From Raja brachyura (Eukaryota), in contig OY740806.1 of assembly GCA_963514005.1 (NCBI GenBank), forward strand, positions 19,778,001 to 19,842,000: a stretch of 64,000 nucleotides of DNA, given 5' to 3'. The translations under genes were made by a program, and so were the position numbers. This document shows, piece after piece, positions 1-64,000 of the stretch. The notes below the pieces were generated by a model. The model made no database searches, was not told the DNA's origin, and saw only the letters and a program-made list of their open reading frames with translations. How positions within the stretch are numbered: the stretch's first letter is position 1; each line of letters opens with the position of its first letter.

Positions 1-324
1 CACTTTAATTCCCAATTCTACGTCTATTCTGACCTGTGCATCAGTGGCCTGCTCCACTCCCAGTAGTGACGCCTGACATAAACTAGAACAACATCTTATC
101 ATCTGTTGAGGTACTTTTGCAATTTTCTGGAATGAATATTACGTTTTCCAACTTCACATACTGCTCTCCTATTGTGTTCTTATGTTCCTTTCTCAAACAG
201 CTTATTTGAACAGTCATGCTCCTTAATATCTGATCTTTCTTAAATTATCTCCATTGTCTTGCCCCTCATTCCTCCCTCCAGCTCTGCTTTGAAAACTGCC
301 AACCCTGCACTCCAGTAGAGTTAC

Positions 325-630
325 TGCAGCAGTAGAGTTGCTGCCTTACAATGGCAAAGATCCAGGTTCGATCCTGACGTAGGGTGCTCTACACTGAATT
401 TGTACGTCCTGCCCATGACCTGCGTGGGTTTTCTCCGAGATCTTCAGTTTCCTCCCACACTCCAAAGATGTACAGATTTGTGGGTAGGCTTGGTATAAAT
501 GTAAATTGTATAAATGTAAACTGTCCCTAATGTGTGTAGAATAGCGTTAATGTGTGGGGATAGTTGGTAGGCACAGACTCGGTGGGTCGAAGGGCCTGTT
601 TCCATGCTGTATTTCTAAACAAAACTAAAC
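325..630 (+). mobile_element. tRNA-derived SINE (HE1/V-SINE-like)
   Basis: B-box-like GGTTCGATCC at ~365, central body, 3' GGGCCTGTTTCCATGCTGTA and (CTAAA)n-like tail; family assignment from recognition only. Confidence 0.65.
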
Positions 631-1498
631 TCTCTCCAGCCTCTCCATTTCTAAGAAAGGGTCAATGAATCAAATTATTGTTTCTCTTTCATCTGGACTG
701 GGTGAGTTCTTCCAACATTTTGGTTCATGTTTCAACATCTGTAGATTTATGTATTAACTTCCTTAACTTTCTTCATTCAACTTAGTAAAATTCCATCTTC
801 TTCAATCTTTCTGCAAGAACTGCTTTCCTAAATCACTCTAATTATTCAAACAAATGTTTTTTCTCTCCTCTAGACTTGCTAAAATGGATAGCTAGAAATG
901 TCTACCATGTTCCAGCTAACTCAACAATTGAGATTGAGAAAAGCATTGTTGAAATTTGTTACCAGTTAGAAGTATTTTCTATGTGGTCCGTGGACTATAA
1001 ATCTTCACAGGAATCAATAGGAGAGACAACATGCCTCATTGGGTGATGTTCTATCCCATTGTCACCAGCCATGCTGGTTCGGTACATTTACAACATTGCG
1101 TAGCTATCAGCATGGATTACTCACCAGGCAGGTCAAAAAGTCAATTAATTACAAACTGTTAACTCTCAATCCTCAGCAATGTCCATGAATAGCAATGTTG
1201 GCATTGTTATCCTGTGGAACTTGCTCACTTGTAGCCTACACCCTAGTGCTTAGTTTGGATTTTGAGAGAACCACTTCACTTCACACCACATCCTGGCCAA
1301 ATTGTCTAAGACTACGAGATCCAGAAGACCTTCACCACAGTCAATTAAGCTGCATTTCAGACTGAAAAATCAAGGTGAGAAGCATTTCTGACATTACCTG
1401 GTTATTTAAAAGGCTAGGTGAAATACTTAGAACTTAGCCCATGTCCATGGTACGTAATTGGAAATTGTAATGAAAGAGCACAAAATGAACATACTTAC

Positions 1499-1825
1499 AA
1501 TTAACGTTGAGTGTTATGTGTTGCATTATCCACTCTTTGCTTGTTGCATGAAGGACCTGACAAGTAAAAACTGTCCTGTGGTCTTGCAAAGTGGGAGTAA
1601 AACTAATTTGACTTGTTGCGTCAAATGTGCCATCAGAGTTCCTGGTTGGGGAGAGTTTTGTGGTAATATTAACATCTGATTTTGTAGCTTGAGTGTCGTG
1701 AGGATGTTGCCATTGCATTGTGATGTTCTCAGGATAAAATCCCCATGCATGGCAGTCCAAAACAGATGCTTTCTCTGCTATTAAATCTCCCTGAGTCATT
1801 AGAATTTTTGGTGTAGATTCTGGGA
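1499..1825 (-). CDS. Ig C1-set domain exon of gene A (B7-H6/tapasin/SIRP-like C1)
   Basis: Open 327-nt phase 1-1 exon; acceptor tgttatttgttacag, donor gtaagt; LDCHAWGFYPENITMQW...NSDGTF...FTCQVLH has the C1-set C, GFYP, W, DGTF and CxVxH motifs. Confidence 0.88.
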
Positions 1826-2059
1826 CTGTAACAAATAACATGAAACAAAGTTATATGTTGCGCTACATACTTACATACTTATCCTTTCGTGCTAAATTAA
1901 AAACAAAAACAAAGCATGTTAATTAGCATTTATCCACTTAATGTATATAGGTCTGAAGAATGGTCTTGACCTGAAACATCACCCATTCCTTCTCTCCAGA
2001 GATGCTGCCTGTCCCTCTGTGTTACTTCAGCATTGTTTGTCTATCTTTAATGTTAAAAG

Positions 2060-2781
2060 CAATTCCACTTCAGTAAGTGTGAATCAGAAATATTATTTTT
2101 TCCTGGTGATAACCAATGTCTTGTAGACCCACATAAAGGCCTTCCCATGAGTGTTATAAATTGTATCGTTAATTGTTAACTTGGACACAGAGCATGACCT
2201 ATTCTGCATTGGCCCCCTTCGGTCATGGCTGACTATGGGTGTCTCCAGAATGTTATTCCCTATATGGAGGATGCCTGTGCATGGCTTTGTTTAACGTGGG
2301 GAGACTGGTGCACAGACAGCCACCCCACAGTCCTTGACAGATCTGCGTCAGAATCTAGTGGCATGGAGTCCAAGACGACCGGAGACCCTTTGCTACTGCA
2401 GCCTTCATCCGCCTTCTCAGCCGTTGTGACGCTCCACAAATGTCAGCCATCATCCTCCGCCTGTTCCACTGTTGAGGTCTTGGTTGGATTGCTCTTTGCC
2501 CGCTATTGTTTTTGATATTATCTATATTAAACCAAGGACCGCTCAGGGCATATGTAGGAAGGGACACAAAAAGCTGGAGTAACTCAGTGGGTCAGACACC
2601 ATCTCTGGAGAAGGTACAGGTGACATTTCGGGTCTTGACCTCTCAGGACCTTATTCACCATTCAGTTGTGAGTACTGAGGGGAGAAGTAAACAGCCAAGA
2701 TCTTTTACGTCATGGGTCGGTCAACTGTTCAGGAGAGGGGGAGTAGAGTTAGGGCCAAGGAAGGAATAATTGTCGGGATCT
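2060..2781 (-). pseudogene. Decayed C1-like exon split by two insertions (~2197-2506 and ~2545-2640)
   Basis: Acceptor ttctgcttcctacag; translated pieces IPTIIPFLGP...DLGCLLLPSVLTTEW, SGPWFNIDN and SVSKLTINDTIYNTHGKAFM resemble C1 strands; contains stops; 3' boundary approximate. Confidence 0.4.
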
Positions 2782-3919
2782 CTGTAGGAAGCAGAACAAA
2801 TTGACAGTGATCCATTTTTCCAGAACAAATAATACAAATTTTTCACGCAGGAATAGACAGAGTACAAGTTATACATTTAACCTGTTTAGTGCTGCCCCCG
2901 AGTATACTTGGGTCATTGGCCAAAAATGAAAAAAAACTTGGCCGTGAACAGGTTAAACAGAGATGCATTTAACATCAGAGATGGATTTAACAATTGTTGG
3001 TGACCTGAAACTGAACACCCAGGATTAGAATGTGACAAGGAAACCAGAGATATGTCCAAAAAGAAAATGTAACATTCTTGGATGAGGAAGGGGTGTGGCA
3101 GTTTTGAGGAAGGGGGTCAGTGCATTGCAGGAGAGAGAGAATAATCTGCCAAGGAGAAGAGAAAAATGTAAAGACCATGGTAAGAATCTTTCAAACTTTG
3201 TAGATTAAGCAGTGATGAATGAGAATTTTGGAAGCAGTTATAGAGTTATAGTGCTATACAGAATGGAAATAAGCCCTTTGGCCCACCATACCCATTCCCA
3301 ACAAAGTTAGTATTTCGATCTAGTCCCATTTGCTTGCAGCTTACAACCTAAGTGTATGTGCACATAGGTATCTAACCTACAAACGACTAAATTATTCAGT
3401 AGATTACTGAATATAAATAGTAAGATTAAACAAGACCTTACCAGTTTGAAGTTTGATCTTTATTTTATGAGGAGTTACGTTGGTGATTACGTGAAGAAGC
3501 CCCGCCAGTGCGCATGCGCGTCAATCTTCAAAGCAGCGATATGAAAACACAAATAACAGTTATCAAAGTAACATAGTAAGATGAGCAACTTGAGAACTAC
3601 CAGATGACCTTTGTGAGAGGGTTGGACGTGGAGGGCACGTAATCACCAACGTAACGCCTCATAAAATAAAGATCAAACTTCAAACTGGTAAGTTCTCGTT
3701 TAATCTTACTATTTTACTTCGGAGTCACGTGAGTGATTCCGTGAAGGGTTCAAAGCTTTGTGATTTCATGCCGCAGGTTCAAATCCTGGCTTCTCACTGC
3801 ATTGATTGACTCGGAATGAGAAATAATCAATAATGCATTAATGTTGACATTGCATTAAATGCAGTAACACATTTATTTGAATAACAAAAGAACAGTAACC
3901 CCTCTAACCCAGGGGGAAC

Positions 3920-4800
3920 TTAAACAGAACTTAATACGGTATTAGCAAAGAGCCCCGGATCGGCAATCGGCCGATGGTAGAAATGTTGAAAAGCCAACTC
4001 ATTTGACCACCCGGCGGCTGCGAGAATATGGTCGATGGGCAAGTCCATCGCCCTTGCCGCCGACGCTGCTGCTGCCCTAGTGGAATGAGATGTAAAAACA
4101 TCAGTGTTAATACCAGCATCAACCAATACTTGTTTCAACCACCTCGAGATAGTCTGTACTGACACTCTCTTGTGTGACTTCCTATAACTGATAAATAACC
4201 CTGTTTCCATATTTCATAAGGCCCTCGTAGCTTCAATGTATTGCAGCAAATGTGTTTTTACACATAGACATGGATCCGTGGGATATGCCGAAAAAACAAT
4301 CTTGAACTCTGTCACACCTGGCCTGCTCTGTTTGAGTAGGTCATAAATGTAGAACGTAACATTATCTGCAGCCAGTTATCTGTCTGCACTCGTTGTGCTG
4401 ATACCAGAGCCATGAGCATGACCACCTTCATGGTGACTTTGGCCAAAGTCGGAGATGTGACAGGGGTCCACTGACGAAGTAGCTTGAGGACTACGCTTAC
4501 ATCTCAGATTGCCATATATCTGGGTTTAGGAGGTCCGGAATTAAAAATACCTTTCATCAATAGAGAAACAAGAGGATGAGACCCAATAGGATGTTCTTCT
4601 GACCCCATCAATAAGTACGAAGACAATGCACTTCTAGTTGAATTGATTGCACTATAATTCAACCCCTCATCGTAATAGAGTGTTGACGGAAACTCTAGAA
4701 ATACCTGCCGTACAATATTCACTATTATTTTGTACACAGAAAACTTCCCATTTATTTACATAAGAAATATACTGCTTTTGAGTACCCGTCCTCCAGGCTG
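3920..4800 (-). pseudogene. DIRS tyrosine recombinase (frameshifted)
   Basis: SHSTRAAAASAA...ILAAAGWS...FQHFYHRP catalytic motifs; N-terminal part lies in another frame (4504-4737). Confidence 0.85.
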
Positions 4801-4864
4801 CAGTGAACATGTCCACAGTTCGCCCAGACAGTCCTCACCCCAGATATGGCCTTATTAAAACCTG

Positions 4865-6750
4865 CAAATTAACAAATCAATACGGTCATATAACGGATGC
4901 TGTTCGCCAGTTACCGGGTGCACCAGTAAATCCCTTTGTTTGGGAACAGCCATCAGGGGTTGTGTCACCAACTCCAATATCAAAAGGAACCATGGCTAAA
5001 TAGGCCAGTCGGGTATCACCAGCACCCCTGAAGCGGCATCCTGCTTAATTTTAAGCAGACACCGACTTATGAGACAGAATGGTGGAAATGCATATAAAAA
5101 CATACCACCTTAATGTAGCGAGAAAGTGTCAGTCGCTACTGCCCCAGGATCTGGTTCCCATGATACATATTTAGGTAGCTGGTGGTTGAGTCTGGATGCG
5201 AACAAGTCAATATCTGGCCTTCCATATTTGACAACTATATCATTGAATACGTCCTGATTCAACATCCATTCTGTGTTGTCATGGAATTTTCGTGACCTGG
5301 TGTCTGCTACTATATTGAATCTACCTGGTAGATAAATAGCTGAAAGCCAAATGTTATTGTTAATACACCAGGTCCAGATTTGATTAGCCAGTTTGTCACA
5401 AGAAACCGACTTGATTCCACCCATGTGATTAACACAGGCCACTGCCGTAGTGTTGTCAATTTGAAGCTGGTTAGTTGTGTTAGAACAATAAGCCTTGAGT
5501 CCATAAAAAAAACCTCCCAAAAGCTCTAAGTGATTAATTCCCCATGTCTGCAGAAGCAATGTCTCTTCCGCATTCCATCTGCCTTCACAGCTGGAGCTCG
5601 TATCAGTCGCACCCCACCCTAGTGCACTGACATCAGTCTGTCAGACCATGGAAGGCTGTTCAAGCACTACTTTGCTGGAACTACTAGAGACATGCTGAAT
5701 CCACCACTGAAGGTCAGTAACATCATCTGCTGATAACTGCACGGGCCTATTATAATGGCCCGAACATATCCTTAGTGCCTGTTCATTTGCCCTCTGTAAC
5801 TGCTGGTAGTGCAAAGGCACATACTGAACTGCCGGAAAAGCTGCCACTAATTTTCCGAGCAGGCTGACCACCTGTCTAATTGAAGGTTGTAGCTCATTCA
5901 AAAGCTTAATGCATCCATCAATTAGCTCCACTATTTTCGCATTGGGCAGAGTCACTGCCATGTGAATTGAATCAATTGTGAAACCCAAATAGTCAATTGT
6001 TGTAAGTGGTGTAAATTTGGATTTCGCTGGATGAATGATAAACCCCAAAAGTGATTGTAACAACTGCCACAGATGCTTCAGCTAATTCACTTTTGTGTCC
6101 TATAATTAATATATCATCCAAATAAGCCATAACCACATGACCCTGGGCTCTAAGTAGCCCCAGTACTGGCTTTAACAATTTAGTGAATATTCTAGGAGCT
6201 GAAGTTAACCCATTAGGCAGTGCCTTGAATTGCCATAATTGATTCATCCAGGTAAATTTCAAATACTTTCTATCTTCCAAATGAACAGACACTGAGTAAT
6301 ATGCATCTTTCAGATCTATAGTTGCCATATAACATCCTGTGGAAATCAGTTGCTTGGCAGTAAAGAATGCTTCCATTTTGAAGTGTCTATACTGTACAAA
6401 AGGGTTAAGACTTGTCAGATCCAAAATAATTCTACATCCTCCGTCCTATTTCGGTTGGGGAAAAATATTTGACTTAGTGAACCAACCTCTCAATTACTCC
6501 TTAATTACTCAAATTTTCATGTTCAGCCTGAACCTCCATTACTTCTGTTTGTGAAAAATGGAGTGTTCTGCTAGGAACATGCTGGAGGGGCAAATCACCA
6601 TTTGGATCTAACTTAATTCGAATCCCTTGAATAATACTCATGATAAATGGATCTGAGGTAATTTGCTTCGATTCCTCATAGAACAGATGTAATCTACCCC
6701 AAACCTTTGGCTGTGTTGTACTTAATATGTTCCCATGAGAACCTGGCCCA
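4865..6750 (-). pseudogene. DIRS RT-RNase H-methyltransferase-like ORF (fragmented)
   Basis: IDLKDAY, LPNGL, YLDD, INHLEL/IDNTTAV (RNase H), DIDLFAS and YAFPPF (MT-like) spread over several frames. Confidence 0.9.
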
Positions 6751-7949
6751 CCTACCTCCTTGGTAACTGGTGTGACCTGCTGTCCCCAGTTCCGGGTGGG
6801 AAGCCCCACGTTTGTCCGTGTTCCCGCTGCAGATTGCCAACTGCACATCTGCATCGATGGCCGACTTGTTCCTGGTGTAGACCCGGAATCTGCACCTCTT
6901 CTGTATGGATACCTTCTCCTCACAGATTTGCTGACCATCGGTGTCTTAATCAAACCCACCGTTTTTGCTTCGTAATCCAACTCCTTCACGCGTTTCGCGA
7001 GGTCCTCCCCAAAGAGTAAGTTGGGTAGTTGCACATTGGTGGGCTTGCAGAGCGCTGCAAACTTAGGGTTGATGGTGGGCCGAATGGCACTCTTCCTGAG
7101 ACAATTGATCTTAAAGTGGGCGCTGCACAGCAACCCTAGTGACTCTTGATGTGTCTCCGACAGATGCCCCCCATCCATTGTTCTAGTGAACGCCGTGATT
7201 CCTGAACCCAGCAGCTTCAGGATTCCCTGCAGCTTTATTTCCTGGGCACGCATGCCCACGCCCATCTGACCCCATATCACCTGGTTTACTGCCGGTACCT
7301 TTAGCAACACGCAGTTCCTCGGGGACTCGTGCATTTTGGCGGTGTCGTCCATCGTGAGCTCCTGGAGCTGATGGGATACCATATAATTTATCGTGGAGAC
7401 CAGTTCTTCTCCCAGTGGCTCTCCTGACTCTGACGGGACAGCGAATCGTGCTGCCAGAGATGGGACATCTGGCAGCTGCTGTTGTTCGCTTGGCTCCACC
7501 TCACCGTCAGAGTTGGGGTCAGAACTCAGCTGACCCATTGCACGCGCCTCATCAATGAGGGTGCTATCGAGCAGCCCTCTACTAGGTGCTGCTGGCGCGG
7601 CCTCTTCTCCAGCCTGGTGCCGACACCACTCCTCCTCCTGGAGTGTGCCCTGCTGGAGCAACCTGTGCAACAGGTGCTCCATTTGGGATAACTGTTCAAA
7701 AACGATGTCCAGCTCCGGAGGGGAATCTTCCTGGCCCGACTCCCCCGATTCCGTGGGCCTGACAGACTTGTGCATTGCATTACGCCCGACTAGCGCTGGC
7801 TCTGTGCTTTGCAGCAGCAAGTCTGCAGTCGCCCCGCTCCCAGCCGGCAACTGTGCAGGGGTATGAGGCAGCCGTTCACAGACCACACTCCCGCGGCTGT
7901 CTACGGTTTTTGCTCCGGCTCGCCTCTTCCCCTTGCCCGCCTTGTCCAT
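6501..7949 (-). CDS. DIRS ORF1 (gag-like), open and running into the start of the pol region
   Basis: Long ORF; INPKFAALC...LLFGEDLAKRVKEL block is shared with ORF1 of the DIRS at 21-22.7 kb. Confidence 0.8.
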   Translation of the reverse strand: MDKAGKGKRRAGAKTVDSRGSVVCERLPHTPAQLPAGSGATADLLLQSTEPALVGRNAMHKSVRPTESGESGQEDSPPELDIVFEQLSQMEHLLHRLLQQGTLQEEEWCRHQAGEEAAPAAPSRGLLDSTLIDEARAMGQLSSDPNSDGEVEPSEQQQLPDVPSLAARFAVPSESGEPLGEELVSTINYMVSHQLQELTMDDTAKMHESPRNCVLLKVPAVNQVIWGQMGVGMRAQEIKLQGILKLLGSGITAFTRTMDGGHLSETHQESLGLLCSAHFKINCLRKSAIRPTINPKFAALCKPTNVQLPNLLFGEDLAKRVKELDYEAKTVGLIKTPMVSKSVRRRYPYRRGADSGSTPGTSRPSMQMCSWQSAAGTRTNVGLPTRNWGQQVTPVTKEVGGPGSHGNILSTTQPKVWGRLHLFYEESKQITSDPFIMSIIQGIRIKLDPNGDLPLQHVPSRTLHFSQTEVMEVQAEHENLSN

Positions 7950-8913
7950 GGTGCTATCTAAAGAGATACAACACGGCACCACAGCAAAACGGACCCGAAC
8001 TCCAGCTAAGTTTTTCCCACTTACCTGGAGTCTAAATACTTACCACTCTAGGAGCTCTGTTCCTTCCAGCCTCCATGCACCAACGCGGCTGACGTAATGA
8101 CGCGCACGCGCACTGGCGGGACTTCTTCACGGAATCACTCACGTGACTCCGAAGTAAAATTTAACCTAAACGAGTATTGAAATATAGGCAATCCAAATAT
8201 TTGGAAGAATTGTATTTTAAGAATTGTAGAGCCAGCTAATAGAGTCATACAGCGTGCAAACAGGCCCTTCGGCCCAACTTGTCCACGCTGACCTATATGC
8301 CCTATCTACACTAGTACCACCTGCCCGCGCTTGGCCATTAACCCTCTAAACCCATCCTATCCATCCAGCCAATACCTGGAGCAGGTAATAACAATGAAAG
8401 AAGCACAAAATGAATTTCAGTGATAGTCTTCATACCTAACCTATGATTCTTTGCATTAAAACTGCAGGTGCTGGAGATCTGAGTTGAAAATAAAAATATT
8501 GCAAACTCTGAGCTGATCAGGCAGAATCTGTGGAAAAATAAACTTTAATTGTTTCCGTTAAGACAGTTGTAACCTATGCTGCTCAGTGTTGCTACCTTTC
8601 TCCAACTTTATTTGATGATCCCTTTGCCTTGGATACATAACTGCACAGACTACATTTGACAGAATATTCCACAATTAACACGGGTAAATTACTTATTATT
8701 CTTCTTCGTTGGAATGAATTACAATTAATTAGCCTGACTTCCCATAGTGCTTGTTATTAATCTATATCAGTGTATCTAAATGTGGTATGATATGTAACTA
8801 TAATCAATACATATTATAGGAACTGCATTTCTGCAGAATTATATAAATACTTTATCATAAACCTGCATAGAGTGCAGAGACTGGAGATCATCATAGTATT
8901 GCAAATACTTTAC

Positions 8914-9261
8914 CATAAACCTGTATTCGTGTTCCTTGGCCCTTTTCATGAATTGGAGGGAAGACATTTGGTACTTTCACCACACAAGTGTAGTTGTAAA
9001 CAGAGTGACCAAACGATACATTTTCAATCTTCAGTGATACCGTACAGTGCTTGAAACCATCCCAGAGAGGGTGAGGAATGCAGAGCGATTTGTTCGTGTT
9101 GTAAGTAGCATCAGGCCATCCAGGTGATGTCCGATACCATGAAACGCGGAGCCAGGCATTCGCACTTCCATCATAAGTAAATGTACAGTTTAACATGACG
9201 GACTCGCCCCTCCCCACACTGACCAGACGTGGCTGGGTCAACTCTGTGATCAACGGAACTC
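8914..9261 (-). CDS. VJ-type IgV exon (gene A, V1)
   Basis: Open 348-nt phase 1-1 exon; acceptor ttatgttccatcag, donor gtaaag; TQP, LNC, WYR, SLKI, YTC and J-like GQGTRIQV. Confidence 0.9.
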
Positions 9262-9761
9262 CTGATGGAACATAAATAAATTTGTTATTTTTACTTCCAT
9301 TTATAGTCACGCAGAAGCTCACTTTATACAACACCAGTGTGCGGGGATCATTGATCAACGCAAACTTGGTGGGCCAAAGGGCCTGTTTCAAAACTGTATC
9401 TCTAAATTAAACGAAACTATACTAAACGAACCTAAAAGCAATGCTGAACTGGAGACGAAAACAGAATGCTGGAAGAACTCAGTGGGTCAAGCAGCATCTC
9501 GGGGGATGAAGGGATAATATGTTTTGGGTGAGTCCCTGAAACAGGACGTAGGGGGGATTAGAAAATATGACCAGTATGTAGTAGGATGTGGGAGAATGGG
9601 ATGGGGATTAGTTAGCAAAAGGTAGAACCAGATGGGGAGCAGGGAATGTGCAAATGGATCAATGGGTGGGGTGGAAGAGGAGATCAAAGCAGATGGTGGA
9701 AGAGGACCTAAATTTAACATTGGCTTTCCATTGCATCAATTATTTTTAAAATATATAATTA

Positions 9762-11810
9762 TGCATTTAACAAAACAATACGGTCATATAACGGATGCCG
9801 TTCGCCAGTTACCGGGTGCACCAGTAAATCCCTTCGTTTGGGAACAGCCATCAGGGGTTGTGTCATCAACTCCAATATCAAAGGGAACCATGGCTGAGTA
9901 GGCCAGTCGGGTATCACCAGCACCCCTGAAGTGGCATCCTGCTTAATTTTAAGGAGACACCTACTTATGAGACAGAATGGTGGAAATGCATATAAAAACA
10001 TACCACCTTAATGTAGCGAGAAAGCGTCATTCGCTACTGCCCCAGGATCTGGATCCCATGATACATATTTAGGTATTTGGTGGTTGAGTCTGGATGTGAA
10101 CAAGTCGATATCTGGCCGTCCATATTTGACAACTGTATCATTGAATACGTCCTGATTCAACATCCATTCTGTGTTGTCATGGAATTTTCGTGACCTGGTG
10201 TCTGCTACTATATTGAATCTACCTGGTAGATAAATAGCTGAAAGCCAAATGTTATTGTCAATACACCAGGTCCAGATTTGATTAGCCAGTTTGTCACAAG
10301 ATACCGACCTGATTCCACCCATGTGATTAACATAGGCCACTGCCGTAGTGTTGTCAATTTGATGCTGAACATGCAGGTTAGTTGTGTTAGAACAATAAGC
10401 CTTGAGTCCATAAAAAAAAACTCCCAAAAGATCTAAGTAGTTAATTCCCCATGTCTGCAGAAGCAATGTCTCTTCCGCATTCCATCTGCCTTCACAGCTG
10501 GAGCTCGTATCAGTGGCACCCCACCCTAGTGCACTGACATCAGTCTGTCAGACCATGGACGGCTGTTCAAGCACTACTTTGCTGGAACTACTGGAGACAT
10601 GCTGAATCCACCACTGCAGGTCAGTAACAGCATCTGCTGATAACTGCACGGGCGGATTATAATGGCCCAAATGTATCCTGAGTGCCTGTTCATTTGCCCT
10701 CTGTAACTGCTGGTAGTGCAAAGGGACATACTGAACTGCCCACCGTTTTTGCTTCGTCATCCAGCTCCTTCATGCGTTTCGCGAGGTCCTCCCCAAAGAG
10801 TAAGTTGGGTGGTTGCACGTTGGTGGGCTTGCAGAGCGCTGCAAACTTAGGGTTGATGGTGGGCCGAATCGCACTCTTCCTGAGACAATTGATCTCAAAG
10901 TGGGCGCTGCACAGCAACCCTAGTGCCTCTTGATGTGTCTCCGACAGATGCCCCCCATCCATTGTTCTAGCGAACGCCGTGATTCCTGAACCCAGCAGCT
11001 TCAGGATTCTCTACAGCTTTGTTTCCTGGGCACGCATGCCCACGCCCATCTGACCCCATATCACCTGGTTTACTGCCGGCACGTTTAGCAACACGCAGTT
11101 CCTCGGGGACTCGTGCTTTTTGGCGATGTCGTCCATCATAAGTTCTTGGAGGTGATGGGATACCATATCATTTATCGTGGAGGCCAGTTCTTCTCCCAGT
11201 GGCTCTCCTGACTCTGACGGGACAGCGAATCGTGCTGCCAGAGATGGGACATCTGGCAGCTGCCGTTCTTCGCTTGGCTCAACCTCACCTTCAGAGTCGG
11301 GGTCAGAACTCAGCTGACCCATTGCACGCGCCTCATCAATGAGGGTGCTATCGAGCAGCCCTCTACTAGGTGCTGCTGGTGCGGCCTCTTCTCCAGCCTG
11401 GTGCCGACACCACTCCTCCTCCTGGAGTGTGCCCTGCTGGAGCAACCTGTGCAACAGGTGCTCCATTTGGGATAACTGTTCAAAAACGATGTCCAGCTCC
11501 GGAGGGGAATCTTCCTGGCCCGACTCCCCCGATTCCGTGGGCCTGACAGACTTGTGCATTGCATTACGCCCGACTAGCGCTGGCTCTGTGCTTTGCAGCA
11601 GCAAGTCTGCAGTCGCCCCGCTCGCAGCCGGCAACTGTGCAGGGGTATGAGGCAGCCGTTCACAGACCGCACTCCCGCGGCTGCCTACGGTTTTTACTCC
11701 GGCTCGCCTCTTCCCCTTGCCCGCCTTGTCCATGGTGCTACCTAAAGAGATACAACACGGCACTGGCGGGACTTCTTCACGGAATCACTCACGTGACTCC
11801 GAAGTAAAAT
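9762..11810 (-). mobile_element. Partial duplicate of the 3415-8160 DIRS with two internal deletions
   Basis: Near-identical to 4865-8160; deletion junctions at ~10740 and ~11760; same 5' junction and flank as 8160. Confidence 0.92.
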
Positions 11811-12562
11811 TAAACCTAAACAAGTATTGAAATATAGGCAATCCAAATATTTGGAAGAATTGTATTTTAAGAATTGTAAAGCCAGCTAATAGAGTCATAC
11901 AGCGTGCAAACAGGCCCTTCGGCCCAACTTGCCCACGCTGACCTATATGCCCTATCTACACTAGTACCACCTGCCCGCGCTTGGCCATTAACCCTCTAAA
12001 CCCATGCTATCCATCCTGCCAATACCTGGAGCAGATAATAACAATGAAAGAAGCACAAAATGAATTTCAGTGATGTCTTCATACCTAACCTATGATTCTT
12101 TGCATTAAAACTGCAGGTGCTGGAGATCTGAGTTGAAAATAAAAATATTGCAAACTCTGAGCTGATCAGGCAGAATCTGTGGAAAAATAAACTTTAATTG
12201 TTTCCCTTAAGACAGTTGTAACCTATGCTGCTCAGTGTTGCTACCGTTCTCCAACTTTATTTGATGATCCCTTTGCCTTGGATACATAACTGCACAGACT
12301 ACATTTGACAGAATATTCCACAATTAACACGGGTAAATTACTTATTATTCTTCTTCGTTGGAATGAATTACAATTAATTAGCCTGATTTCCCATAGTGCC
12401 TGTTATTAATCTATATCAGTGTATCTAAATGTGGTATGATATGTAACTATAATCAATACATATTATAGGAACTGCATTTCTGCAGAATTATATAAATACT
12501 TTATCATAAACCTGCATAGAGTGCAGAGACTGGAGATCATCATCGTATTGCAAATACTTTAC

Positions 12563-12910
12563 CATAAACCTGTATTCGTGTTCCTTGGCCCTTTTTATGA
12601 ATTGGAGGGAAGACATTTGGTACTTTCACCACACAAGTGTAGTTGTAAACAGAGACACCAAATGATACATTTTCAATCTTCAGTGATACCGTACAGTGTT
12701 TGAAACCATCCCAGAGAGGGTGAGGAATGCAGAGCGATTTGTTCATGTTGTAAGTAACATCAGGCTGTCCAGGTGATGTCCGATACCATGTAACGCTGAG
12801 CCAGGCATTCGCACTTCCATTATAAGTAAATGTACAGTTTAACGTGACGGACTCGCCCCTCCCCACACTGACCAGACGTGGCTGGGTCAACTCTGTGATC
12901 AACGGAACTC
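12563..12910 (-). CDS. VJ-type IgV exon (gene A, V2)
   Basis: Open 348-nt phase 1-1 exon with canonical AG/GT; 9 aa differences from V1. Confidence 0.9.
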
Positions 12911-13424
12911 CTGATGAAACATAAATAAATTTGTTATTTTTACTTCCATTAATAGTCCCGCAGAAGCTCACTTTATACAACACCAGTGTGCAGAGATCAT
13001 TGATCAGCGCAAACTTGGTGGGTCAAAGGGCCTGTTTCCAAACTGTATCTCTAAATTAAACGAAACTAAACTAAACGAACCTAAAAGCAATGCTGAACTT
13101 GAGACGAAAACAGAATGCTGGAAGAAAGCTGGACCCTCAGTGGGTCAAGCAGCATCTCGGGAGGCTGAAGGTATAATATGTTTTGGGTGAGTCCCTGAAA
13201 CAGGACGTAGGGGGGATTAGAAAATATGACCAGTATGTAGCAGGATGTGGGAGAATGGGATGGGGATTAGTTGGCAAAAGGTAGAACCAGATGGGGAGCA
13301 GGGAATGTGCAAATGGATCAATGGGTGGGGCGGAGGAGGAGATGAAAGCAGATGGGGAAGAGGACCGAAATAAGTATTGAACTATAAGGCAATCTGAATG
13401 TTTGAGAGAGTTGTATTTTAATAA

Positions 13425-15020
13425 CTAGACTAAGCAGACCTGTTGGGTCCCTGTTACACGGGAGGCCTGGTCTCCCAACGCAACCTGTTCCCCAATGCAA
13501 TATTCCACCACTCACCCATTCCCCCAATGCAGCCCGTCCCCCCAATGCAATATTGCACCACTCAAGCACAGCCCCCAACTGCTTAGGCACGGCTCATTCC
13601 CCTCATCTCCAGGCAGTTCCTCCCCCTCCTCTTCGCACCCCCTCTTCTTTCCACTCTCCTCCTCCCCTCTCCTATCCCTGCCTCACCTCTCCTTCCCTCT
13701 CCTTTCCCCTACCCTCAGTCATTCCCTCCGTCCATAACTCCGTCTCCATTCCTCCCTACCCCTCTGTCCCCTACTCCTCACATCCCCTATCCCCCCCACC
13801 TGACCTACCCCACTGCCCTCCTCTCCCTCTATTCCCCACTCCCTATCTTCTCCACATCTCTCCATCTATTCCCCCTCCTCCCCCACTCTCCTCACTTTCC
13901 CCCTCTCCCTCCCTACCCCTTCCTCTCCCACAATCCACCCACTCTCCCCCCTCACCTCCGCAGGATCTTTCCCCTCTCCTCCTCCCCCCCCCTTCCTCCA
14001 ATCTCTCCCTTGCCTCTCCCTCCCTCTTCCCCCCCCCCCCCACCCTCAGTCACTCCCTGCCTCCATCCATAAAAAGCAGAATCTGCAGTTCCTTCCTCCA
14101 CAGGTCATTCATTGTCAGCTGTGGTTTAGATCCCGTTGACTTGACGATTGGACCAGTTTGCATCGTTTGTGTGTGTTACTCAAACTCCCCGCGAACTGCT
14201 CGGCCATCCTGCAACCCGACTATCCAACCCTCCCTCTGCCCACTCCGGCTCAGCCACCGTTCGGCACATTCCCATTCTGTCTGACCACCCTCTGCTGCCG
14301 CTCGGCCCGTCCCGTCCCCACCCTGCCCACCCACTATTGTTTTTCTCACCATTATGTAATTACTGATTCTGTTCTATTCTGTTTTGTAGTTTTTGCACAT
14401 TCTGCAAGCTTTGCCATTTTTAATTTCACTGCACACCTTGTATGTGTATGTGACAAATACACTTGACTTGACTTGACTGCCTGCTCGATGCCGTCGCTGG
14501 GCCGCTGGGCGGGGAGGGAATGGAGCTGGTGTTCGTCATAGTAGGCACCACGAGTTTTTGATCAGCTGGTGGAGAAGATCTCCTCCGAGAAGGACGTGAG
14601 GTTGAGTTACCGGAGGTGTGGACCCGGGGGGGGGATGGGTATATGGGACCGCCATTGCCACAGAGGGTGGGCGGGGGAGAGGTGTGAGTGATGAGGGAGA
14701 CAAGACCAGGGCTTCCACTGGGCCTCCACTGCCACTGCCGGTGGTGGGGAGACGACAGACATGGTACTGTGTGGAGGGGAGAGAGGAGTTTGTGAGTGAG
14801 GCGGGACAGGCGCTGTTTTTAAGATTTTTAAACCCTGATAACTTTTACAATATACTACCGATTGGAACGAAACTTGGTGCAATCGCAGCAAAGGAGAACA
14901 GTGAGTAACTGGGCGAAAAAACATAGCATTATCGTGTGCTGTTTTTGTGCAAATATAAAACCTGGGCAAACCGGAAGAACACAAGATCAGAGTTTTAGTT
15001 ATGTATAGATAGAAGATAGA
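13425..15020 (-). mobile_element. Non-autonomous Helitron
   Basis: Minus strand reads A|TCTATCTTCTATCTATAC...GGGACCCAACAGGTC hairpin...CTAG|T; no TSD; empty AT site in the paralog at 49111/49112. Confidence 0.85.
13600..14060 (+). repeat. C/T-rich low-complexity tract inside the Helitron
   Basis: Polypyrimidine runs; the source of the spurious Pro/Ser-rich ORFs. Confidence 0.9.
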
Positions 15021-15737
15021 TTGTAAAACAAACAAATACTTGACACAAATGAAGTAGACACTAACAATGAAAGAAACACAAAATCAAATTCAGTGATGAT
15101 GTTCATTCCTACTCATTTCTTTACATTAAAACTGCAGATGCTGGAAATCTGAATTGAAACGGAAAATATTACAGACTATCAGTTGATCAGGCAGAATTTG
15201 TGAAAAAAAGAAACATTCACTGTTTCTCTTACCATAGATGTAAGCTGTTCTGCTGAGTGTTTCTCCCTTTCTCTGCCATTAGTTTATGATTTTACCTTGA
15301 CTGCATAACTCCATATCCACGAGCAGCAGCTCTACTCAACAACCAAACGTCTGTAGCCTCCTTTTGCTCTGGTATTTTATTTCATTCTTCACATGTTTAA
15401 ATTATAATGGTTGTTTTTAATTGTCTACTGTATATCATGTTGTCACTTGCGAGCAAAGCACCAAGGCAAATTCCTTGTATGTATACATACTTGGCTAATG
15501 AAATTTATTTAATTCAATGACCGGCTACATTTGACAAAAATATCACAATCAACAGTGCTGAATTACTTCTCGTCGTTCCTGTTTGAAACACATTACATGT
15601 AATTAGCCTGGTTTCCAATGGGGTATGTTTCTTATTAGTGTATATCGCTGTTTCTGAATGTGGTATAATATGCAAATAAAATTAATACGCACATACTATA
15701 GAAACTGAATTTTTACAGAATTATATAATTACTTTAG

Positions 15738-16000
15738 CATAAATCTGTATTTGTGTTGCATCACCCTTTTTATATGATGGAGTGAACACACCTGGTATCT
15801 TCACCTCGAGTGTAGTTATAAACAGAGTGACAAACAGAACATTTTCTTCAGTGATACTACAGGATTTGAGGGGGTGAGGAATGCAGAGTGATTTGTTAAT
15901 TTGGTAAGTAGCATCAGGACACTCCCTGTGATGTCCGATATCAGGAAACACTGAGCCAGGCATCCACACTTCCATTATAATAAATGCACAACTTATCACA
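15738..16000 (-). pseudogene. Decayed VJ exon (gene A)
   Basis: PDATYQINKSLCIPHPL...VKIPGVFTPSYKKGDATQIQIY is homologous to the V exons; indels, donor GT changed to CT, 5' part missing. Confidence 0.85.
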
Positions 16001-18524
16001 AACTAATTGGGTAAAATACAGAGCTCAATGCTCAGCCCAAATGTATTTGTTTGAAACAAGGAACTGCACATCCTGCCAGAGATAGGTGGTACAATGGGCA
16101 AAGGGGTTGATGATGGGGAGATCAAACCAGGTATGGGAGAAGGATCTGAATTGAAGATTGGCTTTCCATTGTATCAATTATTTCTCTTAAATAATATATT
16201 TGCCTTTTTCAGATTTAATGTTATGTTGGTTTGTGATGCAATGCTTTGCCTGAATTTGTTTCATTTGCGGACACCATCAGATGTATCTGAATGTTGCTAT
16301 TATGATCCTTGGCTGATAATGACTTCAAGTTCTGAGGTGACTGCTAAGATCATAAGTTCATAAGTGAAAGCAGATTAAGGCCATTCAGCCCATCACTGCC
16401 ATTCAACCATGGCTGATCTATCTCTCTCCCTCAACCCCTTTCTCCTGCCTTCTCCCTATAACGCCTGACACACATTTTAATCAAGAATCTGCCAATATCC
16501 TTAAAAATATCCACTTCTAACTTTTATTGTAGCTATTAATAAATGCCATAATATTGTTTGAAAAAATGTACATTACAACTTAAAATATCTAATCATTGTA
16601 CTATCTTGCAGCAGGAGTTGAATCCTTCTCTGGTTCTCAATGTATCTGGTGCAAATTAAACTCTCAGCCTGTCCCCTGCTCCAAGAGAACTTTGTATGAC
16701 TTTGCACAATAAATCACCCATTCCTTCTCTCCAGAGATGCTGCCTGTCCCGTTGAGTTACTCCAGCATTTTGTGTCTATCTTTCGTTTAAACTAGCATCT
16801 ATAGTTTCTTCCTACAACGGACTTTGCATGATTATGGATGATTTGTTTAGATTACTACGATCCACTTTAATTATCAGTTCAATCACTAATAATTAATGGC
16901 ACTTTTTTTTTTAAATTGCATTTAATGTGCCTGTTGAGCACAGCAAGTAGAAAAGTCATTGTTCCATTCATAAACTGTTCATACGACAAATAAAAGCCTC
17001 TGAGTCTGGAATTTGCATGTTCTCCCTATGAACTTATGGGTTCCATCTGGGCACGTCAGTCTCCTCCCATGCCTTAAAAAAATGTGAAGGTTGGTAGAAA
17101 GAAATCAAAAAAATGTAAGTTCTTGAAAATCTGAAATAAAAAGTGCTTGAGAAACTCAGTAGGTCAGGCAGCATTAGTGAAAATACAGGCAATGTTTCAT
17201 TAGAAACTGTTTGCAGTTTTATTAAAAGAGTAGCAGACCCAAAACATTGACCGTTTCACTTTCCACGGATACAACCTGACTCACTGGGCTTCTTTTTGTT
17301 TTTATATTAGTGCGGATTACTTGGTTAAATAGTCACAGGATATAGATTAGTGATAGATGATTCCACCACTAATCCACACCTTGCCCCCAGAGTGTAGATG
17401 AATGGTAGAATATAGAATGGGGACTGGGTAGTTGATGTGGCAAATAAAGTGGTTTACAGGAGGATCATTTTAGGAATAGGATCCTTATTATTGGGGTGGA
17501 CACTTTGAAATGAAGGGTCTGTTTCCATGTTGTTTCACTCAACAGTAAAACAAGTAAAATTCACATTGCATCATCACCTCTGATTCAGATCAATTTTCTG
17601 AAATCTCCGTCTTCAGGAAAAGCCATTTTCTTCTTCCTTGTGGAAGACGGCACACAGCTCTGTGGAGAACTGAACAATCAGAAATGAACCTGTAGCCATT
17701 TGTATTGGGTAGAAGGCAAACTAAATAGACCTTAGGAGTGTCGGAAAGAACTGCAGACGCTGGTTTAAATCGAAGGTAAACACAAAATGCTGGAGTAACT
17801 CAGCGAGACAGATCTCTGGAGAGAAAGAATGTGTGACTGTTTCGGGTCGAGTCCCTTCTTCAGATACCATTTAGACATTTCCTGTGCTGGTTTTTGAGGC
17901 AGTCAGTTATTGGTGAATGTTTTTCACATGTTCTCAATATCACACTGAAATTTGTTTAAAATTATTAATGTTTTGTTTAAAAATTAATTCCATAGAAATG
18001 CATCATAATAGCTCACTAATTTAGTTATTAATATACTAATTAATTATTTGCCATTTAATCTGTAAACTCACCTCACAATTTTTGAACACCTCATGTTTTA
18101 GCTTTCTCTGCTCAAAGCAGAATAATCTTAATGTTTTTAATTACATTCAAATCTTCAATTAATTCTGAGGTTCAACCAAGTAAATAAAATCCCATTTCCA
18201 AACTTTTCATTAAAATTCAGACATTTTGCATTGTAAATTCCCTCAGTCATGCAGCCACAGCCAATGAACTTACAAAATGGCAACTTTCCTTCTCCGGCTG
18301 TTCTGACATGATGCCTCAGCAAAGATAGAGGCAAGCTGCTCAGGTCCCTGCTACGGAGATCTAAGCTGCTTCTAGCAATTAGCTTCTGTAAGTCTCCCCA
18401 CAGACTGATCAAATAATCACACCACTAACACATTGGCTTTTGTTAAATGTTTGTGATCATTTCAATCTATGAGCTGATTCCATAATACACAAGATGAAAG
18501 AAGGATATTAACCAAGACACTGAC

Positions 18525-18588
18525 CTGTTGAGTATCTCTGCTCCAGTAGGAACACCATCAGTTGCAATAAAATGTTTCCTGCCAACAT
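18525..18588 (-). CDS. Signal-peptide (leader) exon of gene A
   Basis: 64-nt exon from ATG to ACAG|gtcagt encoding MLAGNILLQLMVFLLEQRYST(G); phase 1 joins the V exons in frame; identical coding copy at 59173-59236. Confidence 0.8.
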
Positions 18589-18728
18589 TCCCTTAGTTTG
18601 GTACATTTCTTTCAAACTTCACAATATCCAACTGTCACAGAATTCTCTTGTGCATTATATTCTCTCGTGCATCGCGGTCACAGTGTTTGAAGAGGCACAT
18701 CTGACCACGTACAATTAGAGAGGATGTA

Positions 18729-18903
18729 CAGTGCATTCGGAAAGTATTCAGACCCCGTCACTTTTTCGACATCTTGTTACGTTACAGCCTTATTCAAAAA
18801 TTGATTAAATTCTTTTTTTTTAAATCATCAATCTACACACAATACCCCATAATAAAATACTGAATACTGAAAATAAAAGTGTGAATACTTTCTGAATGCA
18901 CTG
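18729..18903. mobile_element. 175-bp internally deleted Tc1 derivative
   Basis: CAGTGCATTCGGAAAGTATTCA...TGAATACTTTCTGAATGCACTG TIRs after TA; same site as the full-size Tc1 at 59384. Confidence 0.85.
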
Positions 18904-21063
18904 GAAATGCTGGTATTTAAGCATGTTCCTTGGTGTGCTGGCAATGCTTAAAAGAGATTTAAGACAGAAAAGATGTGAAAAATGGCAATTGTTTTGTTAA
19001 TTAAATTAGTGAGTTTTTATCATGTATTACTATTATATGAATTTTTAAACAAAATAAACATATTTTCAACATTTTCCGTTAACAAAAACGTACATGTAAT
19101 GTCTAGCAAGAATAGCCCAAGGTCCATTTAAGTTTACCTTCCCCCCCCAATACAATGGCTACATGTTGATTTCTGAATTCTTCAGTTCTCCATGGAGCTT
19201 TGCACTGCCTTCCACAACGTCAGAACCAAGATAATTATGACTGCATGCGAGATGGAGGAATGTATTCCTTCAATAGCTTAATAATGCTAAATAATTGCAA
19301 CAGACTGAAAAGGAAAGACATTACGTTACACCAGCATTGTCTCAACCGGCAATGTCAACCATTCTTTTGCTTCCACAGATGCTGCCTGGCCAATTAAATT
19401 CCTCCAGCAGTTTGTTTATTGGTCCAGATGCCAGCATCCGCAGTCTCTCGTGTCTCCATTTGACATCACATGAGGATGGATGTGAGCATCAGTGGTGGGT
19501 GGGCAAATGGCTGCACAAAAATCTGAGGCCAATTATTTTTTATTGTGTGTAATGTGCCTGTAATGCAGACGCAAGTGAGATTTTCATTGGTCCAGTCCAT
19601 AAGTGGTTGAGATGATAAATAAACGCTCTTGACTTTAACTGTGGATCAGTTTCCATCACCCATTATGAGATATTGTCCCTTACGAATACGGTGTGGTGAT
19701 GGAATCGGCTTTAGAAGGTCCAGTGAGGCTGTAAGGATTCTTTAACTCATTGAATCCGTTCTTGGTCTAGATCAGTTGTGATTATGCCAATGATATATAA
19801 AGTTATGGGATTATCACAACATGGTGGGCAGGTAACACACCCAGCATCTGATTTATTTTCCAGACTGCCACAGAGCGAGTTTGTGATTTATTCTGCTCAT
19901 TGTCATATCAGGAACCTGAGATTAATTTTATTTACCATTTACATTGCAGCAATGTCTTTGGACAGAGTGTGCTTTCATTAATAAAGATGGTCAACTGTAA
20001 AATAAATTGACCAAAACAGCATTTTTGACTATATCTTATACAGATGGCAATAGTAATTTAACTAAATTCTAAAAAGCTTTTAGAAATATGAACTTGAAGC
20101 AGTATTTTGTTGATACTCGGTATGTCGTTAACTTTGTTTGATAACAGAGAGCACACACTAAGTTATTGACGTTTATAGTTCTACTAACATTATAGATGCA
20201 TAATTCCCCTGAACTTACTTCAAAATGAAGACCCTCTGAATTAAAATCTACATACACTGCGGCATTAACATCGTGGTTATATGTATCTTGTTGCTTTTTT
20301 TGTGTGACTGTTGGCAAATCAAATTCCTTGTATGCTTACTTACTTGGCTAATAAATTAATAACAATTGCAATTATTTATTTACAGAAAGAGTGCTTAACC
20401 ACCAGGAAAGTAGGTCAACATTATGCCATCGAGCGTCTAAAACTTGTATCATGCAAGTGACCAGGATACAGACAGGAAATAAGAAGAGTTGAAGTGCCAT
20501 TTGCTAAAGGTCAATGAGTAAGAGCTACTTTCCGATATAAGTGCAAACAGCACCTTCTATTGTATATTTAATCTGCTACTTGCTTGTCCAAGTCCTGTGT
20601 TTATATATCCTCCATAGTAAGACTGTAAAAAGTATAATGTTATTTCAGGACTCTCCGATGTGCTGCACACCTTTGAAGTGGAGTCGTATTGTGATGCTGA
20701 AATTGTGGAAATCCAATTTGCATGGAGTGAGTAACAGGAAACATGTTGTTAAATGGTGAGTGCGCGGCAGGACTATGGAGTGACTTCTACTGCTCCCTTT
20801 CGAAACATTGTTCTGATGTAATTTACCTGAGAGGGCAGATTCCACAGAGTTGTGAATCTGGGGAATTTCATTTCGGAGTCACGTGAGTGACTTCGTGAAG
20901 AGCCCGCCGGCGCGCATGCTCGACATATCGTCGCATCGCGTTGCTGCGACGGCTGGCGGTGGAGCGCGCTCCTCGCCAGCCCTCCCTAAGGGAACCACTG
21001 AGGTAAGTATCCTACCTTAAGTTGGTGGTCCTTGTTGTGTTGCTTTGTTTTCGCAGCAAGGAC

Positions 21064-22734
21064 ATGGATGGGAGCTCCAAGGGCCGGAGAATGTCTGGAA
21101 GAGCTCGCCGGTCAGCAGTCCCGGAGCCATTGATATCGGCGGTGCCTGCAGCGCAGGCCGGGACTCGGGCGGGAATGTCGGTAAGCCCTGTGTTTAGAGG
21201 TCCGGATCCGCCAGCACACCACAGTTCGGAGGAGTTCGACGAGGAGGAGTGTGGTGTGCCGCCAGAGCAGGAGGACCCTGCCATGGCAGTCAGGTCGTCA
21301 GCAGGCTTGCTGGCGACCTCGAGCAGAAGGGTGCGTACAGCTGCACGGCCCTTTTCACCCAGCCCTCCGAGCAGGGGAAGGGCAGGAGCCCGGAAGTCTA
21401 ACCCTGTAGGGGCTAAGGCTTTGCCTGCCGCCGAGGAGCGGTCAGGTTCCAGGGCGGGACCCGGGGCGGCTGTGAGGTCCAGTCGACGCCCCCCAACTCT
21501 CGACGCTGGGACGGGTCGGTTGGGTCGGGTCTCGTCACGGTCGCCGAGCCCCCCATGGATGGGTGGGCGAGACCATGCGTCGGCGAGGTCCACGATGTGG
21601 GCAGCCGGCAAGCCCGCGCGGGCATCAGGTATCCAGGCTGCGGCTGGTGCCGACACTACGCCGCAAGTGCCCTTAGTGGCAGCGGCTTCAGCTCCCGCTA
21701 AACGGAGGCGGTTGAACACGCCCGCGCGGGAATCGCGCAGTTTCGCTTCGGCGGCTGTTAGCGACGACTACCGGCACCGGGTGGGCCTCGATGAGGTGCG
21801 GGCCGATGATAGGGGCCCCGGCCAATTTTCAGAGCCGGAGGACTCCGACCACCTGAGTGTTCAGGGTGAAGGGCGTGTTGACCGTATGGAGTGGCTGCTG
21901 GAGCTCCTGCTTCACGGTCAACAGCAGCAAGCGTCCAGCAGCGACAGGCACAGGGCTGTTTCACCAACTTCCACCATCAGCCTGGAGCAGCAGGATGAGG
22001 AGGTTTTGGTCGATCCCATCCCACCTCCGTCCGATTTACCAGCGGAGGGCCTTCTCGATGTGGCCACTAAGTTCGCGGCCCCACACTCGTCTGGGCTTCC
22101 CCTGAACTAGAAATTGGCAGCCACGGTGGACTTCCTCAACAACCATCAGCTCCAGGAAGAAGTTCTCATTCAGGCCATGAGCCGTCACAAGGCTCCATCC
22201 AACTGCAACTCCCTCAACGTGCCTGTGGTCAATACGCCGATATGGGGCAACATCAGTGCGGCTATCCGTCAACAGGAGCTGAAAATTCAGCGGATCCTGA
22301 AGCTCCTCACGGCCGGTATTACCGCCTTTGTGCGGTTGGTTGATGGGGATGAATTAAATTTGGACCAGGAGGATGCTCTGGCTCTATTGTGTGCAACTCA
22401 ACATGAGATCAATGGATTCCGCACAAGCAGCATCCGCCCGGCGCTCAACCCTAAGTTTGCAGGGTTGTGCAAACCACCGCCGCCGCCCCGTCAGCTCTTT
22501 GGCGAAGATCTCTCTAAGAGGGTCAAAGAGCTTGACGAACAAGCCAAAACGGTGGGACTCATGCGCTCTCACAGTGCCCCCACGCCGTCGGGCTCGAAAG
22601 CTCCGCTTGTTCGGCCACGAGGGTCTGCCAGCACCTCTACAAGGACCTACCCTCCAGCTCCACCCCGTTACCAACAGCCCCAGCACCAGGGGGCTTTTTT
22701 AGGCAAGGTCGGCAGAAACCCTGGTGGAAGATGA
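21064..22734 (+). pseudogene. DIRS ORF1 (gag-like) with an internal stop at 22108-22110
   Basis: Two in-frame ORF pieces; LNPKFAGLC...LFGEDLSKRVKEL. Confidence 0.8.
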
Positions 22735-24674
22735 GGACGCCGCGCCCTCGAGCCAACCCAGCACCTGCACGTCCACCCACACGTGTCAAGGACCGCCGGT
22801 AACCACGGAGGTGAGGCGGTCTGGTTCTCTCTTTTCTCTTTGTCTAACCTCACATGTTGGTGGGCGCCTTCGGTTCTTTTTGGGTGCATGGGGTGATATT
22901 ACTGGTGATGAGTATGTGTTACGAAATGTTCAGGGTTATAGCATTGAGTTTCTTAATGGGGACATTCCTCCATCCCAGCACAGGCCTGGTCGAACATTTA
23001 AATTGTCTGCTGCAGAACAGGCAGCAGGCTATAAGGAAATTTTGAGGCTAGAACAGAAGGGAGTGATAGAGAAAACGGTTCATGAGCCCGTTGAATTTGT
23101 TTCCAATATATTCACTCGACCCAAGAAGGATGGAGGCTGTCGAGTCATCATTGACCTGACTAGTTTAAATACTTTTGTAACATATACTCATTTCAAATTG
23201 GACACTTTTGAAACAGCCAAATCTGTATCCATTCAAAAATACTATAGGAGGTTTCTGAAATTTATCTGGATGGGTCAACTCTGGCAATATAGGGCTTTGC
23301 CAAATGGGCTTACCACAGCCCCTCGATTATTCACTAAATTGGTGAAGCCAATTATGGCTTATTTACGACAACGACATCATATAGTAATGGCCTATTTAGA
23401 TGATATCTTAATTGTGGGCCACACCCTGGAATTGGCTCAACAGGGTGTTGCAGCTGCTGTCAATTTATTTCAGCAGCTGGGGTTCATTGTCCATCCAGCC
23501 AAATCAAAGTTCTGCCCCTCCCAGGTAATTCATTATCTGGGGTTTACGGTGGACTCTATTCGCATGAGGGTCACCATACCAACTAATATGGTTGAGGAGG
23601 TCACCCAGGTGTGTCAAGGTTTAATCAGCGCTGGTATACCATCGATTCGCCATACAGCTACAGTAATTGGCAAACTTGTAGCATTGTTTCCGGCAGCCCG
23701 ATATGGGCCTTTGCATTATCAGAATTTGCAAAGGGCCAAGATCGCTGCGTTAAGACAGCACGCTGGTCATTATGATCGACCTATGCAGCTGCCGCCTGAA
23801 GCGAGGGATGAGTTACGATGGTGGGTGCGCCACATTAGTAACTCATTTAAGTCTATTATTGAGGCTAATCCGGTGGTATACTTGCAAACTGATGCGAGCT
23901 CTTATGGCTGGGGAGCTACGGATCACTACTCTAGTTGCGGGGGCAGATGGGATACCCTTGAGGCTACTATGTTGTTGTCACAAGGGATCAACTATTTGGA
24001 GCTCCTTGCAGCATTCGACGGACTTCGTGCTTATTGTTCCAAGGTTTTTGGGGCACATGTCCGTCTCCAAATAGACAACACCACAGCGGTGGCATATTTA
24101 AACCATATGGGCGGTACCAGGTCAGTTTCGTGTGATAAATTGGCTAACTCAATTTGGCTCTGGTGTGTTCAAAGAGATTTGGATTTCAGCTACCTATTTG
24201 CCAGGTGACCTTAATACTGTGGCGGACACCAGGTCACGCAAGTTTAATGACAATATTCAATGGATGTTGCATCCTGAAATTTTTGCCAAAGTCACAGCCA
24301 AATTTGGGAAACCGGATATTGACCTTTTTGCGTCACGGTTGAACCATCAGGTACCAACATACGTCTCGTGGGAACCAGATCCTGGGGCTATGGCGCTAGA
24401 TGCATTCTCGCTGGACTGAGGGAATTGGTTTTTCTATGGATTCCCCCCGTTTTGCCTCATCAGTCGGGTATTACGAAAGATTCAGATGGATGCAGCCAAG
24501 GGCATCCTTATTATACCCGACTGGCCTACACAGCCGTGGTATCCGGTGGTCTTTGACATGCTCAGTGAGCCTTGGGTCCTTTTGAAGGGTTGCCCAGAAT
24601 TGGTTACTCACCCTGTGTCAGGGGAGCCACATCCCTGCCATGGCTCTTTAAATTTGTTGGCTTGCAGGTTTTGA
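22724..24674 (+). pseudogene. DIRS RT-RNase H-MT ORF, disabled
   Basis: YLDD, TDAS, INYLEL, DNTTAV, DIDLFAS and FPPF present; frameshift ~24175, stop at 24417, motif A deleted. Confidence 0.9.
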
Positions 24675-25652
24675 ACAGGCCGTTAGCCCAATATGGCCTC
24701 TCAACTCGGACCATGGATACCATTGCGGCGTCGTGTCGAGAGTCAACAAGGCGAAGATACCGCTCACATATCAAGAAGTGGGAAGCCTACTGCAGCCGCT
24801 CTCGCATCACGTACGATGCCGTGACTATAACCGACGTCCTGGAATTCCTCGCGGGGTTGCACCAATGATGAACACTTAAGTTACAGTGCCATCAACAGCG
24901 CCAGGAGCGCGCTGTCATTCTACCTCAAGATTGAGGTGGGATCCAACAGGCTAGAGTCCAGACTCATGCGGGGTATATTCAATATGAATCCGCCTACACC
25001 ACGCTACAATATCACCTGGGATGTCAGGGACGTTTTAACCCTGCTCAGGACGTGGTCCCCCATAGAAGGGCTCCAGCTGGACAAACTCACCATGAAGCTG
25101 GTGATGTTACTAGCGCTGACTTCAGCACAGAGGGTACCGACACTGCATAAACTACGTGTCGACAGAATGATGTCTACCCCTACAGAAGTAGTCTTCTTCG
25201 TTGATGAGCTACTAAAGCAGCATAGACCTGGGTGCACAGGGCTGCAGCTGAAGTTCCCGGCATACCCCGCAGATGCTAGGCTGTGTTTAGCCTCACATAT
25301 CCGTCACTATGTCAAGGTGACGGCATGCATCAGAGGAATGGAGAGATACCTGCTTGTCCCTCATAAGAGACCTCATCATCGAGTGACAGTCCAGACGATA
25401 TCCAGGTGGCTCCGGGTCGTCTTGGGTAAGTTAGGTATCGACACTAATGTGTTCAAGTCTCATTCCACCAGGGCTGCATCGACGTCGGCGGCGAGGGTCA
25501 TGGAGGTGCCCATGGACCATATTCTCGCCACAGCAGGATGGGCTAATGAAGCTGTGTTTCAGCGATTTTATAACAAGCCTGTTGCTGCTCCTCTACAGTT
25601 CGCGGAAGCCGTGCTGAATGCAGGTCAAGAACGTGGAGGTGTCCCCGCATGA
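24660..25652 (+). pseudogene. DIRS tyrosine recombinase with stops near 24866
   Basis: LTSAQR, SHSTRAASTS, AGW...FQRFY motifs. Confidence 0.88.
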
Positions 25653-26954
25653 GGGGTTTTTGATTTATTGTTAATAAATATGCTCTTGTTTTGCAGTATG
25701 AACTATTTGAGCAAGTTTGTTCCTCCCATCCATCCCTGCTAGTGGTGTGTCAGCATGGACGTGGTCCAGGGCGTGTAATCACAGAAGCTTTTGAAGTCTT
25801 CACGAAGTCACTCACGTGACTCCAAAATGAAATAGTAAGATTGAACGAGAACTTACCAGTTCGAAGGTTGATCGTTATTTCATGAGGAGTCGCGGTGAGG
25901 GATTTCGTGCCCTCCACGCCCAACCCTCAATCACCTTCACCTGGTAATTTGAGTCTCTTTCATCTTACTATGCCAAGTCATTTCTGTTACTGGTTTCTGT
26001 GATTCCACACCGCTACTTTGAAGAATGTCGAGCATGCGCACCGGCGGGCTCTTCACGAAATCCCTCACCGCGACTCCTCATGAAATAACGATCAACCTTC
26101 GAACTGGTAAGTTCTCGTTCAATCTTACTATTCTCTGCCACAGAAGGCAGTGGAGGCCAATTCACTGGATGTTTTCAAGAGAGAGTTAGATCTTGCTCCA
26201 GAGTTAGATATAGTTAGAGTTAGAAAGCAGGAATGGGGATACTGATTTTGGATGATCAACCATGATCATATTGAATGACGGTGTTGGGTCGAATGGCCAA
26301 CTCCTGCACCTATTTTCTATGTTTCTATGTTGCCTCATTTATCAAACAGAGTATCTGGTTTTAACTGGTTTTCTAGAAGCAAGCAAAACTTGATTATTTA
26401 TCTTATTAAAACACTGATTTTAGTTTAAAGTCATACCGTGTGCACCAAACCCTTAAAATCAGGCATGATATCCAGTATATAGTCCATAACATAACAGTCC
26501 AAAGCTTTGATAGCATGAAAAGTCTTCCTCCATGTCCGATCAACTCATGAATGTGTTGGAACAACAATGTTGAAATGTAAAAATCCTTCGAGAGAATAAC
26601 AGGATTTTTAGCAATAAACTTCACTGTTATGTTTGATTTAATTCCAGATCATTAACAGAGATTTCAAATCCCAGCTCAAGCTTTGGCCAGTCTAAAATTT
26701 AAAGACACATGCCATCATTAATGACACACAAAGCAAGCCAAGTTCATGTACAATAATGTCAGCTGAGGAATTTAATTTCAAGTAATTGAATGAATTTAAT
26801 AGTAAACAAAACTAACCATGTTACTTAAGGGATCTGTAGGGGGTGCTGCCTCAAAAAGGCAACCAGCATCTTCAAAGACCCACACCACCCTGGCCACACT
26901 CTCATTTCATTCTTACCAGGTATAGGTCTCTGAAGACCATGAACACCAGGCTAC

Positions 26955-26990
26955 AGTCTGAAGAAGGGTCTCGGGCCGAAACGTCGCCTA
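26955..26990 (+). ncRNA. Minimal hammerhead ribozyme motif, copy 1
   Basis: CTGAAGA-A-GGGTCTCGGGCC-GAAAC-GTC; imperfect stem II. Confidence 0.55.
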
Positions 26991-27157
26991 TCTCCTTCGC
27001 TCCTTAGATGCTGCTGCACCCGCTGAGTTTCTCCAGCTTTTTGTGTAACCCTCGATTCTCCAGCATCTGCAGTTCCTTCTTTAACACTTTGTCTACTCCA
27101 CAGCGATATCTCCTCAAGGTATGCCTACTTTGAAGAAGTTCTCCTCCTCCCTACGGC

Positions 27158-27193
27158 AGTCTGAAGAAGGGTCTCAGCCCGAAACGTCGCCTA
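27158..27193 (+). ncRNA. Minimal hammerhead ribozyme motif, copy 2
   Basis: CTGAAGA-A-GGGT(CTCA)GCCC-GAAAC-GTC with palindromic ACGT stem III. Confidence 0.62.
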
Positions 27194-28581
27194 TCTCCTT
27201 CGCTCCTGAGATGCTGCTGCACCCGCTGAGTTTCTCCAGCTTTTTGTGTAACCCCTAGGCTTAAGAATAGCTTCACCCTACAAACATCAGGCTGTTAAAT
27301 ATGGCACAACACTAACTAAACTATAAACATAGAAACATAGAAACATAGAAAATAGGTGCAGGAGTAGGCCATTCGGCCCTTCGAGCCTGCACCGCCATTC
27401 AATGTGATCATGGCTGATCATCCAACTCAGTAAATAGTCAATAAACTATTCATTGTCTTTGGTTGCACTAAGAACTTTGGTCTCTTTTGCACTAGTACTG
27501 TGGTTAATTTTCTTTATTTGATTTTGTTTATTATATGTTATGAGTATTGGGTTTATAGCCCTGTAATGCTGTTGCAAATGAGAATAGTACATATGACAAT
27601 TTTAAAACTCTTGACTCTCGACTACTGAAACTACTGGATTTTTGCAAAGATCATCTGATGCTAATGTCCTTCAGAGAAGGAACATTCCTCTCCGTGCCTG
27701 ATCTGGCCTTAATGTGACCGCAGACCCACGAATATGGGTGATGCTTACCTGCTTTCTCACCTCGGCTCAGGGCAATTAGGAATGGGTAATATATATGGGC
27801 ATTGCCGATGATATCCAGATCCTACAAGTGAAATAAGACTGAACCTCTTTCTATCAATTGGAGGGAATGGATGGCAAAAGGTTTCTGTTCAACGTGATAT
27901 TAGAGCTCTATGGACAGCAAAGTTGTTTTGAGCATTATCACTGTTGGCAAAACACAATTGCCAATTTGTGTTCACCAAGGTCCCAATAGGGCAGAAAGTT
28001 TGATTCTCTATTTTAGTATTTTTCTAGCTTATTCCAATGAAATAAATATTGGCTATTAGTATAGTCCTAATAAAAACAAGCTGGACTAAAGTAAGATCAA
28101 CAATGAATATATTATTCATTTTAATTTGTCAATGCACTTGGAGGGTGTTCTCAGTTGACAGCTGTTCAGTCACTTAGCCGTCCTATCATTCTGTAACAAT
28201 ACGGTTACTGGTTTATACCAATGTTTAACCGTATTATTTTCATGCTTACATGCTATTAACACATTTGTAATATTCTAGGAACATACTTTCAGTTTAATCT
28301 ATTGTGGGAGAGGCTTGTACTGGAGAGATGTCTGTGGCTGCTGAAGGGTGTGAATGGAAGTAATGAGAAAGCTTTTTCCAAGCCGGCACCTATAAAGTAA
28401 ACACCGCTGTGTAGCATGATTTTGTATAAACATTAACAGAAATGCAGGAAGCACACGGCTCCATGGACAACGTCTGTGGAAAAAGCAACCAGTTAAAGTA
28501 AAACATCAGAAAAAAAAGCACAAAGTGCTTGAGTAACTCAGCAGGTCAGACTGCATCTCTGGAGAACATGGATAGGTGTTG

Positions 28582-30522
28582 ACAATAGTGCTGGAGAAAC
28601 TCAGCGGGTGCAGCAGCATCTATGGAAGCGGATGCAATAGATGAGGTTGGAGGAGATGCAGGTGAACCTCTGTCGCACCTGGAATGACAGCTTGGGTCTT
28701 TGAATGGAGTGGAGGGCGGAGGTAAAGCGACAAGTGTAGCATCTCTTGCGGTTGCAAGGGAAAGTGCCCGGGGCGGGGGTGGTGCGGGAGGGAAGGGAAG
28801 AATTGACAAGGGAGTTATGGAGGGAGTGGTCTTTGCAGAAACCAGACGGGGGGAGAAGGGAAGATGTGGCGAGTGGAGGGGTCACGTTGGGGGGTGGCGA
28901 AAATGATGGAGGACTATTTGTTGTATGTGATGGCTAGTGGGGTGAAAGGTGAGGACTAGGGGGACTCTGCCCTTGTTACGAGCAAGGGGATGGGGAGAGA
29001 GAGCAGTGTTACGGGGTATGGAAGTGACCCTGGTGCGAGCCTCATCTATAGTTTGGGAGTGGAACCCCTGTTCCCTAAAGAATGAGGACATTTCCAATGC
29101 CCTGGTGTGGAACACCTCATCCTGGGAGCAGATGCTGCGTAGACGGGGGAATTGGGAGTAGGGGATGGTCCTTACAGGAAGCAGGGTGGGAAGAAGAGTA
29201 GTCTAGATAGCCATGGGAGTCAGTGGGTTTATAGTGCATGTTGGTTAGAAGTCTATCACCTGCGATGGAGATAGTGAGGTCAGGAAATTGTAGGGAAATG
29301 TCGGAAATGGTCCAGGTGTATTTGAGTGCCGGATGGAAGTTAGTGGTGAAGCGGATGAAGTCAGTCAGTTGTGTGTGGGTGCAGGAGATAGTACCAAAGC
29401 AATTGTCGATGTAGTGGAGGTAGAGGTCTGGGATGGGGCCCTTGTTCGCCTCGAACAAGGATTGTTCGATGTACCCGACAAAGAGGCAGGCATAGCTGGG
29501 GCCCATGCGCGTGCCCATAGCTACGCCTTGTATTTGGAGGAAATGGGAGGAGTCAAACGAGAAGTTATTGAGGGTAAGGACCAATTCCGCTAGGCGGAGG
29601 AGACTATCAGTGGACGGGTTGATTCTCCAGTCAAGGAAGAACCGGAGGGCTTTGAGACCATCCTGGTGGGGGATGGAGGTGTAGAGTGACTGGACGTCCA
29701 TGGTGAAGATGAGGGGATGGGGGCCTAGAGAATGGAATGCCCAGAGATGACTGAGAGTGTCTGAGGTGTCTTGAACATAGGTAGGGATGGATTTAACCAG
29801 GGGGGATAGGATGGAGTCAAGGTATGTGGAAATGTGTTCGGTAGGGCACGAACAGGCAGAGACAATGGGTCTACCAGGTCAGTTACGTTTGTGGATTTTG
29901 GGGAGAAGGTAAAATCGAGCTGTGCGGGGCTGGGGAACGATGAGCTTGGAGGCTCGGGGGGCTGGGAGCCGGAGTGGATGAAGTCGGGGATGGTGCTAGA
30001 GATAGTGGCCTGGTGCTCGTCAGTGGGGTCTTGGTCCAGGGGTAAGTAGGAGGAGGTGTCCGAGAGTTGACGCGTGGCCTCAGCTTTGTAGAGATCGACG
30101 CGCCAGACTACCACGGCACCTCCCTTGTCGGCGGGTTTGATAATCCAGTCTGGGTTTTTGTGGAGTGGGTCGATGGCTGTACGTTCAGGGGGGGAGAGAT
30201 TGGACTGCGACAGGGGAGTGGAGACGTTGAGGCAGTTGATGTCCCGAGGGCAGTTTTAAATAAAAAGTTCTAAAGCCGGAATGCCATGAAGGGGGGTCCA
30301 CGAGGAGGGGGTTCGTTAGAGATGGGAAAAGGGATCATCAGTGGGGGGGCGAGGACTCCTTCCCATGGAAGAACGCTGCGGGGTGGAGGCGACGGTAGAA
30401 GTGCTCCAAGTCGTGGTGGGCGCAGAACTCATGGAGGTGGGGATGGAGGGGGACAAAGGTAAGACCTCTACTGGGGACTGACCGTTCGGTGTCGGAGAGG
30501 TCAGGGGTGATGGTGAATACAT
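28582..30522 (-). mobile_element. Penelope-like retroelement (RT plus GIY-YIG), frameshifted
   Basis: MDVQSLYTSIP, QIQGVAMGTRMGPSYA, YIDNCF and PGTFPCNRKRCYTC...NLIYCI; 13-bp TSD TGGATAGGTGTTG (28569-28581, 30523-30535). Confidence 0.92.
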
Positions 30523-31309
30523 TGGATAGGTGTTGTTTCAGGAAGAAAAGTTCCAACGCAATAGTCACTTATCCATGTCCTCCAGTGATGCTGCCTGACC
30601 CAATGAGTTGCTCCAGCACTTTTTGTCTTTCTTTTTGTATAAACCAGCATCTGCATCTCCTCGTATCTCTACGCAAAACAACATGTGCTGGAGAAACTCG
30701 ACGGCTCAGGCAGCACCTTGAGAGGGAATGGACAGGCAGCTTTTCAGGGCAACTTCAAGTCGAGAGAGTTTATTGTCATGTGTCCCAGATTGGACAATGA
30801 AATTCATCCTCCTTGCTTCAGAAATGGTTCCCAATTTATAAATGTAAAGCCCACCCTCCTGCACCATTACTCCATCCATATCTTCAGCTGCTTTGTCCCC
30901 TTATGTCTGAGCTCATCAACACTTTACATAGTGAGCCATCCGCAGATTACCGCCTGTGAGCTTCTGCAATCAAACCTCGTTTCTGCCTTCAAAAATCTGA
31001 TTGCAGGATCTCTTTCCCTGCCATTTGTGAAGACCACACTTTTGATTGCTCAACCTCCTCCAAATGCCTGCCTCGGACAGTTGAATCCCTGATTACTAGC
31101 AGTCTCTCACAGTGTCTGACTAAGAAGCTTGACCACACGGGATGGCATGATTCTGCTTCTGGACACCCTTCTCTGCAGAACCATCATCTCACCAACATAC
31201 AAAAGGGTAACATTTATTTGGTGAGGACAAGGAGAACTCTATCCATGTTTGAGGGAGGACACAGCATGGGAACAACAGTGTCGTAAATGTGGCCACTGTG
31301 AATGAGAGC

Positions 31310-32125
31310 CTTCAAAGGTTCAGAGGTTCTTTATTAGTCACATACACCAATAGGTGTAGTGAAATGCTTATTGCCAACGCAGCACATAAAAAAGAATACA
31401 GACATAACAATAATAAAGACATTTCAACATAAAAAACAAAAAAACATCCCCCCAAAATGGTTCCCATTATGAGGGAAGGCACAATGTCCAGTCCCCATCC
31501 CCATGTCCACCCATAGTCAGGCCTATTGAGGCCTCCACAGTCACCTTTACGGAGGCCCGATGTTCCAGGCCCTTCTCGGCGGGTGATGGTGCTCCGGCTT
31601 TGGGAGAATCCTCTCAGCGGTTTGGGGTACCTGGAACGGCCACTTCCTTACCGGAGACCGCGGCTTCCGAGGCCGACAGGCCGCGCGGGATGGAGCTCCA
31701 CCACTGGCGATCTCGGCGAGAGATCCCATGCTCCCGATGTAAAGTTCAGCGCCGCTGGCCGCTCCACAGACCCGCAGCTCCGCGATGTTTCATCGGCGGT
31801 CTCAGCTAACCGGAGTTCCAGCGCGACGACCGGGGAAAGGCATCACCCGCTCCACGATAGCTCCCCAGCACTATGACGCCGCCGAAGCCAAGGTTCCGGC
31901 CGGTCCCCTCAGGAAACGCCGCTCCAGGCCCGCTGGTAGGCCGCGAGGACGGGTCGAAGATGCTGCCCGGAGAAAAGTCGCCTCTCCGACCAGGTAGGGA
32001 CTCTGAAAATAAGTTTTCCCCCCCACACATAAAAAAGACTAGAACTCCAGAAACGAAACACTATAACTCACTAAAAATAAAATGAAGGTGCAAAAACAGA
32101 CAGCTGCGGGCTGGGTAGCCATAAC
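31310..32125 (-). repeat. Unclassified GC-rich interspersed repeat with a LINE-like 3' tail
   Basis: AAAGGTTCAGAGGTTC tail plus minus-strand AATAAA; GC-rich body with no credible protein. Confidence 0.45.
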
Positions 32126-33768
32126 CATACAGGATGTCATCAGTGAAGAAGCTACCACTGCTGATTATCATTGAAGACTCCACAAAAGCAATTTCTGTCT
32201 GACTTGTGAAGTGCTTTCAAATGGCGTTCTCAGAATGCAATTGGAGCGTAAGTTGCTTTGTTCCTACGAATGTTAACAAAAGTATGAACTATTTTAATTA
32301 ACATTCGTTCTTTTGTTTAATGAGGTAGAACAACTGGAGGAAGCCCTTGAAGCGCTGGATTGCAGTGTGGTCAAAAATAATATGACGTGAAACAAATTCA
32401 ACTTGAGATGTTTAGATATCAGCTCAAACCAGTGGCTTCCTGTCCACGCCAACAACAACCATGCCAGCAGAACAGTAAGTCATGAGTAGTATTTCTCAAA
32501 ATTGGCAGGAAATTACTGATATCAGATTCTATTTGTTTTGTGGGTCCATTACAAAACAGGGATGGTAAAACAAAGATTGCTCTGAGATTAATTGCGCTGG
32601 TTCGTTCAAAGCGCAATGTTTGCCCACTTCCTCGTGGCAAGTTTCTGCATCGCATCCTTTGATGAGTACTGCCGAACTTAATATGTTTTGCCTTTGATTT
32701 CGTTGTTGTGCTTACAAAAAGATTCTGATATCCATCTGCCAATACAAAAGAAATGATGTTGGAAGGAACTGCAGATGCTGGTTTAAACCGAAGATGGACA
32801 CAAAATGCCGGAGAAACGTCACCCTTTCAAATGCTAGAGAAAGAAAGGGTGACATTTCTTCCATTCCTTCTTTCCAGAGATGCTGCCTGTCCCGCTGAGT
32901 TTCTCTAGCATTTTGTGCGTATCTTCACAAAATAAATGATGTCAGTAGAGAACACAGTTTTCATAGTATTGTTATTTTGGGACTTCTTGGTGTCATTCCT
33001 ATTGCTTTTGAAAGTCTTTAATTGTTCTTAATTTAAGAAGGAGATTTGAAGAATCTCCTTAAGAAGGAGAATACGTGGAGACTCACCAGTCCAACAACAT
33101 TACCCTGGAATCAACATACATTAAAAATTGACCATACACATTGCTGTATTGGACGTTGAGGAACTATATATGACTGAAAAAAAGTTTTCTTTTAGCTTAT
33201 CTCACTGGTTATGAAAACAATTGGGAAGTGGGGAATTACTTGAAAAGACCTCTGAGGAAATGTCCTGCTAATATCAGCAACACTGTACAGTAGTGTCTCT
33301 CCTTCAACCACAATACACAGTACACTTGAAACAAACCTTTGTGTCAGAGTTGGAATCTGCAATGATGAGGAAAATTATTGGATTTCAGGGACTCCAACAA
33401 TCCTTATTCCAGGAGTTATCTTGAACCCATGCATGTTTGCGTGAAATTGAGACCACTGCAGGTTACAAGCTTGAACTGCAATGATGATGAACCCCATGCT
33501 ATATCGGTTATGCCCCCCTTTACAAATTGCATCATGTGACTAATGGCTGTCTTCACAAATGTTTCATTGCTGGACGTAGAATGCACAAGAAGATTCCTGT
33601 CCCAACGTAAACTTTTATTTTCTCTAATAAAGTAGCCATGTTTACTTGAATCACTAGCCATTTTACAGTGTTTCAGAGCGGGAATCTGAGCTGCCAAGGC
33701 GCTTCTGTTGTGGGTTTTAGAAGTGATATATGAAGTCAGTAACCTGATAGCCTCCCAGTTTAGCGAGT

Positions 33769-34872
33769 TGAGACAATAGTTGGTTTCCAAACGAGCTTTA
33801 TTGTTAAAGCGGTGGAAACAACAGAGATCATGCAACAGCTAAATACAAAAGATCTTACCAGAACGGTGGTCGAAAGAATGAACTTGCCCAGAAAATGCGC
33901 GAAAACAAAACCCCTACCCACAGTCACATCACCGAGGTAGCCAACCGCAGGGTTCGACTAGCCACAGGCCGCTACAGGAACACCCCCCTCCCCCAGAACC
34001 CGAGGTACAGAACCGAGCGGGGACCCGTATGGAACGACCAGAACATGTGGTCCACGAAGGTGGGGCGGGCGTAACATGAGGAGCCGGCAAAGCAGGGCCG
34101 GGGGGACAGCGAAGGCGGGGCGGGCGTAACATTGGGGGCCGGTGAAACAAGGCCGGGGGCAGGCAAAGGAGCAGAAATAACAGGTGTGGAGGAAATGGGC
34201 GTACTCAGTACGGGCAGGACGGCCGATGGATGACCTCTACATCGCGGCACAGCAACAACCATCGGGCTGTCCACATCTAGGTGTGCGGGTTTGAGACGGC
34301 TGAAGGAGATGAATTCCTGCCGGCCTCCCATGTCCACCGTGAAATAGGCGACTCTGGCTCTCAGCACCCGGAATGGCCCTTCACAGACCCGGCGTAATGG
34401 CGAGCGGTGAGCGTCCCTGCGGATTAAAACATAGGCACACTGCTGTGACACCACGGGCACATGCACCACGGACGAACATTGCCTGGAAGTGGGAACAGGT
34501 GCCAACGTGCTCGCCACCGGCCAACAGCGCCGGGACTGATGCGACCTGACCACGTGTGGCAAGCAGAAAATCTCCAACTGACGGGGCCGATGGGGCGCGC
34601 GCGAGCTGTGGAGACGTCGCACAGGACCATGGTGCCTGCCGCTCCGCAACATGCCACCGATGGCCAGAAACTTCCATACCTGCGTCTGCCCGCTGCGCTG
34701 TTCCATCTCACTGGAGTCAATGCCGTGGCCAAGGGCTGAAACGGAGGGGATGGCGGGGTGGGATAAAGCGTCGGTAAGGATGTTAAGTTTCCCCGCGATG
34801 TGGTGGATATCGGTTGTAAATTCCGAGTTGTAGGCAAAGTGCCGCTGCTGACGGGCGGACCACGGATCAGCG
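33769..34872 (-). mobile_element. Gypsy LTR retrotransposon 3' remnant
   Basis: RNase H end (RQQRH...EFTTDIHHIAGK), integrase GPF domain (EGPFRVL...SRLKPAH), polypurine tract next to an LTR starting TGT at 33976. Confidence 0.85.
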
Positions 34873-35026
34873 ATTTTTTTTTTTTTAAGTTTGTGTTAAA
34901 TTCTTTTATTAATTAGAAGTAACTACGTAATAAAAAGCAATTTGTTCGTTGTAGACATAATAAAAAGCATTTTGTTCATTGTAGACATACATTATCAATA
35001 TTATTTATATTAACAATTGCATAGTA

Positions 35027-36059
35027 TAGCAATGTTACAAAATTTTTAGATTTTAAAAATCAAGTCTGCAATTTATCCCATCAGATAAAGCATAAAAAGA
35101 AGTTTAATTTGACACCTAATTTACTTTCATATCTTCAGTATTAATAAAGTTATGGCCATTTTCATACTCGGAAATGAGCATCTTGCTTCCCATTGCCTTT
35201 CAATTGACTTAACTCAAAAGCTGTGATCTGGAAAAGTTAAAAGTCCATAACATTCTTAAAAATTAAGAGAACTCAATGAAATTTTCAGTTATTATAGATT
35301 GAAGCATTCTGAAACAAATATTAAACAATCTTACTTGGATTACCTGAAATTAAAGCATATAATTAGTTAGTTATCTAATTGTAGCTAATTACAAAATTCA
35401 ATGAGTAGATCTAAACATCTATCAATTTCTTAAGAAAAGATAAACTTTTTTTAAATTGCCTAAGTCCAAATAACATTCACAGAATAATCCACAATATAAC
35501 ATAATTTTTAAATCTCATTTTCATGAATTTCTGGGCCAAATGGAAGGAATTTAGTGTTTTATGCCTGTAAATTAATGGCAATTTAAATCAACTAGCGAGT
35601 GGGTTTTAGTGGAATGCGGTGGATTGGAACGTTGCGGTTAGCAGTGAAGTCGGGGGGAAAAATACTGGGGGTTCATACATTTTTTGGGGACCCCATTTCG
35701 CAACATAAAAATATTATTAATGCCTCCCGAAAAACCAACTTTTAATATAAAAATAAAGTATTTACCTTTTTTTCTCCCCTACGCAAAATGCTTCCGGTTG
35801 TCTGCGGTCACGGCTTTTGAAGGTGATTTTTAAATTACTCTAGTTAATAAATAATCTAGAGTAATTTAAAAATACCACCATTCATTAAATGTCGGAGCGA
35901 TTTTTCTTCAGCAACCAAATCGCCCGACATTCATCGATTATCCAGGCCTGTGGAAAAACGGCACTTTAAGCCCGCCCCCCTCTGCAAGGCGCGAAAGTCG
36001 CGCACACGGGGAGCGGCAGAAGTGCAGCGCCGGTAAAGGTAAGTTTTGTAACATACCTA
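35027..36059. mobile_element. Non-autonomous TIR DNA transposon inserted in the L1 3' UTR
   Basis: TIRs TAGCAATGTTACAAAA / TTTTGTAACATACCTA; 7-bp TSD CATAGTA. Confidence 0.8.
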
Positions 36060-39000
36060 CATAGTAATTGTATTTCTATGTATTTTTTCCAGTTTTTATA
36101 AAGATAGAAATTAATAGAGAAAGAGTAAACAAAAAAGAGGAGGAAAAGTTGGGAAAGAATGGAGTGTTCTATAGATTATGCATCGTTGGAGATATATCCG
36201 CGTATTATGAAATGTAATTCTTCATCTATTCTTTGATTCCAGTTTCAGTCGGGTTCTCGTGCCGAACCAGTTTGCTCCTTCAAATATTCAATAAATGGGG
36301 ACCATATTATTTTAAATAGTTTTTGTTTGTCCATTAAGACGAATCTTAATCTTTCCAAATATAGGGTCTCCGACATTTCTGTAGTCCACATTTTTAATTG
36401 TGGGGGTTATAGGACCTTTCCAAAATTTTAATATTAATTTTTTCCCAATTATTAAACTATAATCAATAAAGGTTCTTTAATTTGAAGTAATGAATTGATT
36501 TTGTTCTATTATTCCTAATATTATTAATTTTGAATCGCGGACCAGTTTGGTATTGATGACTTCCGAGATTATCTTAAACATTTCCATCCAAAAATTATTA
36601 ATTTTTATACAGCTTACGAATGTGTGCGTTAGGTTAGCCTCTAAGTGTTAACATTTATCACAAATAGGGGAAACACTTGGAAAAATTCTATTCAATTTGG
36701 TTTTTGAATAATGCAATCTATGTAATACTTTAAATTGTATTAAAGAATGTCTAGCATTTAACAAACAGTGATGTATATGTTGTAAACTTTCATCCCAAAT
36801 TTCTGGGCTTATTGTTTGTCCTAATTCATTTTCCCATGATTGCCTATATGAATCCGTCTTGGGTGCATCGTTATCTAATAGAATATTATAAATATAAGAT
36901 ATCAATTTTTCTGTGTTCGGATGTTTATTCAAACATTCATCAAAATGTTCTATCTTTCTAATTCTATAGTCATGTGCATTTGACTTAGCATAGTCTCTGA
37001 TTTGTAGATATCTAAAGTAATCCTTTGATTGAAGCCCATAGATTTGTTGTAATCCCTGAAATGAGAAAAATGAATTTTTCCTATAGAGATCACCCATCTT
37101 TGTAATTCCATGATTTTTCCATTGTAAAAAACCCTTATCCATCAATGAGGGTTTAAATGCAGCATTGTTTACAATAGGAAGAGATAGTGTTAAATAATCC
37201 AATTTTAATGTTTTCTTTATTTGTTTCCAAATGCGTATTCCATTGTCTATTATAGGGTTTTCTTTATAAGTTTTTTTGCTTAATTTAGTAATAGCAAATA
37301 GAATTGACCCAATTTCAAAAGGTAAACAATCTTCCTTTTCCATTTTTAACCAATCTGGTTGTTTGTCCAATTCTTCCAACCAAAAATTCATATTTTTAAT
37401 ATTGACTGCCCAGAAATAAAACATAAAATTCGGTAATGCTAAGCCTCCATTTATTTTTGATTTACATAAGTGTTTCTTTTTTATTCTGTGGTTCTTATAA
37501 TCCCAGATAAAATTGGTGACTGTAGAGTCAACCATTTTTTTAAATGTTTTGGGGAGATATATCGGGATTAATCGAAAGAGGTACAATAATTGCGGGAGAA
37601 AAATCATTTTTATCGCATTAATTCTACCCAACGTTGAAATAGGTAATGTTTTCCGATACAAAATATTCTTATATAATTTGTTCAGTAAAGGCGGAAAATT
37701 AGATTTAAATAAAGAAGTGTATCTGTTTGTTACATAAATTCCAAGATATTTAAGTTTTTCTTTTACTATTTTAAAAGGGAATTGTAAAATATGTGGGTTA
37801 TTTTCCATTATTGGCATGATTTTGCTTTTATTCCAATAATTCTGTATCCTGAAAACGAACCATATTGAGTTATTAAATTTAGTAAATTTGGGATACTAAC
37901 TTCAGGTTTAGTAATGTAAACTAATACATCATCTGCGTATAATGAGATTTTATTTTCAATATCTTTGGTTTTATACCCGTATATTTCAGGATTGTACCTC
38001 ACGCTTTCTGCTAATGGTTCTATTACAAGTGCAAATAATAATGGGGATAATGGACATTCTTGTCTACAACCTCTGGATAAATTAAATTTAGTTGATAATA
38101 TTTGATTTGTTGATATTCTAGCTGTTGGATTTGTATATAGAAGTTTTATCCATGTACTAAACTTCTCGCCCAGTTGAAAAATGTTCATAACCGAAAATAA
38201 ATAGGGCCATTCCACCTGGTCAAAAGCTTTCTCAGCATCTAACGAAATAATTGCTAGGTCTTTGATAATATTTCTTTTTGAGTATATAATATTGAATAAT
38301 CGTCTCGGGCTATATGAAGAATACCTTTTTGAATCCGGGTGTATTAATTTATTAATCACTATGCTTAATCTTTGTGCTAGGATTTTAGTTAATATTTTCT
38401 CATCAGCATTTAGAAGAGCTATAGCTCTATATGATCCTGGATCATCCAGATCCTTATCTATTTTTGGTATAATAGATTAATTTAGGTTCATAGATTCATT
38501 ACCAGTTTCTGGTAATTTCTGTTGGATATAGATATGTTTGTACAGTGTCTTTAAATGTGGAACAATCAGATCATAGAATGTTTTATAAAATTCCGAGCCA
38601 ATGCCATCTGGTCCCGGGATTTACCTTTTTTTAGTGATCTGATAGACTCTTCAATTTCTTTTACTGTTATTTCAGCATCTAATAATTCTCTCTTTCAAAT
38701 CTAACCCTTTAAGATTGCATTTTTGTAAAAATGCTTCTATTCCTGTCTGGTGATCTATAGTTTTAGCAGAATAAAGATTTTGATAGTATTGTAAAAATTT
38801 CTCGTTAATGTCCTTAGATTGTACTAATGGTTCTCCTTTGTCTGATTTAATCCTATGAATTGTTTTTTCCCCGTCCAGTTTCCGTAATTGACGAGAAAAT
38901 AATTTTTTAGGTTTATCTCTGAATTCAAATTGTAATTGTTTAGTATATTGATAAAATTTAACAACTTGGTCTGAATATATTTTATTTAATTTATATTTCA

Positions 39001-40828
39001 ATACTTCAATTTTATTATGTTTTATCATAGTTGGTGGAGCCGCGTTCTCTATGTCTAATTGTTTAATTTCCCTTTCCAGTGCCTGTTGTATCACCCGATT
39101 CTTTTTATTATAAAATGCTTGGGAAGAAATCACGACTCCCCGAGTAAATGCTTTAAATGTTTCCCATAGTAAGGAGGCAGATGTTTCAGGATTATCGTTT
39201 ATTTCAAAGAACATATTAATCTGTTTGGTAAGATATTTCTGAGATGCTTTCTCCGTTAACATTTGTGGGTTAAGACTCCATTGTACCTGTTTCTCCGTCC
39301 TTCCATTTATTTTAATCATAAATGTTAAAGGGGCATGATCCAAAATTATAATATTATGGTATTTTGAATTATATGTAAATGGAATTAGCTTAGAGTCCAC
39401 TAAAAAATAATAAATTCTTGAATAGGTTTTATGTACCGGTGAATAAAATGAATATTCTCGTCCAGTTGGATTTTCTATTCTCCAAACATCTTTGATATTA
39501 CTAGCATCTATATATGCGTTTAATAAATCACTGGAGTGGGATATTGTTTTCCGTTGTCTTGATGACCTATCTAAATAGAGATCTAATGTACAATTTAAGT
39601 TTCCTCCGATTATTAAATTGTGTTGGGATAATTCCGGAATTGTATTAAATATTTTCTTAAAAAACAAAGGGCTATCAAAATTTGGTCCATAAACATTAAT
39701 AAGTCAATTTTTGTGCATATAGTTCACCTCGTAGTATAATATATCTACCATCACTGTCCGTTATAGTTGACATATGTTTAAAAGGTATCCCTTCACGGAT
39801 TAGTATTGCAACACCTCTGGATTTATGTTTAAATGAAGAATGATACGCTTTATCAATCCATTTAGCTTTCAATCTATGTTCTGCATCCTTTTTTAGGTGG
39901 GTTTCTTGGAGGAAAATTACATCTGTTTTAAGTGCTTTTAAATGTGCTAATACTTTACCTCTCTTAATTGGTTCGTTAATACCCTTAACATTCCAGCTAC
40001 AAAATGTTATTCCTTCACCCTCGGTCTTCATATTTAAGTCTTGCATCTTTTGTTTAGGGAGGTCTATAAGAGAGCAGATGGTTCAGCTCGACAAGCCCCA
40101 CATTACACCCGAACCTCGAATAGATGAATTTTAAATCCCATTGATCTTTCTTACGTACATATCTCCTTTGATAAAGCTCATAACTCCATTCTAACTTAAA
40201 ATTATAATAAAGTATTATATTAAAAAAAGAATAGATTAAGAGGTTAGTAATGTGCAAAAAGAAAGAAAAAACTACATCTATAAATAGTGTAGTTAGTGAT
40301 AGCCATACTAGCATGGCTAACCATCTACCGACTTCCATAGTCGATGTAAAAAAACACATGACTAGCTCCATACTCTCTTTAAAATGACATTTTCATAGCG
40401 ATATTTTACCGGGGGGGGGGGGTGGTAAACATTATAGGTTCCAAAATATTCAAATTCCATTAGTCAAATATATATTTTAAAAAATTCTTTTTTTAAAATT
40501 CCCCCAAAAAAAGGAATGAAAGAGAAGAAAAGTGAAATCAAACTTTAAATCCAACCGTTTAGCTAATTCTAAATAATTCAATTGTAAGTAATTAGTGACC
40601 ATTAGTAATAATTATTAATAGTACCGCGCAGTAATGTTAATATTTATTAATTATTATGTTAATAATATAATAATAGCCATAGATGTAACACGTCCGTGGA
40701 AAAGGCCTTATTCAGCATCCATCTCCAGTTTCAATTGTCCTTAGGTATAACCGGGCCTTAGAACCATCCGACCTTACACAGTTACATTGTTCGTTGACAT
40801 CATTTATTTTGAAGATAATGTTCAGTCA

Positions 40829-41626
40829 TCAGGCAGGCTTGATCTTCTGGGCGAACTCCAGTGCTTCCGCCGGGTTGGTGAAGATGCGTTCTTTATCCTC
40901 GTAAGTAACTCTTAATGTAGCCGGGTACATCAGACCATACTTCAATCCTTTCACCTCCTTCAGTATATTCTTTGCCTCTTTAAACTGTGTTCTCTTCCTG
41001 GAGACCTCCACAGGGGAATCTCGGTAGATACTGATCTTATCTCCCTCATACATAAGATTCCTGGTATGGACAATTTTCTTCATCATCTCCTCCAGTACAT
41101 GGTCATATTGTACCTTTACTATCATTTGTCTTGCAGCGGCACCCGGCCATGGACGATGTCTCATCACCCTGTGTGCTCGGGCTAGCAGAGGCTTTTGATC
41201 CAAGTTTAAAACTTTTTGAAATAAGTCTGCTGCGAATTCACGGGGGTCTCGGTTCCCCTCTCTCCCTTCTTGAATACCCACAATTCTTAAGTTCTGACGC
41301 CTCTGACGTCCTTCCAGTTCAGTGCATTTTTCAGTTATTTTGCTCAGTAGGTCTGATAAGCGTTTGTTTTCTCTGATAAGCTGTTTTGTTGTTTCCGCGC
41401 TTGTTGAAGCAATCTCCTCCAGATTTGTTATGGCTGGAGCATGTTGATTCAATGCTTCCTCAGCAGGCTCCAATCTTGCATTCAAGTTAGTCTCCACCAA
41501 GTTGATTTTAACCTCCGTCTCCGCATCCATCTCTGTAATTTGCTGGCTCAGCCTTGCTTCTGTTTCCGTCCTCCATTTTTCCGCAAATTCAAGGACTGTG
41601 GAGTTAATTTCTTCCTTCATCTCCAA
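40829..41626 (-). CDS. L1 ORF1p (5'-truncated)
   Basis: Coiled coil, RRQNLRIVGI, ARAHR and YPATLRV motifs. Confidence 0.85.
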   Translation of the reverse strand: MEMKEEINSTVLEFAEKWRTETEARLSQQITEMDAETEVKINLVETNLNARLEPAEEALNQHAPAITNLEEIASTSAETTKQLIRENKRLSDLLSKITEKCTELEGRQRRQNLRIVGIQEGREGNRDPREFAADLFQKVLNLDQKPLLARAHRVMRHRPWPGAAARQMIVKVQYDHVLEEMMKKIVHTRNLMYEGDKISIYRDSPVEVSRKRTQFKEAKNILKEVKGLKYGLMYPATLRVTYEDKERIFTNPAEALEFAQKIKPA

Positions 41627-43224
41627 CTTTAACTCCTTAAACTCTTCCTTGAAATGTTGAAGTTCTTCCTATGATATAGTCCTCATTTTGTTATGTATTC
41701 TTTACAAAGATTGTAAGTTATAACTAGAAATGATTTCACGAGTGAGATACATGATGGATGCATTGAAGTAAATCACGACAGAACGTGCTAATGGGACGAT
41801 CCTCGAGGAAATGAGAGCAATCTAAAAGAGGCGCAAAATGTTTCAAGTGCATTTTGTTTATTGAAAAGAAAGGCAAAAGGGTTGAATTCTCAGGAACATG
41901 TGTTGGATAGTCAGTGGAATGATTTTTGTGGGTGGGGGTGAGGGGTGGAATAAATGATGCATTGAAAATAACCACTGCAGTTTTTCCATTTTATACTCTG
42001 TGATGGTTTCCTTGAAGGCAGTCAAAGTTCTCAACTTTCTCAGAAAATAATTACAGATCTCCCCCGCAATGAGTATGTTATTCCCTTGTCATATCCCTTG
42101 GTAGGAAGGGTTTGAAATGTCTCTTCTGCTCAAATTATGATTACATTATCAATAATTTTCTTGAAAGAATATGGTTTTGAATTTGACACACAGACAATTG
42201 TAGGAAATCTCACAAGTTCTGTATCCCTGTTCATCTGAATGATCATCTGTGCAGTTTCAATTTTGTCATTGAATTGAATGACTGGTGACATATTTTGACA
42301 TCTTGTCAACAAGTCTGAACTTCCAGCACTCCAACAAATGAAGAAATGTGCTTTATTTATACCAAACAATTATAACACGCAGAGCAACATTTCTTACAGT
42401 GCGTTCTCCGAAGAGGTAAACTCTCCTGTAAGCTGTACACTAAAACAATACATATGCAGAGTTAGTCATATGCGTTAATTTCAAAAAAGGTACAGACTGA
42501 ATATTACATGTTACAGGTGATTTGATGTGGATGTTGGTAAGTTCAACTGAAGTCTAACATTGTTTTCAGTGAGCTTAATGGTTTCTAAAACAATGCACAT
42601 TTATTATAAGTTAGAAAAAATGCTGGAGAAACTCAGCGGGTGAGGCAACATCTATGGAGCGAAGGAAATAGGCAATGTTTCGGGTCGAGACCTTTCAGAA
42701 TTGTCCTCACCCAAAATGTTGCCTGTACACGATCTCCAGTGATGATGCCTGACCTGTTTGGGTGCTCCAGCACTTTGTGTATTTTTTTTTAACAAGTGGA
42801 TTTAATTTTCTTTGCGAAATGTAACTTTTCCATTCACCCCAATCTTTTGGTCCCCTACAAATAAATAATTTTCTCATGAGCTTGTGCTCTCAGCTGAAAG
42901 GTAATAAACAGATGGCTTATTCTTCATGGATAGCTTTAGTTATTTTTTTTAACTTTATATCAAGAGCCAATAAAGTCCCAATAGATGATGGATCTAAATG
43001 AGCTGATATGTGTTCGAAGTTATTACCACAGATTGGCTAAAACGTACTTGCAACAGACGTTTAGACTTTGATATCTGAAATTGACATTTGGTATACTTGT
43101 TTGACCATTTTCCTGATCTCTCCCACCCCCTGTTCCTTCTCACTAAGATGGTTCCATAAGGTCTATCTTGCATTGGCTGGAAGTGTCTACAAAGGCTAAC
43201 AAGCTTCCTTTGCATTCAAAGGAA

Positions 43225-43570
43225 ATAGGCAACGTTTCTGGTCGAGACCCTTCCGAAATGTTGCCTATTTCCTTCCCTCCATAGATGCTGCTGCACCCGC
43301 TGAGTTTCTCCAATTGCCGAGAAGGAGTTGGGGTGCTAGAGAGCAAAGACTGTTTGATGTAACCAACAAAAGGGCAGGCATTGGAGGAGCCCATGTGAGT
43401 GCCCATGGCAACAAATTTAACTTGAAGAAAGTGCAAGAAGTCAAAAAAGAAGTAATTGAGAGTGAAAAGATGAGACGAATGTTAGTGGAGGGAAACTGAA
43501 TTAGGCTCTGTTCAAGGAAAAGATGGAGGGCCATGAGACCTGGTGGGGGATGGAAGTGTAAAGAGAAATC
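43225..43570 (-). mobile_element. Penelope RT fragment with pLTR piece
   Basis: HFLQVKFVAMGTHMGSSNACPFVGYI is homologous to the 29 kb element. Confidence 0.75.
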
Positions 43571-44402
43571 CTCTTGTTCCTCAAGAAATACAGACTTTTT
43601 TCAGGGATACACCAGGAAATTGGGTTTCTGCAAGTGAGCTGAGCAGAAAGATCTAACTGCCCTCTGTAAAACTATATTGTGCTCAGAATTCAGAGGTAAT
43701 TATGTTGTCTTTTTGGCTATTAACATTTTCCAGAGAGTCACTTTTGGCCAATCTGCCTTGGTTCCTGTGTTGCTTTGAGTTCCTAATGAGAAAGAAAAAT
43801 AGCAAAGTTGTGAGGAATAAGTTCCCAAATTAATCTGTGATGCTCAATTAAGAACCACACAGGAATATAAATCCAGAGTGATTATTCTCAGCTTCTTCCT
43901 CAAACACACAACCAACTGTCACTCCACCCAATCCATTTACTTTTTTACTAAAATGCCTTAGTTATTTTACCAATTTGAACATCAGTACAAGCAAATTCTA
44001 CTCTGAGTTTAATGAATTTTCAACTATAAAGAATGACAAAGACATGCCCGTATTTTATGATTTATCTTCTGAAACGTCTTTCAAGTGATCCCTCAGGATC
44101 AATTTTGGACACCCTCTTATCCACACTTTGAAGATATCCAGTTAACCTTCCAAGAGGTAGAGATGACACAAATCTCTAACTGCCTCCATTTTATCATTCT
44201 ATTTATCTTCTATGCACCTCTGGCCAAGTTACTCCCAGTTTACCTCCAGTTTTCTCAGCGTGACCCGGATGTGTATATAAATGAAACATCGGAAGTTAAA
44301 TGCAATTACAAAATGATTTAATTGCAAGGGAATCTGAGTACAAAGATAGACACATTTGGTTCCAATTGCATACGAGTCAGATGGGACTGCATCTGAAATA
44401 TT

Positions 44403-44962
44403 ATAGAAACATAAAAACATAGAAAATAGGTGCAGGAGTAGGCCATTCAGCCCTTCGAGCCTGCACCACCATTCAATATGACCATGGCCGATCATCCAAC
44501 TCGGTATCCTGTACCTGCCTTCTCTCCATACCCCCTGATCCCTTTAGCCACAAGGGTCCTCTTAAATATAGCCAATGAACTGGCCTCAACTACCTTCTGT
44601 GGCAGATAATTCCAGAGACTCACCACTCTCTGTGTGAAAAATGTTTTCCTCATCTCGGTCCTAAAGGAATTCCCCCTTATCCTTAGACTGTGACCCCTTG
44701 TTCTGGACCTCCCCAACATCGGGAGCAATCTTCCTGCATCTAGCCTGTCCAACCCCTTAAGAATGTTGTAAGTCTCTATGAGATCTCCCCTCAATCTTCT
44801 AAATTCCAGCGAGTACAAGCCAAGTCTATCCAGTCTTTCTTCATATGGAAGTTCTGCCATTCCAGGAATCAGTCTGGTGAACCTTCTCTGTACTCCCTCT
44901 ATGTCAAGAATGTCTTTCCTCAGATTAGGAGACCAAAACTACGCAATACTCCAGGTGTGGCC
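44403..44962 (-). mobile_element. CR1/HER-type LINE 3' fragment
   Basis: YEERLDRLGLYSLEFRRLRGDLIE...RTRGHSL; (TTTCTATG)n-like tail. Confidence 0.9.
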
Positions 44963-45187
44963 TGGATGTTGAAGGTGATTCACATTCAATCTGCACATCA
45001 CACAAGAACACATGCAGGCCATTGGTCCCTTGCACATGTTCAACTCTTCAATAAGATAGTTGACTTGATCTTTTATCTCAATGCAACTTTCCTGCATATC
45101 CCATATTATCCAGAAAATCTCCCCATCTCTCTCTCAACTGACTAAGCCTCCACCCAGGTAAGAATTCCAAAGACCTCTTTCCTCAAG

Positions 45188-45404
45188 GTGAATTCTCTGC
45201 CACAGAAGGTAGTTGAGGCCAATTCGTTGGCTATATTTAAGAGAGCGTTAGATGTGGCCCTTGTGCCTAATGGGATCAGGGGGTACGGAGAGAAGGCAGG
45301 TACAGGATACTCAGTTGGATGATCAGCCATGATCATATTGAATGGCTGTGCAGGCTCGAAGGGCCGAATGGCCTACTTCTGCACCTAATTTCTATGTTTC
45401 TATG
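45188..45404 (+). mobile_element. CR1/HER-type LINE 3' end
   Basis: Same 3' UTR and TTTCTATG tail as the 44.4 and 61.4 kb copies. Confidence 0.85.
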
Positions 45405-47229
45405 AGTGTTTGCAACTTTTGGTACATTTTCTGTCCATCATCAAGACCGTAAGAAAATTACTCGCTATCTGCACCTGCCGCTGCTGACATTAGCCTGTGA
45501 TCTGACAAATCTTTCATCTGAGTCTTTTTTCCTTTCAGATGGGGCTGTTGCAATGCTCTCTGTCCAGCCCATGGGCTTCTCTCACCTGTGGTTCAGCCAC
45601 ACCATGGTGTTAAGCATTTGGTCTTACTCTAAACCTTATTCCCTGTATTGTGTATCTATACACTGTGGATGGCGTGATAGTAATCATGTATTGTCTTTCT
45701 GCTCATTAGTTAGCTTTTCACTGTACCCTGAGTCTGAGCTTCAAAATTCCACAAATCCACACTGCAGATTATCTCCTTGCTGTTATAAACTTGCTTACTA
45801 CTTAATGCATATTATTGGAGAAAAAATGTTCATCCATCATTTATATAAAAAGGATAAAAGGCTATTTTAAGGCTTACCTCCATTTGCACAAGTAGTTCCG
45901 ATCTATACAATAAAAAGAAGGACATATTATTAGGGAAATCCACCCATACATGTCATTTTTTTCATCTGGAATCTGATTTTCATAATATAGAAAATGTGTT
46001 TTTATTCAATGGTTTGACTTCAGCCCAACCTATCAATGCTGACCGAGATGTCCCATCACGGTAGTCCCAATTGCCTGGCCGAGATTCCTCTAAACGTTTC
46101 CAACCTATGTACCTGTTGAAATGTTTTTGAAGTGTTGCTATAAAATGTGTTTGGACAAGTACATGTGTGGTGCTTTTTGTTTACATTGATGCAATAACCC
46201 CCCAGAATCCTTCACCTCCACAATCCTGCTGACTGCTACTATTTGTATAACCTTGCTGATTTTTCCAAATTTTCAACAGGGAAATTCTATTTAAGAATCC
46301 TTCCTCTTAGCGATTTTTCAATGTCAAAAAGGAAAATATTAACTAATGGTGAGAAAGTTAGGCATGATTTCACATGGGATATTTTGTAGGTCTTTGTGAC
46401 TGAAGTGGCCTGTTTAGAACTGGACATAACTTTACAACAGACATCGATATTAACTATTGTGAGCACCGTGACTACACTGTAAGATTCCTATGTTACCTTG
46501 CCCTTCGAAATCATTACTTGTCAATTTTTATCCACTTTTTTTTTCAAAAAAAAAAAAAAAAAAAAAATTATCCACTATTAAATTCCTTATTCCCATGCAA
46601 GATCAGCTTGTTGATAATATTTCAATTTCCTTTTTTCTAGTTCAAAACTCTGCATTTCAAAAATCAACCCATTATCTGCAACTTTCTGGATGATTAATAT
46701 TTAAGTTTACCATCAACCTTTCAAATGATCACTTAATTTGACTCGACTATTCCACACCGAGTAGAATGCTCATCCATCATTTCTGTAGGGCCATCTCTCT
46801 GATTATTGCATGTTGCCGCACTCTATTCAACTGTAATAATGGAGCTGACCATCGTAGGAATAATTTATTCCATAGGTATCGTACCTTGAATTATCTTGTC
46901 ATTCAAATTATTTTACTTAAATAAATAATCACATCAAGTGGGGAATGTTTAGGAAAGAACTGCAGATACTGGTTCAAATCAAAGGTCGACACAAATTGCT
47001 GGTGTAACTCAGCGGGACAGGCAGCATCTCTGGAGGCACAAAATGCTGATGGACAGTCTGAAGAAGAGCCTCAACCCGAAACGTCACCCATTTCTTCTCT
47101 CCAGAGATGCTGCCTGGCCGAGTTACTCCAACATTTTGTGTCTACCTAAGTGGTGAATGTTAATAGCTATTAAAACCTCTGCTTCACATTTGTTTGTTTA
47201 CCAGTTAATTTGTCTTTCCTGCAGCAGAG

Positions 47230-47518
47230 CTGTAAGAAAATCACAGTCGTCACGAAGATTGGCACCGTTACAAATCGGACAGGGAACTGACCTGTAAGAC
47301 AACAAAAAATTGGGTTTCATATGGGACTGTCCCACTTTTGCGATTTTTTGGACGACTGCCGGCACCCGTCATAGTCGCAACAGATCACTGAAAATGTTCA
47401 ACATGTTGAAAGTCCAGCGGCGACCAGAAAAAGATATGACTCTTCGAGCAACTACTCACGACCATACAGGCATGTGGTGCAGCAGTCGCCGAAAAAATTG
47501 TGTAAGTGGGACAGGCCT
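47230..47518. mobile_element. Probable Harbinger-type MITE fragment
   Basis: Ends in AGTGGGACAGGCC; a related end GGGGCTGTCCGACT occurs at ~63960. Confidence 0.45.
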
Positions 47519-49834
47519 ATTATGGTTTGCCTCAGTATAAAAGAACGCTTGCAAATATCAGTTAAATTGCCTTCCTTGTGTATTGATTCAGTGCAGTATT
47601 AATATCATGAATTGCAAATTCATTTCTCATTAATGCTGCTGTAGATTCTCCATGCCATTATTTGTAAAATAGGATTGTATCAGCCCATCTAGGTTTAGAT
47701 TTCTTATTGCCATGTTTACCGAGATACAGTGAAAAGCTCTGTTTTGGATGACATCAAAACAGATCAGATATGCTGCACATAAATACAATCACATCAAACT
47801 CAAGTACAATAAATAAAGCAAAGGAGAAGATGCACAGTGCAGAATATAGTTCTCAACATCAGTTTCATAGACAAAGTCCATGATAGAAAGTTTGCAGATT
47901 ATATCAAGATTGCTGGGGTCATGGACTGTGAAGAAGGATGCCAAAGTTTACTTTATGTTGGCTGTTTTTCTGAGGCAGAGTGGAGTGTAGATGGAATCAA
48001 TAGTGGGAAGTCTGGTCTGTATGATGGTCTGGGCTACATCTACTATTCTCCGCAATTTATGGCGGTCTTGGGCAGAACTGCTCCCATACCAAGCTGTGTT
48101 GCAACCCAACAGTGGTTATTTTGTGGAAGTTTGTAAGAGTCATTGAATAATATATTATAAGTAATTGAATTAATAATATTAAAGGCAAGAAAATTGAAGA
48201 TCTCAACCATTTCCACTTCATTGATGGTGATTTGGGCATGTTTTGCACCACACTTTCAGACGTTGATAACAAGTTCACTCATCTTGCGAACATTGATGAA
48301 GAGGTTATTGTCAATATGTATAGACATCTGTCCATATTGTCCTAACACCATTTTACTAAGTGCTCTATCTCCTTCCTTTCTTGTGATTGTTCATGATCCA
48401 GCCCACCACACTGGTGTCATCTACAAATTTGTGGATGGACTTTGAACCAAATTTGTCTGTACAGTCGTTAGTGTATTAGGAGTACATAAGGGACTGGGAA
48501 GCATCCTTGCAGGGCACTGATATTGACAATTATTGTGGAGGAGGTGTTGGCAGATTGTAGTCTAGGCATCAGAAAATCAAGACATTGAGGAATTTTTGTG
48601 CTGTAAATAATTGTGGAAATCGGGGTAGCCATGAGAGACATTTATCCTACTTCAGAATTCAAAAAGTGAGGAGAAATGATGCTAGAGAGAAGCGACAGCT
48701 GAAGGGACAATAACAGCTAAAGTGGTTGGCGAACATTGGCCGTGCAGATATCAAGATTGAAAATATTGGGAATTGCGATTTTTTTAAAAAATGATAAATT
48801 TAGCTTCAGAAGCGTTTTTTTTTGCAAAACACGCATTTGAGAACCATGGGCGATGTTAAAATTTTACAGCCAGATTTATCACTTATTAAACTTTTTAGAT
48901 ACCAAAGGAATCAACAAAAAACACAAATAATGGATTACTGTTGATGAAATGCAGTGAGCAAACGCGATAATTCCCAATATTTTTAATTATTTGGAATATT
49001 GAATGGAGATGAGGTATAAAGTATTCATTAGATAACTGATTATAAAAGTAACCTAAACAAGTATTGAACTATAAGGCAATCTGAATATTTGAGAGAGTTG
49101 CATTTTAACAATTGTAAAACAAACAAATATTTGGCACAAATGGAGTAGATTCTAACAGTGAAAGAAACACAAAATTAAAATCAGTGATGGTGTTCATACA
49201 TAACCAATTTGTTACATTAAAACTGCAGATGCTGGAAATCTGAATTGAAATGGAAAATATTGCAGACTATCAGTTGATCAGGCAGATTTTGTGAAAAAAG
49301 AAACATTCACTGTTTCTCTTACCATAGATGTACGCTGTTCTGCTGAGTGTTTCTCCCTTTCTCTGCCTTTACTTTATGATATTTTACTTTGGCTGCATAA
49401 CTCCATATCCACGAGCAGTAGCTCTACTCAACAACCAAACGTCTGTAGCCTCCTTTTGCTCTGGTATTTTATTTCATTCTTCACATGTTTAAATTATAAT
49501 GTTTTATTTTTAATTGTCTACGATATATTGTGTTGTTACTTGCGAGCAAAGCACCAAGGCAAATTTCTTGTATGTGTACATACTTGGCTAATACAATTTA
49601 TTTATTTCAATCACAGACTACATTTAACAAAAATATCACAAAAATATAACAGTGCTCAATTACTTCTCATTGTTCCTGGTTGAAACACATTACATTTAAT
49701 TAGCCTGGTTTCCCATGCGGTGTGATTCTTATACGTGTTATATCACTGTTTCTGAATGTGGTATGATATGCAAATAAAATTAATACGCACATATTATAGA
49801 AACTAATTTTTACAGAATTATATAATTACTTTTG

Positions 49835-50100
49835 CATAAATCTGTACATGTGTTCCATTGCCCTTTTTACATGATGGAGTGAACACACCTGGTATCTTCA
49901 CCTTAGGTGTAATTATAAACTGAGTGACAAACAGAACATCTTGTTCAGTGATACCGTACAGCATTTGAGGGGGTGAGGATGCAGAGTGATTTGTTAATTT
50001 GGTAAGTAGCATCAGGGCACTCCCGGTGATGCCTGATACCAGGAAACACGGAGCCAGGCATCCACACTTTCATTATGTAAATGCACAACTTATCACAAAC
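49835..50100 (-). pseudogene. Decayed VJ exon (gene B; counterpart of 15738-16000)
   Basis: VKIPGVFTPSCKKGNGTHVQIY; donor destroyed; frameshifts. Confidence 0.85.
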
Positions 50101-50513
50101 TAATTGGGTAAAAAGCAAAGCTCAATACTCAGCCCGGATGTGCTTCTTTGAAACAAGGAACTGCAGACCCTGTTTAACAATAGATGCAGCGAGGTGGAGT
50201 AATTAACAGGTCAGGTAGCATCTCAGGAAAACATGGTCTGAAAAAGGGTCCCGATTGCAAATGTCCATGTTTTCCAGAGATGCTGCCTGACCCGCTGAGT
50301 TACTCCAGCACTCTGTGTGTACTGAAGTACCTCTTATTCATTTTGACTGAAACAAAATTTGTTTCTTCATCTGATTTCTAATTGGTTGTACTTTATATTT
50401 ATAATAACATATCTGTAAATGTCTTGGTGCAAATCGCACGGCGTTTAACATTATCAATTTAATAGTCATATAGTGCAGAAACTGGAGTCCCCATACTTTG
50501 GCAAATACTTTAC

Positions 50514-50861
50514 CATAAACCTGTATTTGTGTTCCTTGGCCCTTTTCATGAATTGGTGGGAACACATTTGGTACTTTCACCACACATGTGTAGTTGTAAG
50601 CAGAGTGCCCAGACGATACATTTTCAATCTTCAGTGATGCCGTACAGTGTTTGAAACCATCCCAGAGGGGGTGAGGAATGCAGAGCAAGTTGTTCATCCT
50701 GTAATTAACATCAGGCCCTCCTGGTGATGTCCGATACCAGTAAACGCGGAGACAGGCATTCACTGTTCCATTATAAATAAATGTACAGTTTAACATGGTG
50801 GACTCGCCTCTCCGCACACTGACCAGGCGTGGCTGGGCCAACTCTGTGATTAGCGGAACTC
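50514..50861 (-). CDS. VJ-type IgV exon (gene B)
   Basis: Open 348-nt phase 1-1 exon with canonical splice sites; same motifs as V1 and V2, GQGTQIQV. Confidence 0.9.
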
Positions 50862-51816
50862 CTGATGGAAAATAAATTAATTTGTTATTTTTACTTCCAT
50901 TAATATTCCAACATAAACTCACTTTAAACAACACTGAAATGGGGGACATAAACAGAATGCTAGAAGATCTCTGTGGGTAAAGCAGCAGTTTTGGAGGCAA
51001 AAGGTAAAATAATATGATGTTTCAAGTGAGACCTTGCAATAGGATTGAGGGGGGGAACAAAAGACAGCAAGTATATAACAGGATGGAGGAAGATGGGATG
51101 GGGCTAGTCAGAGATAGGAGATACAATGGTCAAATGGGTGGATGATGGGGAGATCAAACCAGATAGGGGAGGAGGTCTGAATTGAAGATTAAATTTCCAT
51201 TGTATCAATTATTTTTGTTAAATAATATTTGCCTTTTTCAGATTTAATTATAAATATAAATGTTATGTTGCTTTGTGATGCAATGTTCTGCCTGAATTTG
51301 TTTCATTTGCAGACGCCATCAGATGTATCCGAATGTTGCCATTATGACACTTGGCTGATAATTACTTCAAGTTACTGAAGTGACTGCTAAAAACATAAGT
51401 AATAGGAGCGGATTAAGGCCAGTCAGCCCATCACTGCCATTCAATCATGGTTGATCTATCTCTCCCCTTCAACCCCTTTCTCCTACCTTCTCCTTATAAT
51501 GCCTGACACACATTTTAATCAAGAATCTGTCAATCTCCTCATTAAAAATATGTACTTTTATTATAGCTTTTAATAAATGGCATAATTTTTTTTGAAAAAA
51601 TTTACATTACAACTTAAAATATCTAATCATTGTACTATCTTGCAGCAGGAGTTTAATCCTTCTCTAGTTCTGAATGTCCCTGGTGCTAATTAAACTCTCA
51701 GTCTATCCCCTGCTCCAAGAGAACTTTGCATGACTTTGCCAGAAAACATCACCTATTCCTTCTGTCCAGAGACGCTGCCTGTCCCGTTGAGTTACTCCAG
51801 CATTTTGTGTCTATCT

Positions 51817-54800
51817 TGTGACGCCACCCGGTGGTCAGGCCACTTACTATGTGAACCCTCGGCAGTCGAGGGTACGGTCACGTGACAGGGTAATGGGGGA
51901 AGGAGTTGTCACGACGTTTAGGGGTGTGCCCTAGTATAAGTATTCAGCCACGGGTCAACCTTCCCCCATTCATGTGTGTGTTGTTCTCTTTACTTCAGCA
52001 ATAATGATCTCTTTTTTTTTAAATATTTTTTTATTTGAAGTAACCAGTTTACAATGTATAACACACATTTAAAACTATCATCTTAATTCAATATTTCTAC
52101 AAATAGCACATCGATAATTAATATCGTCTGTTTTTTTGGAAATAAAGATAGAAAAAGATATATAATAAAGAGGAAAAGAAAAAAAAAGATAGAAATAGAA
52201 AACAATCTACAAATACAAATTAAAAAAATATATATATATTATATATATATATAAATCAAAAACAACTAAGTACATTATACATGAAATTATTTCAAACAAT
52301 AATATCAATGGGACATGCGCATTAATCCCATATGTAAATAAGTTATTCTCATCGGATTCCGTAGGGTGCCCGTCGAGCCGTGATGCCAAGAACAGCTACT
52401 TCTCTAGATACTGTATATATGGAGACCATATCAGTTCAAAAGAATTATACCTGTCCAATAGGACAAATCTAATTCTTTCCAAATATAACGTCTCCAGCAT
52501 CTCTGCTGTCCACATTTTAATTGTTGGGGATAATGTTCCCTTCCAAAATTTCAATATGATTTTTTTCCCTATTATCAAACAGTAATCAAAGAAATTTCTT
52601 TGATTTACTGTCAAAACCAAACTTGATTCCAGAATTCCAAATATTATTAATTTTGGGTCAGGGTCCAGTTTAACTTTAAGAACTTCAGAAATTACTTTAA
52701 AAATTTCTGTCCAGTAATAATTCAACTTAGGGCATGTTACAAAACTATGTGTTAAGTTTGCTTCTAGATTCTTACATTTATCACAAATAGAGGAGAGATT
52801 GGGAAAAATACTATTTAATTTGGTTTTCGAATAATGTAATCTATATAGTACTTTAAATTGTATCAATATATGTCTAGCATTTAAAGAACACCGATTTATT
52901 CTCTGTAAGCTTTCTTCCCAAATTTCTTTTGTTATAGGTAATCCAATTTCATTTTCCCATGCTTGGCGATATGTTTCAGTTATTGGGGTCTCTTTATCTA
53001 GAATAATATTATATATATGAGCTATTAACTTTTCCGTATTTGGATGTAAATTAAACAAACCATCTAATAAGCCTGGTTCTTTATTTTTATAATCTTGTGT
53101 ATTACATTTAATGTAATCTCTAATTTGTAAATATCGAAACAAATGTTGTGAAGGCAATCCAAAAATATCTTGCAACTCTTCAAATAATAAAAATTTTCCA
53201 TTTCTATAAAGGTGTCCTATCCTTTTAATTCCTAAATCCTCCCAGAGTCTAAACCCCGCATCTAATATTGAGGGTTTAAACAATGGGTTATTCCTAATTG
53301 GTAACCTGAAGGATAGATTATCCAGATGTAAAGCCTTAACTATCTGTTTCCATATACGCCTATTATTATAAATTATAGGGTTATCCCTATAAATCTTTTT
53401 TTGTACTTCCTTTGGGGCAAAAAGAATCGAGCCTATATTAAAAGGTAAACAGTCTTCCTTTTCCATCTTTAACCACATTGGTTCATTATCCAGATTTATC
53501 CACCAAAAATTCATATTCTTAATCTGGACTGCCCGGAAGTAATATAAAAAACTTGGAAGTGCTAACCCTCCATTTATCTTAGACTTACATAAGTGTTTTT
53601 TACTTATTCTATGACTTTTATAGTCCCAAATAAAACTATTAACAATATTATCAATTTTCTTAAAAAAAAATTTTGGGAGAAAAAAAGGAATAGCCTGAAA
53701 CAGATATAACAATTGTGGTTAAAAAAATCATTTTTATAGCATTAATTCTACCAACCATAGATATAGGAAGTGTTTTCCAATATGAAATATTTTTTATAAG
53801 TTTATCTAATAATTGAGGATAATTAGATTTAATTAATAATTTATAGGATTTAGGTACATTGATTCCTAAATATTTAAATTTATCTGTGACTATTTTTAAT
53901 GGATATTGTTGCAATATATTTACATTTATGCCAGTTATAGGCATAATTTCACTTTTATTCCAGTTAATCCTATATCCTGAAAATATGCTAAATTCATTTA
54001 TAACATTAAATAACTTGGGAATACTGCATTCCGGTCTTGTAATATAAATCAAAACATCATCTGCATATAAAGATATTTTATTAATTGTTGTATCAGTATT
54101 ATAACCATATATTTCAGGTTCAGATCTAATTCTTTCAGCCAAAGGCTCTATGACCAAGGCAAATAATAAAGGGGATAACGGACATCCCTGTCTGCATCCC
54201 CTAAATAGTTTAAATTTAGGTGATAGTATTTGATTAGTTAAAATTCTTGCAATAGGATTAGAGTATAATATTCTTACCCATTTACAGAATCCATCCCCCA
54301 ATTGAAACTTTTCCATTATATTAAATAAATATGACCATTCCACCTGATCGAATGCTTTTTCTGCATCCAACGATATAACTGCTAATTCTGTGTCTCTTTT
54401 TCTTTTCGAATATATGATATTAAACAGGCGCCTAAGATTGTGTGATGAATAACGTTTTGGAATAAAACCTGTTTGATCGTGATGTATTATTTTAGAAATC
54501 ACTAAACTTAGCCTCCGAGATAGTACTTTAGTTAATATTTTTTGGTCAGTATTTAAAAGAGCAATCGCTCTATATGATCCAGGATCTTCCAGATCCTTGT
54601 CTAACTTAGGGATGAGTGTAATTGTAGATTGATTTAAGGATTCTGGTAATTTTCCTAGTTCATATGCATATCTATACACTATCTGTAATCTTGGTGAGAT
54701 TAGATCATTAAATTTTTTATAAAATTCTGCACTCAGGCCATCAGGGCCCGCGGTTTTTCCATTTTTTAACGAACCAATTGATTCTTCAATATCTCTTACT

Positions 54801-57348
54801 GATATTTCAGCATTTAACAATTGCCTACTTTCCAGATCTAGCCTATTAATATGACATTTGTCTAGAAATATTTCCATTTCATCTGTTTGCCCTGTTGATT
54901 TTGATGAATAAAGATTTTGATAATATTGTAAAAATGTGTCATTAATATCCTTTGGTATAGTCAGTATGTTTCCCTGCATAGATCTAATACTATTTATAGT
55001 TTTTTCATCATCTAATTTTCTGAGTTGTCGTGCTAATAATTTTTGTGGCTTATCTCCAAATTCAAAATGTACTTGTTTGGTTTGTTGAAAAAGTTTAATA
55101 ACTTGGTCAGAATATATTTTATTTAATCTATATTTTAATATTGCAATTTTATTAACTAACTCTTTAGAAGGATGTTTTATATTTTCACTATCTAATCGTT
55201 TTATCTCCTTTTCTAACTTTTGCTCCGTCTTTCGATTTTCTTTATTAAAATATGCTTGTGCTGATATTATTGCACCACGCATAAATGCTTTAAATGTATC
55301 CCATAATAATAATGGGGAAATCTCAGGTTTATCATTAGTTTCGAAAAATAATTTAATCTGTTCCTCCACATAATTACAACAGCCTTTGTCCTTCAATATT
55401 TGTGGGTTAAATCTCCAAGTTTTATTAACTATATCTTTTAATTTTATCTTGAATGTTAGCGGGGCATGATCTGAGATAATAATATTGTGGTATTTTGCAT
55501 CATACGTGAAGGGAAGTAATTTTGAATCGACTAAAAAATAATCTATCCTCGAATAGGTTCCAAATACCGGTGAGAAAATGAATATTCACGTCCAGTTGGA
55601 TTATCCAATCTCCAAATATCCTTAACATTCGATGTATTAATAAAAGAATTTATATATTTACTTGGCTTAGAAAGAGCTTTCCTTTTCGTGGAAGATCTAT
55701 CTAAATAATTATCTAAAGTACAATTTAAATCACCCCCAATTATTAAATTATATTGAGTGGATATAGGGATATTATTAAATATTTTCTTGAAAAATAATGG
55801 GTTATCGAAATTGGGTGCATAAGTATTCATAAAAATTACTTTTTTTGACTGTAATTCCCCTGTAATTATTAAATATCTACCCTCCTTATCCTCTATTATA
55901 GAACTAGGTTTAAAAGGTATGCCTTTACGAATAATTATTGCAACTCCTCTAGATTTATGTATAAATGATGAGTGATACACCTTTGAAATCCACTTAGCTG
56001 TTAATCTATATTGAGCATCTTTTTTAAGATGTGTCTCCTGAAGAAACGTAACATCTGATTTCAATCTATTCAACTGAGCTAACACCTTTCCCCTTTTAAC
56101 TGGTTCATTAATTCCCTTAACATTCCAACTACAGAAGGTGATTCCATCACCCCCAATCCTTACATTCATATCTTGCATTTTATTATTAGGGTGGCTTTTT
56201 TTGGGGTAGCCTTCTTGACTCCTCCAGCCCGACATAACAACCCAGCTTTAGTCCGATGAAAATTACAAATTCCATTAAACCATGTCCATTTAACCTGGTT
56301 ATATAATATAAGTCGTAACCATAATCATATAATATATAATATAAAATCGAAAAATAGTAAAAAATGTAAATATAAAAAAAGTATAGGGTGATAAAAGGGT
56401 GTAGAGAAAAAAAAGAAACTACACTTTTATAGCGTGTAGTGTGCACAAGTGGGAGCCACACTAGTATGGCTATTAATCTAAGGACTTCCGTTTTCTTAGA
56501 AAAAAGATGTTGGTTATTCCAGCTCTTATCTAGAATGCTGTATATGTTGGGGCGGGGTACTAACTTTATGTTCTTAGTAACTATTTCTATTATTCATATA
56601 ACTGATTTCTAGTTAATGATCTCTTTGATTCACTCGCTTATTCGCCCGACATATTGGTGACCCGACGATCCTAAACGGTCATTTTGGATTTCAACGATGT
56701 TTGCAGCCAACGATCAACCTCAACAGCCCGAGGTTGCTGACAATCCAGAACGCTGTCTCCCTGAAGCTGCCCGTGTTCTGGATATCGCAGCCCCAGGTGT
56801 GGTTCCAACAGGCCGGGGCCCAGTTCCACGTTTGACGCATCACGGCCGATGACACCCGGTACTACTATGTGGTCGGCGCGTTGGATCAGGGGACGGCCGG
56901 TCGCCTGGTCCCTTACCATGCTCGCCAATGGATCAGGACAAATACGAGGGCCTTAAAGCGCTGCTCTTGCGGATCTTTGGGCTCAACGGCCGGGACCGCG
57001 CGGCGCAGCTCATGCACATGGGCAGCCTCAGTGATAGCAAACTGTCGGAGCTGATGAGATGCTCACCCTCATGGGCAGTCATCGGCCCTGCCTGCTCTTC
57101 GAACACGCCTTCTTGGAGCAGATGCCGGACGACAGTGAGGATTTGTGCTCGCCTTCGGCGGTCGGGGGCAGAGTCACGTGACTGGTTAATGGCGGGAAGG
57201 AGTTGTCATGAGGTTTAGGGATGTGCCCTAGTATAAGTATTCAGCCACGGGTCAGCCTTCCCCCATTCGCGTGTGTGGTGTTCTCTTCAGTTCAGCAATA
57301 AAGATCTATTTGATTCACCACGTATGGCTTGCTTATTCGCCCGCCATA
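51817..57348 (+). mobile_element. Internally deleted gypsy LTR element whose 5' LTR is split by an L1
   Basis: LTR TGTGACG...CATA; ATCT TSD (51813-51816, 57349-57352); PBS TGGTGACCCGACG (tRNA-Trp-like) at 56655; gag remnant VSLKLPVFW...QVWF; empty site in copy A at ~16780. Confidence 0.88.
52015..56613 (-). mobile_element. L1-clade LINE lacking ORF1 (ORF2 with frameshifts)
   Basis: APE, RT (DAEKAFD, RQGCPLSPLLF, YADD) and CCHC motifs; poly-A; 13-bp TSD TAATGATCTCTTT (52002-52014, 56614-56626). Confidence 0.95.
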
Positions 57349-59172
57349 ATCTTCGGTTTAAACCAGCATCTACATTTCTTTCCTACAACGGACTTTGCAT
57401 GATTATGGGCGATTATTTTTTTACATGACTATGATCCACTTTAATTACCAGTTCAATCACTAATAATTTATTGTACATTTATTTTTATTTGCTTTTAATG
57501 TACCTGTTAAGCAGAGCAAGTAAAAATGTCATTGTTCCATTCATATATTGTTCACAAATAAATGCTCTTGAGAATAACTGGGTCAGATTCCATCACTTTT
57601 GTGTAATATGCATTTTGTAATATATTGCTGTTCTCTACACAGCTCCAGTGACCTGGGTTCAATCCCTGCCTCTGAGTCTGGAATTTGTATGTTCTCCCTA
57701 TGACCTTATGGGTTCCATCTGGGCACTTTAGTCTCCTCCTATGCCTTAGAAAAATATGAAGGTTGGTAGAAGGAAATCAAAACAGATTAAGTTCTTGAAA
57801 ATCAGAAATAAAAAGTGCTTGAGAAACTCAGCAGGTCAGTGAAAATAAAGGCAATGTTCCATTGGAAACTTTTTGCAGTTTTGATAAAAGAGTTGCAGAC
57901 CCAAAACATTGACCGTTTCACTTTCCACGGATACAACCTGACTCACTGGGCTTTTTGTTTTTATATTAGTGCGGATTACTTGGTTAAATAGTCACAGGAT
58001 ATAGATCCGTGGTAAATGATTCCACCACTAATCCACACCTTGCCCCCAGGGTGTAGATGAATGGTAGAATATAGAATGGGGACTGGGTAGTTGATGTGGC
58101 AAATAAAGTGGTTTACAAGAGGATCATTTTAGGAATAGGATCCTTATTATTGGGTTGGACGCATGGAAATGAAGGGTTTGTTTCCATGTTGTTTCACTCA
58201 ATAGTATAACAAGTAAAATTCACATTGCATCATCACCTCTGATTCAGATCAATTTTCTGAAATCTCCGTCCTCAGGGAAAGCCAATTTCTTCTTCCTTGT
58301 GGAAGACGGCACACAGCTCTGTGGAGAACTGAACAATCAGAAATGAACCTGTAGCCATTTGTATTGGGTAGAAGGCAAACTAAATAGACCTTAGGAGTGT
58401 CGGAAAGAACTGCAGATGCTGGTTTAAATCGAAGGAAGACACAAAATGCTGGAGTAACTCAGCGAGACAGATCTCTGGAGAGAAAGAATGTGTGACTGTT
58501 TCTGGTCGAGTCCCTTCTTCAGATACCACTTAGACATTTCCTGTGCTGGTTTTTGATGCAGTCAGTTATTGGTGAATGTTTTTCACATGTTCTCAATATC
58601 GCAGTGAAATTGTTTAAAATTAATGTTTTGTTTAAAAATTCATTCCATAGAAATGCATCATAATAGCTCACTAATTTAATTATTAATACCCTAATTAATT
58701 ATTTGCCATTTAATTATTGAAGTAAAATCTGTAAACTCCCCACACAATTTTTGAACAGCTCATGTTTTAGCTTTCTCTGCTCAAAGCAGAATAATCAAAT
58801 GTTTAAATAATGATGAGGTTCAACCAAGTAAATAAAATCCCACTTCCATATTTTCCATTAAAATTCAGACATTTTGCATTGTAAAAACCCTCAGTCACGC
58901 AGCCACAGCCAATGAACTTACAAAATGGCAACCTTCCTTCTCCAGCTGTTCTGAAATGATGCCTCAGCCAAGATAGAGGCAAGCTGCTCACATCCCTGCT
59001 CCGGAGATCTAAGCTGCTTCTAGCCATTAGCTTCAGTAAATCTCCCCACAGACTGATCAAATAATCACACCACTAACATGTTGGCTTTTGTTAAACTTTT
59101 GTAATCATTTCAATCTATGAGCTGATTCCATAATACACAAGCTGAAAGAAGGATATTTACCAAGACACTGAC

Positions 59173-59236
59173 CTGTTGAGTATCTCTGCTCCAGTAGGAA
59201 CACCATCAGTTGCAATAAAATGTTTCCTGCCAACAT
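59173..59236 (-). CDS. Signal-peptide (leader) exon of gene B
   Basis: MLAGNILLQLMVFLLEQRYST(G)|gtcagt, phase 1, in frame with 50514-50861. Confidence 0.8.
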
Positions 59237-59383
59237 TCCCTTAATTTGGTACATTTCTTTCAAACTTCACAATATCCAACTGTCACAGAATTCTCTTGTG
59301 CATTATATCTCTTGTGATCAGTTTCATCGCGGTCACAGTGGTTGAAGTGATACATCTGACCACGTACAATTAAAGAGGATGTA

Positions 59384-60967
59384 CTGTGCATTCGGAAAGT
59401 ATTCAGACCACTTCCCGTTTTCCACATCTTGTTACATTACAGCCTTATTCAAAAATGGATTCAATTTTTTTTTTTTAATCATCAATCTACCATCAATTTA
59501 TCATCAATAAAAAAACAAAAACAGGTGTTTAGAAATGTTTGTAAAGTAATTAAAAATAAATAACTGAAATGTCACATTTCTGTAAGTATTCAGACCCTTT
59601 ACTCAGTATTTTGTTGAAGCACCTTTGGCAGCGATTACAGCCTCAAGTCTTCATGGGTATGACGCTACAAGCTTGGCACACCTGTATGTTGGTCATTTCC
59701 CCCATTCTTCTCTGCAGATCCTCTCAAGCTCTGTCAGGTTGGATGGGGAACGTCGATACATAGCTATTTTCAGATCCCTCCAGAGATGTTCGATTGGGTT
59801 CAAGGTCGGGCTCTGGCTGGGCCACTCAAGGACATTCACAGACTTGTCATGAAGCCACTCCTACTTTGTCTTGGCTGTGTGCTTCAGGTCGTTGTGAATC
59901 TCCGCCCCAGTCTGAGGTCCAGAATGCTCTGCAGCAGGTTTTCATCAAGGATCTCTCCATTCTTCTTTCCCTCGATGCTGACTCATCTTGCACTTCCTGC
60001 CACTGAAAAAAAACATCCGCACACCATGATGCTGCCACCACCATGCTTCACCGTAGGTATGGTATTGGCCAGGTGATGAGCGGTGCTTGGCTTCCTCCAT
60101 TCGTGACGCTAGGCATTCAGGCCAAAGAGTTCAATCTTGGTTTCATCAGACCAGAGAATCTTGTTTCTCGTGCCTTTTGGCAAACTCCAAGCGGGCTGTC
60201 ATGTGCATTTTATCGAGGAGTGGCTTCCGTTTGGCCACTCTACCATAAAGGCCTGATTGGAGGAGTGCTGCAGATGTAGTTGTCCTTCTGGAAGGTTCTC
60301 CCATCTCCACCGAGGAACTCTGGAGCTCTGTCAGAGTCACCATTGGGTTCTTGGTCACCTCCCTGACCAAAGCCCTTCTCGCCTGATTGGTCAGTTTGGC
60401 TGGGCGGCCAGATCTATGGAGTCCTGGTGGTTCCAAAGTTCTTACATTTAAGAATGACGGAGGCCACTGTGCTCTTCGCGACCTGCAATGCTGCAGAAAT
60501 TATTTCATACCCTTTCCCAGATCTGTCTCAACACAATCCTGTCTTGGAGGTCTACGGACAATTCCTTCGTCTTCATGGCTTGGTTTTTGCTCTGACATTC
60601 ACTGTCAACTGTGGGACCTTATTTAGACAGGTGTGTGCATTTTCAAATCATATCCAATCAATTTAATTTACCAGTGGTGAACTCCAATCAAGTTGTAGAA
60701 ACATTTCAAGGATAATCAATGGAAACGGGATGAACCTAAGCTCAATTTTGAGTGTCACAGCAAAAAGTCTGACTACTTATGTAAATGTGATATTTCAGTT
60801 ATTTATTTTTAATTACTCTGCAAAAATGTGTAAATACCTATTTTTGCTTCTTCATTCCAGGTTATTGTGTGTAGATTGATGATTTAAAAAAAAAGAATTT
60901 AATCCATTTTTAAATATGGCTGTAACGTAACAAAGTGCAGGGATTTAAATATTTTCTGAATGCACTG
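59384..60967 (-). mobile_element. Tc1 DNA transposon with degenerate transposase
   Basis: TA at both flanks; TIR CTGTGCATTCGGAAA / TTCTGAATGCACTG; RSGRPAKL...LYGRVAKRKPLL...RLEFAK. Confidence 0.93.
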
Positions 60968-61409
60968 TAAATGCTAGTATTTAAGCATGTTCCTTGGTGT
61001 GGTGGCAACGCTTAAAACAGATTTTAAGACAGAAAAGATTTATGTGAATGCCAATTGTTTTGTTCATTAAATTAGTGAGCTTTTATCATGCATTTCTATG
61101 ATATGAAATTTTAATCAAAATAAACATATTTTGAACATTTTCCGTTAAAATGTGACATGTCTGGTAAGAATAGCCCAAGGTCCATTTAAGTTTGCCTTCT
61201 CCCCAATACAAATGGCTGCAGGTTCATTTCTGATTCTTCAGTTCTCCATGGAGCTTTGCGCTGGCTTCCACAGGTCAGAAGGAAGATAATTATGACAGCA
61301 TGCAATGGAGGAATGTATTCCTTCAATAGCTAAATAATGCTTTTTGCAACTGACTGCAAGGAAAGACATTACGTTACACCAGCAAAGTCTCAACCCGCAA
61401 TGTCCACCA

Positions 61410-61896
61410 GGTTCACCAGACTGATTCCTGGGATGTCAGGACTGTCTTATGAACAAAGACTGCATAGACTCGGTTTATACTCTCTAGAATTTAGGGGATT
61501 GAGAGGGGATCTTATAGAAACTTACAAAATTCTTAAGGGGTTGGACAGGCTAGATGCAGGAAGATTGTTCCCGATGTTGGGGAGGTCCAGGACAAGGGGT
61601 CACAGCTTAAGGATAAGGGGGAAATCCTTTAGGACCGAGATGAGAAGGAATTTTTTCACACAGAGTGGTGGGTCTCTGGAACTCTCTGCCACAGAGGGTA
61701 GTTGAGGCCAGTTCATTGGCTATATTTAAGAGGGAGTTAGATGTGGCCCTTGTGGCTAAGGGGATCAGAGGGTATGGAGAGAAGGCAGGTACGGGATACT
61801 GTTGGATGATCAGCCATGATCATATTGAATGGCGGTGCAGGCTCGAAGGGCCGAATGGCCTACTCCTGCACCTAATTTCTATGTTTCTATGTTTCT
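61410..61896 (+). mobile_element. CR1/HER-type LINE 3' fragment
   Basis: ORF2 C-terminus plus TTTCTATG tail; 11-bp TSD AATGTC(C/G)ACCA; empty site in copy A at 19351. Confidence 0.92.
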
Positions 61897-64000
61897 AATG
61901 TCGACCATCCTTTTGCTTCCACAGATGCTGCCTGACCCATTGAATTCCTCCAGCAATGTGTTTATTGCTCCATATGCCAGCATCCACAGTCTCTCGTGTC
62001 TCCATTTTACATTACCTGAGGATGGATGTGAGCATCAGTGGTGGGTGGGCAACACTGCAGGCCAATTATTATTTATTGTGTGTAATGTGCCTGTAATGTA
62101 GCCGCAAGTGGTTGAGTTATGGGATTATCACAACATGGTAGGTAGGTAGGTAGGTAACACACCCAGCATCTGATTTATTTTCCAGACTGCCACAGAGCGA
62201 GTTTGTGATTTCCTCTGCTCATTGTCATTATCAGGAAGCTGAGATTAATTGTATTTACCATTCACATTGCAGCAATGTCTTTGGGCAGAGTGTGCTTTCA
62301 TTAATAAAGACCGTCAACTGTAAAACAAATTGACCAAAATAATAGCATAGCAACACATTATGCTCCGTGAAAACCAAGGCGTTGCTTTTGCACATGAAGA
62401 TGAGTGACAAGAGAGAAAGATATGTGTCTTGCATCTTGTCATTCTGCTTGTCTACAGAGCTACTGCATTCACAATCTTGTTGTAAAATCATACTTGAACA
62501 GACCGCTCATTTGCTAAGGATGATTTCTACTCATTGCAGCTCTTACAAATATGTTTTAGCAGCATTTTCTTGGCTGCTATAACACTACATGCTGCACTCT
62601 GTTTATTTTCTCTTGCACTACCTAATGTACATGTATAGTACGAATTTTGTGGATGGAACACAAAACAACATTTTTGACAATATCTTATACATATGGCAAT
62701 AGTAATTAAACTAAATTCTAAAAAAGCTTTTAGAGATATGGACGAAGCATTATTTTGTTTATACTCGGCATGTAGTTAGTTAACTTAGTTTGATAACAGA
62801 GAGCCCACACTAAGAAGTTATTGATGTTTACTGTTCTCCTAACATTATAGATGTATAATTCCCCTGAACTGACTTCATAATGATGACCTCCTGAATTAAA
62901 ATCTACATACATTGCAGCTTTAACGTCATGAATTTGTTAGGGATCGATTGCGAGAGCTCCAACTGCAGGAGCTTCGACTGCCCCGGTCGCAGGAGCTGCG
63001 AATACCCCGATGTGGAGGATTTGATTCCCGACTGCGGGACCTTTGATTGCCCCAACTACGAAGGTGTCGATTGCCCCGACCGCGGGAGAAAAGGAGTGGG
63101 GAATGTGAGGTTGCCGATAAAACAAGATGGATGTGCTGCCTATACTGTTGAGGACTCTGTGGGAGTGCCATGAATGCCGTGATCTCGTTGTTTTACGGGG
63201 ACATGGCTCCATTAGGACATCCCACGAGTCTAGTGCGAATATGGACGGCCTTCTGACTGTTCGGGCGGACAGGGACTGCAGAGAGAGTGACAGCGGTCGG
63301 TACAACTCTGGTCACATCACATGAAGGAGCGTGCGTGTGTGGCTCGAACATTGAACTGATGGCTGTGGGTCTCCACTTATGCTGTGTGCCCTGGGGATTC
63401 TCACATGCTATTGTGGTGGATGTTTATGTTTAATTTTTGTACGGTTATATGTATCTTGTTGCTTTTTTGTATGACTGTTGGCAAATCAAATTCATTGTAT
63501 GCTTACTTACTTGGCTAATAAATTAATTGCAATTATAATTACAATTATTTTAATTACAGAAAAAGTGTTTAACCACCAGGAAAGTAGGTCAACATTATGG
63601 CATCGAGGGACCAAAACTTTTATCATATAGGTGACAGACAGGAATTAAGAAAAGTTGAAGAATCGTCAATGAGGAAGAGCTATGCAAAACCTACTTTCCT
63701 ATTTAAGTGCAAACTGCACATTCTATTGTAAATGTAATCTGCTACTTGCTTGTCCAAGTCTTGTGTTTATATATCCTCTGCAGTAAGACTGAAAAAAGTA
63801 TAATTCTATTTCAGGACTCTCTGATGTGCTGCACACTTTTGGAGTCGTATTGTGATGCAGAAATTGTGGAAATTCAAGTTGCATGGAGTGGGATCCCACA
63901 GTGAGTAAAGAGTGAAAACTCAGTCTATTGTTAAAAGATTAGAGTGCGGCAGCGTTAAGGGGCTGTCCGACTGTGGCGACCTAATTGGCGAGTTTAGGAG

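What the first reader, a model, noticed from the sequence alone, without database searches (positions are those of the whole stretch)
1499..18588. Non-rearranging VJ-C1 antigen-receptor-like IgSF gene reconstructed from splice sites
Seen: a leader exon, 348-nt V exons ending in a germline J-like GQGTRIQV followed directly by a donor, and a 327-nt C1-set exon. All are on the minus strand with compatible phase-1 junctions, and I saw no RSS. Known: VJ plus C1 is the architecture of Ig/TCR chains and SIRPs, and non-rearranging VJ-C1 genes are candidates for the pre-RAG antigen-receptor ancestor. Inference: the V resembles the CD28/CTLA-4/NKp30/TMIGD2 class and the C1 resembles B7-H6/tapasin C1, so this may be an undescribed chondrichthyan receptor family.
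Basis: partly seen in the sequence, partly recalled or inferred. Interest (0 to 1): 0.85.

Follow-up and report, generated by a model that had tools for sequence, protein, structure and literature searches.

The report
Skate V-C1 paired-receptor genes, non-rearranging
The exons are real and most likely form a germline-joined (non-rearranging) immune-receptor gene of an unnamed shark-and-ray family that resembles mammalian SIRP, with a duplicated V exon and a second, V-only sister gene upstream; no RNA data could confirm the splicing.

Summary
On the minus strand there are a 64-nt leader exon (18588-18525), a decayed V, two intact 348-nt V exons ending in GQGTRIQVY plus a GT donor (12910-12563, 9261-8914), and a 327-nt C1-set exon (1825-1499). 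All junctions are phase 1, and I found no RSS.

The gene is not an orphan. It belongs to an elasmobranch family with a V(J)-C1-I-set-TM layout. Databases predict these genes under mismatched names (Siglec-10 to -14, MAG-like, sialoadhesin-like, and SIRP-alpha-like in paddlefish). I found no paper describing the family.

The family has two forms. One has ITIM/ITSM tails. The other has a true C1 domain, a transmembrane Arg and a short Tyr-free tail. The window's C1 belongs to the second form (100/100 support). Its V domains instead group with skate ITIM-form V domains, as expected of paired receptors.

It has an identical leader (59236-59173), an intact V, a TM(Arg) exon, a 25-nt exon and a tail exon, but no C1 or I-set exon.

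V-to-C1 splicing rests on shark and paddlefish gene models only, because no RNA run was available. The CD28/NKp30 resemblance is not supported. Other pieces of this genome already carry scan notes on SIRP-like VJ-C1 families.

The parts
18525..18588 (-). Gene B leader exon (first part of a split leader), 64 nt, phase-1 donor GTCAGT
   Evidence: Sequence read. An identical copy lies at 59173-59236. The two copies match at 106 of 107 bases including flanks, inside a duplicated block that is 91.6% identical.
15739..15979 (-). Decayed V pseudo-exon of gene B: 5' half missing, frameshift, donor GT changed to CT
   Evidence: tblastn gives two pieces in different frames, covering V residues 29-47 and 49-115. 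Sequence read. No Pfam hit.
12563..12910 (-). V2 exon, 348 nt, germline VJ (ends GQGTRIQVY), phase 1 at both ends
   Evidence: Pfam V-set E = 1.9e-8. 92% amino-acid identity to V1. Present in DNA contigs of two organisms from two studies.
8914..9261 (-). V1 exon, 348 nt, germline VJ, phase 1 at both ends; the V exon nearest to the C1 exon
   Evidence: Pfam V-set E = 1.6e-8. 83% identical to the V of Rhinoraja longicauda XP_078282742.1. Covered by DNA contigs of both organisms.
1499..1825 (-). C1-set exon of gene B, 327 nt, phase 1 at both ends, with the GFYPENITMQW and FTCQVLH hallmarks
   Evidence: Pfam C1-set E = 1.5e-12. 68% identical to Hemitrygon akajei XP_072885644.1. Model pLDDT 80 with seven strands A-G. 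Falls in the Arg-TM-type clade with 100/100 support.
3920..7982 (-). DIRS-like tyrosine-recombinase retroelement in the V1-to-C1 intron; a truncated copy at 10008-11763 lies between V2 and V1
   Evidence: ORFs with Pfam RVT_1 (E = 1.6e-14) and Phage_integrase (E = 1.8e-6). The self-comparison shows the tandem duplicate 4869-9713 against 9767-13371.
59173..59236 (-). Gene A leader exon, identical to the gene B leader
50514..50861 (-). Gene A V exon, intact, 348 nt, 83% amino-acid identity to V1
49836..50077 (-). Decayed V pseudo-exon of gene A, about 90% identical in DNA to the gene B pseudo-exon region
47202..47291 (-). Gene A transmembrane exon (QFPVRFVTVPIFVTTVIFLQLCCRKDKLT), with an Arg near the outer end and phase 1 at both ends
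   Evidence: tblastn with the tails of P0035 and P0004 (E = 1.4e-5 and 0.004). Sequence and splice sites read.
45878..45902 (-). Gene A 25-nt exon (RNYLCKW), which shifts the phase from 1 to 2
   Evidence: It is the only AG-N25-GT candidate with an open frame, a Cys and a pyrimidine tract between the TM and tail exons. It matches DRYGPCNCR of P0004.
43683..43782 (-). Gene A tail exon (NSKQHRNQGRLAKSDSLENVNSQKDNIITSEF, then stop), Tyr-free
   Evidence: tblastn E = 3e-6 (P0035 tail) and 9e-5 (P0004 tail). Sequence read.

Best explanation
Gene B (18588 to beyond the window's start, minus strand) is a non-rearranging type I membrane receptor gene.

Shown here:
- A split leader.
- One or both of two germline-joined VJ exons.
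- A true C1-set exon.

Inferred from orthologues and from unverified scan notes on the neighbouring window: an I-set domain, a transmembrane segment with an Arg near its outer end, a 25-nt Cys-rich exon and a short Tyr-free tail.

The gene is the activating-type member of an elasmobranch family of V(J)-C1-I-set paired receptors. The other members carry ITIM/ITSM tails.

Inferred mechanism:
- The V domain binds a still unknown ligand.
- The membrane Arg couples to an acidic ITAM adaptor of the FcR-gamma / CD3-zeta / DAP12 kind.
- The ITIM-tailed paralogues, whose V domains are kept about 80% identical, deliver the opposing signal.

Gene A, 25 kb upstream, is a tandem sister with the same leader, V, TM and tail exons but no C1 or I-set exon. 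Its product would be a V-only, NKp30-like receptor.
For: - Exon anatomy, phases and splice sites.
- Domain types.
- Relatives joining V directly to C1, then I-set, then an Arg-bearing TM:
  - Pristiophorus japonicus UPI00398ED3AC has V-C1-I-TM(Arg)-short tail with ...GPGTRLHVD-V-PPSPPAISITQE at the junction.
  - Hemiscyllium and Chiloscyllium models join a partial V to C1.
  - Paddlefish XP_041090950.1 has the same architecture.
- The window's C1 is 68% identical to a stingray C1-I-TM(Arg) protein.
- The C1 falls on the Arg-TM side of a 100/100 split from the ITIM-type second domains.
- The window's V domains are closest to skate ITIM-type V domains (83%, 77-80%). An AU test rejects a clade of Arg-type V domains (p = 0.005) but not a skate clade (p = 0.38). 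This is the pattern of V homogenisation between paired genes.
- ITIM/ITSM tails (VSYADIVI, TIYAVV, SEYSVV) are seen in P0002, P0005, P0033 and P0054.
- Gene A places the same leader and V type upstream of Arg-TM, 25-nt and tail exons in consistent phases. This ties the leader/V type to the Arg-type 3' exons.
- Both V copies are present in DNA of two organisms.
Against: - No RNA run holds the C1 exon, so no splice junction was observed in this species.
- The only batoid model of the C1-I-TM part (Hemitrygon) has a transposon-derived N-terminus instead of a V.
- The V1-to-C1 intron is 7 kb and holds a same-strand DIRS element.
- It is unknown which V exon is used. The 11 nonsynonymous against 2 synonymous differences between V1 and V2 do not differ from neutral drift.
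- The I-set, TM and tail exons of gene B lie outside the window. I know them only from first-stage notes.
- Adaptor coupling and ligand are inference from how mammalian Arg-TM receptors work.
Confidence: 0.65

Rival explanations
1. Gene B is a decaying or rearranged copy. The V exons are not spliced to the C1 exon. Either the C1-I-TM part is transcribed on its own, or the whole locus is a pseudogene littered with retroelements.
For: - No RNA evidence.
- A 4-kb DIRS element in the V1-C1 intron and a truncated one between V2 and V1.
- One V pseudo-exon.
- The stingray model of the orthologous C1-I-TM part has no V.
- dN/dS between V1 and V2 is compatible with neutrality.
Against: - All five exons in the window keep open frames, canonical splice sites and compatible phases.
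- The leader is 100% conserved between genes A and B inside a 91.6% identical block.
- Both V exons are intact in two organisms.
- Shark and paddlefish relatives join V to C1 at the same codon.
Confidence: 0.2
2. It is a relic of the pre-RAG antigen-receptor lineage, a third UrIg-like gene more closely related to Ig/TCR than to innate paired receptors. This is what the first reader proposed.
For: - Split leader, single-exon VJ and true C1.
- The V's best solved matches are Ig lambda V regions.
- The family profile's V-C1 part aligns colinearly with UrIg2 (113.8 bits) and Ig light chains.
- Such relics are known from elasmobranchs (PMC12227049).
Against: - The UrIg2 score is the sum of three weak C-domain matches for the single exon (16-19 bits each).
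- The third domain is I-set, and the family carries ITIM or Arg-TM signalling parts typical of innate paired receptors.
- SIRP-alpha matches the V-C1 unit as well as the light chains do.
- No linkage to the MHC or to the Ig/TCR complex could be tested.
- V trees are unresolved.
Confidence: 0.08
3. It is what the database names of its relatives say: a Siglec/MAG-type lectin or a nectin/CADM-type adhesion molecule.
For: - Automatic names of relatives.
- Atlas neighbours are Siglec-, nectin- and CADM-named clusters.
- The best structural matches of the C1 model are second domains of Necl-4, nectin-4, nectin-1 and PVR, at Z 11.4-12.3.
Against: - The V has the ordinary B-F Cys pair with the core Trp (C25, W41, C92), not the Siglec arrangement.
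- Pfam scores the second domain as C1-set (48 bits) well above C2-set_2 (22 bits).
- MAG and Siglec-8 match only the C/I part of the family profile.
- The structural list is a tie, with SIRP-gamma, MHC II and Ig C domains all at Z 10.3-11.4.
- The names disagree with one another.
Confidence: 0.05

Closest known systems
SIRP family (SIRP-alpha, -beta, -gamma)
   Same: - A non-rearranging VJ-type V followed directly by a true C1 domain.
- Paired design: ITIM-tailed members, and short-tailed members with a basic TM residue, with near-identical V domains.
- SIRP-alpha aligns colinearly with profile positions 21-221 (92 bits).
- A paddlefish relative is auto-named SIRP-alpha-like.
   Different: - The third domain is I-set, not a second C1.
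- The V has an extra Cys pair (C60, C72).
- The basic residue is an Arg at the outer end of the TM, not a mid-membrane Lys.
- There is a conserved C-terminal S/T-x-F/L.
- No orthology was shown.
UrIg / UrIg2 of elasmobranchs (PMC12227049)
   Same: Non-rearranging single-exon VJ with a split leader followed by C1 domains, found in sharks and rays. UrIg2 is the top-scoring solved chain for the C1 exon and the best solved chain matching colinearly over the V-C1 unit.
   Different: - UrIg has V plus three C domains and is secreted.
- UrIg2 has nine or more C1 domains.
- Here there is one C1 plus an I-set domain with paired-receptor signalling parts.
- Per-domain similarity is generic (16-19 bits).
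- Linkage to the MHC or to the Ig/TCR complex is untested.
NKp30 (NCR3)
   Same: Gene A's predicted product (one VJ-type V, a TM with an Arg, a short tail) has the NKp30 architecture. By established knowledge, an Arg-bearing TM suggests CD3-zeta/FcR-gamma-type coupling.
   Different: - No sequence relation was detected. NKp30 chains are in the PDB but are not among the V's matches.
- Gene A has no stalk.
- Gene B has C1 and I-set domains.
Nectin / Necl (CADM) family
   Same: A three-domain V - C1-like - I/C2 ectodomain and one TM. These are the nearest structural matches of the C1 model and of the Atlas model of the sawshark relative.
   Different: - The second domain scores as C1-set by sequence.
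- The V is lambda-like with a J motif.
- The tails carry ITIMs, or are short behind an Arg-bearing TM.
- No class II PDZ motif of the nectin type.

Membership tests
Unnamed elasmobranch V(J)-C1-I-set paired-receptor family (NCBI 'Siglec-10..14-like', 'MAG-like', 'sialoadhesin-like') | V domain with LNCTF...W...C-IP...GF..C...YNYTC.VKVP..PP...KGQGT.IQ.Y | tested here: met
   83% identity to Rhinoraja, 48-58% to five other 50%-identity clusters, E = 2.9e-58 to 1.6e-27. Invariant columns listed.
Unnamed elasmobranch V(J)-C1-I-set paired-receptor family (NCBI 'Siglec-10..14-like', 'MAG-like', 'sialoadhesin-like') | Second domain is C1-set of the Arg-TM subtype (GFYP..I...W; DGTF.ATSQ; C.V.H) | tested here: met
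   68% to Hemitrygon and 55-56% to Pristiophorus. 100/100 split from the ITIM subtype.
Unnamed elasmobranch V(J)-C1-I-set paired-receptor family (NCBI 'Siglec-10..14-like', 'MAG-like', 'sialoadhesin-like') | Third I-set domain, TM with Arg, 25-nt Cys exon, Tyr-free tail ending S/T-x-F/L | tested here: inconclusive
   For gene B these exons lie outside the window (notes s1-881319, s1-881368 and s1-881354, which I did not verify). Gene A has the TM(Arg), 25-nt and tail exons but no I-set exon.
Unnamed elasmobranch V(J)-C1-I-set paired-receptor family (NCBI 'Siglec-10..14-like', 'MAG-like', 'sialoadhesin-like') | V and C1 spliced into one mRNA | not testable with these tools
Rearranging antigen receptors (Ig/TCR) | V and J separated in the germline and flanked by RSS | tested here: not met
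   The J-like motif is inside the V exon and is followed by a splice donor. No RSS-like site in 64 kb.
SIRP | V-C1-C1 ectodomain | tested here: not met
   The third domain of family members is I-set (Pfam).
SIRP | Orthology or closest sequence relation to SIRP V and C1 | tested here: inconclusive
   SIRP-alpha scores 92 bits over V-C1, comparable to Ig light chains at 79-86 bits and below UrIg2 at 114 bits summed. No tree including SIRP could be built from tool-given sequences.
UrIg / UrIg2 | VJ followed by three or more C1-type domains; linkage to the MHC or to the Ig/TCR complex | tested here: not met
   One C1 exon, then I-set in relatives. Linkage was not testable.
NKp30 (NCR3) | Detectable sequence relation of the V to NKp30 | tested here: not met
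   Not among the best 60 solved matches of the V. No match at E = 10 for the F-G half.
CD28 family (CD28, CTLA-4, ICOS, CD28H, PD-1) | Single V, stalk Cys, Tyr-based tail motifs (PMC11599192) | tested here: not met
   C1 plus I-set follow the V in gene B. The tail is Tyr-free in gene A and in orthologues. No CD28-family chain among solved matches.
Siglec | V-set with the Siglec Cys arrangement, followed by C2-set domains | tested here: not met
   Canonical C25...W41...C92 in the V. The second domain is C1-set. Sialic-acid binding was not tested.
Nectin / Necl | Second domain of the CD80-like C2-set_2 type | tested here: inconclusive
   By sequence, C1-set 48 bits against C2-set_2 22 bits. By structure, nectin/Necl second domains lead but are tied with C1 domains.

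The most novel reading that the evidence does not exclude
The family is a third surviving non-rearranging VJ-C1 lineage, next to UrIg and UrIg2, with a lambda-like V. In this lineage germline V exons are used as interchangeable cassettes: all are 348 nt and phase 1 at both ends. V2 and V1 (and possibly the V of gene A) would be spliced alternatively or in tandem onto one C1-I-TM(Arg) body. Exon loss would give a V-only, NKp30-like form. That would be receptor diversification by exon choice rather than by RAG.
Probability: 0.12. Interest if true: 0.8.

Novelty: new variant of a known kind. Interest (0 to 1): 0.5.

Why it matters
Non-rearranging genes that join a VJ-type V to a true C1 domain are the material from which Ig and TCR are thought to have arisen. 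Few are known (SIRP, UrIg, UrIg2).

This locus adds a family found across sharks and rays, with a paddlefish relative, that has a lambda-like VJ and a genuine C1 domain. It is organised as activating and inhibitory pairs whose V domains are homogenised.

The window shows the family's exon modularity directly. It holds a duplicated V exon, a V pseudo-exon, and a sister gene reduced to V-TM.

The current database names (Siglec, MAG, sialoadhesin, CADM, SYG-2) are misleading and would hide the family from comparative studies.

Tried and rejected
- RNA evidence. The one run search, made with the C1 exon, found six holders from two organisms, none on record as RNA. Read laying could therefore show only DNA contigs. 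They confirm that both V copies exist but say nothing on splicing.
The loci of the stingray, skate and shark relatives and their neighbours could not be read, and synteny was not tested.
- Every exon was searched by reference on its own.
- The V model had pLDDT 64 with the G strand unresolved, so I ran no fold search on it.
- The C1 fold search gave a tie between nectin-type and C1-type domains. It does not discriminate.
- CD28/CTLA-4/NKp30 resemblance: no support from searches of solved chains.
- Word-index homology searches returned few hits. None was this genome's own protein.
- Papers on shark NCR3, PRARP and the first UrIg report are not held. Searches for a description of this family found none. 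This does not prove that none exists.
- No C1, I-set or ITIM-tail exon was found elsewhere in the window, even at E = 5.
- dN/dS of 1.7 between V1 and V2 rests on 13 differences and is not significant. I do not claim selection.

Full report
**What is in the sequence.**

- Leader exon: it starts at the ATG at 18588 and codes MLAGNILLQLMVFLLEQRYST plus one base before a GTCAGT donor. It occupies 18588-18525.
- V exons: two 348-nt exons lie at 12910-12563 (V2) and 9261-8914 (V1). Each begins after a ...catcag acceptor with the last residues of a split leader (G-VPLIT). Each has the V-set hallmarks (LNCTF...WYR...YNYTC). Each ends KGQGTRIQVY plus G, directly before GTAAAG.
- C1 exon: a 327-nt exon lies at 1825-1499 between a strong acceptor and a GTAAGT donor.
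- Domain calls: Pfam calls the V exons V-set (E = 1.6e-8 and 1.9e-8). It calls the last exon C1-set (E = 1.5e-12, 48 bits, against 22 bits for the CD80-like C2-set).
- Phases: all junctions are phase 1.
- RSS: a scan for recombination signal sequences over both strands of the whole window found none, against 0.9 expected from shuffles.

- The third V-like stretch (15979-15739) is a pseudo-exon. Its 5' half is missing, it is frameshifted, and its donor GT has become CT.
- V2 and V1 are a recent tandem duplicate. A segment of about 4.85 kb (4869-9713) was copied to 9767-13371 with an internal deletion. The segment holds most of a DIRS-like retroelement (reverse transcriptase and tyrosine recombinase), the V exon and its upstream intron.
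- The two V exons differ at 13 bases, 11 of them nonsynonymous and mostly in the CDR1- and CDR2-like loops. With so few changes, a dN/dS of 1.7 is not distinguishable from neutrality.
- DNA contigs from two organisms in two studies cover both copies, so the duplication is not an artefact of this assembly alone.
- One contig of the assembly's own organism carries V1-type bases at four V2 positions. This could be an allele or a conversion tract.

**A second gene.**

- The leader is repeated exactly at 59236-59173, inside a segmental duplication (15020-20729 against 49111-63890, 85-92% identical).
- Downstream of it lie an intact V exon (50861-50514, 83% identical to V1) and a V pseudo-exon (50077-49836).
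- Next comes a 90-nt transmembrane exon (47291-47202, QFPVRFVTVPIFVTTVIFLQLCCRKDKLT).
- Then come a 25-nt exon (45902-45878) and a tail exon ending ...NIITSEF-stop (43782-43683).
- All have good splice sites and consistent phases.
- No C1, I-set or ITIM-tail exon lies anywhere else in the window.

This gene A would therefore encode a V-only receptor with an Arg in its membrane segment, which is the NKp30 type of architecture. It also ties this leader and this V type to the Arg-type 3' exons.

**Relatives.** An exhaustive HMMER search with the V1 exon found six 50%-identity clusters of elasmobranch proteins (E = 2.9e-58 to 1.6e-27). After those came only weak hits, led by lambda-like V regions.

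- The relatives are automatic gene models named 'sialic acid-binding Ig-like lectin 10/11/12/13/14', 'myelin-associated glycoprotein-like', 'sialoadhesin-like', 'synaptogenesis protein syg-2-like' or 'uncharacterized'.
- They come from Rhinoraja, Leucoraja, Narcine, Mobula, Hemitrygon, Heterodontus, Rhincodon, Stegostoma, Chiloscyllium, Hemiscyllium, Scyliorhinus and Pristiophorus.
- A paddlefish relative is named SIRP-alpha-like.
- Their architecture is V, then C1 or a diverged C1, then I-set, then TM (Pfam).

**Two forms.**

- ITIM form: the tail is long with ITIM/ITSM motifs (VSYADIVI, TIYAVV, SEYSVV), and the second domain has lost the C1 hallmarks.
- Arg form: it keeps a true C1, has an Arg near the outer end of the membrane segment, and has a short Tyr-free tail with a Cys-rich juxtamembrane part and a conserved S/T-x-F/L end.

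**Where the window's exons belong.**

- The C1 exon is 68% identical to the stingray Arg-form protein and 55-56% identical to the sawshark one.
- In a tree of second domains it falls on the Arg-form side of a 100/100 split.
- The window's V domains are instead closest to the skate ITIM-form V domains (83% to Rhinoraja).
- An AU test rejects a tree uniting the V domains of Arg-form genes (p = 0.005). It does not reject a skate clade (p = 0.38).

C1 follows gene type and V follows taxon. This is what is seen in paired receptors whose ligand-binding domains are homogenised.

**Is V spliced to C1?** This is the weak point.

- No public RNA run holds the C1 exon.
- Support comes from relatives only. 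The sawshark model reads ...GPGTRLHVD-V-PPSPPAISITQE, the epaulette-shark model ...GPGTQLHVV-V-PPSPPAISVTQE, and the paddlefish model ...GEGTRLEVY-A-PPSSVSIYQS.
- This is the junction predicted here, with the same split Val codon.
- Against it, the only batoid model of the C1-I-TM part has a transposon-derived N-terminus and no V.
- I did not build, search or fold a joined model. Exons were handled one by one by reference.

**Comparison with known families.**

- A profile of the family aligns colinearly over V plus C1 with UrIg2 (113.8 bits), SIRP-alpha (92.3 bits) and Ig lambda light chains (79-86 bits). The third domain matches I-set domains of DSCAM, titin and contactins.
- For the single C1 exon, the UrIg2 score is the sum of three weak matches. 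The best single-domain match is B7-H6 (37 bits), ahead of Ig constant domains, MHC and SIRP-gamma (about 31-36 bits).
- The V exon's best solved matches are Ig lambda V regions.
- Its F-G half, which to the eye recalls the CTLA-4/CD28 'PP' loop, finds no CD28-family or NKp30 chain even at E = 10.
- The C1 model (pLDDT 80, seven strands) is structurally tied between second domains of nectin/Necl/PVR and C1 domains of SIRP-gamma, MHC II and Ig (Z 10.3-12.3). This does not discriminate.
- The Siglec names are not borne out. The V has the ordinary Cys-Trp-Cys core and the second domain is C1-set.

The closest known design is SIRP: a non-rearranging VJ-C1 ectodomain with ITIM and basic-TM partners. 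It differs in the I-set third domain, the extra Cys pair in the V and the position of the Arg.

UrIg and UrIg2 (PMC12227049) share the split leader, the single-exon VJ and C1 domains, but have many C domains and no paired signalling parts.

**Mechanism.**

- Shown: exon structure, domain types, family membership, the two signalling forms in relatives, and the discordant V and C1 histories.
- Inferred: the V binds a ligand.
- Inferred: the Arg-TM form signals through an acidic ITAM adaptor, as mammalian NKp30, NKp46, OSCAR and LILRA do.
- Inferred: the ITIM form recruits SHP phosphatases.
- Inferred: the conserved S/T-x-F/L end may bind a PDZ protein.
- Unknown: whether V2 and V1 are both included, chosen alternatively, or one is skipped. 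Both are symmetric phase-1 exons with the same splice sites, so tandem inclusion would stay in frame.

**Novelty.**

- The gene models of the family are public, but under names that contradict each other.
- The searches I could run found no paper describing it. Several relevant papers are not held.
- Other agents of this scan have noted SIRP-like VJ-C1 receptor families on other pieces of this same genome. I did not test whether those are the same family.
- I rate this a new variant of a known kind (paired Ig-like receptors of the SIRP type), of moderate interest.
- The pre-RAG-relic reading remains possible but unsupported until synteny and proper domain trees are available.

Noticed in passing
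window 43683-59236 (-): A second, previously unflagged gene (gene A): identical leader, intact V, V pseudo-exon, TM(Arg) exon, 25-nt exon and tail exon, with no C1 or I-set exon. It predicts a V-only, NKp30-like receptor of about 200 aa.
   Followed up: yes
window 3920-7982 (-) and 10008-11763 (-); also 21022-25652 (+): DIRS-like retroelements with gag-like, reverse transcriptase and tyrosine recombinase ORFs. One sits in the V1-C1 intron in the gene's own orientation, and a truncated copy was carried along in the V-exon duplication.
   Followed up: partly
window 12596, 12655, 12656, 12663: One 790-nt DNA contig of the assembly's own organism (run X1) carries V1-type bases at four V2 positions (K105E, V85H and one silent). 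This suggests an allele or a gene-conversion tract between the two V exons.
   Followed up: partly
window 9052 and 12791: The only exon differences seen in the related organism B are nonsynonymous: K70E in V1 and T40S in V2.
   Followed up: no
gene A tail 43683-43782; relatives P0004, P0035, P0037, P0039: The Arg-form tails all end in S/T-x-F/L (ITSEF, KITEF, MTSEF, TTSEL, ITSKL), which looks like a class I PDZ-binding motif. There are also Cys clusters next to the membrane (LCC...C), which could be palmitoylation sites.
   Followed up: no
window 36648-41626 (-) and 52396-56235 (-): Two LINE-type retrotransposons with endonuclease/RT ORFs. The second is inserted in the leader-V intron of gene A and accounts for much of its extra length compared with gene B.
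   Followed up: no
P0003 (Heterodontus francisci isoform X5), P0006 (Chiloscyllium punctatum): Annotated relatives that lack the I-set domain (V-C-TM-ITIM) or go from V straight to the ITIM tail. This hints that the phase-1 domain exons of this family are skipped in some isoforms or models.
   Followed up: no

Follow-up and report, generated by a model that had tools for sequence, protein, structure and literature searches.

A decaying DIRS retrotransposon in an intron of an Ig receptor gene of Raja brachyura and its possible leaky V-gag transcripts

Introduction

The closest precedents for the joining of a DIRS gag to a host gene are the mammalian LAP2alpha (TMPO) and ZNF451-L2a, in which a DIRS1 gag has become an alternative terminal exon (PMC4495291). 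Both are expressed and show conservation among mammals, and purifying selection acts on them, with dN/dS values of 0.38 and 0.16, respectively. Abascal et al. inferred that the DIRS that twice colonised mammalian genes brought a splice acceptor and a poly(A) signal with it (PMC4495291). DIRS1-like elements are tyrosine-recombinase retrotransposons with inverted terminal repeats (ITRs), an internal complementary region, gag, reverse transcriptase, tyrosine recombinase (YR) and a high copy number, as described in two reports; neither 'intron' nor 'splic' occurs in the main text of these reports (PMC3266345; PMC9210276).

Two further systems are of interest. Short ends derived from transposable elements (TEs) create decoy isoforms of immune receptors, such as IFNAR2-S, IL18R1-Short and soluble PD-L1, for which there is transcript and functional evidence (PMC13709765). 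Human B7-H6 combines Ig domains with a Gag-homologous region in one membrane protein, whose cytoplasmic domain is the Gag-like part (PMC2715080). The ORF1 of DIRS elements is not clearly homologous to retroviral Gag (PMC4495291).

Here, a DIRS element in the V-C1 intron of an Ig receptor gene, referred to as gene A, was analyzed in a 64,000-nucleotide stretch of contig OY740806.1 (the window). The preliminary description of this DNA had pointed to same-strand DIRS acceptors in frame with gag behind both intact V exons. Most probably the insertion is neutral, with some V-gag transcripts perhaps leaking from it.

The host gene

Gene A has the exon order leader-V-V-C1-I-TM (Table 1), its I-set, transmembrane (TM) and two tail exons lying 0.8-8.5 kb left of the window. 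From leader to tail, each exon (both V, C1, I and TM included) has an open frame and the correct phases. The V1 and V2 exons match the Pfam V-set (E 5e-9 and 7e-9) and share the 3' end TAT G/gtaaag in phase 1, with the GT of V1 at 8913; both donors depart from the consensus. The leader exon presumably encodes a signal peptide, as its hydrophobic core suggests; it has a homologous counterpart at 59236 and is unlike the leader of gene C. The TM segment begins with Arg and the tail is devoid of tyrosine. About 418 host codons contain no lesion against 3.7-5.5 expected at the rate of the DIRS element (P 0.004-0.024), a rough test because the rate is borrowed from that element. Since its exons are free of lesions, the V-C1-I-TM receptor still seems to be in use.

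The same exon order is found in batoid V-C1-I-TM receptors carrying the automatic NCBI label 'sialic acid-binding Ig-like lectin 12/13/14'. The two skate proteins among them share 81-83% identity with V1, but the C1 and I domains of gene A are only about 30% identical to these receptors, whereas gene C, to the right of the window, matches them closely. The F strand of V1 has a canonical Y-x-C motif, which we take to be unlike that of true Siglecs.

Table 1. Features of the receptor gene and of the DIRS elements in the window
Feature	Position	Strand	Remarks
Leader exon, gene A	18525..18588	-	21 codons + 1 nt; phase-1 donor GTCAGT
Broken V exon	15739..15979	-	Stop and frameshift; tblastn
V2 exon, Ig V-set	12563..12910	-	Phase 1-1; donor GTAAAG at 12562
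V1 exon, Ig V-set	8914..9261	-	Phase 1-1; donor GTAAAG at 8913
C1 exon, gene A	1499..1825	-	Intact; phase 1-1
Full-length decayed DIRS1-like retrotransposon	3412..8161	-	In V1-C1 intron, sense to host gene
Predicted 5'UTR intron of the DIRS	7958..8043	-	Donors GTAAGT at 8043 and 8024; acceptor AG 7959-7958; 86 or 67 nt
gag (ORF1)	6756..7949	-	398 codons free of stops and frameshifts, from ATG to predicted phase-0 donor at 6755
Start of pol, in frame of gag	6501..6755	-	Ends at stop private to this copy
Rest of pol (RT, presumed RNase H and methyltransferase regions)	4857..6500	-	4 further stops, 2 frameshifts
Tyrosine recombinase ORF	3920..4861	-	Predicted phase-0 acceptor at 4862; 3 stops, 2-3 frameshifts
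Right ITR and internal complementary region	3412..3745	-	
Duplicated truncated DIRS	9767..11811	-	Left ITR kept; no recombinase, no right end
Duplicate acceptor and frame	11011..11741	-	...ttag/GT AGC ACC ATG, exon start 11741; in phase with V2
Comparable predicted 5'UTR intron, second, younger DIRS family	21003..21056	+	54 nt; 7-nt spacer to ATG

The DIRS element and its family

The identification as a DIRS on the minus strand, sense to the host gene, is confirmed by Pfam matches to RVT_1 (E 1.2e-14) and, in place of a DDE integrase, to Phage_integrase (E 1.7e-6, above cut-off) and by the ITRs, the left end (8161-8120) being the reverse complement of 3745-3712. The internal complementary region at the 3' end has inverted arms (3415-3493 and 3636-3714) that are 96% complementary. 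In pol, Pfam returned no RNase H match and a weak PCIF1_WW match (E 0.03); the RNase H and methyltransferase regions were presumptively placed by motifs and order. Gag has a folded helical core at about residues 184-350, and the stretch 7083-7200 is unique to this copy. The element shares the components and the high copy number of the DIRS1-like elements reported in PMC3266345 and PMC9210276, and differs from them in having gag and pol in one frame. Two introns are predicted as further differences, one in the 5'UTR ahead of gag and one that would remove pol. The donor GT of the latter, at the end of gag, is retained in 18 of 19 copies; this is not above other GT sites, so the prediction rests on the fit of the frames. 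Exact-pattern searches of the genome retrieved no copy without pol.

The family is dispersed and multicopy (40 scored of 4069 candidates, 84-93% identical; 63 exact pattern matches). Poly(A)-type hexamers are found at 3877 (11 of 16 copies) and 3704 (15 of 15 copies). An exhaustive protein search yielded 854 relatives of gag, and a word-index search with the 482-aa frame yielded none, which is weak evidence. The Pfam LAP2alpha domain matched neither this element nor any of the 91 gag homologues scanned. LAP2alpha was likewise missing from the results of sequence, profile and fold searches of the PDB with gag; the profile and fold searches gave generic helical matches only (best Foldseek E 1.8; best VIA Z 6.5, on helical hairpins). 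One predicted protein among the gag homologues fuses gag with cytokine-receptor domains. The insertion at gene A has persisted, as it is common to a second organism (organism B), whose intron differs at 7 of 523 positions.

The splice acceptor ahead of gag

The acceptor that could trap the V1 donor reads ...tgtatctctttag/AT AGC ACC ATG, with the exon starting at 7957. It probably closes a short 5'UTR intron that belongs to the element itself, made up of two GTAAGT donors, a pyrimidine tract and the AG. In a tally made by eye over 28 other loci, the AG is retained in 27 and the 8-nt spacer to the ATG, which sets phase 1, in 21; at least one GTAAG donor is present in all 28. With exact patterns, 63 genomic matches contained the intron-length spacer and none was intronless. 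In the second DIRS family, 11 of 12 loci are built alike, but there the spacer measures 7 nt and the phase differs. Because the acceptor is a standard part of the family, any V-gag fusion is probably an accidental by-product and not a selected protein.

The acceptor has 12 pyrimidines in 17 positions, equal to the host's own acceptors. From the V1 donor, the distance to it is 956 nt, compared with 7088 nt to C1. The hypothetical V-gag introns measure 956 nt (V1) and 821 nt (V2), so both acceptors do lie less than 1 kb behind their V exons, as had been described. Neither an 8914-7957 nor a 12563-11741 joint appeared among the matches listed for contigs of six sequencing runs; these runs look genomic, so that the result has no bearing on expression. 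Sense orientation and matching phase would coincide for one insertion with odds of about 1/2 x 1/3, or about 1 in 6. In the literature searched, largely open-access papers, neither a DIRS 5'UTR intron nor a fish V-gag chimera was found, a weak negative.

The tandem duplicate

The preliminary description assigned a separate DIRS acceptor to each V exon. The positions hold, but the two acceptors are not independent: V2 and its truncated DIRS belong to a tandem duplication (of 9713-4869 to 13371-9767), so that a single insertion event accounts for both. Differences between the duplicates amount to 33/995 in gag, 40/974 in a dead piece of pol and 11/751 and 18/462 in the flanking intron. The duplicate has lost both of the element's own donors through a 125-nt deletion and carries a further 1.1-kb deletion. 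Its gag is disrupted by a stop at codon 241, and its V2-joined frame is open to the TAG at 11013-11011.

The V-gag frame and the decay of gag

Coordinates, phases and open frames of both V-gag cases proved to be as first described, all on the minus strand. From 7957 to the TAA at 6503-6501 there are 1457 nt, equivalent to 485 sense codons after the phase-1 junction. The length given earlier is therefore accurate, but the frame is not gag throughout: 398 codons of gag are followed by pol for the last 84, with 40% identity over 55 aa to the beginning of another DIRS pol (E 9e-9). The stop at 6503 occurs in none of the 15 family copies that cover it. A private frameshift joining gag to pol was considered as the source of the long frame and rejected, as no indel in the first 482 codons is common to the other copies. 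The idea that gag could be inserted between V and C1 as a symmetric exon (7957-6756, 1202 nt) was likewise rejected, since it ends in phase 0. With the leader exon (18588-18525) intact, the in-frame V-gag chimera would enter the secretory route.

A comparison of the dN/dS of this gag with that of other genomic copies had been suggested as a check, with neutral decay like that of pol and YR as the refuting outcome. One point favours the earlier view: the 12-13 lesions of this copy are all in pol and YR and none is in gag (P 0.037-0.047, assuming that gag was fixed in advance). The 398 codons of gag are free of lesions, where 20 control copies average 3.35 (Poisson P 0.035; one control is equally clean), and the first 482 codons have none, where the controls average 4.2 (P 0.015; no control is as clean), in a locus picked for its open frame. 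The substitutions, in contrast, are neutral. The branch omega of gag is 0.67 (bootstrap 0.45-0.96) compared to 0.63 pooled over the 20 control copies, 15 of which are lower, and that of the folded core is 0.48 compared to 0.52. Since the duplication, the V1 copy of gag has acquired 12 replacement and 2 silent changes, by which the LAP2alpha and ZNF451 values of 0.38 and 0.16 are rejected at P 0.017 and 0.0001, respectively. Gag thus shows no amino-acid constraint.

Interpretation of the locus

That the arrangement is special or selected is not supported: acceptor and phase are found family-wide, V2 does not count as an independent case and the dN/dS is neutral. In the reading that we consider probable, the DIRS in the V-C1 intron of an intact Ig receptor gene decays with no selection acting on its protein, the acceptor is its own and V-gag splicing is at most leaky. 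The element would normally splice a short 5'UTR intron from its gag mRNA and package unspliced RNA, and the 8-nt spacer would only by coincidence give phase 1, which all Ig exons have. Most host mRNA would still skip the element and join V to C1. Any leaked V-gag RNA would run to the stop at 6501, or be spliced from gag to the recombinase with a stop 8 codons on; spliced onward to C1, it would shift the frame. Several observations weigh against this reading: the gag frame is cleaner than expected, the insertion has persisted in organism B as well, the acceptor equals those of the host in pyrimidines and is much nearer to the V1 donor than C1 is, and the V2 copy lacks the competing donors of the element.

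It is conceivable, though unlikely, that an appreciable fraction of transcripts is diverted to the acceptors, yielding a soluble V decoy or less membrane receptor, and that truncation rather than gag is what matters. The acceptors are near and apparently strong, and the V donors are off consensus. Such a trap is compatible with absent protein constraint. TE-derived terminal exons produce decoys in other immune genes, and here, too, an intronic element could cut a receptor before its TM segment, with splice signals alone seen at this locus (PMC13709765). The host C1, I and TM exons are, however, still intact, and truncation alone needs no open gag. In addition, the exon would span 1.2-4 kb, a length that vertebrate exon definition disfavours.

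Quite improbable is a LAP2alpha-style domestication just beginning, in which the gene would secrete a V-gag decoy made with the DIRS 5'UTR acceptor, and DIRS of fish in general would be ready-made exon traps because the acceptor sits a few bases ahead of gag. Similarly improbable is a selected leader-V1-gag isoform with an alternative terminal exon that secretes V with a gag oligomerisation tail. The likeness to LAP2alpha and ZNF451-L2a is considerable: a sense DIRS gag in a host intron with an acceptor ahead of it, about 490-500 codons long (the precedent exons have 497 and 506 residues), which would replace a TM-bearing C-terminus (PMC4495291). As precedents for gag exonisation they are much closer than B7-H6, which had been offered as an analogy and whose Gag-like part is cytoplasmic; gag would here follow V in the secretory lumen. 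The clean gag beside dead pol and YR (P about 0.04), the intact leader, hexamers that could terminate the transcript and the occurrence in organism B also speak for co-option. Against it, the omega of gag is that of dead copies, the folded core included, the post-duplication changes are 12:2 and the duplicate gag is already broken. Furthermore, a family of at least 63 copies should hold a few open frames by chance, and none of the 91 gag homologues scanned contains a V-set domain. The locus also differs from its mammalian counterparts in that the remainder of the DIRS has stayed in place and any product would be secreted rather than nuclear.

Least probable is that gene A is no longer expressed and neither splice matters, a reading to which the state of the cluster, 9 N : 2 S codon differences between V1 and V2 and the lack of an annotated protein matching the C1 exon in one (weak) word-index search would lend some weight, but against which all exons from leader to tail are open and in phase.

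As found, the insertion is an ordinary intronic retrotransposon, and its value lies in the mechanism it exposes. A probable native acceptor sits just before gag in two DIRS families here, whereas the LAP2alpha study only inferred one (PMC4495291), and the spacer length would predict the host intron phase that each family can trap. Should a V-gag isoform be real and selected, it would be the third capture of a DIRS gag and, among the papers searched, the first in an immune receptor ectodomain. The gene cluster itself is in flux, with broken V exons, two DIRS insertions and a gene B without C1 and I exons.

Gene A and the duplicated element

Skate proteins with the NCBI label Siglec-like, whose layout is leader-V-C1-I-TM-tail, share 81-83% identity with the V1 exon of gene A. 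Behind V1, the DIRS acceptor opens an exon at 7957 whose ATG follows 8 nt on in frame with V1, and the frame continues for 485 sense codons to a TAA at 6503-6501. On the V2 side the acceptor (exon start 11741) likewise places the ATG 8 nt on, in frame with V2, and the frame ends at a TAG at 11013-11011. A further AG, 4 nt past the acceptor on the V1 side, would be out of frame. Upon re-examination, these coordinates, phases and open frames took the same values as in the preliminary description. The V1 and V2 cases are one event: a tandem duplication carried block 9713-4869 to 13371-9767, the copy having lost 8104-7980 and 6954-5834, and the V2-side element is a copy from that block. A second insertion behind V2 was ruled out, since this element falls inside the duplicated block.

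Features of gene A, its DIRS element and neighbouring loci
Feature	Coordinates	Strand	Remarks
Gene A	18588-1499 and L031 (DNA left of the window)	minus
Gene A leader exon	18588-18525	minus
Gene A broken V exon	15979-15739	minus
Gene A V2 exon	12910-12563	minus	intact V-set, phase-1 donor GTAAAG
Gene A V1 exon	9261-8914	minus	intact V-set, phase-1 donor GTAAAG
Gene A C1 exon	1825-1499	minus
Gene A I-set, TM, two tail exons	left of the window (L031)	minus
Full-length DIRS1-like retrotransposon	8161-3412	minus	inverted ends, internal complementary region, RT, tyrosine recombinase
Younger DIRS family	from ~20870	plus	predicted 54-nt 5'UTR intron 21003-21056
Gene B	59236-42296	minus	intact V 50861-50514
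Gene C	76066-101098 (window frame; L036-L038, right of the window)	plus
Decayed L1-like elements	36291-40062; 52415-56194		71% identical to each other

The full-length element has at least 40 dispersed relatives (84-93% identity), and the silent-site branch length of this V1-side copy is ~5.5%. The stretch 7083-7200 is locus-specific: its identity to the duplicate is 97%, and to any of 38 others no higher than 92%. A contig of a second organism is identical to it across 118 nt; insertion and duplication are therefore older than the split from that organism, whose intron differs from the window at 7 of 523 positions.

An acceptor native to the element

Judged from other copies, the acceptor before gag is evidently a property of the element. 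Counted by eye among 28 other loci, its AG is kept in 27, and the spacer from AG to ATG measures 8 nt in 21, 7 nt in four, 12 nt in one and 4 nt in one, the AG being lost in one; by eye and by script, at least one GTAAG donor lies 67-86 nt upstream in 28/28. An exact gapped-pattern search of genomic copies returned 63 with an intron-length spacer and no intronless ones. Subfamilies differ in the sequence of this spacer, yet the donors persist. We take these signals to bound a 5'UTR intron that would be spliced out of the gag mRNA of the element. A matching layout, here a predicted 54-nt intron followed by a 7-nt spacer, occurs in 11/12 loci of the younger DIRS family that is also present in the window. 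The copies of this younger family (loci L059-L070) are 96-99% identical, and one lies antisense just upstream of the gene A leader.

Spacer length fixes the phase: 8 nt suits Ig exons and 7 nt does not. The odds that a single insertion has sense orientation and the right phase are about 1 in 6. The weight of the finding lies chiefly in the native acceptor before gag, together with a mildly unusual clean frame.

According to PMC4495291, LAP2alpha and ZNF451-L2a are exons derived from DIRS1 gag that evolve under purifying selection; the paper infers that an acceptor and a poly(A) signal came with the element. The V1-side locus resembles the start of the same path, but fails the selection test. 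A Pfam scan of gag homologues and profile, sequence and fold searches detected no LAP2alpha homology of gag. The Gag-like region of B7-H6 is cytoplasmic according to PMC2715080; TE-derived decoys and LAP2alpha are treated in PMC13709765 and PMC7786948, and DIRS structure is defined in PMC3266345 and PMC9210276, introns going unmentioned in the main text of both.

Gag, pol and selection

Because other copies were found to share no indel or stop within the first 482 codons, gag and pol form one reading frame in this family, and between them lies neither stop nor frameshift. The final 84 codons of the 485-codon frame are pol, and the stop that closes it at 6503 occurs in this copy only (0/15 others covering the site). 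A predicted phase-0 donor at 6755 (GAG/GTAGGT, exact in 14/20 copies) and a phase-0 acceptor at 4862 (CAG in 14/17) would join gag in frame to the recombinase, taking pol out, and thus mark a putative gag of 398 codons; an exact-pattern search of the genome found no pol-less copy. The little-skate predicted protein P0021, in which a DIRS gag core is combined with methyltransferase and cytokine-receptor domains, is probably a gene-model fusion of the type that the gag-end donor would produce.

Selection was assessed against 20 of the 28 other loci, refetched as 6-kb stretches and picked for long gag coverage. In the V1-side copy, pol and tyrosine recombinase (YR) together have 8 stops plus 4-5 frameshifts. 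Its first 482 codons have no lesion; there the controls average 4.2 and none has zero (P 0.015). With gag preset at 398 codons the control mean is 3.35 and 1/20 controls is also clean (P 0.035); the within-copy contrast of gag with pol and YR gives P 0.037-0.047. This clean frame is the sole result that favours the preliminary description, and its weight is reduced by the way the finding was chosen, namely for an open frame.

The comparison of dN/dS with other genomic copies, which had been proposed there, came out neutral: gag branch omega is 0.67 (bootstrap 0.45-0.96) vs 0.63 in controls, 15/20 of which are lower. The folded gag core has 0.48 vs 0.52, and the dead pol and dead YR of the same copy have 0.59 and 0.42. 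Since the duplication, the V1 copy has acquired 12 replacement and 2 silent changes and the V2 copy 12 replacement (one a stop) and 7 silent; omega of 0.38 is rejected at P 0.017 and 0.16 at P 0.0001, and neutrality is not rejected. Gag substitutions thus give no sign of constraint.

Splicing outcome and competing readings

The arrangement is real and had been described correctly; its cause is ordinary. A neutral insertion is the probable explanation, with the element likely spliced out of the main mRNA. Some V-gag leak is plausible, because the element acceptor lies 956 nt from the V1 donor, vs 7088 nt for C1, and matches host acceptors in pyrimidine count. Leaked RNA would either end at 6501, or have gag joined to the recombinase exon with a stop 8 codons later, or be shifted in frame when spliced on to C1. 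Candidate poly(A) hexamers are AATAAA at 7239 (17/20 copies), AATAAA at 3877 (11/16) and ATTAAA at 3704 (15/15). The first lies within gag and is absent from the V2 duplicate; early polyadenylation is possible.

Such leakage could also make the element a splice trap affecting the host, which is unlikely. All gene A exons other than the broken V are open with matching phases, and ~418 host codons carry 0 lesions where the element's decay rate would predict 3.7-5.5, a rough indication that gene A still yields its normal product. A selected V-gag protein, favoured by the clean frame and contradicted by the substitutions, is quite improbable, and a silent gene, set against the same lesion-free exons, slightly more so.

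Neighbouring genes and elements

Genes A and C are possible paired receptors. Their V exons are 92-94% identical in nucleotides, C1 and I only ~30% in protein, and the homology ends ~40 nt beyond the V exon, a pattern suggestive of gene conversion. In gene A the TM begins with Arg and the tail is without tyrosine; the motifs of gene C we take to be ITIM-like.

Gene B is a paralogue with a leader, one intact V and one broken V. It also has a TM-like exon with gacaaa at the donor, AC standing where GT is expected; no C1 or I exon was found in it, and it is probably a pseudogene. The segmental duplication of genes A and B reaches further upstream, via 28004-28581 and 32382-33761, which are ~90% identical to 479-1063 and 1939-3350 of a separate stretch (L035). 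The two L1-like elements retain what are presumably remnants of ORF1, endonuclease and RT.

Follow-up and report, generated by a model that had tools for sequence, protein, structure and literature searches.

The window, a stretch of 64,000 nt of Raja brachyura DNA, holds an insert on the forward strand at 26954 to about 27256. The insert contains two 98-nt copies of a pLTR piece (26954-27051 and 27157-27254) that are 97% identical and repeat with a period of 203 nt. It is flanked on the left by AGGCT at 26948-26952, which lies inside an older repeat and extends to 7 bp if one mismatch is allowed, and on the right by AGGCT at 27257-27261. In the coordinates of its parent element (parent 153 = window 26954), the insert reads 153-354, one G, 153-250. 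Copy 1 starts at the 5'-end hot spot of the family, the inferred transcription start. It is followed by the 37-nt Penelope 'tail' (27052-27088, parent 251-287; tails are treated in the accessible part of PMC11167929), which lies between the two 3'-end clusters of the family, then by the 5' leader of the parent (27089-27120) and the first 12 codons of the parent ORF (MPTLKKFSSSLR, 27121-27156). The junction at 27155-27157 leads from parent 354 through one G back to parent 153; this G is either untemplated, as a copy of a cap, or a parental variant present in some copies. Copy 2 (parent 153-250) ends at the commonest 3' end of the family, the presumed start of reverse transcription. Unit 1 differs from the parent at 4/203 positions and copy 2 at 3/98, and both copies have a G at parent 173.

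Both copies carry a minimal hammerhead motif on the forward strand. Motif 1 (26956-26987) has a 2-bp stem I, a core at 26958-26964, a G-G mismatch in stem II and a palindromic ACGT, with a predicted cut after 26985. Motif 2 (27159-27190) has an intact stem II with a U-G pair and a predicted cut after 27188. An initial annotation, made from the letters of the window, had described an insert of about 300 bp between AGGCT repeats, composed of 1.5 copies of a 203-nt unit, and the repeat coordinates and target-site comparison confirmed this. The motif parts that it listed for each copy (CTGAAGA, an extra A, a 4-bp stem II, GAAAC and GTC) and both predicted cuts were also found as described. Both of its hammerhead motifs are confirmed, with the correction that stem II of copy 1 is mismatched and stem I has no more than 2 bp in either copy. 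The insert is not wholly non-coding, as it had supposed: the parent start codon, at 27121, and 12 codons lie inside.

The insert interrupts an older host repeat. Eight fetched places hold uninterrupted copies of this repeat, and their flanks, read by eye, are in register with a single AGGCT-like site; the gap of 4-6 projected by script is unreliable because the left alignment stops about 45 nt from the site. The AGGCT pair is therefore a real target-site duplication. It is short for the family, as 39/50 junction loci show 9-18 bp.

Other features were seen in the window. Downstream of the insert, 27323-27440 is a 3' fragment of a repeat that we take to be LINE-like, with ATAGAAAC units. One contig of run X19 has the 3' end of the insert and skips this fragment, which may be younger or polymorphic. 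The region 21007-26132 is likely a DIRS-type element, in which an RT frame (22703-24208) and a tyrosine-recombinase frame (24831-25652) precede a perfect inverted repeat with arms of 79 nt (25831-25909 and 26054-26132). An immunoglobulin V-set domain exon at 50338-51021 on the minus strand probably belongs to a host gene. Two AT-rich LINE-like copies with RT frames, one of them also with an endonuclease frame, lie at 36648-40082 and 52396-56593 (minus strand). Related hammerhead motifs are also present in other, older pLTR fragments of Penelope type, at 1951, 17864, 42696, 43253, 47054 and 58523.

Judged by its sequence, the insert repeats 1.5-fold the front end of an autonomous Penelope-like retrotransposon and is probably no element in its own right. 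A full-length Penelope-like element elsewhere in the genome, probably of Neptune/Nematis type, has a 5' end with which it is colinear. The 105-nt spacer between the two copies gave 1278 first-look candidates in the 2.7-Gb genome, and exact anchors inside it matched 619 and 770 times. Two loci are full-length tandems, with periods of 3930 nt (L032) and 4043 nt (L031). L031 contains a 774-aa frame with matches to RVT_1 (E 4e-4) and to GIY-YIG (E 9e-4) that do not reach Pfam's cut-offs. The parent translation contains DKG, YIDD, CxxC-YIG and two His, motifs that we name partly from general knowledge. A Cys-x4-Cys-x2-Cys stretch upstream of the GIY-YIG domain forms a putative Cys-rich linker, which fits the description of Neptune/Nematis in the available text of PMC8557442. 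The label 'Poseidon-type' for the parent was dropped. Direct and inverted pLTR pieces occur at many loci, and the family shows what is expected of Penelope-like (EN+) elements: RT with a C-terminal GIY-YIG, tandem or inverted pLTRs, an optional tail of 30-40 bp and a target-site duplication.

A 38-bp pLTR piece (parent 199-236, 97% match) lies at 28590-28627 on the minus strand, at the end of a neighbouring element, so that the repeat is shared with the border of this neighbour as the initial annotation had noted. The neighbour itself (28616-30521, minus strand) is a separate insertion, an older, broken Penelope-like copy covering the RT region. It is of the same kind, but at 87.6% identity to the full-length parent and with broken frames it is an older relative, and it was rejected as the source.

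To describe the family, we used a 44-mer of the pLTR piece, which has 39,020 exact matches in the genome; 70 regions taken in genome order from the match list were parsed into 106 segments. The 5' ends of 58/106 segments fell at parent 150-160, the 5' edge of the hammerhead. The 3' ends formed two clusters, 66/106 at 244-253 and 36/106 at 277-290, that bracket the 37-nt tail. Copies that also bear the leader are roughly 2% of the family by exact-match counts. For these, 90 regions were analysed, representing 93 of the first 100 listed places (two in L031 and the last five were left out), and removal of three duplicates gave 87 loci. Exit from the parent occurred at 345-369, near the start of the ORF, in 33 loci, at 375-389 in 16 and at 395-425 in 17; four of the 87 ran past parent 1000. 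Direct re-entries fell within the 16 positions 148-163 in 41/75 cases. The junction class of the window, with exit at 345-369 and rejoining at 148-163, was seen in 25/87 loci, 15 of which also start at 148-163. The shape found in the window is the commonest outcome among leader-bearing copies.

Junctions were diverse at the level of exact sequence. A gapped pattern located 135 short junctions in the genome, and among the 100 of these that were listed a hand count gave about 86 distinct strings, none present more than three times. The exact junction of the window occurred at four loci that differ in architecture, flanks and subfamily variants, and at five loci if a CpG change is allowed; the private leader variant of the window was absent from every other fetched locus. 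Several odd junctions recurred at two loci each (L057/L275, L095/L097, L096/L098, L060/L276 and L130/L155), and junction-bearing RNAs may be copied again now and then. The pair L280/L281, by its common flanks, is a segmental duplicate. One 311-nt unit, whose junction recurs, was considered as a propagating lineage and rejected, as its four matches lie at just two loci. Many loci, among them L051, L052, L053, L208 and L235, contain head-to-head inverted pLTR pieces that both end at parent 153-157 and often overlap as a short palindrome. Arrays of 32-nt and 56-nt units derived from the ORF-start segment alone were seen at G000:C1:108358366-108358590 and L064, which suggests repeated short resets at the same landing zone.

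An extra G was frequent at the point of re-entry. By hand count among the junctions listed, G preceded re-entry in 24/24 cases at parent 153 (five of them possibly templated by the upstream arm), 11/15 at 154 and 6/7 at 155. Scripted counts at 30 loci gave 10/10, 3/6 and 1/1 at the same positions, and segments starting at parent 159 had a G in 17/20. The pooled excess was significant (51/85 compared with 36/100 elsewhere, p 0.001); in the family-wide set alone it was not (15/34 compared with 8/34, p 0.12). For the insert in the window the origin of the G at 27156 is ambiguous: a G stands at this position in some parent copies, and copy 1 is preceded by an A. The inferred start site at parent 153-159 resembles what we take to be an initiator consensus. 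Untemplated G at the 5' ends of L1 and SVA insertions has been ascribed to the cap (PMC3287187, accessible part), and the available portions of PMC2377424 and PMC8557442 describe an internal promoter of Penelope with its start in the pLTR. We infer that the template was a capped linear RNA rather than a circle, which would lack both a cap and a stop at 153. Parent 153-155 is a CAG preceded by a pyrimidine tract, but a splice acceptor there was rejected as the chief explanation of the 5' cluster, as most junctions keep the CAG.

Variants within duplications indicated how the two copies are related. At a G/A subfamily site whose minor form is found in 14/78 copies family-wide, 46/46 direct duplications were concordant, compared with about 30% discordance under random pairing. 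Such concordance is compatible with a return jump within one RNA molecule and with a single active source locus. In three arrays (L101, L093 and L301) the junction letters vary within the array; one covalent circle therefore cannot be the source of these arrays, and repeated jumps are needed. Six others (L088, L111, L307, L277, L122 and L155) have identical internal junctions, which fit jumps, a circle or later tandem amplification. Stalling of second-round copying at the annealed first cDNA was rejected on a trend judged by eye and too weak (8:7 compared with 4:9).

Taken together, the insert probably arose in one insertion, in which the reverse transcriptase ran up to the capped 5' end of a linear RNA and then jumped back. 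An internal promoter would start a capped RNA at parent 153-159. The enzyme would nick the target and begin internal copying at about 250, as was demonstrated in vitro with the anole element (PMC11167929, available text). After 98 nt it would arrive at the 5' end of the RNA and often copy the cap as a G; stopping there would yield the tens of thousands of solo pieces of about 100 nt. In a small share of events it would re-engage at about 354, probably on the same molecule, and copy to the 5' end a second time. The two hammerheads would then be passengers of the duplication, which would require neither cleavage nor a circle. Of 24 sequencing runs, all in the form of assembled contigs, four were compared with the window and four with the parent; they were uninformative about transcript starts, ends, strand or circles, and two presumed RNA runs were marked as probable DNA.

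A jump between two RNAs, in which the enzyme moves after 98 nt to the free 3' end of another transcript, short or degraded, ending near 354, is an unlikely account of the insert. End-to-end template jumping is known for R2-type enzymes. It is touched on in passing in the accessible part of PMC12039810. The spread of exits over 345-369, 375-389, 395-425 and beyond, with A/T-rich untemplated letters, agrees with such a jump, but the concordance of all 46 duplications at the subfamily variant and the G at parent 173 in both window copies speak against it, except that both are also compatible with one active source locus.

We regard as improbable the proposal of the initial annotation that the insert is a non-LTR retrozyme. 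In that model a tandem locus is transcribed, the dimer hammerheads cleave, the 203-nt monomer circularises, and a Penelope enzyme copies the circle repeatedly. Two complete core motifs one unit apart with a palindromic ACGT agree with it, as do the loci with the exact or CpG-changed junction and the sister arrays L277, L122 and L155, which combine identical junctions with complete motifs; retrozymes are moreover described as pLTR derivatives in the available text of bioRxiv 10.64898/2026.07.22.740005. However, the junctions are heterogeneous and G-marked, copies 1 and 2 begin at the same base, where a circle offers no stop, and the junction-sharing loci differ in subfamily variants and lack the private leader variant. 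The circular monomer did not fold better than shuffled sequences, and in the same preprint, as far as its accessible part goes, 8/9 Xenopus dimers did not cleave. The motifs are Penelope-type minimal hammerhead motifs in an insertion made by a Penelope enzyme, as had been proposed. A distinct, non-autonomous, circle-based element is not what the comparison indicated: every base of the unit corresponds to ordinary pLTR, tail, leader or ORF start of a full Penelope-like element, the junction is not common to a clonal family, and the junction class is marked as expected for capped linear RNA. Occurrence of the unit only as ordinary pLTR of full Penelope copies, which the initial annotation had named as counting against its own proposal, is largely what was found.

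Internal deletion of a full pLTR-ORF-pLTR copy at the DNA level, or later tandem duplication, is very improbable: full-length tandems exist and some junctions have short microhomologies, but such an event would not put the second breakpoint and the 5' end of the insert at one base, add a G or untemplated letters, gather 41/75 re-entries in 16 positions or leave the entire insert inside one target-site duplication.

The hammerhead motif was assessed for structure. The minimal type I features are present, namely the conserved core, an extra base after A9, helix II and a palindromic helix III. Stem II is perfect in 198/297 motif hits, the parent form, and is mismatched in window copy 1. Stem I is paired at positions 1-2 in 130/130 motifs and at position 3 in 1%, short of a helix I of 4-5 bp; a 2-bp stem I suits a motif at the extreme start of an RNA. 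An Rfam scan of 25000-31000, the covariance-model check suggested with the initial annotation, gave no hammerhead model at E values up to 5. The linear 301-nt RNA folded no better than shuffles (z 0.19). For the circular 203-mer the fold energy was -33.0 kcal/mol compared with -35.2 +/- 3.6 for shuffles (z +0.62), with 54% of bases paired and the hammerhead helices at a pairing probability of 0.001 or less.

Indirect signs of cleavage were seen at the level of the family. Among loci re-entering downstream of the core, 9/23 did so exactly at parent 185 (p 1e-7 against 25 positions), and G preceded only 3/9 of these, compared with 41/46 (p 0.001). Genome-wide, 184 5' ends lay at 185, compared with 55 and 112 at two control positions, although these counts are crude and include array units and mutated intact copies (2/12 inspected). 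They imply about 1% of copies or less. Two samples taken in order of position gave a weak excess of 5' ends at the cut (1/15 and 3/38, pooled p 0.03). At least two junctions were present at 4/23 loci re-entering downstream of the core and at 1/99 cap-class loci (p 0.004), with one of the four starting at 180 and not 185. These results suggest that the minimal hammerhead may cut in vivo at a low rate in this family; a capped start at 186 would give the same 5' ends as cleavage. Three arrays (L301, at G000:C1:74835260-74835573; L307, at C1:117724509-117724731; and C2:55272482-55272637) hold 3-5 units, each 61-63 nt long and running from precisely the predicted cut to the first initiation site; a single target-site duplication encloses each of L301 and L307. 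Units starting at 185 lack the catalytic core and are therefore not retrozymes. At L043:6376, other families in related organisms stay alike as far as the predicted cut and no further, so the motif appears to be better kept than its neighbouring sequence.

The locus itself is ordinary. It is a Penelope stub that was doubled, most likely by a single template jump; well over a hundred stubs like it exist, and no new biology is required to explain it. Traces at the level of the family (transcription start, jump and cleavage) matter more than the single locus, and the family assigns exact coordinates to the proposed start site, to both initiation sites, to the zone where jumps land and to the predicted cut. 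For most short tandems, the junction statistics speak against a circle model. We tentatively propose, while holding it rather less likely than its converse, that the family is a genomic record of in vivo Penelope biochemistry, in which a telomerase-related RT resets on the same linear RNA and builds repeats with the cap or the hammerhead cut as their boundary. RNA ending in a cap would give mostly 1.5-mers, and RNA cut by the ribozyme longer arrays without the catalytic core. If so, template jumping of this sort would mark the origin of non-LTR retrozymes, and 5' ends located at the cut would attest to cleavage by a minimal Penelope hammerhead in living cells. The formation of Penelope partial tandems and hammerhead cutting in vivo are described as open questions in the accessible parts of PMC2377424, PMC4209133 and PMC11167929. 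If confirmed, the proposal would connect the way in which Penelope tandems form with the addition of repeats by telomerase-like enzymes, and it would explain the origin of retrozyme-like units.

Partial tandems, tails and pLTR hammerheads are already known for Penelope-like elements (available portions of PMC8557442, PMC3846280 and PMC6765202). In the openly accessible main texts that were searched, neither cap-marked jumps nor 5' ends at a cleavage site are described for Penelope elements, and nothing relevant on shark or skate appeared. The insert and its parent resemble Neptune/Nematis-type EN+ elements as the accessible parts of PMC8557442 and PMC3846280 present them: alike are the RT and C-terminal GIY-YIG frame, the putative Cys-rich linker, the tandem and inverted pLTR pieces, the optional tail, a pLTR reaching the first codons and a short target-site duplication. 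Such elements form 5'-truncated partial tandems with a pLTR and a tail of 30-40 bp. In contrast to what is described there, both segments of the insert terminate at one shared base, taken to be the transcription start, and the upstream one begins just 35 nt into the ORF, which makes the insert a partial tandem without coding capacity.

The anole Poseidon element PAc, in the available text of PMC11167929, similarly has two internal RT start sites bracketing the tail and a hammerhead near the ORF start. It belongs to another clade. In the family studied here, genomic 5' ends concentrate at the inferred start site and, to a weak degree, at the cleavage site; for the anole element no RNA reads were found at the cleavage site, and the text does not describe jumps back and states that the anole ribozyme needed protein. 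The minimal Penelope pLTR hammerheads of PMC4209133 (accessible part) share the minimal-motif features, but helix I is here 2 bp rather than 4-5 bp, as in the D. virilis variant, with a helix II of 4 bp.

Metazoan non-LTR retrozymes (available portions of PMC7229834 and bioRxiv 10.64898/2026.07.22.740005) resemble the insert in their period of 150-450 bp, a type I hammerhead per unit, pLTR-derived sequence and a duplication of more than 4 bp. With 1.5 units, two type I motifs, one of them damaged, and a period inside 150-450 bp, the insert might pass the operational filter of the 2026 preprint, in whose accessible part 1/9 dimers cleaved. Retrozymes, however, require a propagated unit and circular RNA, as far as the available part of PMC7229834 states. 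The insert has 1.5 units only, with no fixed unit or clonal junction, and it has neither a canonical helix I nor tertiary loops. Instead of a defined multi-copy unit, we found the exact junction at four loci and about 86 strings among the 100 junctions listed; the insert is not non-coding, and it has no stable, highly paired circular fold. Telomerase and DRT2, as presented in the accessible part of PMC12039810, offer a likeness in process, tandem DNA made by repeated copying of one RNA segment without a circle, as we infer here; compared with those systems, the process in this family would be imprecise, mostly limited to one round and apparently a by-product of transposition.
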